Assembly (NCBI GenBank): GCA_963714745.1
Contig: CAVQPK010000002.1
Location: forward strand, 2,239,531 to 2,303,530
From: an uncultured Acidobacteriota bacterium
GTDB lineage: Bacteria > Acidobacteriota > Thermoanaerobaculia > Thermoanaerobaculales > Sulfomarinibacteraceae
Length of the DNA: 64,000 nt
Reading direction: 5' to 3'
In this document: one piece after another, positions 1-64,000 of the stretch
Layout of the letters: each line of letters begins with the position of its first letter
Numbering within the stretch: the first letter of the stretch is position 1
Translations under genes and position numbers: made by a program
The notes under the pieces: generated by a model
The model's input: the letters and a program-made list of their open reading frames with translations, nothing else
Database searches by the model: none
Told to the model about the DNA's origin: nothing

Positions 1-1061
1 GGGCAGAAGGTGCGTCCGTCGACGTAGACGGCGTGGCCGCCGAACGGGCGGACCACCGGAACACCGGCCTCGGCCAGCTGCCGGCCGAGGCGCTCCACCG
101 TCGCCACCCGCCAGGCCAGGTGGGCCTCGTCGAGCATCTCGTCGAGGGCCACCGCCATGCCCTCGAGGTCGCGCCCGGCGAGGCCGCCGGCGGTCGGGAT
201 GCCCTCCGAGACCAGCAGCCGGACCCGGATCAACTCGGCCCATTCGTCGTCGTCGATCGAGATCAGACCGCCGCAGTTGCCGAGCGCGTCCTTCTTGGCG
301 CTCATGAAGACCCCGTCGGCAAGGGCGAAGAGCTCGCGGGCGATCTCCCGCGGCGTACGCTGCTCCTGACCCGCCTCGCGGAGCTTGATCAGGTAGGCGT
401 TCTCGGCGGCCCGGGCGGCGTCGAGCAGGAGCTTCACATCCCGCGCCCGGCACAGCCCGGAGGCCGCGCGCAGGTTGGCGAGGCTGACCGGTTGGCCGCC
501 GCCGGAGTTGTCGGTGACGGTCAGCACGACGAAGGCGATCCGGTCTCGCCCGAGCCGGTCGAGGCTGCCTTCGAGGGCCGCGAGATCGACGTCGCCTTTG
601 AACGGGTGGGGGTCGAGGGGGTCGCGGCTGGCCGCGATCGGCAGGTCGTGCCCTTCGCCTCCGGCGGCCTCGATGTTGGCCCGTGTGGTCGCGAAGAGGG
701 TGTTGCCGAGCACCACCTGGCCGGGCCTGACCACCGCCGAGCACAGCAAATGCTCGGCCGCCCGGCCCTGGTGGCAGGGGATGACGTGGCGGTGGCCGAA
801 CAGGGCCCGCGCCGCGTCGGCGAACCGGTAGAACGACCGTGAGCCCGAGAAAGACTCGTCGGAGCCGTGCATCGCCGCCCACTGCGGGACCGACAGCGCC
901 GACACCCCGGAGTCGGTCACGAGGTCGATCAGCACCTGCTCGGAGCGGAGCAGGAAGGGGTTGTAGCCGGCCTCCCGGATCCAGCTCTCGCGTTCGGTGC
1001 GGGTCGACGGGGTGAGCGGCTCGACCACGCGGATCCGGTACGGCTCGAACTCGGGCTCCAC
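1..1061 (-). CDS. Beta-eliminating lyase family protein (tryptophanase / tyrosine phenol-lyase-like); its 3' end runs off the window
   Basis: Absent from the ORF track because it is open at the window edge. Manual minus-strand translation from GTG at 1061 (GGGAGG 6 nt upstream) gives 'VEPEFEPYRIRVVEPL...LIDLVTDSGVSALSVPQWAAM...FMSAKKDALGNCGGL'. The PLP-lysine SAKKD motif lies near 290-305, in frame with 1061. The listed 33..842(+) ORF is its antisense shadow. Confidence 0.8.
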   Translation of the reverse strand, partial: MEPEFEPYRIRVVEPLTPSTRTERESWIREAGYNPFLLRSEQVLIDLVTDSGVSALSVPQWAAMHGSDESFSGSRSFYRFADAARALFGHRHVIPCHQGRAAEHLLCSAVVRPGQVVLGNTLFATTRANIEAAGGEGHDLPIAASRDPLDPHPFKGDVDLAALEGSLDRLGRDRIAFVVLTVTDNSGGGQPVSLANLRAASGLCRARDVKLLLDAARAAENAYLIKLREAGQEQRTPREIARELFALADGVFMSAKKDALGNCGGLISIDDDEWAELIRVRLLVSEGIPTAGGLAGRDLEGMAVALDEMLDEAHLAWRVATVERLGRQLAEAGVPVVRPFGGHAVYVDGRTFC

Positions 1062-1287
1062 CGCGACCTCCCTGTGCCTGCTGTCCTCACCGGTGTGACG
1101 CCGGCGGATTCGCAGCTGTCATCCCGGTGAGAAGCGTGGGCTCGGCACCACGCTCCGGTCGGAGAGTGTACCGCCACAGCCCACACGTGGAGTCAATCCC
1201 GACCGAAGTGCATCGCACAGCTCGACCTCTCACCCGGAGTGGTCGAGTCATCCGGGCTGAGGGTGCGGCCAGGCGCGCAGTCGCCGG

Positions 1288-1497
1288 TCAGTCGAGGCGC
1301 AGGGCCTCGAGCAGCTCGTCCTCGCGCAGCGCGAGCTCGTCGAACGGAATCGCCGAGCCGCAGTGGGGGCAGCGCACGCTGCGTCCCAGGGCCCTGTCCA
1401 GCGCCGGGGAGCGGTCGGCGATCTCCGCGTCACTCCCGGTGAATCCCTCGCCGCAGCGAGGGCAGAGGATCTCGACACGATCGACGGACGGGTCCAT
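1288..1497 (-). CDS. Small zinc-ribbon protein (69 aa, two CxxC pairs)
   Basis: Internal Met50 of ORF 1288..1644, preceded by GGGAGGGAGG. Sequence: 'MDPSVDRVEILCPRCGEGF...VRCPHCGSAIPF'. The upstream part of the listed ORF does not look like protein. Confidence 0.55.
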   Translation of the reverse strand: MDPSVDRVEILCPRCGEGFTGSDAEIADRSPALDRALGRSVRCPHCGSAIPFDELALREDELLEALRLD

Positions 1498-1594
1498 GGT
1501 GCCTCCCTCCCGGACCGGACCACGGTCTGCGTCGTTTGCCCCTGCATGCAATGTAGGGCGCGGGGAGGGGCTGTGCACGGATACACTTGGCGGG

Positions 1595-2326
1595 ATGGTG
1601 GAAAACAGGCAGCTCCCGCTCGCGGTGCGCGTCTTCATGGCCACCTACCGGTGGCGGCGGGTGCACCCGGTGCCGGTCGCCCGCCGGGCCGGGTCGCTGC
1701 GCGAGTCCCGGGTCGCACTGGTGTCGACGGCCGGCCTGGTCGTTCCCGGGGATCCGCCCTTCGACCAGGACGTCCGCGGCGGCGACTGGAGCTGGCGGGT
1801 GATTCCTGCCGACGCCGACGTGCAGTCGCTCGAGGAGCACCACCGGTCGGCGGCCTTCGACCACTCGGGCATCGAGGCCGACCGCGAGCTGGCGATGCCG
1901 ATCGGCCGGCTGCGAGAGCTTGCCGAGACCGGCGAGATCGGTGCGGTGGCGCCGCGGCACGCCTCGCTGATGGGCTCGATCACGGCGCCCGGCAGGCTGC
2001 AGCGCGACACGCTGCCGGCGATCGCCGACGCGCTGGTGTCGGACCGCGTGGACATCGCCCTGCTGGTCCCCGTGTGACCGGTCTGCCACCAGACGGCCGG
2101 TCTGGCCGCCGCCGAGCTGGAGCGCCGAGGCATCGTGACCACCACCATCACCATGCTGCCCGCAGTGACCGCGAAGGTGCGTCCGCCGCGGTCGCTCGAG
2201 GTGCCGTGGCCGCTCGGGTTCCCGCTCGGAAGGCCCCGCGACTCCGAGCTCCAGAGGCTGGTCATCCGCGCCGCCCTCGCGCTCACCGACCGCACCGACG
2301 TCCCGTTCATCGCACCGTTCTGGTGA
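1595..2326 (+). CDS. GrdB-like (glycine/sarcosine/betaine reductase selenoprotein B family) selenoprotein with in-frame UGA at 2075-2077
   Basis: ORFs 1127..2077 and 2135..2326 are in the same frame and are separated only by TGA 2075-2077. Read-through gives '...RVDIALLVPV-U-PVCHQTAGLAAAELERRGIVTTTITMLPAV...PFIAPFW'. The start is taken at Met157 of the first ORF (ATG 1595); upstream of that the ORF is Arg/Ser-rich junk. A U-x-x-C redox motif and a stem-loop sit just downstream. Confidence 0.75.
2089..2105 (+). promoter_or_regulatory. Candidate bacterial SECIS-like stem-loop downstream of UGA 2075-2077
   Basis: 'CCAGAC-GGCCG-GTCTGG' forms a 6-bp stem with a 5-nt G-rich loop, starting 11 nt after the UGA. 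A competing 5-bp hairpin exists at 2081-2094 (GTCTG/CAGAC). No covariance model was run. Confidence 0.35.
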
Positions 2327-2376
2327 CCGGGATCCGGGCCTCGTCGTCTGCCGGCTGTGGGTGGTGCGGTCGGTGG

Positions 2377-3678
2377 TCAGGCCTCGAGGGCCGCGCCGCG
2401 GCCGGCCGACTCGATCCCGGATCGCATCGCCGCCAGGAAGCGGGAGCGCAGCAGGTCGCTCATCAGCGCCGCCTTGACCGGCGGCAGCCTCAGGAAGCCG
2501 CCGACCAGTGCCCGCATCGCCCTGTGGTCGAGCCGCTCGGGGTGGTCGAAGAGCTGGTACTGCAGGGTGCCCCGCTCGAGGCACTGGAGGAGCACCCGCT
2601 CGAAGCTGGTCTCGGGGTGGAGGACTCGCTGGCCGCGGTCGGCGAGCCGGAGGGCGCCCGACGGGCAGGCGAGCGCGCACACCCCGCAACCCAGGCACAG
2701 CCCCTGGTCGAGCGTCGGCGGCGTCGGGGCGGCCTCGGCCCGGCCCACCCGGGCGCCCGACAGGGCATCCACCGGGCACGCCTTCGCGCACTTCCCGCAG
2801 CCGAGGCAGGTCGCCGCGTCGACGGCGGCGATCAGGGTCGAGGTCACGATGGTGTTGGGGTAGCCGAACCGGGTCACACCCTGGATGAGGTGGCAGCAGC
2901 AGCTGCAGCAGTGACACACGAAGCCGACCTGACGCTGCACGTTGTCGGCGCTCATGACCAGCTTCTGCTCGCGCGAGCGGGCGAAGAGGTCCTCCATTTC
3001 GGTTCGCTCCACCGACCGGGCCATGCCGTGGCGGACGAGGAAGTCGGCCCCCCGGTCGAAGCTGGTGCAGACCGCGAGGCTGCCCTCGCAGCTCCGTTCG
3101 CCGCGGTGCTCGGCCGAGTGGCGGCAGGCGCACAGGCCGACCGCGAAACGGCTCGCCGTGCCGAGCACCGCCGAGGCGCGCTCGTAGTCGAGGATCTCGA
3201 CGTGGTCGGCCTCGGTTCCTTCGTGGGGCAGGGCGCGGACGATGAAGACCTGCTGCCCCCGGCCCAGGTTCGCCTTCATGAAGCGGCCCTCGTCGAGGTA
3301 CTCGTGGAACAGGTGGGCGAGGGTCGCGGAGTCGACGTCCGGCCCGGTCCGCATGAGGGCGAACTCGAACAGGCCGACCACCATCGGGCTCGGCATGTAG
3401 AGCCGGCGGCCGCCGAGCTCGACGTCGAGCACCAGGCCCTTGTCCGCGAGCCGGTCGAGGCGGTCGGTGGTCTCCGCCCGGTCGGCGCCCACGGTCCGGG
3501 CGACCCGGCCCGCTGAGGCCAGCGAGTACGGCATCCGGGCGTAGAGGTCGGCCTCCTCGGCGGTGAAGAGCTCGCCGAGCACCCGCCGCAGGGCCTCGGA
3601 CCAGGGTGCGCGAACGCTCAGCCGGTCGAGCTTGTCACCGGCGGCGCGGAGGACGTCTTTGGCCGCGAGATGTCCCAT
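2377..3678 (-). CDS. 4Fe-4S dicluster domain protein with a winged-helix-like N-terminal region and a CHCCSCCC cysteine cluster
   Basis: Full listed ORF (433 aa). Motifs: 'CLGCGKCAKACPVDAL', 'CLGCGVCALACPSGAL', 'FVCHCCSCCCHL'. The N-terminus 'LASAGRVARTVGADRAETTDRLDRLADKGLVL' resembles an HTH. Confidence 0.85.
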   Translation of the reverse strand: MGHLAAKDVLRAAGDKLDRLSVRAPWSEALRRVLGELFTAEEADLYARMPYSLASAGRVARTVGADRAETTDRLDRLADKGLVLDVELGGRRLYMPSPMVVGLFEFALMRTGPDVDSATLAHLFHEYLDEGRFMKANLGRGQQVFIVRALPHEGTEADHVEILDYERASAVLGTASRFAVGLCACRHSAEHRGERSCEGSLAVCTSFDRGADFLVRHGMARSVERTEMEDLFARSREQKLVMSADNVQRQVGFVCHCCSCCCHLIQGVTRFGYPNTIVTSTLIAAVDAATCLGCGKCAKACPVDALSGARVGRAEAAPTPPTLDQGLCLGCGVCALACPSGALRLADRGQRVLHPETSFERVLLQCLERGTLQYQLFDHPERLDHRAMRALVGGFLRLPPVKAALMSDLLRSRFLAAMRSGIESAGRGAALEA

Positions 3679-3745
3679 CGCCTCATCTTACGCCACCGCG
3701 GCCGGGGCGGGTCCACGACCCGGCGCGAGCTGGCTCGAGGCCACG

Positions 3746-3774
3746 TTGCGGAAAAAGGCGGCCCCGGCTAGCCT
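3746..3774 (+). promoter_or_regulatory. Candidate sigma70-like promoter giving a near-leaderless transcript for CDS 3781
   Basis: TTGCGG (3746-3751), a 17-nt spacer, TAGCCT (3769-3774), then GTG 3781 six nt later. There is no SD between them. Confidence 0.25.
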
Positions 3775-3780
3775 CGTAGG

Positions 3781-4887
3781 GTGCTCCTGACGCCGAGGTC
3801 CACGGTCGGCAGGGCGGCTTGGCTGCTGCTGCTCGCGCTGCTGGCCCGGGATGGTCTCGCCCAGTCGCCGTCGCCGCCCGAGGTCGAGGGGACGACGCCC
3901 GCGGCCCCGACCGGAGACAGCCAGGCGGAGCCCGCCGCAGAGGCCGACCCCTGTGCGGCGCCGCTGATCGAGGGCGGCCAGTGGATCGACCTGACGCGGG
4001 ACCGTCTGTTCCGAAGCGTGTGCGTGTCGGCGCGCTGGTTCGACGGGTTCTTCGGCGACGCCCGCTTCGATCACCAGATCACCTCGACGCTGTTCGGCCG
4101 CGCCGGCCTCGGGCTGTGGTGGAGCGAGCACGACCGGTATGAGGTTCCGAGCGATTTCCGCGCCAACATTCCCCTGCCCAACCTGCACGAACGATTCGAC
4201 GTCACCGTTGCCCGAGAGAACGAGGACGAGTTCGTCGAAGGACGCCTCGAGGGCCGCAACGTCGCTCCCGATTTCGTGACCGCCACCGAGGGCCAGGCGT
4301 GGCTCGCAGGACTGGGCTACACCCCGATCGCGGGGCGGAACAGCCGGATGCGCTACTCGGTTGGCGTCCGGCTGACCTGGCCGCCCGCTCCCTTCGTCCA
4401 GGCACGGTACGGGTACTACCATTTCTTCTCCCACCGCTCCGCCCTCAGGTTGCGGGAGACCGCTTTCTGGCGTCTCGACGACGGTTTCGGAGCCACGACC
4501 GCAGCCGAGCTCGAGCACCTTCTCGGCCCGACCCGCTTCGTCCGCTGGTCGAACGTCGCCACCGTCTCGGAGGCCTCCCGGGGGATCCGGTGGCGTTCGG
4601 ACGTGACTCTCTACCAGGATCTCCCCGGGCCGCGGGCCCTCGCGTACACGGTCCTGGTCAGGGGCGAGACCGACGCCCCGGTGCCGCTCGAGCGCTGGTC
4701 GTTGCGCACGGTGATCCGGCAGCAGATGCTGCGCGAGTGGTTCTTCGTCGAGCTGGGCGCCGGGGTCTCGTGGCCGCGCAGGCGAGTGGACGACCCCCGC
4801 ACGCCGTCGTGGGGCGTCGGCATCCGGTTCGAGGTCTTCTTCGGCCAGTGGCCCGACGGGCCGCTGCCGGGCGGAGGCTTCGACTGA
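3781..4887 (+). CDS. Secreted hypothetical protein (signal peptide; beta-rich, outer-membrane-like)
   Basis: Full listed ORF. The N-terminus 'RAAWLLLLALLARDGLAQSP' looks like a signal peptide. The remainder is rich in aromatic/Arg/Gly alternation. No family recognised. Confidence 0.7.
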   Translation: MLLTPRSTVGRAAWLLLLALLARDGLAQSPSPPEVEGTTPAAPTGDSQAEPAAEADPCAAPLIEGGQWIDLTRDRLFRSVCVSARWFDGFFGDARFDHQITSTLFGRAGLGLWWSEHDRYEVPSDFRANIPLPNLHERFDVTVARENEDEFVEGRLEGRNVAPDFVTATEGQAWLAGLGYTPIAGRNSRMRYSVGVRLTWPPAPFVQARYGYYHFFSHRSALRLRETAFWRLDDGFGATTAAELEHLLGPTRFVRWSNVATVSEASRGIRWRSDVTLYQDLPGPRALAYTVLVRGETDAPVPLERWSLRTVIRQQMLREWFFVELGAGVSWPRRRVDDPRTPSWGVGIRFEVFFGQWPDGPLPGGGFD

Positions 4888-4890
4888 CCG

Positions 4891-6132
4891 TCAGCCGATC
4901 CGGTCCGCCAGGTAGTGCACGAGGTCGCTCATGCGCTGGGTGTAGGACCCGTGCTCGTTGTCGTACCAGCCGAAGACCTTGAGGTGGGTGACCGGGATCT
5001 CGATCACCCGCTTTTCCGGCGGCAGGTCCGGCAGCAGGGCGAGCTCGCCGAGGTCGACCCGGGTGAAGCCGGTCCGGGCGTGGGTCTCGTGGCCCTCGAT
5101 GACCACCGCGGACCGCTCGGCGATCATGTCGGTCGACACGTTCTGGCGGTCGGAGAGCACCACCCCCGAGCCAAGCGCCTGCGCGTAGTCGCGGTAGATC
5201 CCGTTGACCGTCTCGCGGTTGATCAGCGAGTCGCCGTTGTCATCCAGCTTCGACTGGAAGGTGCAGTTGAGGATGATCAGCGACGCGGTCGAGATCGGCA
5301 CGCGCACCGAGTCGGCGAGGAAGCCGATGGTCGCGATCTCGGGGATCACCGACTCGAGGGCGCGGGCCGCGTTGGTCGAGGTGAGGATGATGTTGTTGAG
5401 CACCGAGCGGGTCTTGCGGAGGTCCTTGGCGCCCGCCTTGGGGACCTTGTCGAGCACGCTCTGGCTGTTGGTCGCGGCGTGCACGGTGGACATCGAGGCG
5501 GTCAGCATGACGTGGGTCAGGTCGTGGCGCAGCAGCGGCAGCAGCATGTGGGCGAGCGCGGTGGTGGTGCACGAGGCCGCCGACACCAGGCAGTGCCGGC
5601 CGGGGTCGAAGCGCTCGTGGTTGATGCCGTAGATCAGCATCACGCTGTCGTCCTCGAGCCGGCGGCTGCCGTCCTTGGTCTTGAAGGCCGACGACGCCAC
5701 CACCACCTGGGCGCCGGCCTCGAGGTGACCCTGGAGGCTGCCGCCCGGGTGGGTGGACGGCAGGGTGGGGTCGAGGTAGGTGCCCGTGGTGTCCACCACC
5801 AGCCGCGCGCCGTGCTCCCGCCAGCCGATGTCCTTGGGGTCCCGGTGCTCGGTCAGCAGCTGGACCTCGATCCCGTCGATCTCGAGCGTTGCGCGGTCGC
5901 GGTCGACGACCCGGATCGGGTCCTCGGTCCCCGAGAATCCCTTCAGGAAGCGCCCGATGCGCCCGTAGGTGCTGTCGTGACCGAGATAGTGGACGAGGTC
6001 GTCGAGCGACCTCCCGACCTGGCGGCCGGTGTGCACGACCAGCCGGCCGAAGCGCCGCGAGCCCACCTCGTGCCAGACCGTCAGCTTGCCGATCCGCCCG
6101 AGCCCGTTGATGCCCAGAGTGGTTCCGTCCAT
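4891..6132 (-). CDS. Glyceraldehyde-3-phosphate dehydrogenase-like protein (divergent, about 413 aa)
   Basis: Motifs: 'INGLGRIGK', 'SAASCTTTALAHML' (catalytic Cys context), 'FGWYDNEHGSY'. The start is taken at ATG 6132 because AAGGAG lies 6 nt upstream. The track start, GTG 6147, overlaps the upstream stop. Confidence 0.85.
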   Translation of the reverse strand: MDGTTLGINGLGRIGKLTVWHEVGSRRFGRLVVHTGRQVGRSLDDLVHYLGHDSTYGRIGRFLKGFSGTEDPIRVVDRDRATLEIDGIEVQLLTEHRDPKDIGWREHGARLVVDTTGTYLDPTLPSTHPGGSLQGHLEAGAQVVVASSAFKTKDGSRRLEDDSVMLIYGINHERFDPGRHCLVSAASCTTTALAHMLLPLLRHDLTHVMLTASMSTVHAATNSQSVLDKVPKAGAKDLRKTRSVLNNIILTSTNAARALESVIPEIATIGFLADSVRVPISTASLIILNCTFQSKLDDNGDSLINRETVNGIYRDYAQALGSGVVLSDRQNVSTDMIAERSAVVIEGHETHARTGFTRVDLGELALLPDLPPEKRVIEIPVTHLKVFGWYDNEHGSYTQRMSDLVHYLADRIG

Positions 6133-6143
6133 GGCGCGCTCCT

Positions 6144-9100
6144 TCACGTCAGACGATAGGGCAGTGCCGATGTCGTGACCTCGTGCTCACCGAGGGAGAC
6201 GGTGCCTTGATAGCCGTCGATCGAGATCACCTCGCCGGGCGCCAGCGTGCGGTCACCGATGCGCGCCGAGCGCTCGCTCTCGGAGACGTCGAGACCCGAG
6301 CAGTTCACCACGCAGCAGATGCCGAGCCGTTTGGCGGTGACCGCGGCGTGGGAGGTGAAGCCGCCGCGGGCGGTGAGCAGCCCGTCGACGGCCACCACCA
6401 GCTGGATGTCCTCCGGAACGGTGTCGGGCCGCAGCAGGATCACCTTTTCGCCCGGGTGGGCGCCGCGCAGCGCGAGCACGTCGTCGCGGGTGAAGGCGAC
6501 CCGGCCCACCATCGCTCCGCCGGCGACGCCGATGCCGGTTCCCAGCAGGTGGTCTCGCATGGTGGCGGGGCGCGCGAAGACCTGGACCTCGTGCTGCCGC
6601 ACGAGGCGCATCGGGCGCACCTGGAGGAGGTGGAGGCCGGCGGCATCCGGCGACTCGAAGGTGAACTCGATCTCCTGGTGCTCGTAACCGTGCTCGTTCA
6701 CCAGCAGCGACGCGATCTGGAGCAGCCGGTCGAAGACGTCGGGGAACGCCAGCTCGAGCGACATGTCGAGGTGGGGCGAGTACTCCTGGCGCTGTTTCTC
6801 GCTGACCGGGTACGGCCGCACCAGGCCACCGACCACGTCCTCGCCCTGCGATCGCAGCGTGAAGTCGCCGAACAGCCCGATGCCGGTGGTGGAGGTGCGC
6901 GGGTTGCGGGTGAAGGTGACGCCGGACCCCGACTCGTCGCCGAGGTTGCCGAACTTCATCTCCTGGACGATGACCGCGGTGCCCCAGTCGTCGGAGGTGC
7001 CCACCTGAGTGCGGAAAAGCCTGGCGGGCTCCGACTGCCACGATGCCGTCACCAGCCGGATGGCTTGCGCGAGCTGCTCGTCCGGCTGGTCGTGGAGCTC
7101 GATCTGGTGCTCCTCGCCGATCTTCCGGTAGGCGAGCGTCATCTCGCGCATCTGCTCGGCGGTGAACGCGGTCTTGCGTCCCACCCCGTGTCGGTCCTTG
7201 AACCGCTGCATCACATCGTCGAAGACGTCGCGCGGCACGCCCTGGGCCATCGCCACGTTCTGCAGGTACCGGCGGTAGCAGTCCCAGGCCCCCCATGCCG
7301 GGTGGCCGGCGCGGATCATGCCTTCGACGACCTTCGGGTCGAGCCCGACGTTGAGGATGGTGAGCATCATGCCCGGCATCGAGAAGGCCGAGCCCGATCG
7401 AACCGAGAGCACGAGGGGGTGGTCGGGATCGCCGAGGTGGCGTCCGGTGGCGAGCTCGACCCGCCGCACCGCGTCGATCAACCGCTCCCGGGTGTCGGCG
7501 GCGACATCCTGGTCCCCGAGCGCCTCCTCGAGGTGGTACAGCTCGGTCGAGATCACGAATCCCGGGGGAACCGGCAGACCGATTTCGGCCAGGCGCTTGA
7601 GGGAGAAACCCTTGTAGCCGAGGCTGAGCTGGTCCTCGTGCGGCTCGACCGGGTCGTGGAGGTGGCTCACGAGCCGGGACGGGGTGTAACCGAGCACCGC
7701 GCCGCAGGCCCGCTGCGAGAGGTTGGCGGTCATCCGCCGCAGGGTGCGCAGGATGCGGCGCAGGAAGACGTCCATCTCCTGGATCGCGTAGGTCGACGCG
7801 ATCAGCGCCCGGAACAGCTCCTCGCTGACGCGGTCGGCCGCCGGACCGCCGCGGGCGCCGTCGCGGGCGGCGAGCTGGCCCGCCATGCGCCGCAGGTTCG
7901 GGTTGTGAAGCGAGAGGTAGTTGGTCTCGACAACGCCGTTGAGCGCTTCGGACATGAAGTCGAAGACGTTGAGGTACTGCTCGGCCGAGAGGTTGCCGAG
8001 GGCGAGGGCGCGGCCGAGCAGGTCGAGCTTGGTGGACAGGTGGTGCACCCTGAGGCCCGCGATCCGGAGCCCCGCCAGCATCTGCTCGAGGATGGCGTGG
8101 GCGTCGCGGATCGACTGCCGGGTCATGTAGCGGTAGTTGAACTCGGCGACCAAGGCCTCGAGATGGGGTCTGACCAGCTTCATGGTGCGGATCATCAGCC
8201 CCATGGCGTCGAACTTCGGCTCGCGGTAGGTGCCGTACATCGACGGGATTCCGGCCGCGATGTGGCGCTTGTGGAAGATGTTCTCCTCGGCCTCGGTGAC
8301 CGCGGTGTCGACGATGGTCTGCTTGAGCTCGGCGAGCACCCGGTTTCCGGCGCGCACGATCTCGAGGTGGTCGTCGCCCAGGCATGCGGCGACGAAGTGC
8401 GATCGGACCTCCACCGAGACCAGCGGCGAGCCGTCGAGCATGGTCAGCAGCTGATCGGGGGAGTGGGTGTACTTCGCCTCGAGCAGTCGAGCGAGCCGGA
8501 CCAGGAGCGCGGCCCGCTCGCGGTCGATCTCGCCCACGCCGGCGATCGCCGCGATGAGACGCTCGAGCTCCTGCTGGTCGACAGAGTCCAGCGACTCCTC
8601 CGTGATCCCGGCCTGGCGCTCGAGTGCGACGGCGATGCGGTTCATGTCGCGAAACCACTCGACGTCGGGGTCGAGCCGGGCCAGGATGGTGGGCGGCAGG
8701 TAGCCGGAGAGGGGCAGCGAGTCCCCGGTCCGCCACCAGGACCAGACCGCGCGCGCGAAGCCGACCAGGCGGTTGTTGGACTCGGCGTGGGCCTGTTTGC
8801 GCAGGTAGTGGATGACCGGGTCCTGCCGCTGGCGGAGCTGGTCGATCCGGGTCGACACGTCGCGCAGCTCGCCCTCCGAGCCGACCTCGTTGAAGAAGAC
8901 CGGGAAGAACCCGACCAGCTGCATGATCAGGTTGAAGGCGTGAGCGATGTCGGCGTTGAGCAACGCCGAGATGTCGCGCTGGAAGAGGTCGGTGTCCGAC
9001 ACGAACACGCCGTGCAGGTGGAGGTTGATCACCAGCGCCGACAGCAGCTGCTCGTACTGGATCGGGTCGCTCTCGATGATCGCCAGCCAGGCCCGCACGC

Positions 9101-10253
9101 ACGGAAGGTGGTTCGGGTTGACGTCGACCTCCCACTCGTCGGAGACGCCCCGGATGTCTGGCGGCTCGAAGCCGGTCGCGATCGTGCGCTCGACCAGGTG
9201 ACGGGTGATGACGTGGCTGCGGCGCGCGGCGATGCCCTCGCCCAGCTTGGCCAGGCACTTGTAGAGCAGGAATCGGGTCGACGGCTCGCAGTCGCGGAGG
9301 TGTTCGCTGATCAGGTCGACCGCCCGCACGATGTCGTCCTCGCTGCCGGCGTCGCAGGCGGTCTTGATCGAGTAGTAGAGCGTGCGCAGGATCTCCATGC
9401 CGCGGTGGGAGAGCTCGGGCACGTCGGCGAGCGCGACGTAGAGCCCGATACGCTCGGCCGGGTTCACCACCTGGCCGGCGCCTTCGAGAGCGAGGTTGAG
9501 GAGGTCGTCGAGATTCGGGACCGCGTACACCGCCGGGGCTCCGTCCGTGGCGAGCCGGTCGCGGGCCGCCTCGACCGCCTCGCGGATCGGCGCCGCCACC
9601 TTGGCCGCGCTGTCCTCGGCATCCGTGCTCCGGCGCCGGCCTGAGAGGCCGGCCGAGCAGCTGAAGACCTCGAGGCCGCGCTCGACCACCCCCCGGTAGA
9701 GCTGCGCGAAGGCTCGGCCGGAGGCGCGTTCCGGGTCGAGCCGTGAGCCGACGCGCTTCATCAGTCCTGAAAAGGGCAGCACCGCCGTCACGTCGCGCTC
9801 GACCATCTTCGCGAGCTCCTCGAGCGCGGCGTCGAGGGCGGGTTCGAGCTGATCGCGGAAGCGCGACTCGTCGAGATGCGTCACCAGCTCGAGGTGGCTG
9901 CCGACCGCCGACTCGACGACCGCAGACGGCGGGGCCGCCCGGTAGAGCTCGGCGAGCAGCCTGGTCAGCAGCAGCGCGCACTCCAGCCGCGCCGGGCCGC
10001 GTTCGAGGTAGTGGAACATCCCGCCGCACAGGTTGCGCAGCTGGGTGGCGATCTCGGTCAGGTTGCGGTAGGGGTGGAAGAGCTCTGTGAGCAGCTTCTC
10101 GGCTGCGCGGCGAACCCCCCAGAAGGGCGCGACGGCCTCGAGGAGGATCCGGTAGTCGGCCGGGATCTCGACCTCGTGCCGGGTCTCTTCGAGATTGGCG
10201 CGCAGCGCCGAGGACGCCACCTCAGGGCTACGAGGGTCCGATCGGGTCGCCAT
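6144..10253 (-). CDS. PEP/pyruvate-binding (PPDK N-terminal-like ATP-grasp) plus PEP-utilizer swivel-His domain protein, with an unrecognised N-terminal region of about 875 aa
   Basis: Full listed ORF (1369 aa). The C-terminal third carries 'LSLGYKGFSLKRL', 'LSVRSGSAFSMPGMM', 'AVIVQEMKFGN', 'GSGVTFTRNP' and 'LTARGGFTSHAAVTAKRLG'. No PEP/pyruvate TIM-barrel domain follows. Confidence 0.85.
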   Translation of the reverse strand: MATRSDPRSPEVASSALRANLEETRHEVEIPADYRILLEAVAPFWGVRRAAEKLLTELFHPYRNLTEIATQLRNLCGGMFHYLERGPARLECALLLTRLLAELYRAAPPSAVVESAVGSHLELVTHLDESRFRDQLEPALDAALEELAKMVERDVTAVLPFSGLMKRVGSRLDPERASGRAFAQLYRGVVERGLEVFSCSAGLSGRRRSTDAEDSAAKVAAPIREAVEAARDRLATDGAPAVYAVPNLDDLLNLALEGAGQVVNPAERIGLYVALADVPELSHRGMEILRTLYYSIKTACDAGSEDDIVRAVDLISEHLRDCEPSTRFLLYKCLAKLGEGIAARRSHVITRHLVERTIATGFEPPDIRGVSDEWEVDVNPNHLPCVRAWLAIIESDPIQYEQLLSALVINLHLHGVFVSDTDLFQRDISALLNADIAHAFNLIMQLVGFFPVFFNEVGSEGELRDVSTRIDQLRQRQDPVIHYLRKQAHAESNNRLVGFARAVWSWWRTGDSLPLSGYLPPTILARLDPDVEWFRDMNRIAVALERQAGITEESLDSVDQQELERLIAAIAGVGEIDRERAALLVRLARLLEAKYTHSPDQLLTMLDGSPLVSVEVRSHFVAACLGDDHLEIVRAGNRVLAELKQTIVDTAVTEAEENIFHKRHIAAGIPSMYGTYREPKFDAMGLMIRTMKLVRPHLEALVAEFNYRYMTRQSIRDAHAILEQMLAGLRIAGLRVHHLSTKLDLLGRALALGNLSAEQYLNVFDFMSEALNGVVETNYLSLHNPNLRRMAGQLAARDGARGGPAADRVSEELFRALIASTYAIQEMDVFLRRILRTLRRMTANLSQRACGAVLGYTPSRLVSHLHDPVEPHEDQLSLGYKGFSLKRLAEIGLPVPPGFVISTELYHLEEALGDQDVAADTRERLIDAVRRVELATGRHLGDPDHPLVLSVRSGSAFSMPGMMLTILNVGLDPKVVEGMIRAGHPAWGAWDCYRRYLQNVAMAQGVPRDVFDDVMQRFKDRHGVGRKTAFTAEQMREMTLAYRKIGEEHQIELHDQPDEQLAQAIRLVTASWQSEPARLFRTQVGTSDDWGTAVIVQEMKFGNLGDESGSGVTFTRNPRTSTTGIGLFGDFTLRSQGEDVVGGLVRPYPVSEKQRQEYSPHLDMSLELAFPDVFDRLLQIASLLVNEHGYEHQEIEFTFESPDAAGLHLLQVRPMRLVRQHEVQVFARPATMRDHLLGTGIGVAGGAMVGRVAFTRDDVLALRGAHPGEKVILLRPDTVPEDIQLVVAVDGLLTARGGFTSHAAVTAKRLGICCVVNCSGLDVSESERSARIGDRTLAPGEVISIDGYQGTVSLGEHEVTTSALPYRLT

Positions 10254-10348
10254 GGGAACCTGGATCCCAGTATACGGTTACCCAGAACACACTCTCGCCG
10301 CCGGTCCCCGGGGCCGGCCGGTGCCGGGCCCCCGGCGCGGCCGGGGAG

Positions 10349-10801
10349 TCAGCGCTTCCGCATCCAGAGCTCGGTCCCGCCGCGCTCGAATCGGACCTCG
10401 TCCATCAACTGGTTGATCAGGAAGATGCCCCGACCGTGGCTGCGCATCAGGTTGTCGGCGGTGACCGGGCTCGGCAGCGAGGCGGGATCGAACCCGGGGC
10501 CGGGGTCTCGGATGATGATCAGCAGCCCCTGGTCGGGCTCGCAGGCGACCGTGATCTGGACCCGGCTCTCGGGGTCCTCGTGGCAGCCGTGCCGCACCGC
10601 GTTGGCCAGCGCCTCGAACAGCGCCACCTCGACCTCGTGCTCCTTTTCGCGAGCACATGCGAGATCCGAGATCGCCTCGAGGATCTGCTCGACCGCGGGT
10701 CCGATCGCCGCGATCTCCCCAGGGATGGTGAGCTCCAACCGCACCTCGAGGGCATCGAGGTCGATCGTGCGCGGTCCGTGTTCGGGTTCCTGCACGGTCA
10801 C
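10349..10801 (-). CDS. RsbW/SpoIIAB-like anti-sigma regulatory Ser kinase (HATPase_c_2-type)
   Basis: Full listed ORF (150 aa). Motifs: 'ALFEALANAVRHG', 'IIRDPGPGFDP', 'GRGIFLINQLMDEV'. Confidence 0.8.
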   Translation of the reverse strand: MTVQEPEHGPRTIDLDALEVRLELTIPGEIAAIGPAVEQILEAISDLACAREKEHEVEVALFEALANAVRHGCHEDPESRVQITVACEPDQGLLIIIRDPGPGFDPASLPSPVTADNLMRSHGRGIFLINQLMDEVRFERGGTELWMRKR

Positions 10802-10962
10802 GATCCGAAGGTCCGCTCGCGCTGCTGCGGCGCGGTTGGTGGGGCGATCGGGGCTGGGACCACGGGCTCCTCCTGGGACGGTGTCTCGGTTTCGCGGAAG
10901 AGAGGATACCGCGTTCCCCGATCGGGTGGAAGGGCGCGAGAGTTCGTCCCCTCGATGGCCGG

Positions 10963-11700
10963 TCAGAGGCGGAACCGCTGGACCAGGATCATGTCGTAGT
11001 GCGAGATGTCGAGATGCAGCCCCGAGCTCTCACGCCGGGACTCGCCGGGCGACTCCTGGGCGCCCCAGCCGTAGAGCGGCGAGAGGTGGTCCGCCAGCGA
11101 CCCCATGAGACGCTCGAACGCTCCGCTGCTTTCGTAGGCCCGCGCCCGCGCCTCGGACTCCCAGAGCGTGACCGAGAGCGCGCGCAGACGGTTGCGTTCG
11201 CCCTCGACCAGGAGCGCGGCGCGGCATCCGGGTGCGGCTTCGAGCACCGGGATCACGTCGTGCTCGTAATGCTGGCGGAAGGCGTCGAACTCGCCGCCCG
11301 CGATCTGCATCGAGACCACCCGCGCGTGGGGCGCGCGGGCGCCGTGGTCGGCGAGCAGGGCGTCGACACCCTTGGCGAGCTCGACCGTGTAGGTCTCGAC
11401 CGGAGGGTCGGGCACCGGCACCACGGTCGAGGGAGAGGTCGATTCGGTGCGCGTGCCCTCGAGGAACTCCTCGAAGCCGTCGAGAAGGCCGTCGTACTCC
11501 CCCGAGCGCTCGTAGCGCTCGGCGTGCTGCCTCTGCCTCCACAACGTCACCGAGAGGAAGTCCCCCGGGGTCGTGGAGGAGCGCAGGAGACCGGCAAAGA
11601 GGCAGCCTTCGACGTGCTCGAGGGTCGTCAAGACCTGCTCGGCGTAGAAACGCCGGAGGGGCTCCTCGGAGCTCTTGATCCGGACGAACCGCAGGTACAT
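10963..11700 (-). CDS. Tandem ABM (antibiotic biosynthesis monooxygenase / Dabb-fold) domain protein
   Basis: Met9 of ORF 10963..11724, with GGGAGG upstream. Two repeats of the pattern '...LSVTLW(R/E)...A(E/R)(R/A)YE(R/S)SG...'. Confidence 0.7.
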   Translation of the reverse strand: MYLRFVRIKSSEEPLRRFYAEQVLTTLEHVEGCLFAGLLRSSTTPGDFLSVTLWRQRQHAERYERSGEYDGLLDGFEEFLEGTRTESTSPSTVVPVPDPPVETYTVELAKGVDALLADHGARAPHARVVSMQIAGGEFDAFRQHYEHDVIPVLEAAPGCRAALLVEGERNRLRALSVTLWESEARARAYESSGAFERLMGSLADHLSPLYGWGAQESPGESRRESSGLHLDISHYDMILVQRFRL

Positions 11701-11977
11701 CGTGCCTCCCTGGTTGCGTCCCAAGTCGAAACCGCGATCCAGTCACAGAAACGTCTGAATCGATAGTAACCCGGATTACCCTGATTCGGCGATCGATCCG
11801 TTGCCGCGCCGGTCTGCGGACGCAGCCGACACCTCGTGAGCTGTCCGGGCTCGAGACCAGGAGCTCGGAAGCGAGGTGGGGATGAGCCGAGCGCGACGGG
11901 ATGGCCCAGGGGCACGACTTCGAGGGCGCTTTGGCACGGTCGGCCGGATCCCCCGCCCGGCGACCGTCGCGCCGAGG

Positions 11978-12451
11978 TCAGTGCGGCGTGAGCTTGTGGG
12001 AGGCGTGGTCGGCGAGACGCTCCGCGCGGCGGTCGGCGAGGGCGAGAATCCGGCGCAGGGTCCGGACCAGCTCGTCGGGATCCACCGGCTTGGTGACGAA
12101 CCCTTCGGGCGGGGACTCGGCGCGGTCGTAGATGACCTTGCGGAACTCCGGGTGGCCGGTGACCACGCAGACTGGGATCTCGCTGGTTTCGGCCGTCCGG
12201 CGAAGCTCGGTGAACGCCTCGATCCCGTCGTGGCCCGGCATCGACAGGTCGAGCGTGATCAGGTCGGGCTGAACCGCGGTCGCCACGGCAAGGGCCTCGT
12301 CGCCGTCGGCGGCCTCGCAGATCTCGGCTCCGGCGTCGGCGAAGACCGCGAGCAGGAAGGTGCGCACATCCTCCTCGTCGTCGACCACCAGGATGCGTCG
12401 ACCCGCGAGGGGACGGGAGTCCGGCCGGGCGTGCGGTTTGGAGGGTTCCAT
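11978..12451 (-). CDS. Single-domain response regulator (CheY-like receiver)
   Basis: Full listed ORF. Motifs: 'RILVVDDEEDVR', 'PDLITLDLSMPGHDG', 'VVTGH...KP'. Confidence 0.85.
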   Translation of the reverse strand: MEPSKPHARPDSRPLAGRRILVVDDEEDVRTFLLAVFADAGAEICEAADGDEALAVATAVQPDLITLDLSMPGHDGIEAFTELRRTAETSEIPVCVVTGHPEFRKVIYDRAESPPEGFVTKPVDPDELVRTLRRILALADRRAERLADHASHKLTPH

Positions 12452-12514
12452 CGTCCGTCTCCCTTCATCTGGGAATATCGGTCTGGAGGGCGGGGCTGTC
12501 GAATGCCTCGTCGC

Positions 12515-13198
12515 TCACCGCCAGCCGAGGCCTTCGAGTGCGTGCGGGAGGATCAGCTCGACCCACCGGGCGTACATCGTGCCCGAGGGATGCAGGCCGT
12601 CACCGGCGAGCAGGCCGCGGTTGTCGGCGGCCTCCCGGGAGATCGGGGTGACGTCCACGAACCGGGCGCCGCGGTGCAAGGTCTCCTCACGGCAGACGGC
12701 GTTGAAAGCGTCGATCTCAGCCGCCACCTGGCCGCGGTCACGGCCGCGCTCGACTGCGAAGGGGGTCACGCCCCAGTCGGGGATCGAGACCACGATCACC
12801 CGCCTCGGGTCCGCTCCGGTGGAGCCGATCGCGCGCTCCAAGAGCGCCACGAACACGGGTCGAAAGGCCTCCGCAGTCCCCCCGCGGTACTGGTCGTTGA
12901 CCCCGATCTGGAGTGTCACGAGATCGACCGGGACCCGCGGCGCAGCGCGGTCGATCCCCGCCGACAGCTCGGCCGCGGTCCAACCGGTGGTGGCGATGAC
13001 CAGGGGCCTTTCGAGTGGAACGCCTCGCTCGGCGAGTGCGGCGGCGAGCTGCGCGGGCCATCCCAGTTCGGTCGGCACGCCCTCGCCGGCGGTGTAGGAG
13101 TCGCCCAAGTGGAGGATTCGCGAGGGCGGCGACGACGAGACGACAGCTCCTTGCGCGGTGATCACGGCGAGGCAGAGCACGGTCAGGGCGAGCTTCAC
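12515..13198 (-). CDS. SGNH/GDSL hydrolase with signal peptide
   Basis: GTG (Val39 of ORF 12515..13312) preceded by GGAGG. Motifs: 'ILHLGDSYTAGEG', 'QIGVNDQ', 'DGLHPS'. The start coordinate was derived by codon counting from the ORF track. Confidence 0.8.
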   Translation of the reverse strand: MKLALTVLCLAVITAQGAVVSSSPPSRILHLGDSYTAGEGVPTELGWPAQLAAALAERGVPLERPLVIATTGWTAAELSAGIDRAAPRVPVDLVTLQIGVNDQYRGGTAEAFRPVFVALLERAIGSTGADPRRVIVVSIPDWGVTPFAVERGRDRGQVAAEIDAFNAVCREETLHRGARFVDVTPISREAADNRGLLAGDGLHPSGTMYARWVELILPHALEGLGWR

Positions 13199-13292
13199 TG
13201 AAACCTCCGTCCGGCGGGCGGGCCGGCTCCCGCGGCATGGTAGCGCGGACCCGTGCCGACGAAAACGAGGCGCCAGCCCGACTCGACTCCCG

Positions 13293-14051
13293 TCACGGCG
13301 ATGGTGGTGCACCCGCCGGGCCCGGGTCCGGCCGGTCCTGGTCCCCGGGAGTCGAAGTGCGCGACCGTTCCGCCTGCCAGCGGGCGCGCCTCTCCTCGAT
13401 CACCTCGGCAGCGGCCTCGACGTCGTCGACGCAGGTTGGCAGCGCCGCGTCCCCGGCGCCTGCATACGCCGGGTCGGTGTCGACCATGTGGCGGTTCGCC
13501 CAGGCCACCAGGTCGGCCCACATCGGACCGACCAGCACCAGCGGCACGTCCACCAGGTGGTGGACCTGGAGCAGCTGCCACACCATCACCAGCTCGAGGG
13601 TGGTGCCGATGCCGCCGGGAACCACCACGTAGGCGTCGGACATCCGGGCGAAGTGGTGCAGTCGCGAGAAGAAGTTCCGGTGGGTGTAGAGCTGCTCCAC
13701 GAAAGGGTTGGCGTGCTGCTCGAAGGGCAGGTCGATCCGGATTCCGACCGACGCGGTGCGGTCGTCGGGATCACCGAGCTGGGCGCCCTCGTTGGCGGCC
13801 TGCATCAGCCCGGGTCCGCCTCCGGTGATGAGGTCGCAGCCGGCGGCCGCCAACCGCTGGGAGAGCCGGCGCACGTCGGCGTAGAGCGGCGAGTCCGGCC
13901 GGACGCGTGACGAGCCGAAGAGGGTGACCCGGAACCGGTCCGCAACCGGCCGCACCTGGGAGAGCTGATTGGCCACCTCCCACAGGGCGAGCAGCGCGCG
14001 GTCGACGATCGCGACCGTGCGTTCGTTCTCCACCGCTGACGGGTGACCCAT
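13293..14051 (-). CDS. LOG family / TIGR00730 Rossmann-fold nucleotide-binding protein
   Basis: Met14 of ORF 13293..14090, with GAGGAGG upstream. Motifs: 'ITGGGPGLM', 'VVPGGIGTTLE'. Confidence 0.85.
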   Translation of the reverse strand: MGHPSAVENERTVAIVDRALLALWEVANQLSQVRPVADRFRVTLFGSSRVRPDSPLYADVRRLSQRLAAAGCDLITGGGPGLMQAANEGAQLGDPDDRTASVGIRIDLPFEQHANPFVEQLYTHRNFFSRLHHFARMSDAYVVVPGGIGTTLELVMVWQLLQVHHLVDVPLVLVGPMWADLVAWANRHMVDTDPAYAGAGDAALPTCVDDVEAAAEVIEERRARWQAERSRTSTPGDQDRPDPGPAGAPPSP

Positions 14052-14392
14052 GACGACCTCCTCACCGAGTCCGACGAAGGTACCATGCACCGTCCGGCCG
14101 ACCGCCCGGTCACCGCGGCCCCGCCGCGACGGCGGCGCGGGCGTGTCCGGAGGTGTCGAGCCGGAGGTGCGGCAGCCCTACGGCAAGCTCCTCGGAGGGG
14201 CAGCGCGCTGCGATCCCTCCGCGGCTCGACCAGCCGTTTGGTCGCGCAACCGGGTCCCGGTGCCGGCTCTTGCCGGCGTCTGGGGAGGCCGTCGTGCTGA
14301 GTCTCGGGGCCGCGTTCGAGCTGGAGCCCGCCGGGGAGCTGGTCCTAAGACCATTCATTGAAACATCTTCCGACCGTCAACAGTAAGAGGGC

Positions 14393-14421
14393 TTGACGAT
14401 GGGCGGAGCTGGTGCTAAATT
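14393..14421 (+). promoter_or_regulatory. Sigma70-like promoter of the blaI/blaR1-like operon
   Basis: TTGACG (14393-14398), a 17-nt spacer, TAAATT (14416-14421), in a locally AT-richer stretch 48 nt upstream of ATG 14469. Confidence 0.5.
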
Positions 14422-14423
14422 TC

Positions 14424-14448
14424 CAGCATGATGCTGAAAAATCAGCAT
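14424..14448 (+). promoter_or_regulatory. Candidate operator: palindrome CAGCAT-G-ATGCTG plus a third CAGCAT half-site
   Basis: 'CAGCATGATGCTG' (14424-14436) sits immediately after the -10. 'CAGCAT' recurs at 14443-14448. This position is typical for a BlaI/MecI/CopY-type autorepressor site. Confidence 0.4.
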
Positions 14449-14468
14449 CGATCCCGCGTGGAGGCGTC

Positions 14469-14858
14469 ATGGAACCGAAACCCCTCACCCACCTCAGCCG
14501 CCGGGAGAGCCAGATCATGGAGATCGTCTACGAGCTCGGCCGGGCGACCGTGGCCGAGATCCTCGAGCGGTTGCCCGAACCTCCGAGCTACTCGGCGGTG
14601 CGCGCGATCCTGCGGGTGCTCGAGGAGAAGGGCCACCTCGAGCACGAGCAGGACGGTCCGCGCTACGCCTTCGTGCCGACGGTCCCGCGGGAGGCGGCCC
14701 GCGCCTCGGCGCTTCGCCGCCTGGTCCGGACCTTCTTCGACGGATCGGCGGAGAGGGCCGCGGCTGCGCTCATCGATCTCGAGGCCGACGAGCTCGACGA
14801 GCAGGCTCTGCAGCGGTTGCGCGACAGGATCGAGCGCGCCCACCGGGAGGGCGAGTGA
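14469..14858 (+). CDS. BlaI/MecI/CopY family transcriptional repressor
   Basis: Met20 of ORF 14412..14858, with GGAGG upstream. Motifs: 'LSRRESQIMEIVYELGRATVAEILERL', 'YSAVRAILRVLEEKGHL'. Confidence 0.85.
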   Translation: MEPKPLTHLSRRESQIMEIVYELGRATVAEILERLPEPPSYSAVRAILRVLEEKGHLEHEQDGPRYAFVPTVPREAARASALRRLVRTFFDGSAERAAAALIDLEADELDEQALQRLRDRIERAHREGE

Positions 14859-14859
14859 G

Positions 14860-16902
14860 ATGGACGCCGTGGTGGTGAGCTGGCTGGTCGACGCGTCGTT
14901 GAGGGCGGCGCTGGTTGTGGCCGTGGCCGGTGCGGTCGGGGCGCTCATGCGCAGGGCGCCGGCGCGGCTCCGAGGGGCGGTCTGGGCGGCCGCGCTGATC
15001 GGGGCGACGCTGGTTCCGGTCGCCTCGGCCCTGCTCCCTCCGCTCGCAGTACCGCTGCCCGCGCTCCGCCTCAGGGTGGAGCCGGTCGCCTCGTCCGCTG
15101 CCGCAGCGACGACGCCGGTCGCCCCCGCTGTCGGCCGCCAGACCGGGCCGACGTCGACCAGAGCGAACCCGCCGTCGCCGGTCACACGACCGGCTGCGCG
15201 ACGCCCGTGGTGGTCCGGCGCGGTGCTCCTGCTGTGGGCCGGAATCGGGCTCGGTGTGCTCGGCGCGCAGCTGGTCGCCGCGCTCCGGCTGCGACGGATC
15301 GTACGGCGGGCCGCACCGGTCGAAGACGGCAGGTGGCGCGGACTCCTGGAGGCAGAGGCGAGGAGGGTCGGGCTGGTCCGCGTCCCTCGTCTCGTGGTGA
15401 CCTCAGAGCTGGCGACGCCGGCCACCGCGGGTCTGCTCCGCCCGGTGGTGCTGATCCCCGACTCGGCCCGCTGGTGGGTGCAGGAACGCCGCGCGGTGGT
15501 TCTCAGGCACGAGCTGGTCCACGTCGCGCGCTTCGACTGGGCGGTGCGCGCGTTCACCCGGGCGGCGTGCGCCGTCTACTGGTTCAACCCCCTGGTGTGG
15601 TGGGCCTGGCGTCGACTGGCGGTCGACCAGGAGCTCGCCTGCGACCAGGAGGTCCTCGCGCTCGGCGCCCGACCGAGCACCTATGCCGCTCACCTGCTGG
15701 CCGTGGCGCGCATCGCGCTCGCCCTGCCGGCACCATCCGGCGCCGCCCTCGGCATGGCGCGGCGCTCGCACCTGGAGGGACGCATCATGGCGATTCTCGA
15801 CCCTGCCCGTGTCCGTCGTGTCGGGCTCGACACGTTGCTGCCGGCAGTTCTTCTCACTCTGGCCTGTGCCGCCGGCCTGGCCGCGGTCCGCCCGGCCTCC
15901 GCGGATCCTCCGGCGAGCACGACGGTGCGGGCGAGCTCCGAGGTCCGCCAGATCGTGGAGCAGATCCGGGAGCTCGAGGGCCAGATCGAGCAGCGAGCGG
16001 AGCAGATGGAGGGTGTCGAAGAGGCGATGCGACCCCGTCTGGACGAGATCGAGGCCCATGCGGCGCGGGTCGGTGAGCTCCATGCGGCCGAGATCGAGGC
16101 CCGGCTCGAGCCCTTCCACGAGCGGGTGCGCGAGCTCGAGCTCGAGATGGAGCCGCTCCACGCGGCGATGGCCGAGCTGGCCGCCTCGATCGAGCCGGTT
16201 CACCTCGAGATCGACACCTCGACGGTCCGCGAGCAGCTCGCCCGGCTGGAGACCGAGCTCGAGGGGATGGGTACGACGGTCTCGCTGGACGAGCTGATGG
16301 ATCGCATCCACGGGTTGATGGAGCCGCTCCGGGCGAGCCTGGAGGCTGCGCACCTCGCCGCCGAGCCGCGGATCGCCGAGCTCGAGACGCTGCACGAACG
16401 GCTCGAGCCCTACCACGACCGGATCGAGGAGATCCACCGCGAGATGGAGCCGACGCTCGAGCAGATCGAGAGAATGCACCTCGAGATGGAGCCCCATCTG
16501 GCTCAGCTCGACGGCCTGCACGAGGCGCTCGAACCGTTCCACGAGCAGATGGAGGCGTTCCAGCGGGAGATCGAGCCGCTGACCGACGAGATCGACGCCC
16601 TCGCCGAGCGGTTGCGCCTCGAGCTCAGGGACGAGGTGAGCTCGGTTCTGAAGCGCGAGCTGGCGGCCGTGGTCGAACCCGGTGCGCCGTTCGCCGAGGC
16701 GGCCGAGCGGCTGCTCGAGCGGGCCAACCTCCACCTCGAGGATGACCTGATCGAGCTGCGCGTGTCGCGGCGGGAGGCCCGGCGGGTGCTGCGCGACCTG
16801 ATGACTCCGGTACGGCGGGGTGGGGTCTCCGACGCCGATCTCGACGCCGCGATCGACGCCGCTGCCGCCTCGATCCGGTCCTTCGAGCTGGTGCTCGACT
16901 GA
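14860..16902 (+). CDS. BlaR1/MecR1-like M56 peptidase membrane protein with a C-terminal His/Glu-rich 14-residue repeat domain
   Basis: ATG 14860 is 1 nt after the blaI-like stop (Met145 of ORF 14428..16902). It has TM helices and the HExxH motif 'VLRHELVHVARFDW'. The C-terminal region is about ten 'EPxH...' repeats. Confidence 0.85.
   Translation: MDAVVVSWLVDASLRAALVVAVAGAVGALMRRAPARLRGAVWAAALIGATLVPVASALLPPLAVPLPALRLRVEPVASSAAAATTPVAPAVGRQTGPTSTRANPPSPVTRPAARRPWWSGAVLLLWAGIGLGVLGAQLVAALRLRRIVRRAAPVEDGRWRGLLEAEARRVGLVRVPRLVVTSELATPATAGLLRPVVLIPDSARWWVQERRAVVLRHELVHVARFDWAVRAFTRAACAVYWFNPLVWWAWRRLAVDQELACDQEVLALGARPSTYAAHLLAVARIALALPAPSGAALGMARRSHLEGRIMAILDPARVRRVGLDTLLPAVLLTLACAAGLAAVRPASADPPASTTVRASSEVRQIVEQIRELEGQIEQRAEQMEGVEEAMRPRLDEIEAHAARVGELHAAEIEARLEPFHERVRELELEMEPLHAAMAELAASIEPVHLEIDTSTVREQLARLETELEGMGTTVSLDELMDRIHGLMEPLRASLEAAHLAAEPRIAELETLHERLEPYHDRIEEIHREMEPTLEQIERMHLEMEPHLAQLDGLHEALEPFHEQMEAFQREIEPLTDEIDALAERLRLELRDEVSSVLKRELAAVVEPGAPFAEAAERLLERANLHLEDDLIELRVSRREARRVLRDLMTPVRRGGVSDADLDAAIDAAAASIRSFELVLD
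16020..16640 (+). repeat. Intragenic 42-nt (14-codon) periodic repeat within the M56 protein
   Basis: Pro-to-Pro spacing is exactly 14 residues in successive units: 'EPLHAAMAELAASI', 'EPYHDRIEEIHREM', 'EPTLEQIERMHLEM', 'EPHLAQLDGLHEAL', 'EPFHEQMEAFQREI'. The DNA motif GAGATGGAGCC recurs. Confidence 0.8.
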
Positions 16903-16910
16903 GGGCCGGC

Positions 16911-17996
16911 TCAGCCGACCGGCATCTCGTCGCGACGGGTCGAAACCGCTCCGGACGCGGCGGCAGAGGATGAGCCGAGGCGGTCGACGACCGCCTCGGC
17001 CTCGGCGACGATCCGACGGATCACCTCGGCCACCGACGGCGTGTCGCCGATCAGACCCGTGCACTGACCGAGCGGCAGCACCCCGGAACGGGTGTCACCG
17101 GTGACGCATCCGTCACGGAAGGCGTCGAATCCGATCGCCATGCGCGCCATCTGCACCGAGCGGCCGGGGCCCGAGGTCAGGATCCCGAGCGCCAGCTTCA
17201 GCCACGGCAGGCCGAGCATGCCCGCGATGCGGTGCGACCGCAGCAGGGCCGAGATCGGGTTGAGGCGGCGGGACATGATCGCCCGCGAGCCCGGCGCATC
17301 GAGGTAGCGGCCGGGCAGCCCGTCGATCCGGTTGGTGTAGACGGTGTCGAACGAGCCGTGGTCCCGGCTTGCCTGCTTCGCCCCCTCGTGCACCGGGCTT
17401 TCGACCGTGTTCATGAACCGTGTGCCCATCGCCACCCCGTCGGCGCCGAGGGCGAGCGCCGCGGCGAGCCCGCGCCCGTCGGCGAAGCCGCCCGCGGCGA
17501 TCACCGGCAGCCCGACCGCGTCGACCAGGGCGGGCACCAGGACGAGCGAGGTGACCGAGCCGCCGTGGCCCGCCGCCTCGTGCCCGGTCACGATCAGCGC
17601 GTCGGCGCCGTCCCGCTGGGCTGCGAGCGCGTGCTTGAGGGTGGTGACGGTGGCGATCACTCTGCCGCCGTAGGCGTGGGCGGCCTCGGTAATCCAGTCC
17701 CCCTTGCCGAGCGAGTAGTTGATGACCGGGACCTGCTCCTCGAGCAGCACCTCGGCGTTCGCTTTGTTGCCGGGGAAGTAGAGGGTGACGTTGGCGGCGA
17801 ACGGGCGATCGGTCAGCTCGCGGGTCCGTCGGACGGCGACCCGGGTGGCCGCCGCGTCGAGCACGCCGGTCGCCAGGATGCCGAGCCCGCCCGCGTTGGC
17901 GACCGCCGCCACCAGCTCGGGGGTCGAGATCCAGCTCATTCCCGACAGCACCAGGGGGTGCTCGACTGAGAAGCTCTCGGTCAACCGGGTCCGCAT
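16911..17996 (-). CDS. Nitronate monooxygenase / NMO (FabK-like) family flavoprotein
   Basis: Met91 of ORF 16911..18266, with GAGGAGGG upstream. Motifs: 'GMSWISTPELVAAVANAGGLGIL', 'GHEAAGH', 'IAAGGFADGRGLAAALALGADGVAMGTRF'. Confidence 0.85.
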   Translation of the reverse strand: MRTRLTESFSVEHPLVLSGMSWISTPELVAAVANAGGLGILATGVLDAAATRVAVRRTRELTDRPFAANVTLYFPGNKANAEVLLEEQVPVINYSLGKGDWITEAAHAYGGRVIATVTTLKHALAAQRDGADALIVTGHEAAGHGGSVTSLVLVPALVDAVGLPVIAAGGFADGRGLAAALALGADGVAMGTRFMNTVESPVHEGAKQASRDHGSFDTVYTNRIDGLPGRYLDAPGSRAIMSRRLNPISALLRSHRIAGMLGLPWLKLALGILTSGPGRSVQMARMAIGFDAFRDGCVTGDTRSGVLPLGQCTGLIGDTPSVAEVIRRIVAEAEAVVDRLGSSSAAASGAVSTRRDEMPVG

Positions 17997-18105
17997 GGTG
18001 CTCCACCCTCCTCTCGGGTCCGAGCGGCAGCTCGCCGCCCGGACTTGAGAGTAGCACTCTGGAGAAAGCACATCCATCGAGTGGTGCGGAGCAGTGAGGT
18101 GAAGG

Positions 18106-18651
18106 TCAGGAGGACGGGCGCACGGCCTCCACGAGCTCGTCCGGGTCGTCGGCCAGCGCCTCGGCCAGCACGCGTTCCATGTCCCCGTCGAGGCGCACGA
18201 CCTCGAGCGAAGAGCCGTCGAGCTCGAGCACCAGCAGCCGGTCGAGCCGTCCGTCCGGCCTCGCATGCTGCATCACCCAGGTTGTCTGCGAGCCGTCGTT
18301 GATCTCGACCACCGACGCCCAGCCGGCGGCGGAGAGACTGGTCGCGAGCTGGTTGAAGGCCCCGAGGGTGCTCTCCCCCCGGCGGAGGACCCGGTAGGTC
18401 GCGACCTCGACACGGCGAACTCCGGCGAGGATCCGAGCGGCCTCCTCCTCGTCCGTCATGCGCACCACCGCCCGCGCAAGGGCGAGGGTCACCCGGCCGA
18501 GCACGAGGTGCTCCTCGCGCTCCAGCCGCCACCCGGGCGTGCCCGGGTCGACGAGGGAGACCACGTCGCCGGCCCGCGACGCCGAGGAGGCGCAGGCCGC
18601 AGCCACGACCACCGTGGCGGCGACGGCGGCCCGACCGAGGCGGGCCCTCAC
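18106..18651 (-). CDS. DUF4252-like lipoprotein (second copy)
   Basis: GTG 18651 overlaps the upstream stop (GTGA). Lipobox-like 'VVVAAACASS'. It is a paralog-like partner of the upstream gene. The family assignment is from memory. Confidence 0.65.
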   Translation of the reverse strand: MRARLGRAAVAATVVVAAACASSASRAGDVVSLVDPGTPGWRLEREEHLVLGRVTLALARAVVRMTDEEEAARILAGVRRVEVATYRVLRRGESTLGAFNQLATSLSAAGWASVVEINDGSQTTWVMQHARPDGRLDRLLVLELDGSSLEVVRLDGDMERVLAEALADDPDELVEAVRPSS

Positions 18652-19229
18652 CGGCTGCCCCCGGTCGGCAGCTGGTCGAGGTCGAGGTCCTCGAGCGCCG
18701 GGAGCTCGTCGAGGTCGGCGAGCAGACGGCCGAGCTCTCGCGGGTCGATCGCACCGACCAGGTTCACCAGCGCCAGCTCGTCGTCGAGGGCGAGCACGGT
18801 GATGCCGTCGATCCGCTGGTCGTCGCCCCTGACGTAGACGCTGACCAGCTCGTCTCCGTTGCGCACCAGGACCATGCGTTGCCAACCCTCGCCCTCGAGC
18901 CGGGTCGCCGCCTCCTCGAGGCGTCGCCTCGTGTCGGCCAGACCGGCGTTCCCTTCGATCGCTCCGACCTGGACGCGGATCCGCTCGAGGCGAGAGACCA
19001 GCGCGGCAAAGGCCCGCTCGTCCGCGTCACCCTCGAGCACGCCGCTGACCATCCGCAGCATCGGGCCGGTCAGGTCCACGTCGACCTCGATCGCCGACGG
19101 AGAGAGCAGGCCCAGCGTCTCGATCGGAAAGTAGCCCGGATGCTGCGTGACCGGTTGCGCCGCGGTGGCGCCACCGGCCGCGATCGCGAGCGCCGTGAAC
19201 AGGATCGCAACAGCGCGTCGGTTCATCAT
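18648..19229 (-). CDS. DUF4252-like secreted protein (first copy)
   Basis: ATG 19229 overlaps the anti-sigma stop (ATGA), with GGGAGG upstream. Signal peptide 'MMNRRAVAILFTALAIAAGGATAAQP'. Confidence 0.65.
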   Translation of the reverse strand: MMNRRAVAILFTALAIAAGGATAAQPVTQHPGYFPIETLGLLSPSAIEVDVDLTGPMLRMVSGVLEGDADERAFAALVSRLERIRVQVGAIEGNAGLADTRRRLEEAATRLEGEGWQRMVLVRNGDELVSVYVRGDDQRIDGITVLALDDELALVNLVGAIDPRELGRLLADLDELPALEDLDLDQLPTGGSR

Positions 19230-19819
19230 CTGCCTCCCTGCAGCGCCGAGACCTCGGCGCCGGCGGTCGTGGAAGGGCGTGCCGGTGCGGTCGTGGTCGG
19301 TTCCATGACCGCGACGACAGGCCGAATCAGGTGGTCGACGAGAGCGCGGCGGCCCGCGTCGACGCCCCCACGGCGGGTCGCGCGGGCGAGCACGGCGAGC
19401 GCGTAGCGTGCCTCGCCCGATGCCTGGACGAGCGCCGCCGCGTCGGGAACACGGATGGCGGGAGAGCGGGCCTGATGCCACCACAGGGTGGCGCCGGCCG
19501 CGGCGACGACCAGGGCGGCTGCGGCAGCCAGACGCGCCGGCCAGGTGGTGAGGACGGCTCGCCGCGGGCGTCGCACCGGTCGGCGGGAAACCTCACGACG
19601 TACTGCCGCGAGCACCCGATCGGGCGCATCCCACTGGGGCAGGCTGCGGAGGCCGTCGCGCACGGCCAGGGCGCGCTCCCGCTCCCGCTCGCAGGCGGCG
19701 CAGACGGCGACGTGGGCCGTGACCGCCCGTGCGCTCTCGGGCGCGAGCTCGCCGTCGATGAAGGCCTCCAGTTGCTCGCGGATCGCGGTGCACGGGAGGA
19801 GGTCACACGGCGACGACAT
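19226..19819 (-). CDS. Anti-sigma factor (zf-HC2 type, single TM)
   Basis: Met11 of ORF 19226..19849. 'C...H...CAAC' in 'AVTAHVAVCAACERERE'. TM 'LAAAAALVVAAAGATLWW'. It overlaps the sigma gene end by 17 nt. Confidence 0.75.
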   Translation of the reverse strand: MSSPCDLLPCTAIREQLEAFIDGELAPESARAVTAHVAVCAACERERERALAVRDGLRSLPQWDAPDRVLAAVRREVSRRPVRRPRRAVLTTWPARLAAAAALVVAAAGATLWWHQARSPAIRVPDAAALVQASGEARYALAVLARATRRGGVDAGRRALVDHLIRPVVAVMEPTTTAPARPSTTAGAEVSALQGGR

Positions 19820-20336
19820 GGTGTGCCGCCTCCTTTCCGAGTCGATCACGGAGCCGGCGCCGCGCCCGGTGGAGCGCGACCCGGATCGTGCTCAGGGGCA
19901 GCTCGAGGACATCGCCGATCTCCCGGTAGGTGAGCCCCTGGACCTCGCGGAGAATCACGATGCTCCGCATCGGCTCGTCGAGAGCGTGGATGGCGGTCCG
20001 CAGCTGGCGGCCGAGCTCAGCCGAAGCGGCGCGCTGCTCGGGGTCGGCGTGTGGACTCGGAAGCTGGGAGACGACCCCCTCGAGGTCGTCCGGTTCGAGG
20101 CGCCGAAGGCCCGCCCGGCGCCGGCGGAGGAGGTCGTAGCATGCGTTTCGGGTGACCCTCAACAGCCACGGCCCGAGCTGCATCGACTGCAGCATCTCGG
20201 GGCGGCGCCAGAGCCGGATCAGCACCTCCTGGGTCACGTCCTCTGCCTCCTCGCGGCTCCCCAGCAGGTAGCAGGCCAGGGTGAAGACCCGCCGCTGGTG
20301 CCCTCGAATCGCGGTCTCGAAGAGCGTGAGCTGCAT
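19803..20336 (-). CDS. ECF (sigma-70 family group IV) RNA polymerase sigma factor
   Basis: Full listed ORF. Region 2 'AEDVTQEVLIRLWRR...WLLRVTRNACYDLLRRR'; region 4 'REVQGLTYREIGDVLELPLSTIRVALHRARRRLR'. Confidence 0.9.
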   Translation of the reverse strand: MQLTLFETAIRGHQRRVFTLACYLLGSREEAEDVTQEVLIRLWRRPEMLQSMQLGPWLLRVTRNACYDLLRRRRAGLRRLEPDDLEGVVSQLPSPHADPEQRAASAELGRQLRTAIHALDEPMRSIVILREVQGLTYREIGDVLELPLSTIRVALHRARRRLRDRLGKEAAHHVVAV

Positions 20337-20352
20337 CCACAGGAGAGAACGA

Positions 20353-20378
20353 GTCGAACGCCGCGGAAGTTACATTCC
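20353..20378 (-). promoter_or_regulatory. Candidate ECF-type autoregulated promoter (GGAAT-N17-CGAC)
   Basis: The minus strand reads 'tGGAATgtaacttccgcggcgttCGACtc', ending 17 nt before ATG 20336. It resembles the GGAAC-N16/17-CGT ECF consensus but does not match it exactly. Confidence 0.3.
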
Positions 20379-20482
20379 ACGATCCGAGCCGTCGCGGTCC
20401 GAAGATCGCGGCGGCGGATGCGGCCCAGCCTGCAGGCGCGCAGCACCGACCGCCGAGGTCAGCGGTCGATGGAGGAGAACGA

Positions 20483-20518
20483 CCGAAAAGCAACGGCCCC
20501 CTCCGTGTGGAGGGGGCC
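20483..20518 (-). terminator. Rho-independent terminator of the RRM protein gene
   Basis: On the minus strand: GGCCCCCTCC-ACAC-GGAGGGGGCC (perfect 10-bp stem) followed by GTTGCTTTTCGG, 25 nt after stop 20544. Confidence 0.75.
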
Positions 20519-20543
20519 GAGTGGAGCCGTGGCGAGAGCCCGG

Positions 20544-20858
20544 CTACCAGCGGTCGCGACCGCCGCCGCCGCCGCCGCGACGGCCACCGCCGCCGCCGCC
20601 GCCGCCGTCGCGCCGGTCCTGCGCCACGTCGACGCGGATGGTTCTCCCGTCGAGGGTGGCGCCGTTCATCGCCGAGATCGCCGAGTCGGCAGCCTCGTCC
20701 TCCTCGAAGGTGACGAAACCGAAGCCGCGCGACCGGCCGGTCTCCCGGTCGGTGATGACCTTGGCCTCGACGATCGCGCCGAACGGTGCGAACGCCTCAT
20801 GCAGGCCGGCGTCGTTGGTATTCCAGCTCAAGCTCCCGACAAACAGTTTCTTTCCCAT
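20544..20858 (-). CDS. RRM-type RNA-binding protein with Gly/Arg-rich C-terminal tail
   Basis: Met16 of ORF 20544..20903. RNP-2 'KLFVGSL', RNP-1 'RGFGFVTF', tail 'RRDGGGGGGGGRRGGGGGGRDRW'. Confidence 0.9.
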   Translation of the reverse strand: MGKKLFVGSLSWNTNDAGLHEAFAPFGAIVEAKVITDRETGRSRGFGFVTFEEDEAADSAISAMNGATLDGRTIRVDVAQDRRDGGGGGGGGRRGGGGGGRDRW

Positions 20859-21054
20859 CGCTCTCTCGATCCTCGGCACGGTCGTCTTGCTCGAACGCGC
20901 CAACGCTCGTCAAACGGCAGGCGGGTGTCCGCCCAATAACGATCCGCCCCGACGGCGGATCTTCGGCGGTGCGAGTGTACACCGTTTCTCGTCAACTTCA
21001 AGTGTCCGAGAGAACTGGCTCCTGCGGGTCCGGCCGGAGGGGGAGCCTGAGGGA

Positions 21055-22854
21055 ATGCCGGCGGCGGCCGGCGCCTTGACGCCGGGGGAGGCACGCCAGA
21101 TGGCCGACGAGGACAGCACGAAGGGTCGATTCCCGGTCCGGCGGCTGGTGGCCCTCGCGCGACCGGAGTGGCGTCGGCTCGCGCTCGGCTCGGTGTTCTT
21201 GATCGCGGGCAGCGCGGCCGGTCTGGCCTACCCGCAGGCGATCCGCGTGGTGATCGACGGGGCTCTCGCCCACGGGATCGAGTCGGTCGATCGCGCCGCC
21301 TTGGTGCTGGTGGCGATCTTCGCGGTCCAGAGCCTCGCGGTCGCCACCCGTTACGTGCTGTTTACGGTGGCCGGCGAACGGATCGTCACCCGACTTCGGG
21401 CCGAGCTCTACCGGCGACTGGTGGCCCAGGAGGTGGCGTTCTTCGACGCTCGCCGCACCGGGGAGCTGGTCAACCGGCTCGCGTCGGACACCACGGTGCT
21501 GCAGAACACGGTCAGCGTGAACCTCTCGATGGGTCTGCGCAACCTGCTGATGGTGGCCGGCGGGCTCGCGCTCCTGGTCGTCAGCTCGCCGCGGCTGACC
21601 GTGGTGATGCTGGCGATCGTGCCCGCGGTGGCGCTCGGAGCGGTCGTGGTCGGGCGCAGGATCGCGCGCCTGTCGCGCAGGGTTCAGGACGCGCTCGCGC
21701 GCGCCGGGGAGGTCGCGGAGGAGACCCTTTCCGGTATCCGCACAGTACGGGCGTTCGCCCGCGAGGCGGCCGAGGGAGAGCGCTACGCCGGCGCCGTGTG
21801 GCAGGCATTCGAGCTCGCTCGGCGCCGGGTCAGGGCGGTGGCGGTCTTCCTGGGGGCGGCATCGCTGGCCGGCTACGGCGCGGTAGCGCTGGTGCTGTGG
21901 TTCGGGGGTCGGTTGGTGGTGGCCGGCTCGATGACCGTGGGCGAGCTGACCTCGTTCATCCTCTACACCCTGATCGTGGCGTTTTCGCTCAGCGCGTTGG
22001 GCGACCTGTGGTCCGACTTCATGCGCGCCGGCGGCGCCTCGGCGAGGGTCTTCGAGCTGCTCGAGCGCGAGCCGCTGATCCCGGTCGAGGGCGGGCGCCG
22101 GCTCGACCGGGTCGAAGGCAGGCTCGACTTCGAGGCGGTCGGGTTCGCCTACCCCTCGCGTCCCGACGTCCCGGTGCTCGCGGCGCTCGACCTCACCCTC
22201 CGGCCGGGCGAGCTGGTCGCCCTGGTCGGTCCCTCCGGGGCCGGCAAGTCCACCGTCGCCAGCCTGGTGCTGCGGCTCTACGACCCGACCACCGGGGCGA
22301 TCCGTCTCGACGGGGTCGATCTCCGCGAGCTCGATCCGTCGTGGCTGCGTGAGCAGGTCGGCGTGGTCTCGCAGGAGCCGATCCTGTTCTCGACCTCGAT
22401 CGCCGAGAACATCCGCTACGGCCGCCCGGCCGCGACCGACGCCGAGCTCGAGGCGGCCGCCCGCGCGGCCCACGCCCACGACTTCGTGACCGCGCTGCCC
22501 GAGGGATACCAGACCGAGGTCGGCGAGCGCGGTGTGCGGCTCTCCGGCGGCCAGCGCCAGCGGGTGGCGATCGCCCGGGCGCTGCTCAAGGACCCGAAGA
22601 TCCTGCTCCTGGACGAGGCGACGTCAGCGCTCGACGCCGAGAGCGAGGCGCTGGTGCGGGACGCGCTCGCCCGGCTGCTCGCGGGCCGGACCGCCCTCGT
22701 GATCGCCCACCGCCTGTCGACGGTGCGCGACGCGACCCGGGTGGTGGTGCTCGACGCCGGGCGGGTGGCGGAGACCGGGAGCCACGAGGAGCTGATGTCG
22801 CGGGCCGGTCTCTACCGTCGGCTCGTCGACCGCCAGCTCCTCGCCGCGAGCTGA
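21055..22854 (+). CDS. ABC transporter, fused permease/ATPase (MsbA/exporter type)
   Basis: The real part of ORF 20281..22854. Six-TM N-terminal half, Walker A 'GPSGAGKST', signature 'LSGGQRQR', Walker B 'ILLLDEATSALD'. The start is ATG 21055 or ATG 21100; both have SD-like sequences. Confidence 0.9.
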   Translation: MPAAAGALTPGEARQMADEDSTKGRFPVRRLVALARPEWRRLALGSVFLIAGSAAGLAYPQAIRVVIDGALAHGIESVDRAALVLVAIFAVQSLAVATRYVLFTVAGERIVTRLRAELYRRLVAQEVAFFDARRTGELVNRLASDTTVLQNTVSVNLSMGLRNLLMVAGGLALLVVSSPRLTVVMLAIVPAVALGAVVVGRRIARLSRRVQDALARAGEVAEETLSGIRTVRAFAREAAEGERYAGAVWQAFELARRRVRAVAVFLGAASLAGYGAVALVLWFGGRLVVAGSMTVGELTSFILYTLIVAFSLSALGDLWSDFMRAGGASARVFELLEREPLIPVEGGRRLDRVEGRLDFEAVGFAYPSRPDVPVLAALDLTLRPGELVALVGPSGAGKSTVASLVLRLYDPTTGAIRLDGVDLRELDPSWLREQVGVVSQEPILFSTSIAENIRYGRPAATDAELEAAARAAHAHDFVTALPEGYQTEVGERGVRLSGGQRQRVAIARALLKDPKILLLDEATSALDAESEALVRDALARLLAGRTALVIAHRLSTVRDATRVVVLDAGRVAETGSHEELMSRAGLYRRLVDRQLLAAS

Positions 22855-22880
22855 CCGGGGGCGGGCGCCAGCCCGGTCAG
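22851..22880. terminator. Hairpin embedding both convergent stop codons (possible bidirectional terminator)
   Basis: CTGACCGGG (22851-22859) pairs with CCCGGTCAG (22872-22880) across a 12-nt loop. TGA of the ABC gene (22852-22854) and TCA, the TGA of the FAD gene (22877-22879), lie inside the stem arms. There is no U-tract. Confidence 0.35.
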
Positions 22881-24271
22881 AGCTGGCCGTCGGCGCCCCA
22901 GGCGTCGAGCCGGGCGAGGTAGGCCGGGTCTCGGTACCTTTCGAGCCCGAAGGCAGGCGCGGAGCCGGGCAGACGGCCGCCGGTGAGGTGGAGAGCAACC
23001 AGCTCGGCGGTGGCCTGCGAGACCATCAGGCCGAAGCCGGAAAGTGCGCCGTGCACAAACGCCCCTTCGACCGGCAGCGGGCAGGCGAGCGGCCGGTTCT
23101 CGCGGGTCTTGGTGTAGTACCCGCCGTCGACGAAGGGGCGCGGCGGCCGGTCGAAGTAGGCCGCGAGGCCCGGGACCATGGCCGCCATGCCACGCAGGCA
23201 GATCTCGCCGTAGCTCGGCGGCGTCTCGATGGGAAAGGTCTCGGACACCGGATCGGCGTGGTAGGGCCACAGGATCAGCATCCCGCGGCTGTCTCCCGAC
23301 CCCTCGGGCCGCAGGTGGACCCCGGCCGGCATCTCCCGGGTCAGGAACCGCGTGTCTTCGTCGGCGTCGAGCAGCTCTCGCTCCTCCTCGCTCCACGGCA
23401 GCCGCTGGGCGTCCTCCCAGATCAGCAGCGGCGCGTCGCGCGGGACCGTGCCGAGCGCGTCCTCCATCCACGCCTTGCAGTGCAGCTCCGAGAACACCGG
23501 CAGCGCCACCTCGAGCAGGCGGGCGGCGGCAGCCAGGCGCGGGCCGGCTGCGAGCACCAGCCGACCGGTGGGCACCGTGCGCTCGAGACCCCCGCGCTCC
23601 GCGACCCGAACGCCGGCGACCCTTCCGCCGGTTGTCTCGACCGCGACCATCCGTCCCTCGACCAGCCGGACTCCCGCCTCCCGAGCGCGCTCCAGCTGCA
23701 CCATGCCGAGCTGCTGGCCGTCGAGCCAGCCGCAGCGGCGGGTGTGCAGCACCGCCTCAATCCGTCGGGTGAGGAACGGGAACACGGTCCGGATCAGGGC
23801 GGGGTCGAGCAGCAGGTCGGCGCCGTCGGGCGCCTCCTGCCAGCCCTGCTCGCGGTGGGGCAGATAGTCGGGGTCGCTCGCCCGGCCGGTGTGGATTCTG
23901 AGGTCGCCGGCGCCCTGCAAGGTCGCGAGCTCGCCCTGGCGGCGATAGGCGTCGGCCCGCACCGGGTCGGCGGTCGCCCACAGGTAGCCTCGGCGGTTCA
24001 TCCGGAACCGGTTGTCGCACGAGTCCGCCAGCTCCTCGAGCAGGTCGATCGAGCGGTTCATCAGCCGCACCATGGCGTCGTCGGGCCCCGGCCACCAGTT
24101 CCGGTAGGCCTCGGTCGACTTGTCGGAGGTCAGGCTGAGCGGCGGCCCCTCGTCGATCAGAAGCACGTCGCGAACCCCGAAGCGGACCGCCAGGTGGTGG
24201 GCGACAGAAACACCGGCGATGCCGGCGCCGCAGATCACGATCTCGGCACTGGAGGATGGCATCCTCAGCAT
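22877..24271 (-). CDS. FAD-dependent oxidoreductase (DAO family)
   Basis: ATG 24271, in frame with stop 22877. 'EIVICGAGIAGVSVAHHLA' is a dinucleotide-binding motif. The N-terminal 245 aa of the listed 709-aa ORF do not look like protein. Confidence 0.85.
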   Translation of the reverse strand: MLRMPSSSAEIVICGAGIAGVSVAHHLAVRFGVRDVLLIDEGPPLSLTSDKSTEAYRNWWPGPDDAMVRLMNRSIDLLEELADSCDNRFRMNRRGYLWATADPVRADAYRRQGELATLQGAGDLRIHTGRASDPDYLPHREQGWQEAPDGADLLLDPALIRTVFPFLTRRIEAVLHTRRCGWLDGQQLGMVQLERAREAGVRLVEGRMVAVETTGGRVAGVRVAERGGLERTVPTGRLVLAAGPRLAAAARLLEVALPVFSELHCKAWMEDALGTVPRDAPLLIWEDAQRLPWSEEERELLDADEDTRFLTREMPAGVHLRPEGSGDSRGMLILWPYHADPVSETFPIETPPSYGEICLRGMAAMVPGLAAYFDRPPRPFVDGGYYTKTRENRPLACPLPVEGAFVHGALSGFGLMVSQATAELVALHLTGGRLPGSAPAFGLERYRDPAYLARLDAWGADGQL

Positions 24272-25254
24272 GATCGCACGGCGCTCAGCTCCGCGGCTGC
24301 ACCACCTCCCGCATGCGCGGGTCCTCGCGGACCGGCTCGAGCAGCCTCGAGTCGGGACGCATGCACCAGGGGCCCGGCCTCCCCGGAACGCCTGGTCGAG
24401 CGCGGCCTCGCGGTGACCACACGCCCGGAGGGTCCGCGCCCCGAGCAGCGTCAGCCCCCCGATCCGGCCCGTCCGGGTCTCGACCAGCGGTCCGTCGAGG
24501 GGGCGCCGGATTGCGGCGGCCTCCCGCAGCCCGGCTCGTGCGACCACCTCCGCGGCAGCGAAACGGCCGTGCTTCTGCTCGGCTGCACTCGACCTTGTCG
24601 CGCACGAATCGGGCATGGTGTGGTCTTCTCGACGGCCGGTTGGGACTGCTCGGGTGAAGAACTCATGTGCCATGAGGGCTGTGCGGGCGTCATCGGCTGC
24701 CAGACTGTATGGACCGACAACCCTCAGGTGACGGTTCCGAAGAGGCCGGGCAGGACTTCGGAGAGGACAACGGCGATGCCCGGCGATGCGTGGACGCGGA
24801 TGACGATGGAGGTGGCCTGTCGTTCCACGCACACGATACTCCGGGGGGGAGCGGTGATACGTGCTACTACAATGCGGCGAACCGGTTGCCGGTCGCCTTT
24901 CGTCTGCTGGCGGACGGTGGGTACAATCCCGTCTGCGTCCGTGAGAAGGAACCCGGCGTGCCGTTTTCTGGCTGTGATACGAGTGTCGTGGAACTGGGTC
25001 GCGCAACCGCGAGCGAGGTCTTCTTCAGAATCCTGACGGGCTACGCGACTTCGTCAAGTGATTGGGGTGACTTTGCGAACCTCGCCAAGCTCGCCGCTTT
25101 TTGATCTCCACTCCGAGTGCAGTGCGCCCTGCTGCCACGCGACGTCCGAGCAACAGTCGGCCATACAGTCGTTTACCGCCATCGGATACCCTCCAGGCTC
25201 GACGAGCACACTGCAGTGCAAGCCGCTGCAGTGTCTCTGATGAGGTAGGACTAC

Positions 25255-27885
25255 ATGCAGCGAAGCGTCCTCCGCGTGTCAAGATTTGTAGTGGCGGCCG
25301 TCCTCGGGGCGGCCGTCGCCCTTGCCGAGCCCCCTGATCGCGACTCGCTTGAGTACGACCTTTTCGCGACTCGGCGCACATGGTGGATTCCCAGCAACGG
25401 GCAGAGCTTCCAGGGGCTCTGGCGGTACGAGCCAGAAACGGGGGAGTGGGAACGGCTCCGACCGCTCTTCTTCAATCAGCAGACGGACCGTTTTACCCCG
25501 TACAGCCGTAATGGGTACGGGGCTTTCCTCGCAGGGACGGGAGACCGGCTCGTCTTTCAGGTCTGGCCCGCAACCCAGGAGTGGGAGCTCGGCACCTGGC
25601 GGCTGCTTCGTCGGTACGCCCCAATGCCTCGAGAAGCGAGCGGTTGGGTGCTCCACGGCCCAATCGTGTCTGCGGAGATTGCGGCCTCAGCTGGGATCGA
25701 AGCTGGAGCGTACGGTTTTCCGCTGTGCCTGCGCTACCACCTCACCAGCGGCCTCGAACCGGTCGGGCCCGTGAGTTGCGATCCCATCCGCATTCCGGGA
25801 TCAGCTGCTGATGCTGAAGAGACATCGACCTCGCTCCTCGTTATCCAGGGGAGCGGGCCAGCACGAGCACTCACGGATTCGTTCGACCTTGGCCAGGTCA
25901 CCTGGGAGACTGGGAACTCCGGGGTCGAATCACCGCCGGTATTGAGTCTCGACCCAGACAGGAGCGTCCTGTACCGGGGAACACCAAGCACGCTGCAGGA
26001 GTGGACGCTGAGCTGGCCACCAGTCCTGACCAGCGAGATCGACGTTCCCGTGTCGCTCGTCGCACATCCCTACACAGATGTCGACCTGCTGTTCTTTCAC
26101 CCACGCCGAGACCGTTTCTTCTGCGTTACCCGTTCCCCGGCCCTCTTCGGAATTCAGCCTGAAGAGTGGGAGGTGTTCTCCTTTCGACACGACGGTGCTG
26201 ACGTGACTTCGCACGTCCATGTCACAGACGAGGATCCGCTGGGAGTACCCGTCACCCTCGCAGCGGTTGGCGCGGCACCGACGGTGAACACACAGCTCAT
26301 CCCAGTTGTGAGTCGCACGACGGGGATCAACAACACGTTCTGGACGGCAGAGCTCTGGCTGTACAACCCATCCGCGGCCGAAATGGCAGTGACAATCCGG
26401 CGGATCGTCAGCCCTCAGTCGTCGACTGCCGTGACGGTACCGGCGTACGGTTCGCTCCGCATACCTGACGCACTCGCCTGGCTCGGCGGCGGCGAAGCCG
26501 GCGACGGGGTCAAGGCCGATGCGCTCGTGCTCACCTCGCCCTACCGGTGGGGGGCCAACCTCGTCGCCGCGGCCCGAGTCTCGACACCTGCGGAGGGAGG
26601 AGGCAGCTACGGCCAAGCAGTTCCCGCGGTCCCGAGCACGGTCGGGTACTCCAACCACCTTCCGTACTACCCCGAGGAGAGCGACGCCAACTACAACATC
26701 CACTGGGAGGAGCGGCGTCCAGCAACCCTCACGCTCGACCTGCGCGAGCCCGGCCGCTTCCGTCATAACCTCGGAATCGTGAACGACGAGGACGAGCCCG
26801 TTGAGATCACGCTCGAGTGGGCGTACAACCTGATGGCCGAGCAGGATTCCACCGACCTTCGGCCAGCGGCCGTGGTGCAGCGCGTCGCCGCCCCCGCGCA
26901 CAGCGTTCACATCGTCTCGCTCGAGGGCCTCTTCCCACCCGAGGTGCGCGACGCGTGGCCGCCTCGGGTTGCGGTCTACGCCGACCGGCAGGTGGCGCTG
27001 TGGCTGTCGATGGTCGACAACCTGACCGGTGACGCGACCTTCATTCCCTACACCAACCTGACCCTGCATACCGACCTCGACGAGGACTGGTATGCCGTCC
27101 CGGTCGTTGCTCACAGCCCGGGCAGGGAAGGTACGTTCTGGACCACTGCTCTCTACGGTACGGAAGGACGATTCCTGCATCGTTTCGAGTATGACAAGCC
27201 CGACGCTGCCTTCCTGCCGGCAGATCCGGTAGCCGCGTGTGGCGGTGCCGCAGCTGCCGACCGGATCGCCGCCGTCTTGCCAGGAGAGGTGGGCATGCCG
27301 ATGGACCGATGGCTGGAAACGCTGCAAGGCCTCGGCTACGAGCCCACTGAGGACTGGGCGAAGCGAGAATGGCGCACGGTCTTCCCCGACGTGGTCAGGC
27401 TCTTCCCCGCCTGCGCCGAGGAGGACTCCACGAGGGGTGCCCTCGAGGTGCGCGCCGGCTCGTGGACGGCGGGCTTCACCCGCACCTTCACGACCCGCGC
27501 TGACGGCGGCACGTACGGCAGCATGCTGCCCTTCTACCCCCCACACGGCTGGCCGGTGCAGCACTTCGCAGGGATCGAGGTCCGCGCGGGGTGGCGCGTG
27601 AACGTGGGCCTCTACAACGGCCAGCGTGACCGGGCGGTCGTCCACCGCCTCAGCCTCTATGCCGCGGACGGCACGCTCGCGGCCCAGAACGAGCTGACCC
27701 TCGACCCGGGAGCGAGCCTTCTCGAGCCCCTCGCGACCGCACTCGGGGTCCCCTCGCTTCCCGACGGGACGTACGGCTTGACGGTACTTCCCCTCGACGA
27801 CCCCGAGACCGGCGACCAGGGCACCTCCTGGGCCTACGTCTCGCTCGTCGACAACGTCACCGGCGACCCGACGAACTGGTGGTGA
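25255..27885 (+). CDS. Large secreted hypothetical protein (876 aa) with an internally duplicated uncharacterised module
   Basis: Full listed ORF, SD GAGGTAGG upstream, signal peptide 'RFVVAAVLGAAVALAEP'. There are two modules. Each opens with '(I/V)PVV(S/A)..G...TFWT(A/T).L' and closes with 'S(M/L)VDN(L/V)TGD(A/P)T'. GC content and codon usage are visibly lower than in the flanks. Confidence 0.8.
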   Translation: MQRSVLRVSRFVVAAVLGAAVALAEPPDRDSLEYDLFATRRTWWIPSNGQSFQGLWRYEPETGEWERLRPLFFNQQTDRFTPYSRNGYGAFLAGTGDRLVFQVWPATQEWELGTWRLLRRYAPMPREASGWVLHGPIVSAEIAASAGIEAGAYGFPLCLRYHLTSGLEPVGPVSCDPIRIPGSAADAEETSTSLLVIQGSGPARALTDSFDLGQVTWETGNSGVESPPVLSLDPDRSVLYRGTPSTLQEWTLSWPPVLTSEIDVPVSLVAHPYTDVDLLFFHPRRDRFFCVTRSPALFGIQPEEWEVFSFRHDGADVTSHVHVTDEDPLGVPVTLAAVGAAPTVNTQLIPVVSRTTGINNTFWTAELWLYNPSAAEMAVTIRRIVSPQSSTAVTVPAYGSLRIPDALAWLGGGEAGDGVKADALVLTSPYRWGANLVAAARVSTPAEGGGSYGQAVPAVPSTVGYSNHLPYYPEESDANYNIHWEERRPATLTLDLREPGRFRHNLGIVNDEDEPVEITLEWAYNLMAEQDSTDLRPAAVVQRVAAPAHSVHIVSLEGLFPPEVRDAWPPRVAVYADRQVALWLSMVDNLTGDATFIPYTNLTLHTDLDEDWYAVPVVAHSPGREGTFWTTALYGTEGRFLHRFEYDKPDAAFLPADPVAACGGAAAADRIAAVLPGEVGMPMDRWLETLQGLGYEPTEDWAKREWRTVFPDVVRLFPACAEEDSTRGALEVRAGSWTAGFTRTFTTRADGGTYGSMLPFYPPHGWPVQHFAGIEVRAGWRVNVGLYNGQRDRAVVHRLSLYAADGTLAAQNELTLDPGASLLEPLATALGVPSLPDGTYGLTVLPLDDPETGDQGTSWAYVSLVDNVTGDPTNWW

Positions 27886-27992
27886 GGGCGGGCCCGGGTT
27901 GGCGACGCGGCCCGACCCCGGACCCCGCTGCCCGAGCCCGGAAGCTCACTCGCCACGAAGCTGTGAGCCCACGTGGCTGATCCAGCGTGTGA

Positions 27993-28382
27993 TCAGGCTC
28001 GGCTTTCGGAACGCAGCATGCCGTAGACCAGCCCACCGAGGCGGTCGGCCGCGTCCCTTACCATGCTCGGTATCGCGACGCCGCGGGCTGCGAGCAGCGC
28101 GAGCGCCGTCTGGACTTCCTGCACCTCCGCGTAAGCCGCCTCGAGATGCTGGCGGCGGTTGCCCAACGTGCGCCCGCTCGCCTCGGAGAGCCTGAGCGCT
28201 GCGTTGTCAGCAGCTCTGACGAGATGGTCGCGGACGTGGGACAGCCCGCGCGGGGTGGCCAGCGCGGCGATGCTGCCGGCGAGTCCGACAGCAACCTCGA
28301 GCGCGACGAGCTTCCCCCGGCCCCGAGGGAGGGTGTGGTGGGCGGCTCGGGAAGGTCTGGACGAGGGAGTGTGCTGGCTCAT
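27993..28382 (-). CDS. Four-helix-bundle protein (TIGR02436 / 23S rRNA-intervening-sequence-protein-like)
   Basis: ATG 28382 within ORF 27993..29369, with GGGGAGAGG upstream. 'LVRAADNAALRLSEASGRTLGNRRQHLEAAYAEVQEVQTALALLAARG' fits the family pattern as I recall it. A truncated paralog lies at 49347-49493. Confidence 0.65.
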   Translation of the reverse strand: MSQHTPSSRPSRAAHHTLPRGRGKLVALEVAVGLAGSIAALATPRGLSHVRDHLVRAADNAALRLSEASGRTLGNRRQHLEAAYAEVQEVQTALALLAARGVAIPSMVRDAADRLGGLVYGMLRSESRA

Positions 28383-28400
28383 GCCTCTCCCCGAAGGCGG

Positions 28401-28472
28401 CCGGCGGCTGGCTGTCAAGGGTGGCCTTCGGCCATGAGCCCTGCGAGCCTGCCCTTGACAGCCAGCCGCCGG
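28401..28472. repeat. Perfect 21-bp inverted repeat with 30-nt spacer just upstream of the four-helix-bundle start
   Basis: CCGGCGGCTGGCTGTCAAGGG (28401-28421) pairs with CCCTTGACAGCCAGCCGCCGG (28452-28472). Imperfect homology extends to about 28345 and 28525, including a mirrored copy of the gene 5' end ('TGAGCCAGCACAC'). Confidence 0.85.
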
Positions 28473-28740
28473 TCGCCTACTCCGACCAGCTGAGCCAGCA
28501 CACGTCCCGGCCAGACCGTCGAGTCGCGCGCGACGATCTCGGTCCCGGGACGCGATCCCGACCCCGCTGCCCGACCTCGCTACCCGCTGCCCGTCCCCCG
28601 ATCCCGGACCCCGCGCCCCGCCTCCCGCCGCCCGACCCCGGACTCTCACGCGCCTCGATCCTCTGAGACTCCGTTCGCTCACCAGGGCCACGGCTCGCAG
28701 ACACGCGGCCCGTGCCGCGCTCTCCCCGCCCGGTCCCGTC

Positions 28741-31506
28741 CTACCCCGTGTTCTGCAGCCCCCGGGCGATGCCGCGCACGGTGGTGAAGAGGGCGCGCTC
28801 GAGGTCGCGGTCGCGCGCGGCCGCTCGCTCGCCAGCGGCGCAGCAGGTCGACCTGGAGCAGGCTGATCGGGTCGACGTAGGGGTTGCGCAGGCGGATCAC
28901 GCGGGCGAGCAGCGGTCTCGCGCTCGAGCAGCGTCCCGACGCCCTTGCAGCCCCAGCACCAGGTCGCAGTGCGGGCGTACTCGCTGTTCGACCGGAGGCC
29001 AGATCCGTCTCGCCGGTCTCCCCGGCGAGGTCGGCGTAGCGGCGGGCGATGTCGAGGTCGGCCTTGGCCAGCACCATCTCGACGTCGCCGAGCAGGTTGG
29101 CGAAGAACGGCCACTCGCGCGCCATCGCGGCGAGCAGCTCCTCGCCGTGCTCGTCGAACCGCCGCTCGAGCCCGGCGCCGACGCCGAACCAGCCCGGCAG
29201 CAGGTGGCGGCTCTGCGTCCAGGCGAAGACCCAGGGGATCGCGCGCAGGTTGGCGACGCCGCTCGCCGGAGCGCCGGGACGCCGGCCGCGAGCCGATCGG
29301 CATCCGCTCGATCACGTCGATCGGGGTCGCCGGCCGGAAGTAGGCGAGGAAGTCGGGGTCGTCGTGCACCAGCTCGCGGTACGCGTGCCGAGCGGCGCCG
29401 GCCGACCGTCGTCATCGCTGCCGCCAGGCCGGTCGGCGGCGGCGGCGAGCTCGCGGCCGGGCGGTCGCCTCCAGCACCGCGCCGGCCATCAGCTCCAGGG
29501 TGCGCTCGGCGATCCCGCGCAGGCCGTACTTGGCGTGGACGATCTCGCCCTGCTCGGTGACCCGCAGGCGCCCGGCGACTGCACCCGGAGGGCGCGGCCA
29601 GGATCGCCTCGCGGGGCTTCGAGCCGCCGCGGCCGACCGTCCCGCCGCGACCGTGGAAGAGGGTCAGGCCGATCGCCCGCGTCGGCGGCCACCGTCGACC
29701 AGGTCGCCTGGGCGCGGTAGAGCGCCCAGCGCGAGGCGGCGATGCCGGAGATCTTGGTCGAGTCGGAGTAGCCGAGCATCACGATCTGGCCGTCGCCGCG
29801 GCGTGCGAGGTGATCGCGGTAGGTCGGGCTCGGCGAGCATCGCCGCCAGCGTCGCTCGCGCCGCCTCGAGGTCGTCGACGGTCTCGAACAGCGGCGCGAC
29901 GTCGAGCGGCACGCGCCGCTCGGCGTCGACCAGTCCCGCGACCCGCGCCAGCAGCAGCACGGCGAGCACGTCGTCGGGCCCCTGCGCCATCGAGATGATG
30001 TACGGCCCGATCGCCTCGGGCCCGAAGCGGCGCGCGGGCCTCGCCCACGGCCCGGAACACGTCCAGGACGCCGGCGCGTCGGCGGCGACAGCCCGCGCGA
30101 GCGGTGCGGCAGGCTGCTCGAGAGCGGCGCGCAGCCGCGCGCGCACGCGCCGCGGCCGGCGCGTCGGCGAAGCCGGGCTCGGCGAGCAGCTCGGCCAGCG
30201 CCCGGCGGTGGACGACGGCGTCCTGGCGCACGTCGAGGGTCGCGAGGTGGAAGCCGAAGGTGGCGACCCGGCGCGGCAGCCGCCGCACGCAGTGCGAGCC
30301 CGGCGTGCTCGCCCCGGTGGCGGTCGCAGGCTGGCGGCGATCACGCTCGAGGTCGTCGCGGAGCTCGTCGGGGCCCGGTAGCGCTCGCGGCGCGTCGCCG
30401 AGGGTCGCGCCGAGCCGCGCCCAGATCAGCCACAGCAGCACCCGGTAGGGCATGTCGCGGTAGCGTCGGCGGAATCGTCGGCCGCAGTCGTCGGGCATCA
30501 GCTGCGCGGTAGCGCGCGAGCGCGCTCGAGCGACCTCGGTCGACACGCCGACCCGCGACGCGCGACTGGCTGAGGTGCTCGAAGAGCTCGCGGACCTCGC
30601 GCGGTAGCGCTCGAGGACCAGCTCGCGCTGGCGCTCGAGGGTGGCGAGGATGGTGTCGGCGCCGACGTTCGGGTTGCCGTCCATGTCGCCGCCGACCCAG
30701 GAGCCGAAGCGCACCAGGGCTGCCGGCGAGGTCCGACGCCGGCGCCCGGGCCGTAGACCGCCTCGAGGGCGCGCTCGAGCGCCTCGTAGAACGGCGGCAC
30801 GACCCGGTAGATCACGTCGGTGAGGAAGAACAGCACGTGCTCGACCTCGTCGGCCACCGTCGGCCGCTCGGGACGGCTGCTCGTCGGTCTGCCAGATCGA
30901 GGGGGATCTCCGTCGTGACCCGCTGCTCGATCGGGCCGCGGCCTCCTGCGGGGTCGGCTGCGGCGTGCTCGATGCGGTCGACCAGCAGGCGCGCGATGCG
31001 CTGCTCCTTGCGCAGGATGCGTGCGCCGGATCGCCTCGGTCGGGTGGGCGGTGAAGACCGGCGTGACCCTCAGACCGGACAGGACCTCCTGCGCTCGCTC
31101 CAGCGGCACCCCGGAACGAACCAGCGCCGCCGTCGCCGCCGACAGGCTGCCGGCCTGGGGCGACTCCGGAACCGCGAGGGCGGAGCGGCGCCGCCGGATC
31201 CGGTGCACCCTGCTCGGCCAGGTTGACGAGCGAGAAGTACGACGAGAAAGCCCGCGCCAGCTCGCCCGCGGCGTTGGGGTCGAGGTCCTCGAGGGCAGCC
31301 GCCAGGCGCCGTTCCCCGTCGGGCTCACCGGCGCGGCGAGCGATCGCCGATCGACGAGCGGCCTCGACGCGCTCGTAGAGCGCCTCGCCTCCCTGGGTGA
31401 CGATCACCCGGCCAAGCAATGCCCCCAGCCAGCCCACGTCGCGGCGCAGCGGATCGTGCTCGGAGGGAAGGTCGGCGGTGCGGGTCCCGGTGTCCGTGGT
31501 GCTCAT
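28741..31506 (-). pseudogene. ppc: Phosphoenolpyruvate carboxylase, interrupted by many +/-1 frameshifts
   Basis: PEPC motifs are spread over all three minus frames. N-terminus, 'FGSWVGGDMDGNPNV' and '[12 protein letters not shown]' are in ORF 29779..31536. 'TPVFTAHPTEA' and 'PTVADEVEHVLFF' are in 30498..31328. '[13 protein letters not shown]...[12 protein letters not shown]' is in 29664..30344. 'MLGYSDSTK' is in 29489..29782. 'WPFFANLLGDVEMVLAKAD' and 'LRNPYVDPISLLQ' are in 28679..29125. The manual C-terminus is 'FTTVRGIARGLQNTG*', with stop at 28741-28743. Confidence 0.85.
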
Positions 31507-31556
31507 GGCGACCATCGTAGCGGGGACAACCCGCAAGCCACCCGCCGCCGCTTTGT

Positions 31557-31584
31557 GCCGCGAAGGCGCGAAGAGCGCGAAGTC
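31557..31584. repeat. Short octamer array (GCGCGAAG-like x3)
   Basis: 'GCCGCGAAGGCGCGAAGAGCGCGAAGTC' lies in the ppc/epmB intergenic region. It is a variant of the purine-rich octamer arrays seen elsewhere in the window. Confidence 0.5.
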
Positions 31585-31710
31585 AGTCTCCGCAGAGCTG
31601 GACCTGCTCGAGCAGTTCCCTCGCGATCTCGGCGCCTGGGCGGTTCACAGCTCGGGCGGGTGGGGGATCTCTGAGCCCGTCCGCGCTCCGGTGTCGCTGA
31701 GGTCGTGGTC

Positions 31711-32733
31711 TCACTCCGGGGTGACCGGGACCTTCGAGGGCGAGCCCGGCAGCTCGCGCACCAGGCGCGGGACCAGGTAGCCGGGCAGCTCGGCCAGCAG
31801 CTCCGAGTACAGACGGCGCGCCTCGGCCTCTTCGACCTCGAAGTGGGCCGCACCCGCGACCCGGTCGAGCAGGTGGAGGTAATAGGGTATCGCCCCGGCC
31901 GCGAACAGCCTCCGGCTCAGCTCGGCCAGGGTGGCCACCGAGTCGTTGACCCCCGCGAGCAGAACCGACTGGTTGAGCACCGGGACCCCGTGTGCCCGGA
32001 GTCGCCCGATCGCGGCCCGGACACCGTCGTCGATCTCCCGTGGGTGGTTCGCGTGGACCACCATCACCGGTGCGAGCCGGGTTCCGGCGAGCCAGGCGAG
32101 CAGCGGCCCGTCGACCCGCTCGGGCAGCACGACCGGCATCCTGCTGTGGACCCTGAGGCGGACGAGGTGGGTCAGCTCCGAGAGGGCCCGGGCCAGCTCG
32201 GAGAGCCGGTCGTCGGTCAGGGTCAGGGGGTCGCCCCCGGAGAGGATGACCTCCTCGACGGTGGGATCCCCGGCGACCGCCGCGACCACCGTCGCCCAGT
32301 CGCGGCCAGCCACGGCATGGGCGGCGTAGGGGAAGTGCCGGCGGAAGCAGTAGCGGCAGTGGACTGCGCACGCGGCGGCGGCGACCACCAGCGCGCGGCC
32401 GCGGTACTTCACCAGCAGGCCCGACGCCCCCGCGGCCTCCAGCTCGCCGACCGGGTCGGCCCCCCAGCCGGGCACCCGGTCGAGCTCGGCGGCCTGCGGC
32501 AGGACCTGGAGCAGGAGCGGATCGCGGGGATCTCCGGGGCGCATCCGCGCCGCGAACCCCCGTGGTACCCTGACCGCGAACTGACGGGCGGCCGCCGCCG
32601 CTGCGTCATCGCGACCGAGGACCTCGACGCCGAGCCCCAGCTCGGAGAGCAGCTCACCGGCAGTGCCGATCCCTTCGGCGAGCAGGCGGCGCCACTCGCC
32701 GGGGGCGGGGGTTCGGGGCGACATGCCGTGCAT
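31711..32733 (-). CDS. epmB: EF-P beta-lysylation protein EpmB (lysine 2,3-aminomutase-like radical SAM)
   Basis: Full listed ORF. Radical-SAM '[11 protein letters not shown]', plus 'ILSGGDPL' and '[11 protein letters not shown]'. It is divergent from efp. Confidence 0.85.
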
Positions 32734-32786
32734 TCAACCAGCTTCGCTATGATGAGCGCAAGCGCGACCGAAGGAGACGGTGCGAG

Positions 32787-33359
32787 ATGGCGACCTACAC
32801 CATGAACCAGCTGCGGGTCGGGCTCAAGGTCATGATGGACGGCGACCCGGCGATCATCACCGACGCCGACTTCGTCAAGCCCGGCAAGGGCCAGGCCTTC
32901 GTCCGGATCAAGGCCAAGAACCTCAAGACCCAGCGTGTCAACGAGCGCACCCTGAAGTCCTCCGAGACGCTCGAGGGCGCCGACGTGGTCGACAAGGAGA
33001 TGCAGTACGTCTACTCCGACGGCCACCACTGGTACTTCATGGACCAGGACACCTACGAGCAGATCGCCGCCGACGAGGCCCAGGTCGGGGACTCCGTCAG
33101 ATGGATCAAGGAAGAGGACATGTGCGTCGTCACCCTCTTCGACGGGGCGCCGATCTCGGTCCAGTCGCCGACCTTCGTGGTCCGCGAGATCCTCGAGACC
33201 GACCCCGGCGTGCGCGGCGACACCTCGTCCGGGGGCAACAAGCCGGCCACGGTGGCCGGCGGCGCGGTGGTCCGGATCCCGCTCTTCGTGCAGCAGGGCG
33301 AGCTGATCAAGATCGACACCCGCACCGGCGAGTACGTGTCCCGGGCCAAGGAGGAGTGA
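32787..33359 (+). CDS. efp: Elongation factor P
   Basis: Full listed ORF (190 aa). '[16 protein letters not shown]' carries the modifiable Lys in the KPGKGQA loop. '[11 protein letters not shown]' is also present. Confidence 0.95.
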
Positions 33360-33369
33360 CGGGCCCGCG

Positions 33370-34314
33370 ATGAGCGACTGGCGGCCGTCGGCCAGCCGGG
33401 AGGCGCTGGTCCGGCGGGCAGGGGTGCTCGCCCGGATCCGGACCTTTTTCTCCGCCCGTGAGGTGCTCGAGGTCGAAACCCCGGTGCTGGCCGCGGCCGG
33501 AGGCACCGACGTCCACCTCGCGCCTCTCTCCACTCGGCTCGCCCAGGGCGGCACCCTCTACCTCCAGACCTCGCCGGAGTTCGCGATGAAGCGGCTCCTG
33601 GCCGCGGGCTCGGGTCCGATCTACCAGCTCGGCCGCGCGTTCAGGGACGGCGAGGCGGGCCGGCGCCACAACCCCGAGTTCACCATGCTCGAGTGGTATC
33701 GCCCCGGCTGGGACCACCACATGCTGATGGACGAGGTCGAGGCCCTGCTCCTGGAGGTTCTGGCGACCGGGCCCGGAGAGCGCATGACGTATCGCGAGGC
33801 GTTTCTGCGCCACGCCGAGGTCGACCCCTTCACCGCCTCCGACGACCAGCTGCGGGCGCGCGCGGCGAGGCTCGGCCTCGGCTCCGCCGGGGTCGACCGG
33901 GAGGCTTGTCTGTCGCTCATTCTGGCGGCGGAGGTCGAGCCCAACCTCGGTCGTGGCCGGCCGAGCTTCGTGCACGACTTTCCGGCCGCGCAGGCGGCGT
34001 TGGCCCGCATCCGCTCCGGCGATCCACCGCTCGCCGAACGCTTCGAGGTCTTCGTCGAGGGTGTCGAGCTCGCCAACGGCTATCACGAGCTGACGGACCC
34101 GGTCGAGCAGCGGCGTCGCTTCGCAGCCGACCTGGCGCGGAGGCGAGAGCTCGGGCTGCCCGAGCTGCCGGTGGACGTGCGGCTGCTCGCCGCCCTCGAG
34201 CACGGGCTGCCCGACTGCGCCGGCGTGGCGCTCGGGGTCGACCGCCTGGTCATGCTCGCCTGCGGCGCGACCTCGCTGGCCGATGTGATGGCCTTCCCGG
34301 TCGACCGGGCCTGA
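33370..34314 (+). CDS. epmA: EF-P lysine aminoacylase EpmA (GenX/PoxA, LysRS class II paralog)
   Basis: Full listed ORF, 10 nt after efp. Motifs: 'FFSAREVLEVETPVL', 'LQTSPEFAMKRLLAAG', 'FRDGEAGRRHNPEFTMLEWY', 'GVALGVDRLVML'. Confidence 0.9.
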   Translation: MSDWRPSASREALVRRAGVLARIRTFFSAREVLEVETPVLAAAGGTDVHLAPLSTRLAQGGTLYLQTSPEFAMKRLLAAGSGPIYQLGRAFRDGEAGRRHNPEFTMLEWYRPGWDHHMLMDEVEALLLEVLATGPGERMTYREAFLRHAEVDPFTASDDQLRARAARLGLGSAGVDREACLSLILAAEVEPNLGRGRPSFVHDFPAAQAALARIRSGDPPLAERFEVFVEGVELANGYHELTDPVEQRRRFAADLARRRELGLPELPVDVRLLAALEHGLPDCAGVALGVDRLVMLACGATSLADVMAFPVDRA

Positions 34315-34334
34315 CCTCCTCGGGAGGAACCGCA

Positions 34335-36950
34335 TCAGCCCGGGGGAGCCTGAGTCGGGGGCGAGATGCCGCGGGCGCGGCACATCGTGCGCAGGTCGGG
34401 GTCGCTCCAGCCTACCGCCAGCAGCTGCTGGGCCGTCGGCCGAGCGTCGTCGACACGACCCAGCAGCAGGAGCGCCTTGACGCGATACTCCTGGGCGCGG
34501 AGCAGGGCGAAGCTCGCCTCGAGGGGTTGGGTGATCCTCACGGCCTCTGACCAGAGACGGCGTGCCTCCTCCGGTTTTCCCCCCCGGGTCGCCAGCTCGC
34601 CGAGCCCGACCAGGACCGATCCGAGCACGCCGATCGACGCACGATCCCGCGGGTTGGCCTCGACACGTGCGGCGTGGACCCGCCGCGCATGCTCGTACAT
34701 CGCCCCGGCCTCCTCGAGCTTGCCCCGTTTCATCAGCACGCGGGCCAGCCGAGCCTCGGCGAAGGCCACGTCGGTGTCGTCGGGTCCGCGCAGGTCGAGC
34801 AGCACCTCGAGCGCCTGCCGGTCGAGGGCCTCGGCCCGTTCCAGCCGACCGGTGTCGTGGGCCAGCAGGCCGAGCTCCAACAGGCAGCCGGCGGTCTCGG
34901 CATGCCGGTCGCCCACCGCCTCCCGGAAGGTCTCGCACGCCTGACCCAGGAGCGCCTCCGCCTGGTCGAAGTCACCCCTCGAGTGCTTGATGGTCGCGAG
35001 CCGCTGCATCGTCCATGCAGCCTGGCGGTGGCGGGGCCCGAGGGTCCGCCGCACGATCTCCAGCGACCTCTGCAGCAGCTCCTCGGCGCGGTCGAACTCG
35101 CCTCGGAAGGTCAGGCTCATCGCCAGCTGGCGCAGGAGCGACGCGACCGCCGGGTGGTCCGGGGACAGGACCTTCTCCTGGATCTCGAGCGCCCGCTCGA
35201 GGTGGCGGCTGGCCACCTCGTCGTCACCCTGCGAGGTCGCGATCGAGGCCAGCTCACGCAGCAGGACGGCCACCAGTGGGTGGTCGGACCCCGAGCCCTT
35301 CTCGATCACCGCCAATGCCCGGCTCACCGCCGCCTGGGCCCCCTCGAAGTCGCCCTGAACCTTGAGGGTGACGCCGAGGCTGCCGAGCGGGTCCGCGAGG
35401 TCGGGATGGTCGGGCCCCAGCCCGGCCTCGATCGACGCCACCACCCGCCGGAACAGGTCCGCAGCGCGTTCGTGCTCGCTGCGGGAGAATGCCACCGAAG
35501 CCAACACGTTGAGCGCCCTCGCGGTCTCCGGGGCGCCCACGCCGTGCCGCCGCTCGCGGATCTCGAGCGCTGCCCGCGCCAGCGCCTCGCTCCGGTCGTA
35601 GTGACCGAGGGAGTACTCCAGCTCCGCCAGGTGCTCCTGGCTCGCGGCCACCTCTGCGTGCCCGGGCCCGTGCTCCCGAGTGCGGAGCTCGAGGGCACGC
35701 TCCAGCAGCCTGGCCGCGGGTTCATACAGCCCGAGCTCGCGGTAGACCTCGCCCATGGTGTCCATCAGCCGGGCCTGGGTGAGGGGTTCGGTCACCAGCT
35801 CCCGCTCGATTCGGTCGGCCGCGGCGTCCAGGATCTCGCGCGCCGTGACGGTGTTCCCGCGCGACTCGCTCGGGTCGGACACAGAGAAGACGCCGACCAG
35901 GAAATCGGACACCTCGCGGGCGACGGCCGCCTCGCGGGCGGCCTCGGCCTCGGCGGCACGGGCGATGGCGAGGGACCTCCGTGCGTGGGCGAGGCCGAGC
36001 AGCGAGGACGTGGCAGCGATGACCAGGCCGCCGGCGACGGCGGCGACGGCGATGCGACGCAGCCTGCGTCGTGGGCGCTCCCGAATCCAACGCAGGCGCT
36101 CGGCCGTCTCGACCGCGCTCGGCCGGTCGGTGGGCGCGAACGACTTCAGCCGCGAGATCAGCCCGGACAGCTGGGAGTCGACGCCCTCCACCGGCAGTGT
36201 TTCGCCCCACATCGCCTTCTGCTTCAGCTCGGGGAAGGTCAGGCCCTCCGGGTAGGGTCGCTTCCCGGTGAAGAGCTCCTGGAGCACGAGCCCGAACGAG
36301 TACATGTCGCTGGCCGCGGTGAGGGGCTCCCCGCGCGCCTGCTCCGGGCTCATCGAGCGGGGAGTTCCGACGACGTCGCCGATCTCGGTCAGGGTCAGAT
36401 CGCGGCCGTCGGAGGCTGCCTCGGCGACGGGCGGCGGCGAGTCGTTTCGGACCGGCTGCCCGCCGGCGTCCTCGGATTCGGCCGCGGCCCGAGCGAGGCC
36501 GAAGTCGAGCACCTTCACCAACCCGTCGTCATCGACCACCACGTGCTCGGGCTTGAGGTCACGGTGGATCACGCTGACGGTGTGTGCGGCGACCAGCGCG
36601 CGGGCGACCTGCTCGGCGATGGCGAGCTTGGCCTGGAAGCTCCGGCCCTGGGCCGCGACCTGGGCCAGGTCGGTGCCCTCGACCAGCTCCATGACGATGT
36701 AGTCGGCCTCGCCCTCCTCGAGGAACTCATAGATGCGGCAGATGTTGGGGTGCTCGAGCTGGGACAGGATCCGCGCCTCGCGGGCGAATCGCTCCCTCGC
36801 CCGGTGGTCCATTCTCCGCTCGCGGCGGACCGCCTTGACCGCGACCCGGCGGCCGAGACGCTCGTCCAGGCCGACGTAGACCTCGCCCATCCCGCCCTCG
36901 CCGAGGGACTCGACGATGCGGATGTTGCGCAGCATGGTCCCGATCAGCAC
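34335..36950 (-). CDS. Ser/Thr protein kinase with TM segment and C-terminal TPR array
   Basis: Full listed ORF (871 aa). Motifs: 'GEGGMGEVYVG', 'VAVKAV', 'HRDLKPEHVV', 'DFGLAR'. These are followed by repeated 'LG..H...A.....LA..Y...G.Y..AE.L' TPR-like units. The start is GTG 36950 or ATG 36935. Confidence 0.9.
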   Translation of the reverse strand: MLIGTMLRNIRIVESLGEGGMGEVYVGLDERLGRRVAVKAVRRERRMDHRARERFAREARILSQLEHPNICRIYEFLEEGEADYIVMELVEGTDLAQVAAQGRSFQAKLAIAEQVARALVAAHTVSVIHRDLKPEHVVVDDDGLVKVLDFGLARAAAESEDAGGQPVRNDSPPPVAEAASDGRDLTLTEIGDVVGTPRSMSPEQARGEPLTAASDMYSFGLVLQELFTGKRPYPEGLTFPELKQKAMWGETLPVEGVDSQLSGLISRLKSFAPTDRPSAVETAERLRWIRERPRRRLRRIAVAAVAGGLVIAATSSLLGLAHARRSLAIARAAEAEAAREAAVAREVSDFLVGVFSVSDPSESRGNTVTAREILDAAADRIERELVTEPLTQARLMDTMGEVYRELGLYEPAARLLERALELRTREHGPGHAEVAASQEHLAELEYSLGHYDRSEALARAALEIRERRHGVGAPETARALNVLASVAFSRSEHERAADLFRRVVASIEAGLGPDHPDLADPLGSLGVTLKVQGDFEGAQAAVSRALAVIEKGSGSDHPLVAVLLRELASIATSQGDDEVASRHLERALEIQEKVLSPDHPAVASLLRQLAMSLTFRGEFDRAEELLQRSLEIVRRTLGPRHRQAAWTMQRLATIKHSRGDFDQAEALLGQACETFREAVGDRHAETAGCLLELGLLAHDTGRLERAEALDRQALEVLLDLRGPDDTDVAFAEARLARVLMKRGKLEEAGAMYEHARRVHAARVEANPRDRASIGVLGSVLVGLGELATRGGKPEEARRLWSEAVRITQPLEASFALLRAQEYRVKALLLLGRVDDARPTAQQLLAVGWSDPDLRTMCRARGISPPTQAPPG

Positions 36951-37017
36951 CGTCAGTGGTCTCCCGCCGGATGGTCGTCGCTCGAGCCCATCCTACCCGG
37001 TCGGCCCGGCTGGGGGC

Positions 37018-37749
37018 TCAGATCAGCTTCCAGAGGAACCGGGCGCGTTCCATCCGCCTCAGGATCAGCTCCACCCGGTGCTGGTAACCGCGGCTGGTCA
37101 CCCCCGGGTGCCAGGTCGCCGGGCGCGACAACGCGGCCGCGAGCTGGGCAGCCTGGTGCTCGTCGAGCTCCGACGCCGGCTGTCCGAAGTAGCGCCGGGA
37201 CGCGGCCTCGGCTCCGTACAGCCCGGGCCCGAGCTCGACCACGTTGAGGTAGAGCTCGAGGATGCGGCGCTTGTCGAGGACCCGCTCGAGCCGGGCGGTG
37301 AGCAGCGCCTCCTCGAGCTTGCGCAGCGGGCTGCGGGAGGGGCTCAACCACAGGTTCTTGGCCAGCTGCTGGGTGATGGTCGAGGCCCCTCGCGGTGCCC
37401 TGCGCTCGTCCCATGCCTTGCGCAGGGCGGCCTCGATCTCGTCGGTCGCGAAACCGTCGTGGTCGAAAAAGCCGATGTCCTCGGCCACCAGCACCGCCCG
37501 CTTGAGGTGGGGCGAGATCCGGTCGTAGGGCACCGGGCGCCAGGCCACCTTCGGCTCGCGGCCGGCGCGGCGCTCTCCGGCCCGGTAGCGCTCGATGAAG
37601 GCCGTGGTCGTCGGGTCCGAGCCTCGGAGGCCCGCCACGTCGGGCCAGGTCAGCCAGGTCCAGCCGGCCCAGGCCGCGACCGCCGCCGCGGCGACCAGGC
37701 CGGCCGCGAGGATCAGCCGCAGGCATCCCCGCCGCCGTGCCCGGCTCAC
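37018..37749 (-). CDS. mtgA: Monofunctional biosynthetic peptidoglycan transglycosylase
   Basis: GTG 37749 overlaps the upstream stop (GTGA). Motifs: 'VAEDIGFFDHDGF', 'GASTITQQLAKNL', 'RKLEEALLTARLE'. Confidence 0.85.
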   Translation of the reverse strand: MSRARRRGCLRLILAAGLVAAAAVAAWAGWTWLTWPDVAGLRGSDPTTTAFIERYRAGERRAGREPKVAWRPVPYDRISPHLKRAVLVAEDIGFFDHDGFATDEIEAALRKAWDERRAPRGASTITQQLAKNLWLSPSRSPLRKLEEALLTARLERVLDKRRILELYLNVVELGPGLYGAEAASRRYFGQPASELDEHQAAQLAAALSRPATWHPGVTSRGYQHRVELILRRMERARFLWKLI

Positions 37750-39065
37750 GCCGCCTCCGCAGCTCGCCGGGTGAGTGCGCGGCCCACCGGGGCGACCAGG
37801 ACCAGGATCGCGGCCAGGCGGCCCGCCACCAGGCCGATCGCCGCCGCGGTCGCACCGACCAGCTCGAGCGGGCCCGCCGCGAGGTTGATCACGAGCACGA
37901 CCACCACGACCTCGGAGGCGGTCGCCCAGGTCACCGACGAGGTGGCGCGGAGGTGGACCAGGAGCGCGCGCTGCCACGACAGCAGCACCGTCAGCGACGG
38001 CATCAGCACCAGGATCCTGGCCGGGAGCAGAGCGATCCGTGCGAGCTCAGGGGTGAGGCCGGACACGCCCTCGAACCAGGTCGCCGCGAGGGGTGTCCAC
38101 ACGATCACGCCGAGCCCCACCGCCACTCCGGCGGCGAGGGTCGAGGCGAAGCGGGCAAGCGGCCGATAGCCCTCCATGCGTTCGCCGGCAAGGGCGATCG
38201 CGACCTCCTGGAAGGCGAGGCCGAGGGCGCGAAACAGGAACACCAGGGAGTAGACCACCGGCAGCACGGCCAGGGAGGCCACCGCCTCCCGGCTGTGCCC
38301 GACCAGGAAGGTCACCACCGGCTGCACGCCGAGGGCGAGCAGGGAGGTGGTGGCGAGGGGCCAGTAGAAGGTGGTCAGATCCCGCCATCCCGGACCCGCT
38401 TCACCTGTCCCGGCGGCCAGCCCGGCAACCACCGGGCGCGCCATCCCGAGCGCGACGAGCATCTCGGCCACCACGCCCGCGGACAGCGCGGCGGCGCCCA
38501 CCGACGCGCCCTCGACCCGGCCGTCGACGAACAGGAGTGTGGCGACACCTGCCATCGTGGCCAGCCGGACCACCGTGCCCCAGGCCACCCGGCGGGTGAG
38601 ACCGGCGCGGATCAGGATGCCCTGGGCGAAGCGCCGGACCCCGATCGCCGCCGGCCACGGCAGCAGCAGCACCAGAGCCCGGTGGGCCCGCTCCGCCACT
38701 CCCGGCGGCAGGCCGACCAGACCCTCGAGCACGGCGGTGGCGACGGGCGGCACCACCAGAGCGGCGAGCGCGACCGTGATCGCCACGTTGAGGATGTTGG
38801 CGAAACGGCGCAGCGCCAGGTAGGACGGCCGGTCCTTCACCAGCGCGGTGGCCGCGCTCATCATCATGATCACCGGGGCCTCGGCGACCAGAGCGAAGGC
38901 GTAGGCGACGCCATAGGCGGCGAGATTGGGCTCGGGGTCGGGGCGACGCGCGACCAGGGCGGCGAGGAACGGGCCCTCGACCGCCATCATCAACCAGGTC
39001 GCGGCGAGCGGAGCCCAGAACCTCGCGATCGCGGGCTGGGTCAGCGGTCGGTCGTGGCTCGGCAT
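37746..39065 (-). CDS. MOP/MATE-superfamily-like polytopic membrane protein (possible flippase)
   Basis: Met91 of ORF 37746..39335. About 12 hydrophobic segments. The family assignment is tentative. Confidence 0.65.
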   Translation of the reverse strand: MPSHDRPLTQPAIARFWAPLAATWLMMAVEGPFLAALVARRPDPEPNLAAYGVAYAFALVAEAPVIMMMSAATALVKDRPSYLALRRFANILNVAITVALAALVVPPVATAVLEGLVGLPPGVAERAHRALVLLLPWPAAIGVRRFAQGILIRAGLTRRVAWGTVVRLATMAGVATLLFVDGRVEGASVGAAALSAGVVAEMLVALGMARPVVAGLAAGTGEAGPGWRDLTTFYWPLATTSLLALGVQPVVTFLVGHSREAVASLAVLPVVYSLVFLFRALGLAFQEVAIALAGERMEGYRPLARFASTLAAGVAVGLGVIVWTPLAATWFEGVSGLTPELARIALLPARILVLMPSLTVLLSWQRALLVHLRATSSVTWATASEVVVVVLVINLAAGPLELVGATAAAIGLVAGRLAAILVLVAPVGRALTRRAAEAA

Positions 39066-39397
39066 CCGTCGGCGCACACGCGCCGCCCGTCGGGGGTCGC
39101 CCGGAGGCGCGCTTCGGGCCGCATCACGCCGCAGGCGTCGCAGGCGGCAAGAGCTTCGGCGGCCGGGGCAGTGGGGGTTCGCGTCGCCGGCGCGGCGGGC
39201 TCGTCCGGTCGGCGCTCTTTCCACGAGCCGACCATGAAGGTGAGCAGGCCGAGCAGGAGCTCGTCGGCGAACGGGATCAGGTCGGGCGTGACCAGGTCGA
39301 GCAGGAAGAGCCCGGCCAGGATGACGAAGAGCCACGGGTACTTGAGGCGCCCGAAGAGGGGCGTCAGCAGGCGGACGAGGGGTGACGGCGCTGCCAT
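39041..39397 (-). CDS. Small membrane protein with C-terminal Cys-rich (CxxC...CxxxC) tail
   Basis: Met34 of ORF 39041..39496. 'YPWLFVILAGLFLLDLVTPDLIPFADELLLGLLTFMV' then 'ACDACG...VCADGC'. It overlaps the downstream gene start by 25 nt. Confidence 0.5.
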   Translation of the reverse strand: MAAPSPLVRLLTPLFGRLKYPWLFVILAGLFLLDLVTPDLIPFADELLLGLLTFMVGSWKERRPDEPAAPATRTPTAPAAEALAACDACGVMRPEARLRATPDGRRVCADGCRATTDR

Positions 39398-39485
39398 TGC
39401 GGCGAGTGTACCAGGAGCCGGAACACCGGAGACGTGAGGTCTGCGCCCGGGATGCCTGGCGGTGGCGGGGCCTCTGGTCGCCCGG

Positions 39486-40709
39486 TTACGGCGCACTGCG
39501 CACGTCTGAGGAGCTGTTCAGCGGAGGGCCGGCGGCGCGGCGCAGCAGCGCGAGCAGGGCCCAGGCGGCGATGACTCGCATCCGGGGCCGGTCGAAGGGG
39601 AAATCGAGGCGGCGCTCGAGGGGCGTGCCACCCGGTGAGGCGACCGCGATCACGGGAACGTCGTCCGCGTCGGGGACGATCGCTGCGCCGAGGGTCGTCC
39701 CGAGACGATCGGCCACGCGGGCGGCCGCCGACACGGCGTCGATCGACGAGCTCTCGAGAAGTCTCGCGAGGTGGCCCCGGCCCGGAGCCAGAAGCGCTCC
39801 GCCGAGCACGATGGCGCCCCGGGGAGCCGCCGCGAGCATTCCAGCGGCGCGGCCCCCTGCATAGGCGTCGGCGACGGCGACGGTCACGCCCGCGGACTCG
39901 AGCGCCGCGGCGGTGACGTCGGCGAGCGTCACGTCGCATCGGGCTCCTCCCGCCGCGTAGACGTGGTGTCCCAGCCGTGCCCGGGCGTGCTCGACCAGCG
40001 CGGCGAGCGCGTCGTCCGACCCGCCGCGCAGCACCAGGCGGACCTGGATCTCGGGAAAGCTGGCCCGGTACTGCACGGTGAGCCGAGAGCCCGCGGAGCA
40101 AGCGGCTCCGAGACCTTCGAGCCGGTGGCCGGCGTCGGACTCGCCGAGCCCGAAGAGCTTGAGGGTGGCGATCCGCGGCGCGTCTCCGGGCAGCCTGCCG
40201 ACCAGGTCGGGAATCACCGTGTCGTCGAGCATGCCTTCCATCTCGCGCGGTACGCCGGGCATCGAGTAGAGCCGGCAGGCGCCGGCGTCGAGCCGGAATC
40301 CGACCGCCGTGCCGCGGGGGTTCGCAATCAGGGTTGCGCCGTCGGGCAGGTCGGCCTGCTTGAGGTTGTTGGGGCTCATCGGCCGACCGCGCCCGGAGAA
40401 GAACGCCTCCAGGTGGGCGACCGCCTCCGGGTTGCGGACCAGCTCGCGGCCGAAGGCCGCGGCGACCGCCTCGGTGGTGAGGTCGTCGGTGGTCGGGCCG
40501 AGGCCGCCCGAGATCAGCAGCGCGTCCGCACGCCCGGCGATCTCGCGCAGCACCGCGACCAGCTCGCCGACGTCATCGCCGACCGAGGTGTGGCGCACCA
40601 CGGCGAGCCCGACGTCGCCGAGGCGTCCGGACATCACGCCGGCGTTGGTGTCGGTCAGCCGCCCCTCGACCAGCTCGTCGCCGACGGTGAGAATCTCGAT
40701 CCGCGACAT
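39486..40709 (-). CDS. cinA: CinA family protein (MoCF-type domain plus NMN deamidase-like domain)
   Basis: Full listed ORF. Motifs: 'IEILTVGDELVEGRLTDTNA', 'LLISGGLGPTTDDLT', 'MPGVPREM'. Confidence 0.85.
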   Translation of the reverse strand: MSRIEILTVGDELVEGRLTDTNAGVMSGRLGDVGLAVVRHTSVGDDVGELVAVLREIAGRADALLISGGLGPTTDDLTTEAVAAAFGRELVRNPEAVAHLEAFFSGRGRPMSPNNLKQADLPDGATLIANPRGTAVGFRLDAGACRLYSMPGVPREMEGMLDDTVIPDLVGRLPGDAPRIATLKLFGLGESDAGHRLEGLGAACSAGSRLTVQYRASFPEIQVRLVLRGGSDDALAALVEHARARLGHHVYAAGGARCDVTLADVTAAALESAGVTVAVADAYAGGRAAGMLAAAPRGAIVLGGALLAPGRGHLARLLESSSIDAVSAAARVADRLGTTLGAAIVPDADDVPVIAVASPGGTPLERRLDFPFDRPRMRVIAAWALLALLRRAAGPPLNSSSDVRSAP

Positions 40710-40850
40710 CGCCGCCTCCGGCAGGCGACGCTAGACCGCGGCGCGGCGCCCGTCAAGGCTCCGGCACGAACCAGCGCCCGCGTCCGTTCACCGGTCGATC
40801 GGGTCTTGGGGCCCCGCCCGCGCCGTGTCTCTGTCGCCGAGATCTGTCGT

Positions 40851-42664
<1,814 letters not shown>

Positions 42665-42726
42665 GGGACTCCTCGCGGGCCGGACCTTCTATCACCTGGG
42701 GGCGGTGGCGTCAATGGAGAGAATAG

Positions 42727-42770
42727 TGATCAGTGAGGAATGGTGACTGATGAGTGATGAGTGGGGGGTG
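42727..42770. repeat. Heptamer/octamer array (TGATGAG-like) followed by a G-rich tract
   Basis: 'GTGATCAGTGAGGAATGGTGACTGATGAGTGATGAGTGGGGGG', followed by 'GGTGGCGGGACGCAGGGGAGGGTGCGGGCTGGGGCGG'. Confidence 0.5.
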
Positions 42771-42832
42771 GTGGCGGGACGCAGGGGAGGGTGCGGGCTG
42801 GGGCGGCGGTCGTGGTGCGCGCCTCGCGAGGC

Positions 42833-42985
42833 TCAGTCCTCGGCCTTCCAGTCCGCGAGCCGGAGGTCGACGACCCGCGAGAACTCGCCCTGGTTGCGGA
42901 TGACGAGGGTGAGACCGTGGGCGCGGGCGACGGCTGCAATCATGAGGTCGTTGGGGCCGATGGGGGTGCCGGCCCTCTCGAGGTC
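42833..42985 (-). pseudogene. C-terminal remnant of a PIN-domain (VapC-like) toxin
   Basis: 'DLERAGTPIGPNDLMIAAVARAHGLTLVIRNQGEFSRVVDLRLADW' matches roughly the last 50 residues of VapC-type proteins. The N-terminal half and any antitoxin gene are absent. Confidence 0.55.
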
Positions 42986-43072
42986 TGAGCGGGAGCGACC
43001 GCATGCGCTCACCGGCACCGTTGGTTACCGGCTCAGTCCACGCTAAACCCTCGAAGCCCCAGTGGTTCCGCC

Positions 43073-43720
43073 CTAGTTCGCGACCGGAGGCGGGGCCGGC
43101 TCGAGCTCCGAGAGGGCGTCCCCGAGCCGCTTGAGCGCCCGGCCCCGCAGCGGTCCGATCGAGCCCATCGGCCGCTCGAGCCGGGTGGCGGTCTCCTCGT
43201 AGCTGAGGCCCTCGAAGTACAGGAGGGTCAGCAGCTCACGGTCGAATTGGCGGAGCTTCCGCATGCCGCGCTCGATCAGGTCGCGCTCGTCGTCGGTGTC
43301 GAGCGGCCCCTGGAGATCGAGCTCCTCGACGTACCGGCTGACCAGAGTGCGGTCGCGCACCAGCCGGCGGATCCGCTTGCGGGCCTGGTTGATCGAGGTC
43401 CCGATCAGCCAGCTGCGCGGGCTCCGGATCTCGGGCGCCTTGACGACGAACTGCAGCAGGACCTCCTGGAAGAGGTCCTCGGCGTCCTCGGCGTCGAGGC
43501 GGAACCAGCGCAGGAAGATCGCGAACAGGACCGGAGTGTAGGCGTCGAGCAGCGGATCCAGCGCGGCCACCTCGCCCGCGGCGAATCGCCGCAGGAAGAT
43601 CTCGGCCTGCTCGTCGCTCAGGCGTCGGGCCGACGGCTGGTCGTCGACCATGAGGGTGACGTCCGCCGGCGCCTGGCGCCCGGCGTCGGTCAGTGCGTTC
43701 GACTCGATCTGATTGGCCAT
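43073..43720 (-). CDS. ECF-type sigma-70 family sigma factor (second copy in window)
   Basis: ATG 43720 with GGGGAGG upstream, in frame with stop 43073. Motifs: 'AEDLFQEVLLQFV', 'SWLIGTSINQARKRIRR', 'YFEGLSYEETATRLERPMGSIGPLRGRALKRL'. Confidence 0.85.
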   Translation of the reverse strand: MANQIESNALTDAGRQAPADVTLMVDDQPSARRLSDEQAEIFLRRFAAGEVAALDPLLDAYTPVLFAIFLRWFRLDAEDAEDLFQEVLLQFVVKAPEIRSPRSWLIGTSINQARKRIRRLVRDRTLVSRYVEELDLQGPLDTDDERDLIERGMRKLRQFDRELLTLLYFEGLSYEETATRLERPMGSIGPLRGRALKRLGDALSELEPAPPPVAN

Positions 43721-43814
43721 GACGGCCTCCCCTGCCGGTCTGACTGCACGTGGTGTGCCAGTGCGAGCTCGTCGTGAAGTCATTGATGGATAGAGATTTC
43801 CATGTGGAGATATG

Positions 43815-43831
43815 TGTTCGGATTCCGAACA
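43815..43831. promoter_or_regulatory. 17-bp near-perfect palindrome TGTTCGGAWTCCGAACA in the divergent sigma/fmt intergenic region
   Basis: 'TGTTCGGATTCCGAACA' has 8-bp arms that are perfect apart from the central base. It sits in an AT-richer stretch. Confidence 0.3.
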
Positions 43832-43912
43832 TGACACGGATCTGGACGGCTGGAGTCCGTGTCGAGCGGTCGCTTTCTGCGCCTCAGTCGCATTCGGTGT
43901 ACACTCCGCGCC

Positions 43913-44845
43913 ATGAAAGTGGCTTTCTTCGGAACCCCTGACTTCGCGATCCCGACGCTGGTTCGGCTGCTGGAGAGCCGCCACTCCGTCGAGCTCGTCG
44001 TCTCGAAGCCGGACAAGCCGGTGGGCCGGCACCAGGTGCTGACCGCGCCTCCCGTCATCCAGCTTGCCGAGCGGCGAGGGCTCCGTTGGGAGCAGCCGAA
44101 GAGCCTCAAGGACACCGAGGCCGTCGAGCTGGTGGGCGGCGTCGACGCTGCGGTCGTGGTCGCTTACGGTCGGTTGATCCCCGACATGCTGATCGGCACA
44201 CCCCGCCACGGCTTCGTGAACCTCCATCCGAGCCTGCTGCCGCGGCATCGCGGGCCGTCCCCGATCCAGTGGGCGCTGGTGTGTGGGGACCGGACCACCG
44301 GCGTGACCACCATCCGGATCGACGCCGGCATGGACACCGGGCCGATCTATCTCCAGCGGGAGGTGCGGATCGAGCCGCGGGAGAGCGTCGACGAGCTCTC
44401 CGACCGGCTCGCGGCGATGGGCGCGGAGCTGGTGGTGGAGACCCTGGACCGGATCGAAGCGGACGGCCTCGAGCCCCGCGCGCAGAGCGAGCAGGGTGCG
44501 AGCGTGACCCCGATGCTGCGCCGGAGCTTCGCCAAGGTGGACTGGTCGACACCGGCGCGCCAGCTCGTCAACCGACTGCGAGGGCTGGCGTCCTGGCCGG
44601 GCATGTACACCAAGTTCCGGGGCGGTCGGCTCAAGATCCACGGCCTCGAGGAGGTGCAGCCGCCGCCGAAGGGCCGCGAGGAGCCGGGCACCGTGATCGA
44701 GGCCACCGAAAAGGGGATCATGGTGCGGGCGGGACGGGGTACCGCGGTCCGAATCACCGACCTCCAGCGGGAAGGCAAACGGAGGCTGCCGGCGGACGCC
44801 TTCCTGATTGGCGAGCGCGTGTCCCGTGGCGAGCGCTTCGGCTGA
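43913..44845 (+). CDS. fmt: Methionyl-tRNA formyltransferase
   Basis: Met19 of ORF 43859..44845. Motifs: 'KVAFFGTPDFAIPTL', 'NLHPSLLPRHRGPSPIQWAL', 'TGVTTIRIDAGMDTGPI'. Confidence 0.9.
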   Translation: MKVAFFGTPDFAIPTLVRLLESRHSVELVVSKPDKPVGRHQVLTAPPVIQLAERRGLRWEQPKSLKDTEAVELVGGVDAAVVVAYGRLIPDMLIGTPRHGFVNLHPSLLPRHRGPSPIQWALVCGDRTTGVTTIRIDAGMDTGPIYLQREVRIEPRESVDELSDRLAAMGAELVVETLDRIEADGLEPRAQSEQGASVTPMLRRSFAKVDWSTPARQLVNRLRGLASWPGMYTKFRGGRLKIHGLEEVQPPPKGREEPGTVIEATEKGIMVRAGRGTAVRITDLQREGKRRLPADAFLIGERVSRGERFG

Positions 44846-46091
44846 CCGGCTGACCGCGGCCCGGCTCCTGGTTCGGGTCGAGAAGGGGGCGTTCGCCTCG
44901 CGGTTGCTCGGTGGGCGCATGGGTCCCGGCGTGCGGGTGCGGGTGCTCGGCGTGCTGCGCTGGCAGCGGCTCCACGACACCGTGCTCGCCCGGTTCTCAC
45001 GGCGGCCGCTGGCGAGCCTCGACCCCGAGGTTCGAGCATCGCTGCGGATCGGTCTGCTCGAGCGGTCGCAGATGGGCCTGCCGGCGGCGGTCGCGGTCGA
45101 CGGCGCGGTCCGACTGGTCCGCGACCTGGGCCACGGCTCGGCGACGGGGCTGGTCAACGCCGTGCTGCGACGGGCGACCGCCGCCCTCGAGGACGCCGCC
45201 GAGGGCGTCCCCGACGACCTGGAGTGGTCGCACCCCGAGTGGCTCGCGGCGCGCTGGCGAGGGGTTCTCGGCAGCGAGGCGACCCGCGACGCGATGGCCG
45301 CGGCCCAGCACCCCGCCCCGGTCTGGGTGTGGTTCGTCGAGCCGTCCGAGCAGCATCGGCTGGCAGCCGATGGTGTCGTCCTGAGGTCCCACCCGTGGTG
45401 TCCGGGGGCGTTCTCGGCGCGGGACGACGTCGCGTTGGTGCTGGAGGCCGTGGGCCGGCGCGCGGCCTATGTCCAGGATCCGACCTCGCAGCTGGTCGCG
45501 CACCTCGCGGCCCGGCTCGCGCCCGAGAGCGCGGCCCTGCTGGACCTGTGTGCCGCGCCGGGGGGCAAGTCGGCGCTGGCGCATCGGCTGCGCCCCTGGC
45601 GGTCGGCGCTCGCCCTCGATCTTCGGGCCTCCCGGCTGCGGCTGGTGCGACCCCTGGCCGCAGCGATGGGCGGACCGTTGCTGGCGGTGGCCGACGCCGC
45701 CCGTCCGCCGCTCGCAGGCCGGAGCTGGGACCTGGTCCTGCTCGACGCTCCGTGCTCCGGAACCGGGACACTGCGGCGTCACCCGGAGCTCAAGTGGCGC
45801 CTCTCCCCGGAGCTTATCGGCGAGGCCGCCGCGACCCAGACCCGCCTGCTCCGCTCGGCGGTCGAACTGGTCGCGCCGGACGGCATCCTGCTCTACGCCA
45901 CCTGCTCCCTCGAGCCGGAGGAGAACGAGGCGCATTTCGCGCTCCCTCCCCCAGGCTTCGATCCCGCACCGCTGGAGCCCTTCCTCACTGCCGGTGTGCC
46001 CCACCTCCCCACCCCTGCCGGCGGAATCCGCATCCCGACCACTCGCGACGGCGACGGCTTCACCCTCCACGCCTTCCGGCGGACATCATGA
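44826..46091 (+). CDS. rsmB: 16S rRNA m5C methyltransferase RsmB/Sun-like
   Basis: Motifs: 'DLCAAPGGKS', 'LLDAPCSGTGTLRRHPE', 'LLYATCSLEPEENE'. The start is uncertain: GTG 44826 was chosen, and TTG 44808 is the longest ORF. It overlaps the fmt end. Confidence 0.85.
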   Translation: MASASADRLTAARLLVRVEKGAFASRLLGGRMGPGVRVRVLGVLRWQRLHDTVLARFSRRPLASLDPEVRASLRIGLLERSQMGLPAAVAVDGAVRLVRDLGHGSATGLVNAVLRRATAALEDAAEGVPDDLEWSHPEWLAARWRGVLGSEATRDAMAAAQHPAPVWVWFVEPSEQHRLAADGVVLRSHPWCPGAFSARDDVALVLEAVGRRAAYVQDPTSQLVAHLAARLAPESAALLDLCAAPGGKSALAHRLRPWRSALALDLRASRLRLVRPLAAAMGGPLLAVADAARPPLAGRSWDLVLLDAPCSGTGTLRRHPELKWRLSPELIGEAAATQTRLLRSAVELVAPDGILLYATCSLEPEENEAHFALPPPGFDPAPLEPFLTAGVPHLPTPAGGIRIPTTRDGDGFTLHAFRRTS

Positions 46092-46341
46092 GGAACCACC
46101 AAGACACCAAGACACCAAGATCGGGGATGCGGTTCGCTCATGGCAGGCGGATCTCGGAGTGGATGGTCTGAGAGCCGACGGGCACGGGAGCCCCGAACTC
46201 GGAGCGGAAGTGCTCCGCGGGTTAGGGCCCTGTGTGCGGTGGTTCAGTGGGTTCAACCGGTGGTGCGGATTCGCGCGCGATCCAGGACCGGACAGACTTC
46301 TGGGACCCTCGGCAGCCTCTTGGTGTCTTGGTGGTGATCTC
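46092..46341. repeat. MITE-like unit: about 190 bp bounded by inverted (CACCAAGA)n arrays
   Basis: 'GGAACCACCAAGACACCAAGACACCAAGATC' (46092-46122) is inverted relative to 'CCTCTTGGTGTCTTGGTGGTGATCTC' (46316-46341). It fills the convergent rsmB/CPBP intergenic region. Confidence 0.7.
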
Positions 46342-46348
46342 GGGCCCG

Positions 46349-47038
46349 CTACCCGAAGGCGAGGAACCACCCGGCGGCGAAGACCGCGACGTCGGCGAGC
46401 ACGTGGGCGACCCAGCCGGGCCAGATCGAGCGGTAACGCCGGTAGCACCAGCCCCAGATCCAGCCGCCCGTGAACACCCCGAGGCAGGCGAGGACGACCA
46501 GACCCGGGGCGAGGTAGCGCGACATGGCGACCGCGTGATGGACGGTGAAGAGGGCAGCGGAGACCGCGGTCGCAGCGGAGCCCGGCATCAGCCTCTCGCA
46601 GCGTGTGAGCACGAACCAGCGCCACACGTACTCTTCCATCACTGAGTTGACCAGGGTCCAGGCGGCGGCCGCGGCGAGGAAGCGTTGCGGCGTGGCGAGC
46701 CCCATCCCTTCGAGGGCAGCGCGCAGGGCCGCCGCCTCGAGGGTGGGCAGGACGATCCAGGTCGTGAGGGCGATCGCGGCCATGGTCGCGGTACCGAGCA
46801 GGAGACCGACGCCGATCCCTCCGCGCCGGACGGGCGACCAGCTCGGCCTCCCGCGATCGACGCGCAGCAGCCAGAGGGTCGGGAGCAGCAGCAGCCAGAT
46901 CTTGGCGGCGAGGAAGACGAGCCGGCCCGCCGGTCCCGGAGCGACCACCATGGCAGCGATCACCCCCAGGGTCGGCACCGGCGCGATCAGGACCAGGCCC
47001 ATCAGGGCCCGGTTGCGATCCCAGGCACGACCGCCCAC
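46349..47038 (-). CDS. CPBP family intramembrane glutamic endopeptidase (CAAX protease-like)
   Basis: C-terminal part of ORF 46349..47521. Motifs: 'EEYVWRWF', 'FTVHH', 'HVLADVAVF'. The start is GTG 47038 or ATG 47002; neither has a clear SD. Confidence 0.75.
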   Translation of the reverse strand: MGGRAWDRNRALMGLVLIAPVPTLGVIAAMVVAPGPAGRLVFLAAKIWLLLLPTLWLLRVDRGRPSWSPVRRGGIGVGLLLGTATMAAIALTTWIVLPTLEAAALRAALEGMGLATPQRFLAAAAAWTLVNSVMEEYVWRWFVLTRCERLMPGSAATAVSAALFTVHHAVAMSRYLAPGLVVLACLGVFTGGWIWGWCYRRYRSIWPGWVAHVLADVAVFAAGWFLAFG

Positions 47039-47144
47039 GAGCGGGACGATACCACCACCGCGGAGACGGGGCGCTCGCCCCGCTGCCGCGCAGGTCGAGC
47101 GGGTACCATGGGTCCGGCGGTGGCGTACCGCCGCGGGAGGTTCC

Positions 47145-48858
47145 ATGCGCCAGGGTGTTGTGGTCGGCATGTGTCTGTTCGTGGTCTGCGTCGCCGTCGC
47201 CGGCGACCGGCCGGAGGGGCTGTCGTTCGCGACCCGCTCGGTGACCGTCGCCCGCCACGGCATGGTGGCCGCGGCCCACCCGCTCGCGGTCCAGATCGGG
47301 CTCGAGGTGCTCAAGCACGGCGGCAGCGCGGTCGACGCGGCGATCGCCACCAACGCGGCTCTGGCGCTCATGGAGCCGATCGTCCTGCGGGCTCGGCGGC
47401 GACCTGTTCGCGATCGTCTGGGACCCGAAGGAACGGCAGGCTGTACGGACTCAACGGCTCCGGGCGGGCGCCGCGCGGCTCTCACCATCGACAAGGTCCC
47501 GCCCGAGCCGGACGGCACCATTCCGCTCTACTCGCCCTACGCGTGGACCGTTCCCGGCTGCGTCGACGGCTGGTTCGAGCTGCACGCGCGCTTCGGCCGG
47601 CTGCCGCATGGCCGAGCTGCTCGCACCGACCATCGCCGCCGCCCGCGAGGGCGTGCCGGTGCCCCAGGTGATCGCCGGCTGCGTGGGCCCGCGGGATGCC
47701 CCGCTTTCGGCGACAAGCCCGGTTTCGCGGAGGTCTTCCTGCTCGACGGCCGGGCGCCCGCCGAGGGCGAGTCGTTCGCCAACCCGGCGCTGGCCCGACC
47801 CTGGAGATGATCGCCGCGGGCGGCCGCGACGCGTTCTACCGGGGGCCGATCGCCGAGCGCGATCGTCGCCTACTCGGACCAGGTCGGCGGCTTCTTCTGG
47901 CCCGGAGGACCTCGCCGAGCCACCCCAGCGAGTGGGTCGAGCCGATCTCGACCACCTACCGCGGCGTCACGGTCTGGGAGCTGCCGCCCAACGGCCAGGG
48001 CCTCGCCGCCCTCCAGATGCTCAACATCCTCGAGGGCTTCGACCTCGCGGCGATGGGTCGGGACTCGGCCGATCTCTGGCACCTGATGGTCGAGGCCAAG
48101 AAGCTCGCCTACGACGATCGGGCGCGGTTCTACGCCGACCCGGCCTTCGCCGAGCTGCCGGTCGCGGGCCTGATCTCGCAAGGCCTACGCGCGAGCCGGC
48201 GCGGCGCCCTGATCGACCTCGCGCGGGCGGCCCGGCGGCTCGAGCCGGGCAACCCCCACCTGCGGGCACGGCGACACCACCTTCCTGGTCGCCGCCGACT
48301 CCGACGGCATGATGGTCTCCCTGATCCAGTCCAACTACACCGGCTTCGGCTCCGGCTACGTGGTCCCCGAGCTCGGCTTCGGGATCCAGAACCGCGGCGC
48401 GCTGTTCTCCCTCGACCCCGACCACCCGAACGCCCTCGCGCCGGGCAAGCGTCCGTTCCACACCATCATCCCGGCCTTCCTCGGCGAGCGCGGCGTGCCC
48501 AACGTCGCCTTCGGCGTCATGGGCGGGCGACATGCAGCCCCAGGGGCACGTGCAGATCGTGGTCAACCTGGTCGACTTCGGCATGAACCTGCAGGAGGCC
48601 GGCGACGCCGCCCGCTTCCACCACGCCGGCTCGTCCGAGCCGACCGGGACCCGGTGATGGAGGACGGCGGCGAGCTGCACCTCGAGTCGGGGGTGCCGGT
48701 GGACGTCCGTCGGGAGCTGATCCGACGCGGTCACCGCCTGGTCGAGAGCACCGGCACCGTGTTCGGCGGCTACCAGGCCATCCGCCGCGACCCGGTCACC
48801 GGCGTCTACTACGGCGCCACCGAGTCGCGAAAGGACGGCATGCGCGGCGGGCTACTGA
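47145..48858 (+). pseudogene. ggt: Gamma-glutamyltransferase, interrupted by several frameshifts
   Basis: ATG 47145 with GGGAGG upstream. 'GMVAAAHPLAVQIGLEVLKHGGSAVDAAIATNAALALMEP' is in ORF 46545..47810. 'WVEPISTTYRGVTVWELPPNGQGLAALQMLNILEG' is in 47696..48586. 'HGDTTFLVAAD' was translated manually. 'MVSLIQSNYTGFGSGYVVPELGF...PGKRPFHTIIPAF' is in 48309..49001. The putative true end is '..AAGY*', with TGA at 48856-48858. Confidence 0.8.
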
Positions 48859-48863
48859 GTAGT

Positions 48864-49686
48864 CCACAGAGGACGCAGAGAACCTCAGCGCGGGTCGTGC
48901 CCGCAACCCAAGTGACCGGTGAGCGAACGCGGCCGCTTCCGTTCACGGGGAGGCAAGAACCCGGGGTCGGGCAGCGGGCGACGGGCGGCCGGTCCGGGTG
49001 AGTCACGAGCCGCGAAGCGACTCAGTACGCCGTCGCCCGCCCCCGGCCGCCCGTCGCCTGGATGGGCGCGATGGTGGGTCCCCCGAATCCGAGGCAACTC
49101 CGGCACGGCCCCTCTCCCGGGCACGGGCCAGACCCCAGGGTGTGACGGTGATTGCGGTGCCGGAGGAGACCATTCGACTCCGCGGCCCTGGCGGGCCGCT
49201 CCGCTCAGGGTGACGGCTGGTGTGCGGCGCCTCGAACGCGGTCGTCCCCGGCACGCGAGCCGGTCTCTTCCCTCCCGTGTCTCCTGAGCGAGCGAGCCGG
49301 AGGCGAGCGGATGAACCCAGGGCAACACCACTGTCAGCAGCCGAGGGCGGCCTACGCGGAGGTGCAGGAGGAGCAGAGCGCTCTCACTCTGATGGCGGTA
49401 CGCGGCATCGAGATCCCGGAGGTGGTCGTCGACACTGTCGACCGCCTCGGCGGTCTCGTGTACGGGCTCCTCCGATTCGAGAGGCGTGGTTGAACGCCCC
49501 TCAAGTCAGCGGTTTCAGAGTGCTGCGCAGCCAGAACGTCGTCGAAGGAACGACGATTCTCGGTCAGGAGTCGAACACAGCATCCTCCCTCCAGAAGCTC
49601 GCGTTTCGGGGCTGGTGCTCAGGCACCAGCCCGAAAACGTCAATCTCGGGTGGGCGGGGGCTCTGTGCCTCTGTGCCTCTGTGGTG
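48864..49686. repeat. Repeat element of about 820 bp bounded by inverted (CACAGAGG)n arrays, carrying a degraded four-helix-bundle gene
   Basis: 'CCACAGAGGACGCAGAGAACC' (48864-48884) is inverted relative to 'CTCTGTGCCTCTGTGCCTCTGTGGTG' (49661-49686). The interior shares G-rich blocks ('GGGGTCGGGCAGCGGGCG') with 28.5 kb, 56.8 kb and 58.4 kb. Confidence 0.7.
49347..49493 (+). pseudogene. Truncated paralog of the four-helix-bundle gene (C-terminal about 48 codons)
   Basis: 'AAYAEVQEEQSALTLMAVRGIEIPEVVVDTVDRLGGLVYGLLRFERRG' compared with 27993-28382 'AAYAEVQEVQTALALLAARGVAIPSMVRDAADRLGGLVYGMLRSESRA'. That is 32 of 48 identical by eye. Upstream sequence has lost the frame. Confidence 0.6.
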
Positions 49687-52600
49687 AGTCTTCCTGGTCG
49701 CCCTGCTCGAGGCGGGCGGCTGGCCAGGCGGCGGTGGGGGCGTCCGGAGCGGCCTCGGGCGGGTCCGCGGGCAGCAGCACGGTGAAGGTGCTGCCCGCGC
49801 CCGGCGCCGACGTCACGACGACCCGACCCGCCATCAGCGCCACGTAACGCCTCACCAGCGCGAGGCCGAGTCCGCTGCCCCCGAACCGCCGTCCCGAGCC
49901 CGAGTCGAGCTGGCGGAACTCCTCGAAGATGCGCTCCTGGTCTTCCGCCGCGATCCCGATGCCCCGGTCCTCGACCGCGAGCTCGAGGGTGCGCCGGCCG
50001 AGCGAACCGGTGTCCGACACCGCTGTGCGAGCCAAGACCACGACCCGGGACCCCTCGGGAGAGAACTTGACCGCGTTGGACACCAGGTTGAACAGCACCT
50101 GTCGCACCTTGCCCGCGTCGAGACGGAAGTCCGGGAGCCCGGCCTCGACCTTCTGTACGAGCTCGATGCCGCGGGTCGCCGCCATGCCGTGGGCGATCCG
50201 ACACACGTCGTCGACCAGCGAGCCGACGGACACCTGCTCGATCTCGAGCACCATGCGGCCGGATTCGATCTTGGACAGGTCGAGGATGTCGTTGATCAGG
50301 GCGAGCAGGTGCTGGCCGCTGGAGAGGATGTTGGTGAGAAAACGCGGCACCCTCGGGTCATCGGCGCCGTCGAGCTTGCGCAGCAGAATCTCGGAGAAGC
50401 CGATGATCGCGTTCAGGGGTGTGCGCAGCTCGTGGCTCATGGCAGCGAGGAAGGCGCTCTTGGCGCGGCTCGCCTGCTCGGCGGCGCGCCCGGCGCGCTC
50501 GAGCTCGCGCACCGCGTGCGCCTTGTCGAGCGCGATGATCGCGTGCTGGCGGTAGCGTTCGAGGGCGCGGATCTCGGCGTCGCGCAGCCGCTCGAAGGGC
50601 ATTCCCAGGTCGAAGAGCAGGAACGCGACCACCCGGCCTTCGAGCTGGAGGTCGACCGCGAGCAGGGTCCGTCCGGGGGGCAGGTGGCGCACCCGGTCGG
50701 CGCCCGGCCTGTGCTCGAGGCCGCGCACCACCGAGATGCCCTCGCCGATCCGGTCCTCCGGGTCCGCGAATCGCGCCAGCGCCTCGTGGCGGGGAAACGA
50801 GAGGTCCTCCACCAGCCCGGGAGGCCAGCCGGTGGAGGCGGCGACGGCGAACCGCTCGCCGTCCTCGTCGGTGAGCAGGAGAACTCCGGTGCGGGCACGC
50901 CGCAGCAGCACCAACCCTTGATCGAGCAGGGTGGTGGCCACCTTGTCGAAGACCACCTCGCGGTTGACCGTGGCCACGATGCGGTCGAGGGTCTCGAGCT
51001 CCGCGGCGTAGGTGCGCAGCTCGGTGGTGCGGGCGGCCACCACGCTCTCGAGCTTGCGGGTCCGTTGCCTGAGGCGGGCCGTTCGCCACCGGTTGGAGAT
51101 CTGCACGCCGAGCGCGAGCACCAGCACGGCCGCGGCGGCGGCCCACCAGCTCTGCCACCACACCGGCCGGACCGTGAAGGCGAAGCTCAGCGGCTCGGAC
51201 CACGAGTCGGAGCCGGTCGTCGCGGCGACCTCGAAGGTGTACCCGGTCGGAACGAAGAGCGCCGGCAGGTTGGTGTAGCGAAGGCGGGTGTCGGCCGTGG
51301 GCGGCGACCAGCGATCGGAGAACCCCCGCAGCCGGGTGCGGTAGCGGACCCCGCTCTCGTCGATGAAGGTCAGGGCGCTCCACTGGAGGTTGACCTCGTT
51401 GGCGGCCGAGGGTTCGTCCTCGATCGTCGCCGTGCGCAGCACGAGCCGCGGCGACCCTCCCCGACCGTGGTCCAGCGCAGGGCGGTACCGGGTCAGCCCC
51501 TTCGGAGTTCCCAGGTACACCGTGCCGTCCTCCGCCACCGCCAGCGACGAGTCGGCGCCCCATGCCTCGTTGTCGATCAGGCCGTCGGCCTTCGAGACCG
51601 TTCGCAGCACGCGGCCCGCGGTGATGTCGACCTCGGCCAACCCCGAGTTCTGGGTCACCCACAGGGAACCGGGGGACGACGGGTCGAGTGCCATCCCCAT
51701 CACGTGGTTTCCCCCGAGGCCGGTCTCGCGGTCGAGCCGTGTGGTGATGCCGGCGGGATCGCCCGCCACGGCGAACAGGCCCGCGGCCGAACCGATCCAC
51801 ATCCGGTCTCCCGCCCACAGCAGGTTGTGGACGGCGTTGGTCGGCGCGCCGCGGTTCCGGTCCCACCACGGCTCGAGCAGCGGCACGGCGACCGTCCGGT
51901 CGGAGTCCGCATCCCCGACCCCGCGCCGGAGCATCTCCAGGGTGACCGGCCCGGGGCTGCGCAGGACGCCGCTGTCCTTGGAGACCACCCACAGGCGGCC
52001 GTCGGGGTCGAGTGAGGTGGACACCGCCCCGGAGGCCGGGACTCCGGCCGCTGTGTGCAACACGAACCACGAGCCTCCACCCCAGACCGTGACGCCGGCG
52101 GTTCCCGAGAGCCACACCGCCGGCTCGAGCCGGCTGCGGTCCGCCCGCGCGGCGACCGGAAGCACCCGGGATCCGTAGAGCGTGCCGGTCGGGTAGGTGC
52201 CGAGCCGGTAGGGTCGTCCCAGAATCAGCAGCCGCCGTTGCTGGGTCCTGCCGAGAGGCCCGGGCAGAGGCGGGCCGGGAGTGAGCACGCCCAGTCCTTC
52301 GAGGGTGCCGATCCAGATCCGCCCCGAGGAGTCCCGGGTGAGGGTGTAGATCGAGCCGGACGGCAGCCCGTCCGCGACCCCGACCACCGCTCGGCGACCA
52401 TCCGCGGCCAGCGCCGCGAGACCGCCGCCGGTGCCGGCCCAGATCACCCCGTCGGGATCGTCCTGTGCCGGCGGCAGGACGGCGAAGACCGAGGGGTCGG
52501 GCAGTGACGGCGCCACGCCGGCGCGACTGCGGCCGGTAAAATGTTCGAACGCGGCATAGTTCGGGCGGAGCCGGGAGCAGCCGGAGTTGGTCGCGAACCA

Positions 52601-53593
52601 GAGGCTGCCCTCGTGGTCGCGCAGCAGGTGCCACACGGTCTCGGAGAGGAAGCCATGGCGGCGGTCGAAACGGCGGGCCGCCTCCGCCCGGCCGCCAGGC
52701 AGCAGCAGGACGCCGCTGCCCAGCGAGCACACCCAGACGTCGCCCGCGGGGGTGGCCAGGATCGAGTTCACCTGCTCGGTGAGGGCTCCCGCGATCGCCG
52801 TGAACCGGGGCGGCCCGCTTTCGACGAGCCGGATCAGCATGCCGGTGCGGCAGCCCGCCCAGAGGGCGCCGTCGGGCGCCTCGTGGAGCGCCGTGACCTG
52901 GGTGCAGGGGACCGACTGGGCGGCGAGGTACGTGATGGTGTCGGCGTCGGGCTCGATGAACCCGACCGGTCCGCTCTCCAGTGCGACCCACACCGTGCCG
53001 TCGCTGCGCAGCGCGAGCGATGCGCCGCCCGATGTCCCGGAATCCGCCCCGGTCCCGAGCGGAATCGCGCTTTCGTGCACCCGTCCGTCGGGGCTCATGC
53101 GGTAGTGACGCAGGCCCTGCCCCGAGGTCGCGACCCACACCCCGCCGTCAGCCGCCGGGGCCATCCAGGTGTGTCGGATCCGGGTGCGCGCCAGCTCGAC
53201 CTCGCCGACCCGCGACCGGAACCGCGGGCGCCGGGTGCTGGTGGCGGCGGTCACCGGCCGGTCGGAGACCACGACGCCGGTCTCGGAGCCTACCCAGATG
53301 TAGCCCGAGCCGTCCTGCAGCACCTCGCGCACGGTGGAGTCGAGCAGGCCGTCGGCCATTCCGAACAGCTCGAGCTCCTGGCCGTCGTAGCGGGCGAGCC
53401 CCGACGAGAAGAAGCCGAGCCAGATGAACCCGGTGCGGTCCTGGTAGATGGTCTGCACGCTCGACGACGGCAACGGCACCCGCTGGTGCTCGGTGGTGAA
53501 GTGGGTGAGCGGAAGCTCCTCGGACAGGACCTGGGCCACGACCAGGCTGCAGGCGGCGAAGGCCACCGTTCGGAGCACGGGGCTCGCGGGCAT
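49640..53593 (-). CDS. Hybrid-architecture sensor histidine kinase: periplasmic beta-propeller repeats (two-component regulator propeller / Y_Y_Y type), TM, GAF-like, HisKA, HATPase
   Basis: Full listed ORF (1317 aa). Repeated 'G.IW.GT..GL' propeller units, H-box 'AMSHELRTPLN', N-box 'VLFNLVSNAVKF', G-boxes 'DRGIGI' and 'GGSGLGLA'. Confidence 0.9.
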   Translation of the reverse strand: MPASPVLRTVAFAACSLVVAQVLSEELPLTHFTTEHQRVPLPSSSVQTIYQDRTGFIWLGFFSSGLARYDGQELELFGMADGLLDSTVREVLQDGSGYIWVGSETGVVVSDRPVTAATSTRRPRFRSRVGEVELARTRIRHTWMAPAADGGVWVATSGQGLRHYRMSPDGRVHESAIPLGTGADSGTSGGASLALRSDGTVWVALESGPVGFIEPDADTITYLAAQSVPCTQVTALHEAPDGALWAGCRTGMLIRLVESGPPRFTAIAGALTEQVNSILATPAGDVWVCSLGSGVLLLPGGRAEAARRFDRRHGFLSETVWHLLRDHEGSLWFATNSGCSRLRPNYAAFEHFTGRSRAGVAPSLPDPSVFAVLPPAQDDPDGVIWAGTGGGLAALAADGRRAVVGVADGLPSGSIYTLTRDSSGRIWIGTLEGLGVLTPGPPLPGPLGRTQQRRLLILGRPYRLGTYPTGTLYGSRVLPVAARADRSRLEPAVWLSGTAGVTVWGGGSWFVLHTAAGVPASGAVSTSLDPDGRLWVVSKDSGVLRSPGPVTLEMLRRGVGDADSDRTVAVPLLEPWWDRNRGAPTNAVHNLLWAGDRMWIGSAAGLFAVAGDPAGITTRLDRETGLGGNHVMGMALDPSSPGSLWVTQNSGLAEVDITAGRVLRTVSKADGLIDNEAWGADSSLAVAEDGTVYLGTPKGLTRYRPALDHGRGGSPRLVLRTATIEDEPSAANEVNLQWSALTFIDESGVRYRTRLRGFSDRWSPPTADTRLRYTNLPALFVPTGYTFEVAATTGSDSWSEPLSFAFTVRPVWWQSWWAAAAAVLVLALGVQISNRWRTARLRQRTRKLESVVAARTTELRTYAAELETLDRIVATVNREVVFDKVATTLLDQGLVLLRRARTGVLLLTDEDGERFAVAASTGWPPGLVEDLSFPRHEALARFADPEDRIGEGISVVRGLEHRPGADRVRHLPPGRTLLAVDLQLEGRVVAFLLFDLGMPFERLRDAEIRALERYRQHAIIALDKAHAVRELERAGRAAEQASRAKSAFLAAMSHELRTPLNAIIGFSEILLRKLDGADDPRVPRFLTNILSSGQHLLALINDILDLSKIESGRMVLEIEQVSVGSLVDDVCRIAHGMAATRGIELVQKVEAGLPDFRLDAGKVRQVLFNLVSNAVKFSPEGSRVVVLARTAVSDTGSLGRRTLELAVEDRGIGIAAEDQERIFEEFRQLDSGSGRRFGGSGLGLALVRRYVALMAGRVVVTSAPGAGSTFTVLLPADPPEAAPDAPTAAWPAARLEQGDQEDSPQRHRGTEPPPTRD

Positions 53594-53621
53594 CGTGGTT
53601 CCATTGTAGGGGGAAGGTCGA

Positions 53622-54389
53622 TCACAGCCGACGGGCGAGGACCAGCAGGCGGGGCGACCCGGCCGTGAACGGGCTGCCGCGATGGTCGCCGAGCACGTGC
53701 TCGACGTCGAAGCCGATCCCGTAGAGGGTCGACTCCAGCTCCCGGCGCGTCACCCGGTCGAGCTCGAAGTCGATCTCGAGCCGGTCGACCACCCGGTCGT
53801 CGACCCAGCGCCTGACGACGTAGAGGTAGCGGACCCTGGTCCTGCTCCGGTCGCGGCCGCTGCGCTCCTCGGTCAGCTTCTCGACCAGGTGCCCGCGGTG
53901 TGCGGTGCGGAACGACGAGCGGATGCTCGTCCCGTGCCGGTCCTGCGGCGAGGAGTTGGCCAGGTCCGCGATCAGCAGACCGCCCGTCTCGAGGTGGCCT
54001 GCGACCCGCTCGAGGGCGGCGCGGCGCCGATCGGGTCCCAGCACCATGTTGAGCGTGCTGAACGCCAGAATCGCCGTCCGGTAGCGGCCCGGCAACGCGA
54101 GCCCGGCGATGTCCTGGCGGGCGAAGCGGAGCCGGATCGCATCCGGGGCGGGGAGGCCGGCGCGGCGGTGGCGGGCCCGCCGCAGCATCGGCTCGGCGAG
54201 GTCCACCCCGGTGACCCGGTGACCGGCACGGGCGAGCGGGATCGCGATCCGGCCAGTGCCGCAGCCGAGGTCCAGCACCGGGCCTCTCGGTCGCTCGGTC
54301 TCGAGGGTCCGCAGGTAGAAGTCGACGTCGTCGGTGGCGTGGCGATACTCGTCGTCGTAGAGCCGTGCCAGGGTGCCGTATGAGCCCAT
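53622..54389 (-). CDS. Class I SAM-dependent methyltransferase
   Basis: Full listed ORF. 'VLDLGCGTGRIAIPLARAGHRVTGVDL' is motif I. Confidence 0.85.
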   Translation of the reverse strand: MGSYGTLARLYDDEYRHATDDVDFYLRTLETERPRGPVLDLGCGTGRIAIPLARAGHRVTGVDLAEPMLRRARHRRAGLPAPDAIRLRFARQDIAGLALPGRYRTAILAFSTLNMVLGPDRRRAALERVAGHLETGGLLIADLANSSPQDRHGTSIRSSFRTAHRGHLVEKLTEERSGRDRSRTRVRYLYVVRRWVDDRVVDRLEIDFELDRVTRRELESTLYGIGFDVEHVLGDHRGSPFTAGSPRLLVLARRL

Positions 54390-54485
54390 GGGCGGAACGC
54401 CCGCCCGGCCCTTCCCCGGCCGGCGGACGGCGTGGTATAGCGCGAGTCGGGCGGCGGCGCAAGGGGTCCTGCTACTCTTCGCGCC

Positions 54486-56774
54486 ATGCCGTTTCGCGCA
54501 ACCGGCCTGGTCGGCCCGCTCCTGCTCCTGCTTTCGGCCGTCCCACCGCCGGCGGGTGCCGGCGACGGCGAGCGCCGCACGCTGACGCTGCTGGTCACCT
54601 CGGGCACAGCGGGTCGGCTGGTGGCCGACGACGGGAGCACCCCGGCGACCCTGGCGGCTCTGGTCCGCGACCTGACGCGCCGGGCCGGGCCGGACGTCGT
54701 CGTGCTCGACGCGGGCCGGACCGTCGCGCCCTACGCCGAGTCACGGCCCGACGAGGGCCGCGCGGTGCTCGACGCGCTTGCAGCCGCCGGCTGTGAGGCC
54801 TTCGCTCCGGACCCGATCGACTTCGCCAAGGGCCTGGACAGGATGGCCGTGCTGGCGTCTGAGGCGCCGTTTCCCGTCCTGGGACCGGTCCCGGATCGTC
54901 GCCTGGCGCCCCTCGCGGCGAACGCGCGGGTCGATCTCGGCCGTGGGCTCGAGGTCGAGCTGACCAGCGTCTTCGACCCTGCCTTCACCGCGTCCCTCGA
55001 GGCGGCGGGGGCCTCCGAGCCGGGCCTCGGCGTCGCGGACGCCGGCGAGCCGGCGGCGGACCGGTTCCGGGTCGCTGTGGTCCACAGCCGCGGCGCCGGA
55101 CCGTCGCTGGCGGACCGCCCCTGGCTGTGGCGACTGCTCGAGCGGCCCGGTGGGTCCCGGCTGCTGCTCGACCCCGATCTCGAGCACGACCTGGTCGTGC
55201 GCCGGGAGGGCCCCGACGGCCCGGTCTTCCTGGTCGGCCGCGCCCTGCCTGCCCCGGGCAGCTGGACCGTGGTGCGCGTGGAGGTCGAGCTCGAGCGCAG
55301 CGGGGGCGTGTGGCAGGCATCGGAGGTGCGAGCCGAGTCGGTCGGCCCCGGCCCGGGGCTCGAGGTCGACGCCGGGCTCGAGGCCCGGATCCTGGCGGCT
55401 GTCGACGCCTTCCGGCGGGCGCGGTCGGACCTCCTCCCCGCCGCGGCGCCGCGCGACCAGGCCGGGCTCGAGCGGTTCGCGCTGGAGGCCCTGCGCGAGG
55501 TGGCGAGGGCCGAGGTCGCGGTCCTCAACCGCGGCGCGCTGCGGCCGGTGTCCCCGGCGCTGCTCGGCGATGGCCCGGCCACCGAGGAGGCGGTGGTGCG
55601 GATGCTGTCCCTCGACCAAGCGGTCCTGGCGGTGGAGCTCGACGGCGCCGAGCTGCGCGCGCTCGCACTGGACAGCGCCCGCCGGCCGCGCCGCTCCGAC
55701 GGGCGCCCGCCCCGCGACAGCCTGGTCTTCCTCGGCCTCGAGTACTCCGCCACCGACGCCGGGTCCCCGGCGGCCGCGATCGCCGGGCTCCGGGTCAACG
55801 GCCGCGCCCTGCGCGACGACGACCGCTACCGGGTCGCCGTGGGCGGCTACCTCGCCGCCGGTGGCGACGGCTACGAGCTGATCGCGAAGGCCGGGCCCGT
55901 CCCGCCGGACAGCGCGGAAGGGCGGCCGCTCGAGCTGCGCGACGACGTGGTGCTGCCGCGGCTGCGGTCGGCGGAGCGCGGGTTCGTCGACCTCGCCCGC
56001 CGGCCGGTCTGGCGTTGGGGCGTCGACCGCCTCGGCTTCTCGATGTCGGGGGTGACCACCGATCGTCCCGACGGATACCAGGGCTCGTCGGACTCGCGAG
56101 CCCGCGCCGACGACAGCTTCAGCCTGATGCTCGACGCCCGGCTGCGCGCCGACCGCGAGCTTCCCTCGTGGCGGTGGGAGAACCGGCTCGGTGCGCGCCT
56201 CGGCCTGCTCGACGTGGCCGATGCCGAGCGCACGGAGACCGACGACGACCTCCGGCTCGACTCGGCGGCCCTGTGGAGCGAGTCCGGGCTGCCGCTCGGC
56301 GCTCACCCCTACGTCGGTCTCACGGTGGACTCGGAGCTGCGCCGCAACCGTGACCGCTCGGGCGATGCGGCCCCCCGGCAGCTCGAGACCAGCGCGTCCG
56401 CCGGAGTGGCGTGGTCGTGGCCGCTGGTGCCGCGGCTCCGGCTCGGCCTGGTGGCGCGCGACTACGGGCCGCTCGACCGGCCGTCGCGTTTCGGCGTGAT
56501 CGCCGAGGGCCAGCTGCTGGTGAAGCCGGGCGACCGGCGGCTCGGGCTCGACCTTCGCGTGCTGCTCGAGAGCCTCGGCGAGGGTGGGACGCGCGTGCGT
56601 CGGGCGGACCTCGACGCGCGGCTGCTGGTGCCGATCCGGGGCAGCCTCGTGCTCACCCCGGGGTTGAACTGGTACCTCTACGACGAGTCGGAGATCCCCG
56701 GCGGCGTGGGCTACCTGCAGATCTCGGTCGGGCTCGGATACTCCTGGACCACCCGCACGCCGCGGGTCGATTGA
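54486..56774 (+). CDS. Secreted 5'-nucleotidase/metallophosphoesterase-like protein with degenerate catalytic motifs, fused to a beta-rich C-terminal domain
   Basis: Full listed ORF (762 aa) with a signal peptide. The 5'-nucleotidase C-domain-like segment is 'LRVNGRALRDDDRYRVAVGGYLAAGGDGYELI'. At the N-terminal positions of the metal-binding motifs it reads 'LLVTSGTAGRL', 'LDAGRTVAPY' and 'FAPDPIDFAKG'. Confidence 0.75.
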   Translation: MPFRATGLVGPLLLLLSAVPPPAGAGDGERRTLTLLVTSGTAGRLVADDGSTPATLAALVRDLTRRAGPDVVVLDAGRTVAPYAESRPDEGRAVLDALAAAGCEAFAPDPIDFAKGLDRMAVLASEAPFPVLGPVPDRRLAPLAANARVDLGRGLEVELTSVFDPAFTASLEAAGASEPGLGVADAGEPAADRFRVAVVHSRGAGPSLADRPWLWRLLERPGGSRLLLDPDLEHDLVVRREGPDGPVFLVGRALPAPGSWTVVRVEVELERSGGVWQASEVRAESVGPGPGLEVDAGLEARILAAVDAFRRARSDLLPAAAPRDQAGLERFALEALREVARAEVAVLNRGALRPVSPALLGDGPATEEAVVRMLSLDQAVLAVELDGAELRALALDSARRPRRSDGRPPRDSLVFLGLEYSATDAGSPAAAIAGLRVNGRALRDDDRYRVAVGGYLAAGGDGYELIAKAGPVPPDSAEGRPLELRDDVVLPRLRSAERGFVDLARRPVWRWGVDRLGFSMSGVTTDRPDGYQGSSDSRARADDSFSLMLDARLRADRELPSWRWENRLGARLGLLDVADAERTETDDDLRLDSAALWSESGLPLGAHPYVGLTVDSELRRNRDRSGDAAPRQLETSASAGVAWSWPLVPRLRLGLVARDYGPLDRPSRFGVIAEGQLLVKPGDRRLGLDLRVLLESLGEGGTRVRRADLDARLLVPIRGSLVLTPGLNWYLYDESEIPGGVGYLQISVGLGYSWTTRTPRVD

Positions 56775-56993
56775 CCTACGGGGCACGGCGCACGCCTGAC
56801 CCGAGAACCACGCGGACAGTGAGCGGACCGGGTCGCAGCGCGTACCCGGCGGGCAACGGATACCGGGATCGGGCAGCGGGCGGCCGGGCTCGGATCCGGG
56901 CTCGCGTCGCCGCCCTGGCCGCCGACGCCGCCCGTCTCCGGTCGCCCGCCCGGTGGGGGAGGGACCCCGGGTCGGCGCTGCCCGCGCCGTGCT

Positions 56994-58254
56994 TCAGTCC
57001 ACCGCGCCGAGCAGGAGCGCGGCCGCGGCCTCGACGCCGGTGCGGATCGCCGCCTCGTCGGGCTGGAAGGTCGCGGTGTGGACGTAGCTGGTCCAGCCCT
57101 TCTCGGCGTTGCCGACCCCGAGGTGGAAGTAGAAGCCGGGCATCTCGCGCGCCAGCCAGGCGAAGTCCTCGGCGGCCATGATCGGCTCGGTGGGCTGCAC
57201 CGCGCCTTCGCCGAGCACCGCCGTCATCGCGGCCACCGAGCGCGCGGTCAGCTCTGCGTCGTTGACCAGCACGGGGTTCATACGCTCGTAGTCCACCGTG
57301 CAGGTCGCCCGGTGGGCGGCGCAGACCCCGTCCACGATCCGCCGGATCGCGGCCTCGGCGTGGTCGTGGCTGGCCTCGTCGAGGGTGCGCACGGTCCCGG
57401 TCAGCTCCGCCGAGCCGGCGATGATGTTGAACCGGCTGCCGGCGATGAAGGTCCCGATCGACACCACCACCGGACGCCGCGCGTCGATCTCGCGCGCCGC
57501 CACACCCTGCAGCGCACTCACCACCTGGGAAGCCACCCAGATCGCGTCGACCCCGTCGTGGGGCGCCGAGCCGTGGGTCGCTCGGCCCTCGACCCGGATC
57601 GTGAGGCGGTCGGCGGACGCCATCAGTCCGCCCGAGCGCCATCCCACAGTGCCCGCCTCCAGGGTGGGCATCACGTGGAGGCCGAAGATCGCTTCCGGCC
57701 GCGGGTGGTCGAGAGCGCCTTCGGCCAGCACCAGCGGTCGCGCCGCCCTCCTCGCCGGGCGGCGGGCCCTCCTCGGCGGGCTGGAAGAGGAAGATCACCG
57801 TGCCCTCGAGCTCCGCCCGCATCCCGGCCAGCAGCTCGGCCGCGCCGAGCCCGACCGTGAGGTGCAGGTCGTGGCCGCAGGCGTGCATCACGCCGGGGTT
57901 CTCCGACCGCCACGGCACGTCCACCGCCTCCTCGATCGGCAGCGCGTCGATGTCCGAGCGCCAGGCCCGCACCGGCCCCGGCAGCGCGCCCCGGAGCACC
58001 GCCACCGCCCCGTGGCCGGCGATCCCGGTGCGGACCTCGAGCCCCAGCGCCTCGAGCCGCCGCGCGATCTCCGCCCCGGTCTCGACCTCACGGTTGGAAA
58101 GCTCGGGATGGCGGTGGAACCACCGCCGGCACTCGATCAGCCCGGGCTCCAGCCTCGCAGCCTCGGAGCGGATGCGCGCGGCCAAGGCGGGGTCGAGGGC
58201 GGTGGCGGAGAGCGACGGCAGGACGACCAGCAGCGTGGCGAGAAGGCGTCTCAT
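56994..58254 (-). pseudogene. M20 family amidohydrolase (hippurate hydrolase / aminoacylase-like) with one frameshift near 57735-57770
   Basis: The N-terminal about 165 aa ('FHRHPELSNRE', 'MHACGHDLH', 'FLFQPAEEG') are in ORF 56776..58254. The remainder ('MLAEGALD...IFGLHV...GRATHGSAPH...AEDFAW') is in ORF 56994..57731, in a different frame. Confidence 0.8.
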
Positions 58255-58295
58255 GGGAACGTCATACCACGGTCGCGGCCGCCGTCAAGCGGCAA

Positions 58296-58836
58296 GGAAC
58301 CACAGAAACACAACGCGGCCCGTGCCGGCAACCCAAGCTGTCGGAAAGGCGAGGCGGCTGTGTCCATGGTGAGGCGCGTGAGAGTCCGGGTTTCGGGGGA
58401 CGGGGTGCAGCTCCGGGACCCGGTGCCGACCCGGGGCCGAGTCGCGGGGTGGGTCAGGTCCGACACCCCCCGCTGTCACCTTGAGCGGAGCGGCCTCCGA
58501 GGCCGCGCAGTCGAAAGGTCCCCTCCGGGAAACGAGCCCCGCGCCAAACAAGCCCGTCCTCTCGTAGCCGACCCTGGATCGAATCGCGAGGCCGGTCAGG
58601 CCCGATGCCGCCGCCCGTCCCCCGACCGCCCGAGCCCCGGAACGGAAGGCGGCGATCCGAGTCGAGACCCCGAGCGTGGAACGCGCGTGAGAGTCCGGGA
58701 TTCGGGGGACGGGGCGCGGGACCGGGCCCCGTCCCCCGAACCCCGGAATGGAGCGCACCCGTCCACCGGAGGCGATCGCCTGCGACAACCGGCAGCTCGG
58801 GTTGCGGGCACGGCCCGCGCTGAGCCTCTGCGGTTC
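58296..58836. repeat. Repeat element of about 540 bp bounded by inverted GAACC(A/G)CAGA arrays, containing a 32-nt direct repeat
   Basis: 'GGAACCACAGAAACACAAC' (58296-58314) is inverted relative to 'CCTCTGCGGTTC' (58825-58836). The direct repeat 'GCGCGTGAGAGTCCGGG(T/A)TTCGGGGGACGGGG' lies at 58374-58405 and 58683-58714 (31 of 32 identical). An inverted copy lies at 28631-28653. Confidence 0.75.
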
Positions 58837-59497
58837 ACTGCTCCGGTGCGGGTGGAGCCGGAGGAGGTGGTGGGGCGAGCTCGCGGCGCAGGGCCTGGAC
58901 GTTGATGTAGGTCAGCCAGCCGCCGAGCAGGAGGTAGAACCAGTCGAAGGCGGTCACCGCCCACACCGCCAGGGCGAGGGTCAGGGTCACGGACAGTCCC
59001 CTGGCGGCGAGCCGGCCCGACCGGCCCGCGACCGCGCCGGCGGCGGCGGCGACGATGGTTCCGCCGTCGAGGGGCAGGACCGGCAGCAGGTTGAGCACCC
59101 CCCAGCCGAGGTTCACCCAGACCGCGAACTCGAGGGCGCGGGTCGCCAGCCCTTCGGTCGGCAGCGTCCCGAGGAGCGCCATGAAGGTCACGCCGAGGGC
59201 GATCCCGACCGCGGGGCCGGCGGCGGTCACGCCGATCTCCTGCGCGGTCGTCATCCGCCGGACCGGGCGCCACGAGGTCAGGCCGCCGAAGGTGTGCAAC
59301 ACGATCTCGGGTCGGGCGCCGAGGCGGCGGGCGGCGGAGGCGTGGCCGAGCTCGTGCAGCAGCACCCCGGCGAAGACCGTGAGCACCCAGACCAGCTGGC
59401 CGAGGGGGTCGGGGATGCCGCGGCCGATCATCCAGGCCATGATGAAGAACCAGGGCTCGACGGTGACCGGGAACCCGGCGAGAGTGAAGCGGATCAC
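58835..59497 (-). CDS. M50 family (site-2 protease-like) membrane metalloprotease
   Basis: GTG 59497 overlaps the upstream stop (GTGA). Motifs: 'LLHELGHASAARRLG', 'NLLPVLPLDGG'. Confidence 0.8.
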   Translation of the reverse strand: MIRFTLAGFPVTVEPWFFIMAWMIGRGIPDPLGQLVWVLTVFAGVLLHELGHASAARRLGARPEIVLHTFGGLTSWRPVRRMTTAQEIGVTAAGPAVGIALGVTFMALLGTLPTEGLATRALEFAVWVNLGWGVLNLLPVLPLDGGTIVAAAAGAVAGRSGRLAARGLSVTLTLALAVWAVTAFDWFYLLLGGWLTYINVQALRRELAPPPPPAPPAPEQ

Positions 59498-60987
59498 GAG
59501 ACGGTCGTCCGCCGCTGCAGCATGCGGTTGGCCGGATCGCGGGACTCGCCCACCGACGACACCCGGATCGCCGCCTGCTCGCCCACCGGACAGCGGTTCT
59601 CGCACAGCCCGCAGCCGGTGCACAGCTCGGGTGCGACCCGCGGCTGCTGAAGGCTGATCGTCCGCCCGTCCCTGGTCCTGACCTCGGCGGTGGAGAACCA
59701 GATCGCTTTGGGAGAGGTCGGGCACATCTCCTCGCACACGATGCACGGGGTGCCCATCGCCCACGGCAGGCAGCGGCCGAGGTCGAAGAAGGCGGTGCCG
59801 ATGCGGACCTCCGCCGGGCCGCCGATGGCCTGCTTCGCGGCGGCCGGGACCAGCGCGATCGCGCCGGTGGGGCAGACCTCGCCACAGCGGGTGCACGAGG
59901 GTTCGCACCAGCCCCGGCGCGGGACCAGCACCGGGGTCAGCAGGCCCTCGAGACCGGTGCGGCCGAGGTCGGGGACCAGGGCCCCGGTGGGGCACGAGGC
60001 CATGCACGCGCCGCAGGTCACGCAGCGGGCGAGAAAGGCCCGCTCGTCGAGCGCACCCGGTGGACGGACGGCGTCGGCGGCGCGAGCCTCCAGCCCGCCG
60101 CCGGCGACGCGCAGGGCCGGGGCGACCGCGGCGGCGCCGACGGTCGCGATCAGGAATCGGCGGCGTCCGACGTCGAGGGCCGGCGTGGCCAGCGGGGCCT
60201 TCTCCCGGACCGGCAGCCGGTAGCCGAGGCTCGCCTCGGGGCAGGTCGGCAGGCAGTTGAGGCACACGTGGCATTCGCTGACCCGGTGCTCGCCGAGGGG
60301 CTCGTCGGCCCCCTGGCAGGCGAAGAGGCACAGCGTGCACCCGCTGCAGCTCGCGCCCGCCCGTCGGATGCGGGCCGGAGCCGCGCGTGCGACCAGGCCG
60401 AGCAGCGCGCCGAGCGGGCACAGCGCCCGGCAGAAGAGCCGGGGCATTGCTGCGGAGGCGAGCAGCACCGCTGCCAGCAGGACGACCGAGAGCCACCCGC
60501 CCGGGGCCGGCACGCCGTGCCACAGCGGCCACAGCCCGGCCGCCACCCCTCGCTCGAGGAGCGGGATCGGGTCGAGCCAGCCGGCGCGCACCGAGCCCAG
60601 CGCCGCCCACACCAGGAGCACCGCGAGCACCAGGTACTTGATCGCGAACCACGGCCGGTAGCGGTTGAGCTTCGGCCGCGTGCGCCGGCTCGGCCCGGCG
60701 ATCCACGAGACCAGCTGCTGGAGCGTGCCGAGGGGGCAGATCCAGCCGCAGAAGACCCGGCCGAGCACCGCCGTGACCGCCAGCACCACCAGCCCGATCC
60801 AGGCCAGCCGCGGGACCGTCCAGTCGGCGAGGCCGGAGGTGACGGCGGTGAGCGGGTCGAGCGCGATCAGCACCGACGCCGTGCCGCCGTCGACCCGGCT
60901 GTCGGTGAGGCCCCAGAACAGCCCCAGAAAAGCGAGCAGGAAGAGCGCCTGGCCGGCGATCCGCACTCTGCGCGCGCCCCGGCCCAC
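59494..60987 (-). CDS. Membrane-anchored polyferredoxin (NapH/MauN-like N-terminal CxxxCP motifs plus multiple 4Fe-4S CxxCxxCxxxCP motifs)
   Basis: Full listed ORF (497 aa). Motifs: 'FCGWICPLGT', 'FCRALCPLGA', 'CVTCGACMASCPTGAL', 'CTRCGEVCPTGAI', 'CIVCEEMCPTSP', 'CTGCGLCENRCPVG'. Confidence 0.85.
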   Translation of the reverse strand: MGRGARRVRIAGQALFLLAFLGLFWGLTDSRVDGGTASVLIALDPLTAVTSGLADWTVPRLAWIGLVVLAVTAVLGRVFCGWICPLGTLQQLVSWIAGPSRRTRPKLNRYRPWFAIKYLVLAVLLVWAALGSVRAGWLDPIPLLERGVAAGLWPLWHGVPAPGGWLSVVLLAAVLLASAAMPRLFCRALCPLGALLGLVARAAPARIRRAGASCSGCTLCLFACQGADEPLGEHRVSECHVCLNCLPTCPEASLGYRLPVREKAPLATPALDVGRRRFLIATVGAAAVAPALRVAGGGLEARAADAVRPPGALDERAFLARCVTCGACMASCPTGALVPDLGRTGLEGLLTPVLVPRRGWCEPSCTRCGEVCPTGAIALVPAAAKQAIGGPAEVRIGTAFFDLGRCLPWAMGTPCIVCEEMCPTSPKAIWFSTAEVRTRDGRTISLQQPRVAPELCTGCGLCENRCPVGEQAAIRVSSVGESRDPANRMLQRRTTVS

Positions 60988-61977
60988 TCAGACCTCCGTC
61001 GCCACCGAGGTCCACTCGGTGGTGCCGAGCCCGAGCCGGGCGGCGATCGCGAGGTGGGCCAGCTCGCGGGGACCGAGCCCGAGCCGCGCCGCTCCCCAGG
61101 CGTCGGCGGCCACCGGGTCGGTGGCGACCGCCACCAGGTCGTCCGGCCGCACCAGGTCGAGGGAGCCGCCGGTGGGTCCGCCGCCGGTCAGCACCCGGGT
61201 CGCGTCGACCACGGTCAGGGTCGGCCGCAGGGCCGCGCCGAGCTCGGCGCAGACCTGGGGCAGCCGCTGGTGGAGCGAGCCGCGCGGTCCGACCACCGCG
61301 CCGAACCAGTTCTTCATGCCGAGGGTGGCGCGGCCGAGCGAGTGGTGCTTGACCACCGGCACGTTGATCACCCGATCCGCCTCGGCCAGGGGCTCGAGCA
61401 CGCGCCAGGTGCCGAGGGCGGTTCCGCCGAGGTCGAGCTCGACGGTGCCGGCGTTGCCCTGGTGGAGCACCGCGGCGCCGGCTTCCCGGGCGGCCGGCCC
61501 GATCCGGGAGCGCTCGAAGGCGCGGCCGGGGTCGTGGCAGGTGTTGTCGAGCACGGTGACCTTCGCGGCGCCGGCGGCGAGGCACAGCCGGACCAGCTCG
61601 GCGACCAGGGTCGGGTCGGTGTTGGCGGCCTGCTCCGGCGTCCGGTCCCAGGCCACGTTGGGCTTGATCGCGATTCTCTCGCCCGGCCTGACGAAGGCCT
61701 CGATGCCGCCCATGGCGGCCAGGGCGCGGCCCAGGTTGGCGGCCGGGCCCCGGCCGCCGGCGATGACGATCCGACCGGCAGCGGCGGGCTCGACCCGCCA
61801 GTCGGGAGGCACGCCGGCGACCCCCTCTCCGGGCGGACGGTGGCGGCCGGGCCGTCCGGCGAGCGCCGCTCCAGCCGCGGCGAGCCCCGCCGCGGCGAGC
61901 GCGGCCGGTCCCCAGGTGGTGAGCAGCTCGCGCCGTCCGAGGCGGCCGTAGTCGGGGGGGGTGTGCTGGTCATGCAT
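60988..61977 (-). CDS. DUF362 domain protein with twin-arginine (Tat) signal
   Basis: Full listed ORF, GGAGGG upstream. 'LGRRELLTTWGPAALAAAGLAAAGA' looks like a Tat signal. 'IKPNVAW', 'NVPVVKHHSLGRATLGMKNWFG' and 'VVDATRVL' are DUF362-like, from memory. Confidence 0.8.
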   Translation of the reverse strand: MHDQHTPPDYGRLGRRELLTTWGPAALAAAGLAAAGAALAGRPGRHRPPGEGVAGVPPDWRVEPAAAGRIVIAGGRGPAANLGRALAAMGGIEAFVRPGERIAIKPNVAWDRTPEQAANTDPTLVAELVRLCLAAGAAKVTVLDNTCHDPGRAFERSRIGPAAREAGAAVLHQGNAGTVELDLGGTALGTWRVLEPLAEADRVINVPVVKHHSLGRATLGMKNWFGAVVGPRGSLHQRLPQVCAELGAALRPTLTVVDATRVLTGGGPTGGSLDLVRPDDLVAVATDPVAADAWGAARLGLGPRELAHLAIAARLGLGTTEWTSVATEV

Positions 61978-62014
61978 GGCGCCCTCCGTTCAACGATAGC
62001 GGACCTGCGGGGGT

Positions 62015-62767
62015 TCAGTCGAGGAGGTGGGTGCGGAGGAAGCCTCCCGCTTCGGCCAGCAGCCGCTCCAGGTGGCGGTCGGCGAAGGAGCGGTGGTCGG
62101 CCCCGGACACGGGTACGAAACGCGCTCGCGGGGCGGCGCGGGCGTAGGCCTCGCCATCGGCGAACGGCACCACGTCGTCGTCGGTGCCGTGGAGGATCAG
62201 CCACGGGCAGGCCACCCGGGCGGCGGCAGCGAGCGGGTCGTGGCGGGCCGCGTCGGTGAAGAAGCGGGCCCGGATCAGCTCGCCGGGAGAGACCTCGACC
62301 AGGTCCCCGGCTCGCCGCAGCCCGGGGCCGCCCCAGGCGGCGCGGGGGCGGTCCGGCAGCCGCGACGGCGACGCGACCGTCACCAGAGCGGTGACGGCGG
62401 GGTCGCTGGAGGCATGGAGCATGGCCACGGCGCCGCCGAGGGACGACCCGACCAGGGCGAGGCTGGAGACGATGCGGTCTCGCATCCAGGCGACCGCGGC
62501 CCCGAGGTCGGCCAGCTCGGCGGTGATCGTCAGGTCGGTGGGATCGCCCTCGCTCTCGCCGCGACCCGCGAAGTCGAAGCGCAGCGCGGCCCCGCCCAGC
62601 TCCGCGACCAGCGAGGCGACCGCCAGGTGCTTGGTGCTCCCCTTCGAGCTCAGCATGCCGTGGGCGATCACCGCACCCCAGCGGGGCGGCCCGGCCGCCG
62701 GGTGGTGGAGGGCTCCCGCCAGCCGCTGCCCGCTCGGGTTGACGAAGGAGACCCCCGCGACCGTCAC
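62015..62767 (-). CDS. Alpha/beta hydrolase
   Basis: GTG 62767, in frame with stop 62015. Nucleophile elbow 'LVGSSLGGAVA', plus 'LILHGTDDDVVPF' and 'GADHRS'. Confidence 0.8.
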   Translation of the reverse strand: MTVAGVSFVNPSGQRLAGALHHPAAGPPRWGAVIAHGMLSSKGSTKHLAVASLVAELGGAALRFDFAGRGESEGDPTDLTITAELADLGAAVAWMRDRIVSSLALVGSSLGGAVAMLHASSDPAVTALVTVASPSRLPDRPRAAWGGPGLRRAGDLVEVSPGELIRARFFTDAARHDPLAAAARVACPWLILHGTDDDVVPFADGEAYARAAPRARFVPVSGADHRSFADRHLERLLAEAGGFLRTHLLD

Positions 62768-62900
62768 GCGGTGACGGTAGCAAACGCCGGGCGGACGGGG
62801 CCAGCGGCCGTCGTGAGCGGGTCTGGTGTTCGGCCCCGCCCTCCCGGCACCGGTGGGACGCCCACGACCCTCGTGCGTTGACCGAACCCGTCGGGCAATA

Positions 62901-62960
62901 CCGCAGAGACCCAGAGGCACGGAGGGGACTCTCTGTGCTCCTCTGTGTCTGCCTCTGTGG
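62901..62960. repeat. Back-to-back inverted octamer arrays (solo hairpin of the CACAGAGG family)
   Basis: 'CCGCAGAGACCCAGAGGCACGGAGG' and 'CTCTCTGTGCTCCTCTGTGTCTGCCTCTGTGG' are separated by about 5 nt. Confidence 0.65.
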
Positions 62961-63040
62961 CTCGCTGCGATACCAGGTCTCATGACCTGGGTCAAGGCGG
63001 GGGCGGTCCGCGCGGTCGATGCTGGGGGTGGAGGACGACG

Positions 63041-64000
63041 ATGAGCGAGCTGATCGACAACAGCCGGCGCCGGATCGAGGCGCTCAAGGGCATGATCACC
63101 CGGCTCCACGCGGGCGAGCCCGCCGAGTCCCTTCAGGAGGAGTTCGGCGAGCTGCTCGACGAGGTGGGCGCGGGAGAGATCGCGGCGATGGAGTCGGAGC
63201 TGATCGCCGACGGGCTGGACGAGTCCGAGGTGCGGAGGATGTGCGACGTGCACGCGGCGGTGCTCGCCTCCGGCCGCGCCACCGCCGTCCCCGCGGAGGC
63301 GCCGCCGGGCCACCCGGTGCACACCTTCAGGCTGGAGAACGCCCGCATCCGCGAGCTGGCGGCGGCGTGCCGCGAGGCGGCCGAGGCCTTCGCGGCCGCG
63401 CCGGGGCCGGAGCGGGCGGCGGCCTGGGCGACGGCCCAGCGCGAGCTGTCGAAGGTCGACGCACACTACCTGCGCAAGGAGTACCTGGTCTTCCCCTTCC
63501 TCGAGAGGGTCGGGATCGCCGGCCCGCCGAAGGTGATGTGGGGGGTGCACGACGAGATCCGCGAGAGGCTCTCCGCCGCAGGGGAGCTCGCGGATGGGGC
63601 CGCCGGCCTCGACCGCGAGACCGCTTCGTTCGCGGTCGAGACCGTGGTCCTGCCCCTGATCGGGCAGGTCGAGGGCATGGTCGACAAGGAGGAGCGGGTG
63701 CTCTGGCCGATGGCCCTGGAGCACCTCACCGCGGCCCAGTGGGGCGAGATCCAGGGGCAGTGGGGCGAGCTCGGCGAAGGCCTCGCCCGGCCGGCCGGGC
63801 TGTGGCTGCCGGTGCGGCCGTCGGTGCCCGAACGGCCGGTCGAGCTGCCGGCGGACGACGCCGTGCGCCTGCCCTCGGGCCACCTCTCCCTGCGTCAGCT
63901 CACCGCGCTGCTCGACACGCTGCCGCTGGACCTCACGTTCGTCGACGCCGACGGGCGGGTGGCCTGGTTCAGCGAGGGCGCCGACCGGATCTTCGTGCGC
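63041..64000 (+). CDS. DUF438 / hemerythrin-like / PAS domain protein, 3' end beyond the window
   Basis: Absent from the ORF track because it is open at the edge. ATG 63041 has GGTGGAGG upstream. The manual translation is 'MSELIDNSRRRIEALKGMITRLHAGE...EIAAMESELIADGL...MCDVHAAV...HPVHTFRLENARI...KVMWGVHDEIR...LDLTFVDADGRVAWFSEGADRIF'. Confidence 0.8.
   Translation, partial: MSELIDNSRRRIEALKGMITRLHAGEPAESLQEEFGELLDEVGAGEIAAMESELIADGLDESEVRRMCDVHAAVLASGRATAVPAEAPPGHPVHTFRLENARIRELAAACREAAEAFAAAPGPERAAAWATAQRELSKVDAHYLRKEYLVFPFLERVGIAGPPKVMWGVHDEIRERLSAAGELADGAAGLDRETASFAVETVVLPLIGQVEGMVDKEERVLWPMALEHLTAAQWGEIQGQWGELGEGLARPAGLWLPVRPSVPERPVELPADDAVRLPSGHLSLRQLTALLDTLPLDLTFVDADGRVAWFSEGADRIFVR

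Follow-up and report, generated by a model that had tools for sequence, protein, structure and literature searches.

Gene Organization of the Locus

Two adjacent genes on the minus strand were analysed within a stretch of DNA of 64,000 nt, hereafter called the window (Table 1). The large gene, BIG, encodes a dikinase without a barrel domain, and it shows the codon-position GC typical of a genuine gene (GC3 0.93). The gene next to it, GAP*, encodes a GAPDH paralogue. At their junction (TGAAGGAG), the sequence AAGGAG overlaps the stop codon of BIG, and the ATG of GAP* (6132-6130) begins 11 nt after this stop codon and 6 nt after the Shine-Dalgarno sequence. All of these elements, including the 413-aa ORF, had been located correctly in a first-pass annotation of the DNA, which also proposed that the two genes are co-translated. 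The junction in the window supports this proposal by its Shine-Dalgarno overlap and short gap, but it represents only one of three arrangements of the pair, and BIG and GAP* are convergent in most Syntrophales.

Table 1. Features of the BIG/GAP* locus (positions are those of the window).
Feature	Position (nt)	Strand	Remarks
GAP* gene, 413-aa divergent phosphorylating GAPDH paralogue	4891..6132	(-)	
BIG/GAP* junction	6133..6146	(-)	TGA 6146-6144, Shine-Dalgarno AAGGAG 6145-6140, 6-nt spacer, ATG
BIG gene, barrel-less dikinase, 1369 aa	6144..10253	(-)	Stop codon 6144-6146 included
BIG aa 1217-1369, linker and swivel phosphohistidine domain	6147..6605	(-)	Pfam PEP-utilizers aa 1269-1350
BIG aa 871-1216, PPDK-type ATP-grasp nucleotide-binding domain	6606..7643	(-)	
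BIG aa 345-870, conserved core of the new domain, putative phosphoryl-acceptor site	7644..9221	(-)	
BIG aa 1-344, N-terminal helical repeat region	9222..10253	(-)	AF2 model and alignment

A PPDK-type C-terminal Half without the Barrel

Pfam assigned PPDK_N (PF01326) to residues 877-1148 of BIG (E 1.4e-26) and the PEP-utilizers mobile domain (PF00391) to residues 1269-1350 (E 2.8e-18), and no other match was found in the protein. In a PDB search, BIG 878-1360 was colinear with residues 19-513 of PPDK over the ATP-grasp and swivel histidine domains (E 4e-84). Alignment to 1KBL and 9PZL indicated that the ATP/His machinery is intact, with the main nucleotide, Mg, and His residues retained: the counterparts of PPDK K22 (LGYKG), R92 (SVRSGS..SMPGMM), GEDVV, E323 (IEFTFE), Q335/R337 (LQVRPMR) and the TSH motif are all kept. 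The swivel motif GGFTSHAAVTAKRLG occupies aa 1297-1311, so that the catalytic histidine is His1302 (nt 6348-6350), in GGFTSHAAV. The Pfam matches and the PPDK alignment thus bear out the original description of a PPDK-N-type region followed by a C-terminal swivel histidine.

The absence of a PEP/pyruvate barrel was also part of that description, and it was confirmed. No Pfam match to the PEP/pyruvate TIM barrel (PF02896) exists in BIG. The C-terminus of BIG is located 9 residues past the end of the alignment to Clostridium symbiosum PPDK, at PPDK residue 513, which falls right before the linker leading to the TIM barrel; in PPDK numbering, the ORF ends at residue ~520. A barrel encoded by a separate adjacent gene would have refuted the description, and it was ruled out by tblastn with the PPDK barrel as a query. 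This search gave zero matches in the window, and in 139 BIG-related loci a barrel was found only once (L008), as part of a separate canonical PPDK 6 kb from BIG; the other 138 have none nearby. The architecture is unchanged in all full-length relatives of BIG.

A New N-terminal Domain

The first 870 residues of BIG were modelled with confidence as an all-alpha domain (pLDDT 89 over its full length and 91.7 in the core). Around 50 positions are invariant across 69 sequences with identity down to 25%, and they cluster in Asp/Glu- and Arg/Lys/His-rich motifs. Residues 1-344 are less conserved than the core, yet A16, L17, N20, T24, E57, and H60 are invariant. Invariant motifs of the core are DTDLFQRD (aa 420-427, nt 8973-8996), FFNExGxEGELRD (aa 453-465, nt 8859-8897), HxLRKQxHAESNN (aa 482-494, nt 8772-8810), and the beta-hairpin KRHIAAGIPSMYG (aa 662-674, nt 8232-8270), and the invariant histidines of the domain include H382, H482, H489, and H664. 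The core is regarded as a putative phosphoryl-acceptor site, although clustering of the invariant residues in a pocket has not been shown. That the domain is catalytic is likewise an inference, and docking of the His domain onto it has not been shown.

The domain has no match in Pfam, NCBIfam, or PADLOC, and no sequence match in PDB. A Pfam search at E up to 10 yielded a chance match to SfsA alone (E 0.045), and a profile search of PDB gave stathmin noise and nothing else. A Foldseek search of the model against PDB found no match either; it returned only weak, generic hits to protein-binding solenoids with TM <0.2. Neither the sequence nor the structure searches revealed likeness to any PEP- or pyruvate-binding fold. 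With 870 residues the domain is large for binding of a C3 acid, which speaks against the 3-phosphoglycerate (3PG) substrate considered below.

Relationship to Known Dikinases

The C-terminal half of BIG scored 367 bits against the PPDK model TIGR01828, below its cut-off of 843. The scores against the PEP synthase models TIGR01418 and PRK06464 were 53-64 bits (cut-offs 598-740), with no barrel, and NF041857 for rifampin phosphotransferase matched only the His domain with 31 bits (cut-off 999). Since the C-terminal half is far closer to PPDK than to PEP synthase, chemistry with Pi/PPi is favoured, but this dependence remains inferred. In PPDK (EC 2.7.9.1; C. symbiosum, PDB 1KBL/1DIK), the ATP-grasp and swivel domains are homologous to and colinear with those of BIG, and the three-step His-PP/His-P mechanism with Pi/PPi is probably common to both enzymes. 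BIG differs from PPDK in that an unrelated all-alpha domain on the N-terminal side stands in place of the TIM barrel, and in that its His domain is C-terminal and tethered from a single side.

The first-pass annotation likened this architecture to that of rifampin phosphotransferase. The likeness holds in part. Rifampin phosphotransferase and the PRK06241 'PEP synthase-like' dikinases combine, as BIG does, an ATP-grasp domain, a non-barrel acceptor domain (in BIG a candidate), and a C-terminal swivel histidine. However, the C-terminal half of BIG is PPDK-like, the acceptor domains are unrelated, and the order of domains is different because the new domain of BIG is N-terminal, whereas the acceptor domain of rifampin phosphotransferase is placed between the ATP-grasp and His domains. 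The resemblance thus goes no further than an acceptor domain that is not a barrel and a His domain that is terminal and tethered on one side. Plant GWD/PWD enzymes are similar to BIG in size, being ~1400 aa long with a long N-terminal substrate-binding region fused to the dikinase modules. In GWD, however, the nucleotide-binding domain comes after the His domain, and carbohydrate-binding modules are located at the N-terminus, while the N-terminal domain of BIG is all-alpha without a CBM signature and its genomic context is glycolytic, not glucan-related.

A Divergent GAPDH Paralogue

GAP* possesses both domains of class I phosphorylating GAPDHs, a class that includes the NADP-using gluconeogenic GapB of B. 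subtilis (Gp_dh_N, PF00044, E 2.8e-12; Gp_dh_C, PF02800, E 3.5e-17). The Rossmann motif GINGLGRIGK is present, SAASCTTT surrounds the catalytic Cys188 (nt 5569-5571), which corresponds to Cys149 of GAPDH, His218 corresponds to His176, and the Ps/Pi-site residues and the C-terminal WYDNE motif are also found. It had been noted earlier that GAP* retains the context of the catalytic cysteine; in fact the full catalytic apparatus is kept, as Cys149, His176, T179, R195, T208, and R231 are conserved in all of 55 GAP* orthologues. On the other hand, GAP* is ~80 residues longer than class I GAPDHs with six subfamily-specific insertions, and it is only ~28-32% identical to canonical and solved GAPDHs. 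Its score against TIGR01534 (260.8 bits) is under the cut-off of 367.2, so that GAP* should be regarded as a divergent subfamily rather than the standard equivalog.

The cofactor site is altered as well. Asp32, the residue that specifies NAD and ends beta-strand 2 in GAPDH, is replaced by Thr35 in GAP*, followed by the invariant Gly36-Arg37. None of the 55 orthologues has Asp32 (T, Q, V, L, I, or A is found instead) and the Gly-Arg after this position is invariant among them, whereas Asp32 exists in 16 of 16 canonical neighbours. Loss of Asp32 is a classical mark of NADP(H) acceptance in GAPDH. From this loss alone, it is inferred that GAP* probably uses NADP(H) or both cofactors. Activity of GAP* on G3P/1,3-BPG is also an inference, and its sole support is indirect, namely the occupation of the gap slot in gap-pgk-tpi operons.

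Conserved Pairing and Genomic Context

Pairing was counted in 59 species-representative BIG loci with sufficient flanking sequence. In 46 of them GAP* lies no more than 3 kb from BIG, a canonical gap gene adjoins BIG in 6 more, and no GAPDH gene is located nearby in the remaining 7. In the reverse direction, BIG adjoins GAP* in 21 of 26 GAP* loci, as against 0 of 11 control loci of canonical GAPDH. Lack of synteny in other genomes would have spoken against a functional pair, but the pair is strongly syntenic across phyla in both directions; it occurs, in three relative orientations, in Acidobacteriota, Syntrophales, Thermoleophilia, Clostridia, Bacteroidota, Atribacterota, and Calditrichales. 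We therefore have little doubt that BIG and GAP* constitute a conserved functional module in many phyla.

The module recurs inside gap-pgk-tpi operons. Its gene orders include BIG-GAP*-pgk-tpi-secG (L135), uvrC-rapZ-cofD-whiA-<GAP*-BIG>-gap-pgk/tpi-iPGM in Thermoleophilia, BIG> <GAP*-(tpi)-pgk-gap in Syntrophales, and gap-BIG-GAP* (L074 and L093). GAP* is also found at the head of gap-pgk-tpi operons where BIG is not adjacent, and in several genomes it is the gap gene of the operon itself. In Bacteroidota and Chlorobiota loci, BIG is paired with a canonical Asp32-containing GAPDH. In many lineages the pair stands alone amid unrelated genes. In the window, no pgk or tpi exists near the pair and the neighbours are regulatory genes. 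These neighbours (an RsbW-like kinase, an ABM protein, a response regulator, and a LOG protein) are treated as unrelated because they are not conserved at other loci, and no conserved regulatory partner was found in the BIG neighbourhoods examined. In some loci ALDH genes adjoin the module. They were not used as evidence, since their best NCBIfam match, archaeal GAPN, reached only 197 bits against a cut-off of 780. A second ORF of ~1370 aa in the window (49640-53749) was considered as a paralogue of BIG and rejected; it encodes an unrelated Reg_prop sensor histidine kinase. Assignment of the locus to a defence system or a mobile element is unsupported, and PADLOC gave no match for BIG, GAP*, and two neighbouring proteins.

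Possible Function of the Module

These features suggest that BIG and GAP* carry out an unrecognised AMP/pyrophosphate-linked step of lower glycolysis or gluconeogenesis. Embedding in gap-pgk-tpi operons and the use of GAP* as the gap gene of such operons point to triose-phosphate and 1,3-BPG chemistry, and BIG probably functions as a dikinase of the PPDK type at the GAPDH/triose-phosphate node. In the proposed mechanism, the ATP-grasp domain would use ATP and Pi to place the beta-phosphate on His1302 with reversible release of AMP and PPi, and the His domain would then swing to the all-alpha domain, which would serve as a second active site replacing the PEP/pyruvate barrel. The overall reaction would be 3PG + ATP + Pi <-> 1,3-BPG + AMP + PPi. 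GAP* would convert this labile acyl phosphate to glyceraldehyde-3-phosphate and back, probably with NADP(H) or with either cofactor. Together the two enzymes would parallel the classical pair of PGK and GAPDH in an AMP/PPi-linked form, with the logic of PPDK carried over to the other glycolytic step of substrate-level phosphorylation. Transfer from phosphohistidine to an acyl phosphate has a precedent in succinyl-CoA synthetase, and standard free energies put the conversion of 1,3-BPG + AMP + PPi into 3PG + ATP + Pi near equilibrium. The physiological direction can only be inferred; the step may serve gluconeogenesis under a strong driving force, or may recover ATP from AMP and PPi in glycolysis.

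PGK is the proposed functional analogue of BIG. It interconverts 3PG and 1,3-BPG and is encoded beside gap, and BIG is located in an equivalent slot. The two are not homologous, and PGK works directly with ADP/ATP and forms no phospho-enzyme, whereas BIG would operate with AMP + PPi / ATP + Pi via His~P. PGK is encoded in many of the same operons, so that BIG is not needed as its replacement, and this is against the 3PG reading. The 7 loci without a nearby GAPDH gene and the absence of pgk and tpi around the pair in the window count against it as well. There is no direct evidence for the identity of the substrate, and specificity for 3PG/1,3-BPG is at best a tentative assignment, with rather less than an even chance of being right. 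The same reserve applies to the explanation as a whole, a Pi/PPi-dependent dikinase at the GAPDH node most likely interconverting 3-phosphoglycerate and 1,3-bisphosphoglycerate, which we favour but do not regard as established. The fuller reading of BIG as a '3-phosphoglycerate, phosphate dikinase', with a new active-site domain and channelling to a dedicated NADP(H)-capable GAPDH, is about equally uncertain. The first-pass annotation saw in the pair a phosphorylation followed by oxidation or reduction of an unknown substrate. Such a sequence of reactions would still apply, but judging from the gap-pgk-tpi operons the substrate is probably not exotic.

The substrate may nevertheless be another small molecule, phosphorylated or carboxylated, that BIG would phosphorylate. 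GAP* would then have been adapted to some aldehyde or acyl phosphate besides G3P/1,3-BPG, such as a different phospho-sugar acid or a semialdehyde. Divergence of GAP* (261 vs 367 bits for TIGR01534, six insertions, and the altered cofactor site), isolation of the pair in many lineages, the diverse acceptors of other dikinases, and the ALDH genes at some loci are compatible with this idea. We think it unlikely, as T179, R195, R231, and T208, the phosphate-site residues for G3P/1,3-BPG, are all invariant in GAP*, GAP* takes the gap position in operons of several genomes, and BIG is also found beside the canonical enzyme in Bacteroidota and Chlorobiota. A non-canonical PPDK or PEP synthase is an even less likely identity of BIG. 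The N-terminal domain would then be a non-homologous replacement of the barrel, pyruvate and PEP would still be interconverted, and adjacency to gap would merely reflect common membership in lower glycolysis/gluconeogenesis. Although genuine PPDK is the closest relative of the C-terminal half, relatives of BIG are annotated as PPDK or PEP synthase in the source databases, and the module lies among glycolytic genes, the two-way linkage specifically involves GAPDH, three steps from PEP, and leaves out eno, pyk, and the genes of pyruvate metabolism. In addition, BIG is accompanied by a dedicated subfamily of GAPDH, at least one genome (L008) has a canonical PPDK close to BIG, and the N-terminal domain is unlike any PEP- or pyruvate-binding fold.

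It is also conceivable that BIG converts no metabolite and is regulatory or protein-directed. ATP-derived His~P would be passed to a protein, either GAP*/GAPDH or a relay partner, or BIG would act as an adenylate/PPi-sensing helical scaffold that controls GAPDH flux. Enzyme I (EI) of the PTS demonstrates that this superfamily can phosphorylate proteins, the N-terminal 344 residues are a helical repeat array, the weak Foldseek matches are to protein-binding solenoids alone, and the invariant H382, H482, H489, and H664 could be relay sites. However, EI has no ATP-grasp domain, and besides EI we know of no PPDK_N-containing enzyme that targets proteins. In addition, the solenoid matches are generic, the density of invariant charged residues in the core resembles that of an enzyme, and a conserved regulatory partner is missing from the neighbourhoods. 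This possibility is thus considered very unlikely.

Implications and Extent of the Family

By its strict pairing with a dedicated GAPDH in gap-pgk-tpi operons, BIG is placed as an unknown enzyme handling ATP/AMP/PPi in a pathway that is studied more than any other in biology, and it is built on a conserved domain of 870 residues with neither a Pfam family nor a structural relative in PDB. If the 3PG/1,3-BPG reading is true, BIG would catalyse a new reaction of central metabolism, a PPi/AMP-linked variant of the PGK step; to our knowledge, no other ATP-handling step of the EMP pathway still lacks a PPi-linked version. Energy yield or driving force would have to be recalculated for many anaerobes such as Syntrophales, Bacteroidales, Atribacterota, and Acidobacteriota, ATP-yield and thermodynamic models of energy-limited anaerobes would be altered, and a new enzyme would become available for metabolic engineering of ATP yield. 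Production of ATP from AMP and PPi is already known in syntrophs (PMC4992975). Even with a different substrate, the module would establish an acceptor domain that is new among swivel-histidine dikinases.

A full-text search of the literature found nothing relevant on the architecture of BIG, a PPi-/AMP-dependent PGK, or a phosphoglycerate dikinase. Members of the family are uniformly and wrongly annotated as PPDK, PEP synthase, or 'PEP/pyruvate-binding protein'. The family is unstudied, large, and widespread: species-representative genomes yielded at least ~594 matches, and its members in a library of 1.8 billion proteins form 415 clusters at 50% identity.

The gene pair and the C-terminal half of BIG

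BIG, a dikinase of the PPDK type, and GAP*, a divergent GAPDH paralogue, are encoded head to tail in a window with a G+C content of about 72%. At their junction (...CTGACG TGA AGGAG CGCGCC ATG G...), the TGA stop of BIG is overlapped by the Shine-Dalgarno sequence AAGGAG, and the distance from stop to ATG is 11 nt. Pfam finds Gp_dh_N and Gp_dh_C in GAP*, and no domain in BIG besides the two in the table. ORF calls, Pfam and the junction sequence thus agree with the first-pass annotation, which had described these ORFs, their domains and the overlap accurately.

Features of the window and of the BIG protein
Feature	Position	Strand	Remarks
BIG ORF	6144-10253	minus	1369 aa; GC3 0.93, codon-position GC pattern as in real genes
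GAP* ORF	4891-6132	minus	413 aa; GC3 0.96, codon-position GC pattern as in real genes
Motif DTDLFQRD	BIG aa 420-427		N-domain
Motif FFNExGxEGELRDVST..D....R.D	BIG aa 453-478		N-domain
Motif HxLRKQxHAESNN	BIG aa 482-494		N-domain
Hairpin motif KRHIAAGIPSMYG	BIG aa 662-674		N-domain
PPDK_N	BIG aa 877-1148		Pfam
PEP-utilizers mobile domain	BIG aa 1269-1350		Pfam
RsbW-like HATPase_c_2 anti-sigma kinase	10349-10801	minus	upstream of BIG
Double-ABM-domain protein	10963-11724	minus	upstream of BIG
Stand-alone response-regulator receiver	11978-12451	minus	upstream of BIG
LOG/SLOG protein	13293-14090	minus	upstream of BIG
368-aa ORF	3781-4887	plus	convergent to GAP*; GC3 0.89, gene-like codon bias
876-aa ORF	25255-27885	plus	no Pfam match
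Reg_prop beta-propeller sensor histidine kinase (HisKA + HATPase_c)	49640-53593	minus	about 1317-1370 aa

From residue 878 to 1360, BIG is colinear with Clostridium symbiosum PPDK (residues 19-513, E = 4e-84). The Lys of LGGKG, the SVRSG..SMPGMM loop, GEDVV, the Mg-binding Glu (IEFTFE), the Gln/Arg of LQxR and the phosphohistidine motif GGxTSHAAV, with His1302 as its His, are all kept, and the ORF stops at the point where the PPDK linker to the TIM barrel would start. Judged from this alignment, the C-terminal half is a complete PPDK "front end" with nothing further, carrying an intact ATP/Pi-to-His module. BIG scores far under all curated NCBIfam cut-offs, with 367 against 843 for PPDK, 53-64 against roughly 600-740 for the PEP synthase (PEPS) models and 31 against 999 for rifampin phosphotransferase; of the three, PPDK is by far the closest to it. 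It is classed among the swivel-histidine dikinases.

A genuine PPDK barrel, used as a tblastn query, has no match in the window and only one in 139 related loci, a separate canonical PPDK in the Syntrophales locus L008. BIG as a split PPDK is therefore ruled out, and the earlier claim that no TIM barrel follows the swivel domain extends from the protein to the window and, apart from L008, to all these loci.

The second very long ORF of the window was considered as a BIG paralogue and rejected, being the sensor histidine kinase of the table. None of the four tabulated genes upstream of BIG is conserved beside it in other genomes. The 368-aa ORF has no match in Pfam, NCBIfam or PADLOC. The 876-aa ORF lies in the only clearly lower-G+C stretch (0.66-0.67 against about 0.72), which may be foreign DNA. 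No tRNA gene, and no Rfam family at gathering threshold, occurs anywhere in the 64 kb. Although the G+C content of the window resembles that of actinomycetes, it may be part of an Acidobacteriota-like genome, going by the closest relative of its BIG.

The N-terminal domain and its distribution

The N-terminal 870 residues of BIG have no sequence or profile match in Pfam, NCBIfam, PADLOC or PDB. Across homologues as low as 25% identity, some 50 positions do not vary, and they are concentrated in the four tabulated motifs. Among these invariant residues are D420, T421, D427, E460, R464, R476, D478, H482, R485, K486, H489, K662, R663 and H664. A new conserved domain thus stands in place of the barrel. 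Its dense invariant Asp/Glu and Arg/Lys/His are as would be expected for a Mg-dependent phosphotransfer site with an anionic substrate, an inference made without inspection of coordinates.

Searches with the N-domain return hundreds of proteins, virtually all of 1350-1450 aa and the same architecture; where they carry an annotation, it is PPDK, PEP synthase or PEP/pyruvate-binding protein. Exhaustive phmmer against 1.84 billion cluster representatives gave 415 matches at E ≤1e-3 and 147 at E ≤1e-30, with no alternative domain architecture among full-length members. At species level, with one genome per species, at least 594 matches were confirmed, which is a lower bound. The matches listed include Syntrophales/Smithella, other Thermodesulfobacteriota, Bacteroidales, Atribacterota, Clostridia, Acidobacteriota, Thermoleophilia/Gaiellales, Calditrichales, Chlorobiota and Riflebacteria; among them the carriers are mostly anaerobes, and the closest relative of the window's BIG comes from a MAG of the Acidobacteriota (75% core identity). 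Cultured carriers include Desulfatitalea alkaliphila and Desulforhabdus sp. TSK, from the species-level scan, and Thermosulfurimonas marina, from the N-domain search.

Some members depart from the usual form. In L134 (metagenome contig Ga0209122_1000002), BIG is spread over successive ORFs of 926 and 472 aa that meet at about the boundary of N-domain and ATP-grasp, either a natural split or a frameshift. P0048 (921 aa, without Pfam domains) may be a similar stand-alone N-domain. A homologue of 1520 aa (P0079) has an extra hemerythrin-like domain (PF01814), a hint that part of the family senses O2, redox state or metal.

Linkage of BIG to GAPDH genes

Linkage was counted from both genes. Among 59 species-representative BIG loci with at least 1.6 kb of flank on each side, a GAP* orthologue (45-83% identity to that of the window) was the GAPDH found within 3 kb in 46, nine of which also have a canonical gap; six have only a canonical GAPDH of about 335 aa, and seven have none within that distance. 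From the other side, BIG adjoins GAP* in 21 of 26 orthologue loci on metagenome contigs that have 2 kb or more on either side, and the N-domain was found near none of 11 canonical-GAPDH control loci. In all 52 scan loci with GAP* within 3 kb, whatever the flank, GAP* directly follows BIG on the same strand in 18, converges on it in 29 and diverges from it in 5, and the two are usually less than 200 nt apart. That the genes stay adjacent through such rearrangements points to a functional link and not to a gene order merely inherited. When neighbouring ORFs were clustered all against all, BIG and GAP were the sole families common to different lineages.

In seven Bacteroidota/Chlorobiota loci (L049, L054, L061, L064, L065, L067 and L079), BIG has no GAP* nearby and is divergently adjacent to a canonical, Asp32-containing GAPDH of about 335 aa, so the association is with GAPDH generally and not with the GAP* subfamily alone. 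The linkage noticed in the first-pass annotation is thus real and more general than one sequence could reveal: BIG and GAP* form a two-gene module of central metabolism that is widespread and unannotated and whose acceptor domain is structurally new.

GAP* and its glycolytic context

Cys149, His176, T179, R195, T208 and R231 are invariant in 55 GAP* orthologues; the first two are the catalytic dyad, and the others make up both anion sites. GAP* is an obligate-looking partner of BIG with intact phosphorylating chemistry. Asp32, present in 16 of 16 canonical neighbours, is absent from all 55, which have T/Q/V/L/I/A at this position followed by an invariant Gly-Arg. It is established for GAPDHs that the enzyme is no longer restricted to NAD once Asp32 is lost, and that an Arg close by can hold the 2′-phosphate of NADP. 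Going by sequence alone, GAP* therefore likely uses NADP(H) or accepts both cofactors, a trait typical of gluconeogenic GAPDHs (B. subtilis GapB, for example). The subfamily has six specific insertions and no solved structure; among its best PDB relatives is T. thermophilus GAPDH 1VC2 (residues 6-293, E = 6.5e-32).

After BIG and GAP, PGK/TPI is the next most frequent neighbour family (18 loci), and Pfam confirms PGK, TIM, SecG, RapZ, CofD, WhiA, UvrC and iPGM as neighbours. The metabolic context of the module is lower glycolysis, and the module is embedded in gap-pgk-tpi operons. One example is L135, with BIG-GAP*-pgk-tpi-secG on one strand. In Thermoleophilia (L023, L029, L060, L082), uvrC-rapZ-cofD-whiA is followed by divergent GAP* and BIG and then gap-pgk/tpi-iPGM, the pair being inserted into the classical actinobacterial gap cluster. 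In Syntrophales (L008, L034), BIG is convergent to an operon gap-pgk-(tpi)-GAP*. In Bacteroidales (L074, L093), both GAPDH kinds flank BIG on a single strand, as canonical gap (335-337 aa)-BIG-GAP* (415-416 aa). In L106, L112, L113, L121 and L125, which have no adjacent BIG, GAP* leads a gap-pgk-tpi(-secG) operon. From these contexts, and without activity data, the simplest reading of GAP* is a genuine GAPDH of a divergent class.

A proposed reaction and its alternatives

The usual gene after gap in an operon is pgk, whose product handles the acyl-phosphate made by GAPDH, and succinyl-CoA synthetase is a precedent for exchange between phospho-His and acyl phosphates. Relative to GAP*, BIG stands where pgk stands relative to gap. 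Because of this position and the possible exchange, 3PG/1,3-BPG is inferred, tentatively, to be the most economical substrate pair: the N-domain would be a second, catalytic site visited by the swivel His~P, and the reaction would be 3PG + ATP + Pi <-> 1,3-BPG + AMP + PPi. With standard free energies of about -49 kJ/mol for 1,3-BPG hydrolysis and about +46 kJ/mol for AMP + PPi -> ATP, it would be near equilibrium, like that of PPDK. PGK is encoded in many of the same operons, so BIG would be a parallel route and not a replacement, which is neutral to mildly negative for the hypothesis. In the gluconeogenic direction, the reaction could pull gluconeogenesis forward, coupled to PPi removal and NADPH; in the glycolytic direction, BIG could recover ATP from AMP and PPi. 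The latter, if so, would matter for syntrophs, in which ATP synthesis from AMP and PPi is known (PMC4992975). Full-text literature searches turned up neither such an enzyme nor the BIG family, and the reaction, if confirmed, would be a new enzyme activity.

The divergence of GAP* leaves room for a module with a retuned GAP* acting on a different small molecule. This is unlikely, since the G3P/1,3-BPG phosphate sites are invariant, GAP* fills the gap slot of operons, and BIG pairs with canonical GAPDH in Bacteroidota. Still less probable is a PPDK or PEPS that lacks the barrel and acts on pyruvate/PEP: the homology of the C-terminal half would fit, but the specific two-way linkage to GAPDH would be unexplained, and a canonical PPDK coexists with BIG in L008. 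A regulatory or protein-phosphorylating BIG cannot be excluded, although it has little precedent among ATP-grasp dikinases and no conserved partner besides GAPDH speaks for it; we consider it very improbable.

Other neighbours of the pair

A gene for an aldehyde dehydrogenase of 530-590 aa directly adjoins BIG or GAP* in L005, L006, L018 and L063 (also L007). NCBIfam was run on only two of these proteins, from L005 and L063, and the archaeal NADP-dependent non-phosphorylating G3P dehydrogenase was the best or second-best match (175-197 against a cut-off of 780 bits). In seven loci, L112, L121 and L124 among them, a small GNAT acetyltransferase gene separates GAP* from pgk or closely precedes BIG.

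Follow-up and report, generated by a model that had tools for sequence, protein, structure and literature searches.

A BlaI/BlaR1-type repressor-protease pair from an uncultured Acidobacteriota bacterium with a predicted periplasmic His/Met repeat tail, tentatively a metal sensor

BlaI/BlaR-type pairs are widespread; about 6% sense beta-lactams, and almost all the remainder have no known signal (PMC13492132). A BlaI-like gene lies within 5 genes of 96% of M56 homologs; among ~15,000 M56 proteins, about 6% comprise a transpeptidase domain, the commonest architecture being an unannotated tail (PMC13492132). A signal is known for the cyanobacterial PetP, an M48/M56 protease that degrades the BlaI/CopY-type repressor PetR only with copper (bioRxiv 10.1101/2020.07.31.226407). 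Metal binding along periplasmic helices is described for (i) the SilE peptide SP2, in which Ag+ is bound by His80, Met83, His87 and Met90 on one helical face (PMC10080550), and (ii) CnrX, which senses Ni/Co by His, Glu and Met residues on a helical bundle, periplasmic copper sites being formed by Met and His, not Cys (PMC6851896).

The locus described here lies in a window of 64,000 nucleotides, the whole stretch of DNA analysed, in which no tRNA and no Rfam element was found anywhere. It should be a two-gene signalling switch, consisting of a repressor and a membrane protease expected to cut that repressor, and the chassis is very likely a proteolytic switch of the BlaI/BlaR1 type. The repressor gene precedes the protease gene, the M56 start codon lies 1 nt past the blaI stop codon, and a recorded protein, P0095, is identical to the M56 protein of the window. 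The gene pair and its upstream region comprise:

14393..14421, + strand: sigma-70-type promoter (TTGACG, 17-nt spacer, extended -10 TG-n-TAAATT)
14413..14428: operator dyad 1, TGCTAAATTTCCAGCA, overlapping the -10 element
14432..14447: operator dyad 2, TGCTGAAAAATCAGCA, 3 nt past dyad 1
14460-14464: GGAGG ribosome-binding site of the repressor gene
14469..14858, + strand: BlaI/MecI/CopY-family winged-helix repressor gene, 129 aa
14860..16902, + strand: M56 membrane zinc protease gene with a predicted periplasmic repeat tail, 680 aa

The repressor matches PF03965 (Penicillinase_R, E=8.8e-26, residues 9-122), in line with the initial annotation, which had placed it in the BlaI/CopY family; membership among the CopY/TcrY copper repressors proper is not borne out, with 37.4 bits against the CopY/TcrY model TIGR02698, below the cut-off of 121.95, and no Cys among the 129 residues. 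CopY repressors display a C-terminal CxCx4CxC metal-binding motif; without Cys, the repressor has no CopY metal site, and the link to CopY is therefore a family resemblance only.

The promoter is the sole promoter-like site within 14000-17200 (0.0 expected from shuffles), and a TTGACA-like -35 element stands at equal distance in ortholog loci. The operator takes the form TGCT-N8-AGCA, two in tandem, operator-like dyads being written as TGCTAAWTTYYTAGCA. Most ortholog loci display a near-identical dyad-1 site (TGCTAAATTTCTAGCA and variants) upstream of blaI, followed at unchanged spacing by the dyad-2 equivalent TGCTAAWTTCTTAGCA, and the dual dyad is kept in orthologs of merely ~38% identity. 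Judged from these sites, the BlaI-like repressor should bind two tandem dyads overlapping its own -10 element. Since the dual operator is conserved across the family, the pair is probably autoregulated; the switch at this locus is probably also self-contained. The dual site was found in 55 metagenome contigs, nearly always directly 5' of a blaI-like gene, so that the scan returned almost exclusively blaI promoters, with the exceptions of L136 and L093/L095; the window contains no other AT-rich TGCT-N8-AGCA site. The dual operator is also common to M56 proteins bearing other tails: the same repressor/operator chassis carries swapped tails, including TPR, HEAT, WD40, PDZ or EP repeats. L136 and L093/L095, considered as regulon members of the tail family, cannot be tied to it, in the case of L136 because the operator is shared with these other-tailed proteins.

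The protease part of the M56 protein comprises the following elements:

14899..15795, + strand: M56 peptidase domain, residues 14-312 (PF05569, E=6.7e-37), covering TM1-TM3 and the cytoplasmic catalytic domain
15508-15522, + strand: HELVH, residues 217-221, the HExxH zinc-binding motif
15820..15891, + strand: fourth transmembrane helix, residues 321-344 by hydropathy (AlphaFold2 helix 323-342), leading to the periplasm

The residues H217-E-L-V-H221, Q257, E258 and D262 are invariant in alignments of 18 and 25 sequences, E258-x3-D262 corresponding to the ExxxD named as a conserved motif of M56 proteins (bioRxiv 10.64898/2026.08.03.742534). Hydropathy discloses four hydrophobic segments (residues 1-30, 41-69, 116-144 and 321-344), with which the AlphaFold2 helices concur; the positively charged RVRR precedes TM4 and the acidic tail follows it. 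The best Foldseek matches are the cryo-EM structures of S. aureus BlaR1 (8EXT/8EXS/8EXQ/8EXP/8EXR), with an rmsd of 3.4 over 175 columns and a TM score of 0.58, normalised to the target, for 8EXR_A. By sequence, the NCBIfam BlaR1 model (blaR1_generic) aligned residues 120-268 alone, with 84.7 bits against a cut-off of 400, and the MecR1 model scored 14 against a cut-off of 1200. The evidence strongly supports a membrane zinc protease of four helices, whose catalytic domain, between TM3 and TM4, is cytoplasmic and whose tail of ~335 aa is periplasmic, the extracytoplasmic placement of the tail following from the four hydrophobic segments, the positive-inside rule and the fold match to the BlaR1 structures. 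The initial annotation had proposed a BlaR1-type M56 protease with a BlaI/CopY-family partner and an extracytoplasmic tail free of penicillin-binding motifs, all of which agrees with the PF05569 and PF03965 matches, the predicted topology and the lack of any Pfam match to PF00905 or another transpeptidase or PBP family in the 680-aa protein. Its statement that a sensor domain had been replaced is right in that no PBP domain occurs, but overstates the unusualness of the architecture, given the small share of M56 proteins (only ~6%) that carry a transpeptidase.

The tail comprises a long repeat region and a small terminal domain:

15922..16662, + strand: heptad / 14-residue repeat region, residues 355-601
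16108..16233, + strand: EP block 1, three units, residues 417-458, N-terminal arm with poorly conserved His
16321..16614, + strand: EP block 2, seven units, residues 488-585, His/Met arm
16663..16899, + strand: conserved C-terminal alpha/beta domain, residues ~602-680 (helix, beta-hairpin, two helices, strand)

The 'EP' dipeptide occurs at residues 417, 431 and 445, and then at 488, 502, 516, 530, 544, 558 and 572, giving ten units in two blocks with a Pro-to-Pro spacing of exactly 14 six times running, as the initial annotation had counted. Numbered from Glu as 1, five of the ten units have His at position 4 and five have it at position 11, the same i, i+7 pair that had been numbered 3 and 10 from zero. 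The five HxxM pairs of the tail are located (i) inside block 2 (526-529, 540-543 and 561-564), (ii) in block 1 (H434-M437) and (iii) just upstream of block 2 (H484-M487, nt 16309-16320). Shuffling the 245-residue repeat region 20,000 times never reached the observed count of Pro-Pro(14) pairs, nor that of His-His pairs at multiples of 7, of EP dipeptides or of His-Pro register. The hydrophobic autocorrelation has maxima at 7, 14, 21 and 28 (0.46 at lag 7, 0.33 at 14 and 0.23 at 21), a periodicity as in a heptad coiled coil. At the DNA level, TRF found no 42-bp repeat; the units are thus old and diverged, and an origin by recent tandem duplication or slippage was rejected.

AlphaFold2 predicts long helices at residues 360-406, 409-449, 454-469, 476-556 and 558-601 (pLDDT about 80-95), resembling antiparallel coiled coils, and the Foldseek matches other than BlaR1 are antiparallel coiled-coil arms, such as those of SMC and SH3BP5. 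With a pTM of only 0.47 and a prediction read without coordinates, the pairing of these helices into a hairpin is something that we infer and do not see. The terminal domain, modelled as residues 580-680 with 23 sequences, reaches a pLDDT of 92 and a pTM of 0.82, and in 78 proteins a local HMM finds it at the very C-terminus. No other part of the tail is conserved as well, and the top-scoring phmmer stretches lie at query residues ~165-335; across the 23-sequence alignment its mean column identity is 48%, with no invariant column, and it has no match in Pfam, PDB sequences or Foldseek-PDB. The initial annotation had missed this domain, as well as the split between an acidic and a His/Met arm and the Met located three residues after His.

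Members of the family were collected by exhaustive phmmer search and genome scan, word-indexed homolog searches with the tail alone and with the terminal-domain profile returning one protein each. The combination of M56 domain, EP repeats and a conserved C-terminal alpha/beta domain of ~80-100 aa is displayed by ~60 cluster representatives, mostly from Acidobacteriota MAGs, so that the survey of M56 proteins suggested earlier makes the tail a family trait. From 472 Pro-anchored units of 57 family proteins, the consensus reads E-P-F-H-E-R/E-M/L-E-A-L/I-H/E-x-E-M/L, with hydrophobic residues at unit positions 3, 7, 10 and 14; as a family repeat (EPFHEEMERIHEEM) it yields the pattern HxxMxxxHxxM. 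Met occupies unit positions 7 (38%) and 14 (54%), exactly three after the His positions, and seldom occurs at the remaining core positions (4% at position 10, about 3% at position 3). Across the family tails HxxM is far commoner than MxxH, and the co-occurrence of His and Met within units, stratified by protein, gives z = 6.6-9.5, a value uncorrected for repeat and phylogenetic relatedness. Among 25 family members, the His of the last repeats (484, 512, 519, 526, 540, 554 and 561) are conserved in 52-76% and Met 487, 529, 543 and 564 in 64-76%; for the His and Met of the last five repeats together the range is 52-76%. The initial annotation had named a cytoplasmic or disordered region without conserved His as contrary to its reading; the tail is instead predicted to be periplasmic and helical, and its His residues are conserved at the level just given.

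The family is variable. The number of HxxM pairs per tail ranges from 0 to 20, the window protein with its 5 being a weak example; five members (P0013, P0040, P0048, P0049 and P0055) keep the terminal domain with none or one, three others (P0016, P0030 and P0042) display very His-rich repeats and no terminal domain, and some members are almost without His, which is often replaced by Gln and not by another metal ligand. As a rule, the first arm is acidic and of the Glu/Leu type and the second is of the His/Met type: 54 of 56 proteins have more His in the C-terminal than in the N-terminal half of their repeats (569 vs 143 His), and acidic units come before His units in 45 of 50. The lengths of the two arms correlate modestly when counted in units (r = 0.51) and at r = 0.13 when counted in residues. 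In long members the first arm has a net charge of -30 to -50 and the second of about -2 to -25, and in the window protein both arms are strongly net negative (-18 and -21). The ladder, described initially as His/Glu, is better rendered as a His/Met arm that would face a Glu-rich arm.

ORFs were clustered across 22 loci, together with the Pfam contexts of four members, and no conserved gene neighbourhood emerged beyond blaI, the only neighbour conserved across family loci; in the same set, linkage to metal, beta-lactamase or envelope genes was nowhere consistent. Genes for metal resistance or metal homeostasis were not found near the pair, in the window or in the related loci. The window and L081 share adjacent ECF sigma, anti-sigma and DUF4252 envelope-type genes, a synteny restricted to the closest relative.

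We propose, tentatively and at less than an even chance, that the coiled coil is a sensor of metal cations in the periplasm. The repeats would fold back as an antiparallel coiled-coil hairpin, with the acidic Glu/Leu-type arm lying against the His/Met-type arm, His at heptad position e opposite Glu at e', and the terminal domain returned to the membrane-facing side of the protease. The sensor would be the hairpin itself, metal cations binding at His-x2-Met sites (Cu(I)/Ag(I)-type) and/or at His-Glu pairs (Cu(II), Zn(II), Ni(II)), and this binding would neutralise and zip the two arms. The change might then be transmitted through TM4 to give an active protease, the repressor would be cleaved, and the operon and a further regulon would be derepressed. 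The more specific version is doubtful: a polyvalent sensor in which Cu(I), Ag(I) or other cations would zip a SilE-like His-x2-Met array onto a poly-Glu arm, so that graded metal occupancy would directly activate a membrane protease that destroys the BlaI-type repressor, by a route distinct from two-component, MerR/CueR, CopY and ECF systems. Metal binding is favoured by the family-wide HxxM pattern and by the PetP/PetR precedent of copper activation, and disfavoured by the absence of nearby metal genes and by the members almost without His. The predicted helices (pLDDT 80-95), confident without metal, unlike disordered apo-SilE, also lean against it, and the placement of Met at heptad position 'a' and His at 'e' could be purely structural.

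A passive coiled-coil stalk would account for part of this variation, since repeat number and His content vary widely, as would be expected of a spacer. The alpha/beta domain would then be the true sensor or docking module, binding a ligand or envelope component or re-docking on the periplasmic loops of the protease, comparable to the sensor-loop contact of BlaR1. This explanation, which we regard as slightly less probable than metal sensing, agrees with the conservation, confident prediction and extreme C-terminal position of the domain and with the protein-interaction tails (TPR, HEAT, WD40, PDZ) of related M56 proteins. However, comparison with known ligand-binding folds and families gave no match for the domain, its alignment contains no invariant column, the His-rich members that lack it are difficult to accommodate, and the position-specific coupling of His and Met is left unexplained, as is the two-arm charge pattern. 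A reading of the tail as a pH or general ionic/envelope-stress sensor, in which protonation of the His ladder facing the Glu-rich arm would alter hairpin stability and protease activity, is improbable. The many His at heptad 'e' beside an acidic partner arm, the common exchange of His for Gln, the lack of metal genes nearby and the adjacent ECF sigma, anti-sigma and DUF4252 genes are consistent with it, whereas the Met specifically three after His is not explained, the two arms of the window protein are both net negative, and the ECF cluster is syntenic in the closest relative only.

It is quite improbable that the tail receives no signal at all and acts as a membrane-anchored metal/cation buffer, a SilE-like sponge, or as a structural or oligomerisation element, with the protease constitutive or directed to other substrates. 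The motif array does resemble the SilE 'molecular sponge', repeat number is highly variable, and the weak sequence matches of the tail are to structural proteins, namely apolipoprotein A-I, the best PDB sequence match (E=0.0055), and SMC coiled coils; signalling is nevertheless favoured, since a BlaI-type repressor is strictly paired with the protease and the autoregulatory operator is conserved, and the characterised BlaI/M56 pairs are all signal-dependent switches. A response of the canonical type to beta-lactams or cell-wall damage, indirectly sensed, is very improbable. On the metagenome contig L136 the dual operator precedes a gene for a PF00144 beta-lactamase-family lipoprotein, and a PF00144 gene lies ~6 kb from the family member P0110; yet L136, with a differing GC of 0.52, is not assignable to the tail family, the tail displays neither a transpeptidase domain nor an SxxK-type sensor, and neither in the window nor in most loci is a beta-lactamase gene next to the pair.

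The tail sequence leads to a specific and cheaply testable prediction, the binding of metal or protons by a periodic His/Met-Glu ladder. Should this prediction prove right, the pair would be (i) a second metal-responsive BlaIR system after cyanobacterial PetRP, now with an identifiable sensor module, (ii) a natural metal-zipped coiled coil, and (iii) a portable promoter/repressor/protease chassis with a well-defined and highly conserved operator. If the tail is a stalk only, the locus would be one more orphan BlaIR variant from uncultured Acidobacteriota. The swapping of tails on one chassis is an aid to understanding sensor evolution.

Compared with described systems, the repeats resemble the apolipoproteins ApoA-I/A-IV/E (PF01442) in their amphipathic helices, which contain much Glu, Leu and Arg and are punctuated by proline; some family members have a precomputed PF01442 assignment. 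Membership was rejected on a score of 22.6 bits against a cut-off of 90 and a period of 7/14 (2 x 7), not 11/22; the likeness is one of composition and periodicity, not of ancestry. The likeness to SilE/PcoE (Ag(I)/Cu(I)-binding) consists of a periplasmic location, predicted for the tail, and repeated HxxM along one helical face, the family HxxMxxxHxxM spacing being that of SilE His80/Met83/His87/Met90, as illustrated by HEKMAEIHTRM in P0009 and HQAMAEAHRRM in SilE. With a SilE query 100% identical to annotated silE genes, homology was rejected, BLASTP giving E=1.7 for the window tail and 0.016 for P0009, so that the motif spacing alone is shared; NF047789 (AgBindSilE), which SilE itself matches with 288.8 bits, is not among the matches listed for the window repeat arm, P0009 and P0017. 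SilE is small, soluble and disordered until metal-bound, whereas the tail described here is anchored in the membrane as part of a protease, is predicted to form helices without metal, has a Pro every 14 residues and comes with an acidic partner arm. CnrX of C. metallidurans (CnrYXH, Ni/Co) is likewise a membrane-anchored periplasmic helical protein whose metal signal crosses the membrane to a step of transcription-factor release; in contrast, it comprises one defined site in a four-helix bundle and acts on an anti-sigma factor, not on a protease-repressor pair.

Closer at the level of the chassis are the atypical BlaIR systems PetRP (Synechocystis, copper), CenIR (C. difficile), PvmSR (P. aeruginosa) and mycobacterial BlaIR, which share an M56-type protease and a BlaI-type repressor without a beta-lactam domain. 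The EP repeat and the terminal domain are absent from all four: PetP, PvmS and mycobacterial BlaR display little or no periplasmic C-terminal domain, against a tail of 335 aa here, and the tail of CenR is short and predicted to be disordered. The proposed ligands of PetP are two Met in the TM2-TM3 loop, whereas the corresponding loop here (residues 67-114) contains neither Met nor His. Finally, BlaR1/MecR1 with BlaI/MecI of S. aureus and B. licheniformis preserve the same overall architecture, comprising the M56 zinc-protease fold with HExxH and ExxxD, four TM helices, a cytoplasmic catalytic domain, an extracytoplasmic C-terminal module, a neighbouring winged-helix repressor and dyad operators over the promoter. 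The pair described here differs from them in its repressor-then-protease order, its TGCT-N8-AGCA operator, the lack of a linked beta-lactamase gene and, in place of a transpeptidase/PBP sensor, a proline-punctuated coiled coil of ~240 residues followed by a small domain.

The evidence strongly supports a BlaI/M56 proteolytic switch at this locus, with a periplasmic tail comprising heptad repeats and a conserved cap domain. The region has a G+C content of 72%, and the M56 start codon lies 1 nt past the stop codon of the repressor gene:

14393-14421: promoter (TTGACG, 17-nt spacer, TG-n-TAAATT), the sole promoter-like site in 14000-17200
14413-14428: operator dyad 1, TGCTAAATTTCCAGCA, overlapping the -10 element
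14432-14447: operator dyad 2, TGCTGAAAAATCAGCA, following the -10 element, 3 nt past dyad 1
14469-14858, + strand: blaI-type repressor gene, 129 aa, with a GGAGG ribosome-binding site (Penicillinase_R/BlaI, Pfam PF03965, E=8.8e-26)
14860-16902, + strand: M56 protease gene, 680 aa
residues 14-312 of the 680-aa protein: Peptidase_M56 domain (Pfam PF05569, E=6.7e-37)

The protease carries, at the sequence level, the defining features of the M56/BlaR1 family, including (i) HELVH at residues 217-221, (ii) Q257-E258-x3-D262, which does not vary across alignments of 18 and of 25 members of the family, and (iii) four membrane segments predicted by hydropathy (1-30, 41-69, 116-144, and 321-344), with positively charged loops on the catalytic-domain side. 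The AlphaFold2 model (25 sequences, mean pLDDT 82.3, pTM 0.47) has as its top Foldseek matches in the PDB the cryo-EM structures of S. aureus BlaR1 (best 8EXR_A, rmsd 3.4 over 175 columns), and the protease is predicted to be a normal M56 enzyme. The tail of ca. 335 residues following TM4 is considered extracytoplasmic because of this homology to BlaR1. No transpeptidase family in Pfam or NCBIfam matches the protein, and the NCBIfam models for BlaR1 and MecR1 cover the protease part only, scoring far under their cut-offs. This agrees with the proposal of the initial annotation that the sensor domain is replaced, but such replacement is ordinary, since a transpeptidase domain is found in about 6% of ca. 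15,000 M56 proteins and the tail of the most frequent architecture is without annotation (PMC13492132); the distinctive element is the tail itself. A BlaI homolog is found no more than five genes away for about 96% of M56 proteins (PMC13492132). Assignment of the repressor as a CopY was rejected because it is devoid of Cys and its score lies under the cut-off; it is a BlaI-family member instead.

The EP repeat described in the initial annotation proved real. The dipeptide is located at residues 417, 431, 445, and then 488, 502, 516, 530, 544, 558, and 572, the Pro-to-Pro distance being exactly 14 six consecutive times, and the observed periodicity measures were reached in 0/20,000 shuffles of the 245-residue repeat region. 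Hydrophobic autocorrelation is maximal at 7, 14, 21, and 28, so the basic unit is the heptad, and the 14-residue super-period is Pro in every second heptad. Counting Glu as position 1 of each unit, positions 3, 7, 10, and 14 are hydrophobic, and His occupies position 4 in five units and position 11 in five. TRF detects no 42-bp DNA repeat under the tail, which argues that the EP units are ancient. The model places tail helices at residues 360-406, 409-449, 454-469, 476-556, and 558-601, and its Foldseek matches other than BlaR1 are antiparallel coiled-coil arms, such as those of SMC and SH3BP5. In the C-terminal arm, His 484, 512, 519, 526, 540, 554, and 561 are kept in 52-76% of 25 members and Met 487, 529, 543, and 564, located at His+3, in 64-76%; most of the His residues in the N-terminal arm are unconserved.

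The repeats are followed by a cap domain (residues ~602-680), a part of the tail absent from the initial annotation, comprising a helix, a β-hairpin, two helices, and a strand. A separate model of this domain (23 sequences) has pLDDT 92 and pTM 0.82; the domain has no match in Pfam, PDB sequences, or Foldseek-PDB, and in 78 proteins a local HMM places it right at the C-terminal end.

When the tail was used as query in an exhaustive phmmer search of 1.84 billion representatives, 92 matches passed E<=1e-3 and 60 passed E<=1e-10, the strong ones being nearly all proteins of 600-900 aa whose N-terminal part holds HExxH, or pieces of such proteins. A genome scan disclosed ca. 20 full-length relatives, 37-44% identical, mostly in MAGs labelled Thermoanaerobaculia, Holophagae, Sulfomarinibacteraceae, or Acidobacteriota. 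The 472 units flanked by Pro 14 apart, from 57 proteins, give the consensus E1 P2 F3 H4 E5 R/E6 M/L7 E8 A9 L/I10 H/E11 x12 E13 M/L14, comprising (i) a His/Met type with H4, M7, H11, and M14, that is, HxxMxxxHxxM, and (ii) an acidic Glu/Leu type with E4, L7, E11, and L14. Met occupies position 7 in 38% and position 14 in 54% of these units, versus 4% at position 10 and about 3% at position 3. When stratified by protein, the coupling of His with Met has z = 6.6-9.5, uncorrected for repeat relatedness, and HxxM outnumbers MxxH (e.g., 16 vs 2 in the tail of P0009). In 54/56 proteins the C-terminal half of the repeats holds more His than the N-terminal half (569 vs 143), in 45/50 the acidic units come before the His units (the order being reversed in P0042 and P0059), and the counts of both types correlate (r = 0.51). 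In the M56 proteins P0016, P0030, and P0042 the repeat tails are extremely rich in His (48-70 residues, with HxxM occurring up to 20 times), and the C-terminal end differs and does not match the HMM of the cap domain; the His/Met block of P0042 lies ahead of the acidic one. Several long-read MAG copies (L013, L017, L018, L019, and P0038) show frameshifts within the repeat region, where translation switches to an Arg/Ser/Thr-rich frame, and these are probably assembly errors in repetitive GA-rich DNA, not pseudogenes.

Next below the EP family in the profile search are M56 proteins with a protease part 35-45% identical and other tails, the alternative periplasmic tails among P0111-P0204 being TPR, HEAT, WD40, PDZ/S41, or CarboxypepD_reg; these records are labelled Thermoanaerobaculia, Vicinamibacterales, Gemmatimonadales, and others. 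The promoter layout is nearly unaltered in orthologs ca. 38% identical in protein (TTGACA, GGTGCTAAATTTCTAGCA, tga, TGCTAAWTTCTTAGCA). A metagenome scan revealed the dual site in 55 contigs, in nearly all of them directly 5' of a blaI-like gene, so that the pair is, judging from sequence, very probably autoregulated. An M56 protein with the EP tail is encoded behind fifteen of these blaI-like genes, and behind some of the rest an M56 protein whose tail differs, as seen at several metagenome loci with the blaI-type dual operator; sensor tails therefore appear to be swapped on one repressor/operator chassis. As a sensor module, the EP-repeat tail on the BlaIR chassis is uncharacterised and so far known from uncultured bacteria only.

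In metagenome contig L136 (PJEL010009388.1, 1740-3433), the dual operator with a TTGACG -35 element also occurs, ca. 90 nt ahead of the gene for a lipoprotein of 523 aa that belongs to the PF00144 beta-lactamase family (E=6.4e-65); an ECF sigma gene runs divergently from it. The lipoprotein may belong to the regulon of a related BlaI, but no link to the EP-repeat tail family could be made. At loci L093 and L095 (1598-1632, - strand) the same arrangement, without blaI behind, precedes just a 56-aa ORF with a lipoprotein-like signal peptide, possibly a gene with a frameshift or else a small lipoprotein that is regulated. The window contains six TGCT-N8-AGCA palindromes versus 0.3 expected from shuffles. 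The four outside the blaI promoter (937-952, 6691-6706, 17734-17749, and 50235-50250) are probably codon-driven and not operators, because their centres are GC-rich and three lie inside genes; that at 937 may be intergenic.

Across the family loci compared, blaI is the sole conserved neighbour. Upstream in the window lie genes for a LOG-like protein, a GDSL lipase, and a response regulator, and downstream, besides the convergent nitronate monooxygenase, DUF4252 genes, an ECF sigma/anti-sigma pair, and an ABC transporter; this synteny is common to the closest relative (58% identity; L081) and absent in more distant members. The surroundings are rich in envelope and signal-transduction genes:

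16911-18266: convergent nitronate monooxygenase, adjoining the ECF cluster
18106-20336, - strand: ECF cluster, in identical order in L081
18106-18885, - strand: further overlapping ORF
18648-19484, - strand: DUF4252 protein
19226-19849, - strand: zf-HC2 anti-sigma factor
19803-20336, - strand: ECF sigma factor
34335-36950, - strand: Ser/Thr kinase, 870 aa, TPR repeats
49640-53593, - strand: histidine kinase, 1316 aa, Reg_prop β-propeller repeats
58835-61585, - strand: M50 site-2-protease-like ORF

The repeats may fold into an antiparallel hairpin, with the acidic arm paired to the His/Met arm, which would bring the cap domain back to the membrane face of the protease. In long members the first arm carries a net charge of -30 to -50, the second being far nearer neutral, and a parallel homodimer is unlikely because such arms would oppose each other. 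Antiparallel coiled coils place e positions opposite e' positions, so His would face Glu. The ladder may bind metal cations.

Metal sensing by the tail is, on our analysis, the leading reading but a tentative one. SilE His80/Met83/His87/Met90 bind Ag+ on one helical face (PMC10080550), and the HxxMxxxHxxM spacing of the family is exactly the same (the SilE sequence used was checked against annotated plasmids). In addition, periplasmic copper sites typically employ Met and His, CnrX uses His, Glu, and Met (PMC6851896), and copper activation of a BlaIR-type pair is proven for PetP/PetR (bioRxiv 10.1101/2020.07.31.226407). Against metal sensing, (i) no metal genes are linked, none of the larger ORFs of the window being a metal-homeostasis gene, (ii) some cap-domain-bearing members are almost devoid of His, HxxM ranging from 0 to 20 per tail across the family, (iii) no homology of the tail to SilE was found, (iv) AlphaFold2 is confident of the tail helices without metal, and (v) the pTM of the full model is 0.47. 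A passive stalk presenting the cap domain is nearly as likely as metal sensing, pH or ionic sensing unlikely, and a non-sensor role of the tail more unlikely still; beta-lactam or cell-wall sensing is highly improbable, the canonical beta-lactam-sensor hallmark, the transpeptidase domain, being absent. If confirmed, the metal-zipper idea would raise the importance of the EP-tail BlaIR module. Membership of the tail in either the SilE/PcoE or the apolipoprotein family was rejected; the tail has in common with SilE/PcoE the HxxM motif and with apolipoprotein a compositional periodicity.

Follow-up and report, generated by a model that had tools for sequence, protein, structure and literature searches.

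The window, the whole 64,000-nucleotide stretch of DNA analysed, carries at positions 25255-27885 of the + strand a complete coding sequence of 876 codons plus stop with an ATG start. This is exactly the reading frame described in the earlier note, and all the motifs quoted there (IPVVSRTTGINNTFWTAELWLYNPS, LSMVDNLTGDATFIPY, VPVVAHSPGREGTFWTTALYG, VSLVDNVTGDPTNWW, GGGSYGQAVPAVP, and DGGTYGSMLPFYP) are present. A Shine-Dalgarno-like GAGGTAGG (25242..25249, + strand), read from the sequence, precedes the start codon, with a GAGG motif 9 nt 5' of the ATG; promoter and terminator scans around the gene returned nothing above shuffled expectation. The gene is real, since the 876-aa protein has 15 close full-length homologs, about 60 representative clusters share its architecture, and dN/dS is 0.12-0.26 across all three of its regions. 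These dN/dS values show the gene to be still under purifying selection. Its product is an exported protein of three parts: a signal peptide, a variable head, and a conserved tail of four sandwiches.

The neighbours of the gene are a DAO-type FAD oxidoreductase, a thermolysin-like (M4) protease gene reduced to a truncated remnant, an ORF for a four-helix bundle, and ppc. The remnant (24569..25195, + strand) was located by tblastn with the intact upstream neighbours of homologous loci; its three pieces, spread over two frames, align with residues 427-631 of a protease of 643 aa. The first ~425 codons are missing because, near 24274, the divergently oriented gene of the FAD oxidoreductase begins. 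The HEWGH motif has become RARIGH. TGATGA closes the remnant, leaving 12 nt to the target ATG.

The signal peptide (aa 1-24; 25255..25326, + strand) is predicted from sequence features to be cleaved between ALA and EP, and has no lipobox Cys. The N-terminus, MQRSVLRVSRFVVAAVLGAAVALA followed by EPP, displays what read as the n-, h-, and AxA-regions of a Sec signal peptide, and a low-confidence helix is modelled by AF2 at aa 2-20. Signal peptides are found in every relative examined; a signal peptide by itself is no proof that the outer membrane is crossed.

The head (aa 25-340; 25327..26274, + strand) is all-beta and beta-propeller-like according to AF2 and Foldseek. Strands run throughout the AF2 model, whose confidence in this region is moderate, and Foldseek pairs it with WD40/RACK1-type propellers at probabilities up to 0.99, but with TM-scores of at most 0.38 and rmsd above 9. 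The N-terminal ~340 residues have no significant sequence match, as had been stated earlier. NCBIfam assigns no family to the target, and Pfam gives only a sub-threshold Kelch match at aa 47-71 (Kelch_4, 13.8 bits against a cut-off of 21.6; Kelch_1, 12.7 against 20.1). The head is also the most variable part of the protein: dN against the copy at locus L050 is 0.39, compared with 0.04-0.09 in the modules, and its GC3 of 0.70 is below their 0.83-0.84.

Two modules and four sandwiches in the tail

The tail comprises module 1 (M1, aa 347-602; 26293..27060) and module 2 (M2, aa 613-876; 27091..27882), both on the + strand; these boundaries refine the approximate ones given earlier. M1 is a dyad of two ASRAH-type beta-sandwiches by hhalign, AF2 (model pLDDT 78.9), and Foldseek, and M2, by hhalign against a general module HMM termed A5, is a second dyad. 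Single-sequence BLASTP between M1 and M2 is weak (E 0.003-0.012). Comparison of their profiles by hhalign, each from an alignment of 10 family members, gives a probability of 98.6% and an E-value of 1.2e-15. By this profile evidence M1 and M2 are judged truly homologous rather than matched by chance, which together with the Sec-type signal peptide bears out the earlier description of a secreted protein with two module copies.

A5 was built from distant proteins only. In the six-frame translation of the window the target is its sole match (whole-protein E 1.1e-62), through M1 at aa 347-602 (2.8e-36) and M2 at aa 615-635 and 711-875 (7.7e-20). By hhalign, A5 aligns with M1 at 100% (E 8e-44, 221 columns) and with M2 at 99.9% (E 8e-32). 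The N-half and C-half of the module are likewise related (95.1%, E 3.3e-8). As the halves are homologous to each other and M1 is homologous to M2, the tail of the target is a tetrad of four homologous sandwiches of ~110-130 aa each. We note that the internal duplication inside each module and the protease linkage were both absent from the earlier note.

A nine-residue signature strand, [WF]RT[DN]hxhxN, occurs in both halves of the general module. On the + strand of the target it is matched in the M1 N-half by W363-TAELWLY-N371 (26341..26367), in the M1 C-half by F502-RHNLGIV-N510 (26758..26784; R503, N505, G507, and N510 invariant), and in the M2 C-half by W780-RVNVGLY-N788 (27592..27618; R781 invariant, N783, G785, and N788 conserved). 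M1 closes with MVDNLTGDATFIPY (27010..27051, + strand), in which M586, D588, N589, T591, G592, D593, and P598 are invariant; the consensus of this motif in the module family is aYaSVVDNrsGDPvfi. The protein ends with LVDNVTGDPTNWW (27844..27882, + strand); its last part, DPTN[WLF]W, is a conserved feature of the family. In M2 the signature is partly lost, the N-half having no Asn (FWTTALYGT) and Q being replaced by S in GTYGS. The M2 N-half also contains a partly helical insertion of ~65 aa (aa ~655-722, helices at aa 683-716 by AF2) with a conserved Cys pair, C662/C720, nearly invariant in alignment A3.

Relation to the ASRAH superfamily

ASRAH domains occur as dyads or tetrads, and the extracellular ones are predicted to bind cell-surface glycans (PMC2739507). 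For an actinobacterial ASRAH family the same paper describes links with a glycosyltransferase and with a zincin-like peptidase (PMC2739507). The sugar binding is a computational prediction made in 2009 by De Souza, Iyer & Aravind (PMC2739507), and ASRT is also reported as DNA-binding (PMC8660804). The literature located on ASRAH was the 2009 paper only, and none was found on DUF5719.

The structure prediction and Foldseek search suggested in the earlier note connect M1 to TM1070 (1nc7) with a probability of 1.00 and a TMt of 0.70. This is the only convincing PDB fold match, and the M1 model has the small beta-sandwich fold of TM1070. The sequence links run through relatives. Pfam DUF5719 matches 8 of 35 single modules (best E 2.6e-9) and 4 of 46 full proteins at E<=1, and exceeds its cut-off of 26.2 bits in P0121 (36.5) and P0185 (41.9, over 218 residues); the target and its close family have no DUF5719 match in Pfam. 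ASRT matches one of 35 relatives at E 2.1e-4 and others at 0.035-0.16, all below its 25-bit cut-off, and the target has no match to the ASRT profile PF07100 at E<=10. ASRT and DUF5719 matches fall on the same stretches of the relatives, and hmmsearch of the C-half against PDB reaches ASRT 2ii7 at E 0.28 with the conserved Asn aligned. As the ASRT sequence matches are not significant, ASRAH membership rests on fold and transitive links.

The terminal Asn of the signature strand aligns in the HMM alignment with the Asn of ASRT 'ILN', that is, the conserved ASRAH Asn; in the target it is N371 (M1-N), N510 (M1-C), and N788 (M2-C), and is absent from M2-N. The conserved Trp/Phe (W363, F502, W629, and W780) appears to head the signature strand itself, not a preceding strand. 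The near-invariant Arg of this strand appears, from the alignment, to occupy the position of the ligand-contacting His of TM1070 (H25-equivalent). The sandwiches constitute a new family, centred on Acidobacteriota, within the ASRT/TM1070/DUF5719 ('ASRAH') superfamily, to which the link is remote. The modules had been called uncharacterised, a description that was to fall if they mapped to a characterised domain. It holds in that neither Pfam nor NCBIfam has a model for the module itself, but each module is a dyad of a superfamily with known structures (1NC7, 2II7); the mapping is weak, as the link is remote and the superfamily function is itself predicted.

Several other matches were set aside. 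The top Foldseek E-values for M1, to vicilin/bicupin and Fab chains, are two-domain beta-sandwich look-alikes (TM 0.1-0.2, rmsd 17-22), and the likeness of a dUTPase sequence in PDB (E 0.07-0.12) comes down to two short motifs, FRTNvG and YRGNVG, that agree by chance. With the model of the whole protein, Foldseek against PDB yields weak propeller, alpha-2-macroglobulin, and Ig-array matches (TM <0.4), uninformative on the tail, and the BFVD viral library gave nothing significant. A thioester protease trap like alpha-2-macroglobulin was rejected for its missing CxEQ motif and poor fold match. An outer-membrane beta-barrel, prompted by the C-terminal Trp, was discarded since the model consists of sandwiches with no barrel.

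Across 46 divergent module-family proteins, G, R, N, Q, and D are invariant or nearly so, and such retention of polar and charged residues is unusual in a family so divergent. It would suit a new hydrolase or lyase in which the conserved R, T, D/N, S-R-T-Y, G-T-Y-G-Q, and D-N-x-x-G-D form a catalytic or metal site. We consider such an enzyme very improbable: the domains related in fold, TM1070 and ASRT, serve for binding and are not enzymes, the module is fourfold and appended to bona fide enzymes as accessory domains typically are, and the M2 signature has lost the N-half Asn and the Q of GTYGQ.

Hosts, heads, and position of the module

The module family amounts to 1724 representative clusters at E<=1e-3, so that the signature does recur in many unannotated proteins, as stated in the earlier note, and the module-HMM search proposed there retrieves a large family even at E<=1e-10 (472 clusters). 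A word-indexed homolog search with the M1 profile returned same-family fragments only, and the distant members needed an exhaustive search of representatives. Named members belong to Thermoanaerobaculia, Holophagae, or Acidobacteriota. The supposed host range is upheld for Acidobacteria; Myxobacteria are missing among the named matches but may be among the rest, as most matches are unnamed.

In 63 of 76 proteins no more than 11 aa follow the last module unit, and the units are mostly in tandem; P0142, P0155, and P0157 are among proteins with an internal or near-N-terminal module. Module-bearing proteins carry PKD (34/46), fn3 (19/46), and Peptidase_M10 (18/46) domains. Other heads fused to the tail include M12, S8, GH88, BNR, RCC1, and cupredoxin (PF13473; plastocyanin in one source), together with domains that we take to be CHRD (PF07452), cohesin (PF00963), and laminin-G (PF13385). 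Stand-alone single modules with no cargo exist in bactofilin-linked clusters. Module paralogs with variable heads multiply inside single genomes, with at least nine loci in one MAG, and a GT4/GT2 glycosyltransferase adjoins one double-module relative.

The extreme C-terminal position, the highly conserved closing motif SVVDNxsGDPxF a few residues from the end, and the great diversity of cargo heads would all be expected of a sorting or secretion signal. By analogy with T9SS C-terminal domains, the tandem might be read by an export or attachment machinery and perhaps removed or covalently attached after transport. We hold this to be rather improbable. The tail, at ~450 aa and four domains, is far above the size of known sorting domains; single modules occur with no cargo and others lie internally or near the N-terminus; and no Por_Secre_tail or other NCBIfam sorting-domain match was obtained, the stray sub-threshold matches of relatives falling outside the module. 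The neighbourhoods examined contain no conserved machinery gene.

The heads also bear on whether the tail, in the manner of a module that binds carbohydrate or insoluble substrate, directs secreted hydrolases, and the propeller head, to external polymer food rather than to the cell's own surface. The polymers considered here are plant, fungal, or microbial cell-wall material or glycoproteins. Many heads are degradative (M10, M12, S8, GH88, BNR), the beta-sandwich fold comes from a superfamily predicted to bind sugars, and the expansion of paralogs with variable heads in single genomes also points this way. Secreted proteases, M4 enzymes included, commonly carry C-terminal PPC or PKD extensions that bind substrate, which counts for the same reading. 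Against it, true glycoside hydrolases are rare among the heads and several heads are non-degradative (cupredoxin/plastocyanin, RCC1, and, read by accession, CHRD). Because of these non-degradative heads and the stand-alone modules in bactofilin-linked clusters, retention on the cell fits better, and targeting to external substrate is regarded as possible but doubtful.

Protease linkage, proposed role, and known systems

The check for co-occurring genes, also proposed in the earlier note, showed that ~24 of 43 homologous copies are immediately preceded, in the same orientation, by an M4 gene or what remains of one. The gap between the two reading frames is often small (4 nt), and the upstream neighbour contains Peptidase_M4, M4_C, and FTP domains and has no ASRAH-type tail. 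M4-plus-target pairs have been duplicated together as units (L005, L020). Ancestrally, the gene of the target family followed directly after that of a thermolysin-like M4 protease. This link is the only recurrent neighbourhood feature: the window and its closest relatives share no conserved operon, and the FAD oxidoreductase and ppc flanks are not kept in the family. As the protease is missing in nearly half of the family loci and close relatives (P0003 at L051, P0009 at L002) have unrelated neighbours, the partnership is not obligatory.

Operon-encoded inhibitors of secreted metalloproteases offer a comparison, and the tight same-strand order with small gaps in about half of the loci, like the duplication of the pairs as units, would agree with a dedicated inhibitor, chaperone, or activator of the adjacent protease. 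We give this little credence. The protein persists in full, with purifying selection acting on it, at loci that have a decayed protease or none (the window, L050, and L051), its conserved part is a generic tail common to unrelated proteins while the family-specific head is least conserved, and it bears no likeness to known inhibitor folds, the alpha-2-macroglobulin matches in Foldseek being poor (TM 0.07-0.09).

The reading we favour, though its probability falls just short of even, is that the tail binds glycan and so keeps the propeller-like head in the matrix or cell envelope, with a protease as its original partner. The tail would be a ligand-binding cassette, with glycan as the most likely ligand, that holds exported proteins on envelope or matrix polysaccharide. 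The propeller-plus-tail protein would have tethered or targeted the free M4 protease as its partner, and the gene pair would be the two-gene equivalent of the fused M10-PKD-tail proteins. The protease would since have decayed in this genome, leaving the binder to persist alone under purifying selection. The observations on the side of a glycan-binding tail are the dyad/tetrad homology, the superfamily link from four separate searches, the published predictions for ASRAH domains, the C-terminal position below diverse heads, export, the M4 linkage, the glycosyltransferase beside one double-module relative, and the low dN/dS. The conserved Cys pair and the signal peptides were counted toward export. 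Most heads are proteases rather than glycosidases, so that binding to protein or some other substrate would fit equally well.

A broader form of this proposal is that an Acidobacteriota-typical surface-retention cassette tethers the exoprotein repertoire, and that the M4 and propeller-tail pair is a two-component tethered protease system expanded into paralogous cassettes. We regard it as unlikely, if conceivable. Its exoproteins would be metalloproteases, subtilases, glycosidases, and cupredoxins, its hosts Thermoanaerobaculia and Holophagae, and its anchor envelope or matrix polysaccharide.

Acidobacteriota are abundant in soils and sediments but poorly studied, also as regards the display or retention of the many hydrolases that they secrete. 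The analysis recognises ~1700 unannotated protein clusters as carriers of one ASRT/TM1070-related tandem tail and gives them a testable annotation, a predicted exported cassette that binds a ligand, probably glycan. It widens the ASRAH superfamily past the three families described in 2009 and brings to light a recurrent protease-plus-binder gene pair. This is a solid gain in annotation that introduces no new principle and overturns nothing.

Comparison of the module with ASRAH domains (ASRT, PDB 2II7; TM1070, PDB 1NC7; PF07100, formerly DUF1362) reveals that both are beta-sandwiches of ~110-120 aa with about eight strands, and that both have a signature strand ending in a conserved Asn before a tight turn (SHEshChhN in ASRT-like proteins). 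Both form dyads and tetrads, and extracytoplasmic ASRAH versions, like the module, are appended to or linked with cell-envelope enzymes. Nevertheless, the ligand-cleft H and C of ASRT-like proteins are replaced in the module family by R and by G or a variable residue, the conserved Trp appears to start the signature strand and not to lie in strand 1, and the motifs SRTYT, GTYGQ, and SVVDNxsGDP are peculiar to the module family. The family is also Acidobacteriota-centred and C-terminal in large exoproteins, and nothing of this kind appears in the 2009 description of ASRAH.

DUF5719 (PF18986) is the only Pfam family reached above its curated threshold by some module-family members, and its match can span ~200 residues, equal to one dyad. 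It probably corresponds to the family of secreted actinobacterial lipoproteins with an ASRAH dyad that De Souza et al. described. As in that family, a zincin-type peptidase belongs to the module context, joined in the case of one relative by a glycosyltransferase. In contrast to those lipoproteins, the target has no lipobox Cys and no WhiB, glycosyltransferase, or inactive-zincin neighbourhood, and the module family differs from DUF5719 in its phylum and in placing tandem dyads at the C-terminus of multidomain proteins.

A further likeness is to the C-terminal accessory domains of secreted proteases (PPC, PKD) and to surface-retention modules (SLH, T9SS CTD), in that the module is C-terminal on exported enzymes, built of beta-sandwiches, repeated, and combined with PKD and fn3 domains as spacers. 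The module has no sequence or profile match to PPC, PKD, SLH, or Por_Secre_tail, and its unit is much larger, with four domains and ~530 aa in the target.

Target gene and tandem module

The target is encoded by an open reading frame of 876 codons with an ATG start at 25255-27885 (+), as the earlier note stated, and a GAGG motif lies 9 nt 5' of the ATG. The G+C content of the target region (0.66) is slightly below that of the window (~72%), and the values by codon position (0.68/0.52/0.78) are coding-like. The N-terminus, MQRSVLRVSRFVVAAVLGAAVALA|EPP, reads as a Sec signal peptide without a lipobox cysteine; the protein looks exported, in agreement with the secreted status proposed earlier. 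An identical protein is already recorded for a contig of 2.5 Mb, and 14 further close homologs were found, none of which carries a Pfam annotation or an informative name. The motifs quoted in the earlier note were all recovered, at positions that the family alignment shows to be conserved, and dN/dS values of 0.12-0.26 indicate purifying selection on all three regions of the target.

We also note that the gene looks mosaic. Comparison with the 77%-identical ortholog of the closest relative (locus L050) gives dS 2.4 and dN 0.39 for the head (25327-26274), against dS 0.3-0.4 and dN 0.04-0.09 for the two modules (26293-27882). GC3 differs as well, at 0.70 for the head against 0.83-0.84 for the modules. 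This contrast suggests replacement or recombination of the head with conservation of the tail.

The two C-terminal modules, M1 and M2, are homologous copies, as had been proposed: BLASTP of one single-sequence tail half against the other is weak (E 0.003-0.012), whereas profile-profile comparison of their alignments reaches 98.6% probability (E 1.2e-15). The profile search suggested in the earlier note, an exhaustive HMMER run with M1 against 1.84 billion representatives, returned 1724, 472 and 62 proteins at E<=1e-3, <=1e-10 and <=1e-30, respectively; the ~60 best matches resemble the target in length and architecture, and the remainder are other module-bearing proteins. The consensus of 118 units drawn from distant proteins (median 222 aa) is vPvvArt.Ga.GT.WRtDLtlfNPg...SRTyT....gGTyGQ.vPav...FRTNvGlVN...aYaSVVDNrsGDPvfi. 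A general profile from 35 diverse units matches M1 (100%, E 8e-44) and M2 (99.9%, E 8e-32) over full length; run as an HMM over the window translated in all six frames, it picks out the target alone (E 1.1e-62). When this profile is cut in two, its halves prove homologous (95.1%, E 3.3e-8), strand GT.WRTDL.l.Np aligning with ..FRTNvGlvN; each module is therefore a dyad, built from two units of ~110 aa, and the tail of the target is a tetrad. The first unit of M2 carries a partly helical insertion of ~65 aa with a conserved Cys pair.

Fold and superfamily placement

AlphaFold2 models of usable quality, built on shallow alignments of 10-15 sequences, were obtained for the full-length target (pLDDT 76.8, pTM 0.81) and for M1 alone (pLDDT 78.9), and are all-beta throughout. 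In the fold search, likewise suggested in the earlier note, the sole convincing PDB match of the M1 model is Thermotoga TM1070 (1nc7; probability 1.00, TMt 0.67-0.70, rmsd ~4.5 Å over ~120 columns). Vicilins and Fabs gave lower E-values and were rejected as poor two-domain superpositions. Three further searches agree with this match. Of the 35 single units, 8 match Pfam DUF5719 (PF18986; best 2.6e-9), and two relatives exceed its curated cut-off, in one case across 218 residues. The same stretches also match Pfam ASRT (PF07100), but below threshold (best 2.1e-4). In a PDB sequence search, the C-half profile aligns with the ASRT structure 2ii7 (E 0.28), placing 'lvN + next strands' opposite ASRT 'ILNAGDEDAHVEITIYY...'.

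The ASRAH superfamily, which De Souza, Iyer and Aravind defined on ASRT and TM1070, is an eight-stranded sandwich whose signature second strand is closed by a conserved Asn and has residues lining a ligand cleft (PMC2739507). ASRAH domains occur as dyads or tetrads with predicted sugar binding; among the extracellular families, one occurs in fusion with cell-wall amidases, and another, an actinobacterial lipoprotein, has links to both a glycosyltransferase and a peptidase of zincin-like type (PMC2739507). The corresponding strand in the target's module family is [WF]-R-T-[DN]-h-x-h-x-N, in which, on the C-half alignment, the near-invariant Arg would occupy the position of His25 in TM1070.

The target consists of a variable beta-rich head and, by fold and transitive evidence, a conserved tetrad of ASRAH-type sandwiches, a structural classification of the tail in which we have good confidence. 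The target itself reaches neither the DUF5719 nor the ASRT model of Pfam and is thus filed as a new ASRAH family rather than as either of these proper. The earlier description of the module as uncharacterised holds in that library models and experiments do not cover it, but it is a remote member of a superfamily for which structures have been solved and a function has been predicted in print. We regard it as a large new family, or variant, of a known kind.

A recurrent M4 protease neighbour, a putative partner, and its remnant

Among 185,579 genomes, each representing a species, 46 target-family loci were detected, nearly all in Thermoanaerobaculia, Holophagae or Acidobacteriota MAGs; one lies in a Chloroflexia-labelled and one in a Gemmatimonadaceae-labelled bin. 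Paralog expansion within single genomes is strong, one MAG (binchicken_co66_87) holding at least nine loci (L013, L014, L017, L019, L020, L023, L032, L040 and L046); tandem or repeated copies occur in L005, L020, L035 and L039. Clustering of neighbouring ORFs, with two clusters of opposite-strand ORFs inside the target gene set aside, identified one recurrent neighbour, of 600-740 aa, encoded directly 5' of the target gene in the same orientation; in many cases only 4 nt separate the two reading frames. This thermolysin-like protease carries HEWGHG...EGFAD and the Pfam domains Peptidase_M4, Peptidase_M4_C and FTP propeptide. The search for co-occurring genes envisaged in the earlier note yields an M4 gene or remnant upstream of ~24 of the 43 copies with at least 1.5 kb of upstream sequence (tblastn). 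The protease is present but frame-broken at L050 and absent at L051. L005 and L020 each contain a repeat of the whole M4-plus-target unit, but at L005 only a C-terminal remnant is left of the second M4.

The target family ancestrally formed an operon with the M4 protease. In the window, a remnant at 24569-25195 (+) matches protease residues 427-631 in three pieces and two frames, the largest being a 131-aa ORF (24709-25104). The first ~425 codons are gone, no HEXXH motif survives, and the remnant stops at a TGATGA 12 nt 5' of the target ATG. Similar C-terminal-only remnants were seen in L001, L005 (the second copy), L033 and L041. Downstream of the target, phosphoenolpyruvate carboxylase (ppc; ~28679-31536, -) is broken up into four or more overlapping ORFs that do not share one frame (profile segments 233-481, 483-553, 705-739 and 787-894), either as a pseudogene or by assembly indel errors. 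Because ppc is also frame-split, some apparent frameshifts may be sequencing errors, which do not account for the 5' truncation of the remnant.

On the other side, a divergent DAO-type FAD-dependent oxidoreductase (22877-24274, -; PF01266, E 2e-28), whose listed 709-aa ORF runs beyond the real 5' end, is not conserved with the target family. The C-terminal part of ORF 27993-29369 is probably a small separate gene on the opposite strand directly downstream of the target, with a weak, below-threshold match (~28070-28400, -; PF05635, E 0.005) to a four-helix-bundle/23S rRNA-intervening-sequence-like family. This family type also occurs near module-bearing genes in L054 and L055.

The M4 proteases lack the tail, whereas M10 proteins of these bacteria bear it in cis, so that the gene pair resembles the fused arrangement divided between two genes, a reading of the Rosetta-stone type. 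The pairing could also mean that the target is a dedicated regulator of the protease; its persistence without the protease makes this improbable.

The tail in other proteins and its proposed function

The tail is common to diverse exoproteins. In distant proteins the module is nearly always tandem, and in 63 of 76 no more than 11 residues follow the last unit. Pfam heads among 46 module-bearing proteins include PKD (34), fn3 (19), Peptidase_M10 (18), LVIVD (4), BACON (3), RCC1 (2) and reprolysin-type (2), with GH88, BNR, Peptidase_S8, cupredoxin and CARDB seen once each. A further search added fusions to cupredoxin (PF13473; named plastocyanin by one source) and small proteins of ~271 aa comprising a signal peptide and one module. 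Fusions to PF07452, PF00963, PF13385 and PF13365, which we take to be CHRD, cohesin, laminin-G and trypsin, respectively, also occur. All examined members start with a signal peptide; the named ones belong to Thermoanaerobaculia or Acidobacteriota, most database matches carrying no taxonomy.

The tail may bind a ligand, most likely a glycan, via clefts lined by the signature strands, and would thereby keep exported proteins attached to a polymer of the envelope or matrix. The target would formerly have been a tethering or targeting partner of the M4 protease and would work alone in this genome. We favour this whole explanation tentatively. Targeting of the attached proteins to external substrates appears rather unlikely, as retention accords better with the cupredoxin and RCC1 heads and with single modules that carry no cargo. 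A sorting signal, a role to which a C-terminal tail might lend itself, is doubtful given the tail's size, the cargo-less forms and the occasional internal module; that the module is an enzyme seems very improbable.

The genes of the ~271-aa single-module relatives belong to a conserved cluster that includes bactofilin (L052, 5019-8416; L054, 5872-8350; and L053), an association that may bear on the module's ligand. Two unannotated genes (215 and 205 aa) separate bactofilin and module genes in L052 and L053, and in L052 and L054 an unannotated gene for a small protein (171 or 153 aa) lies directly downstream and a Ser/Thr kinase gene further on.

A 448-aa double-module relative, P0198, lies directly downstream of a 752-aa GT4/GT2 fusion glycosyltransferase (L055, 4499-8347), which echoes the linkage reported for actinobacterial ASRAH lipoproteins. 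The new family is distinctive in its C-terminal tandem dyads and family-specific motifs, its centring on Acidobacteriota and its link to metalloproteases.
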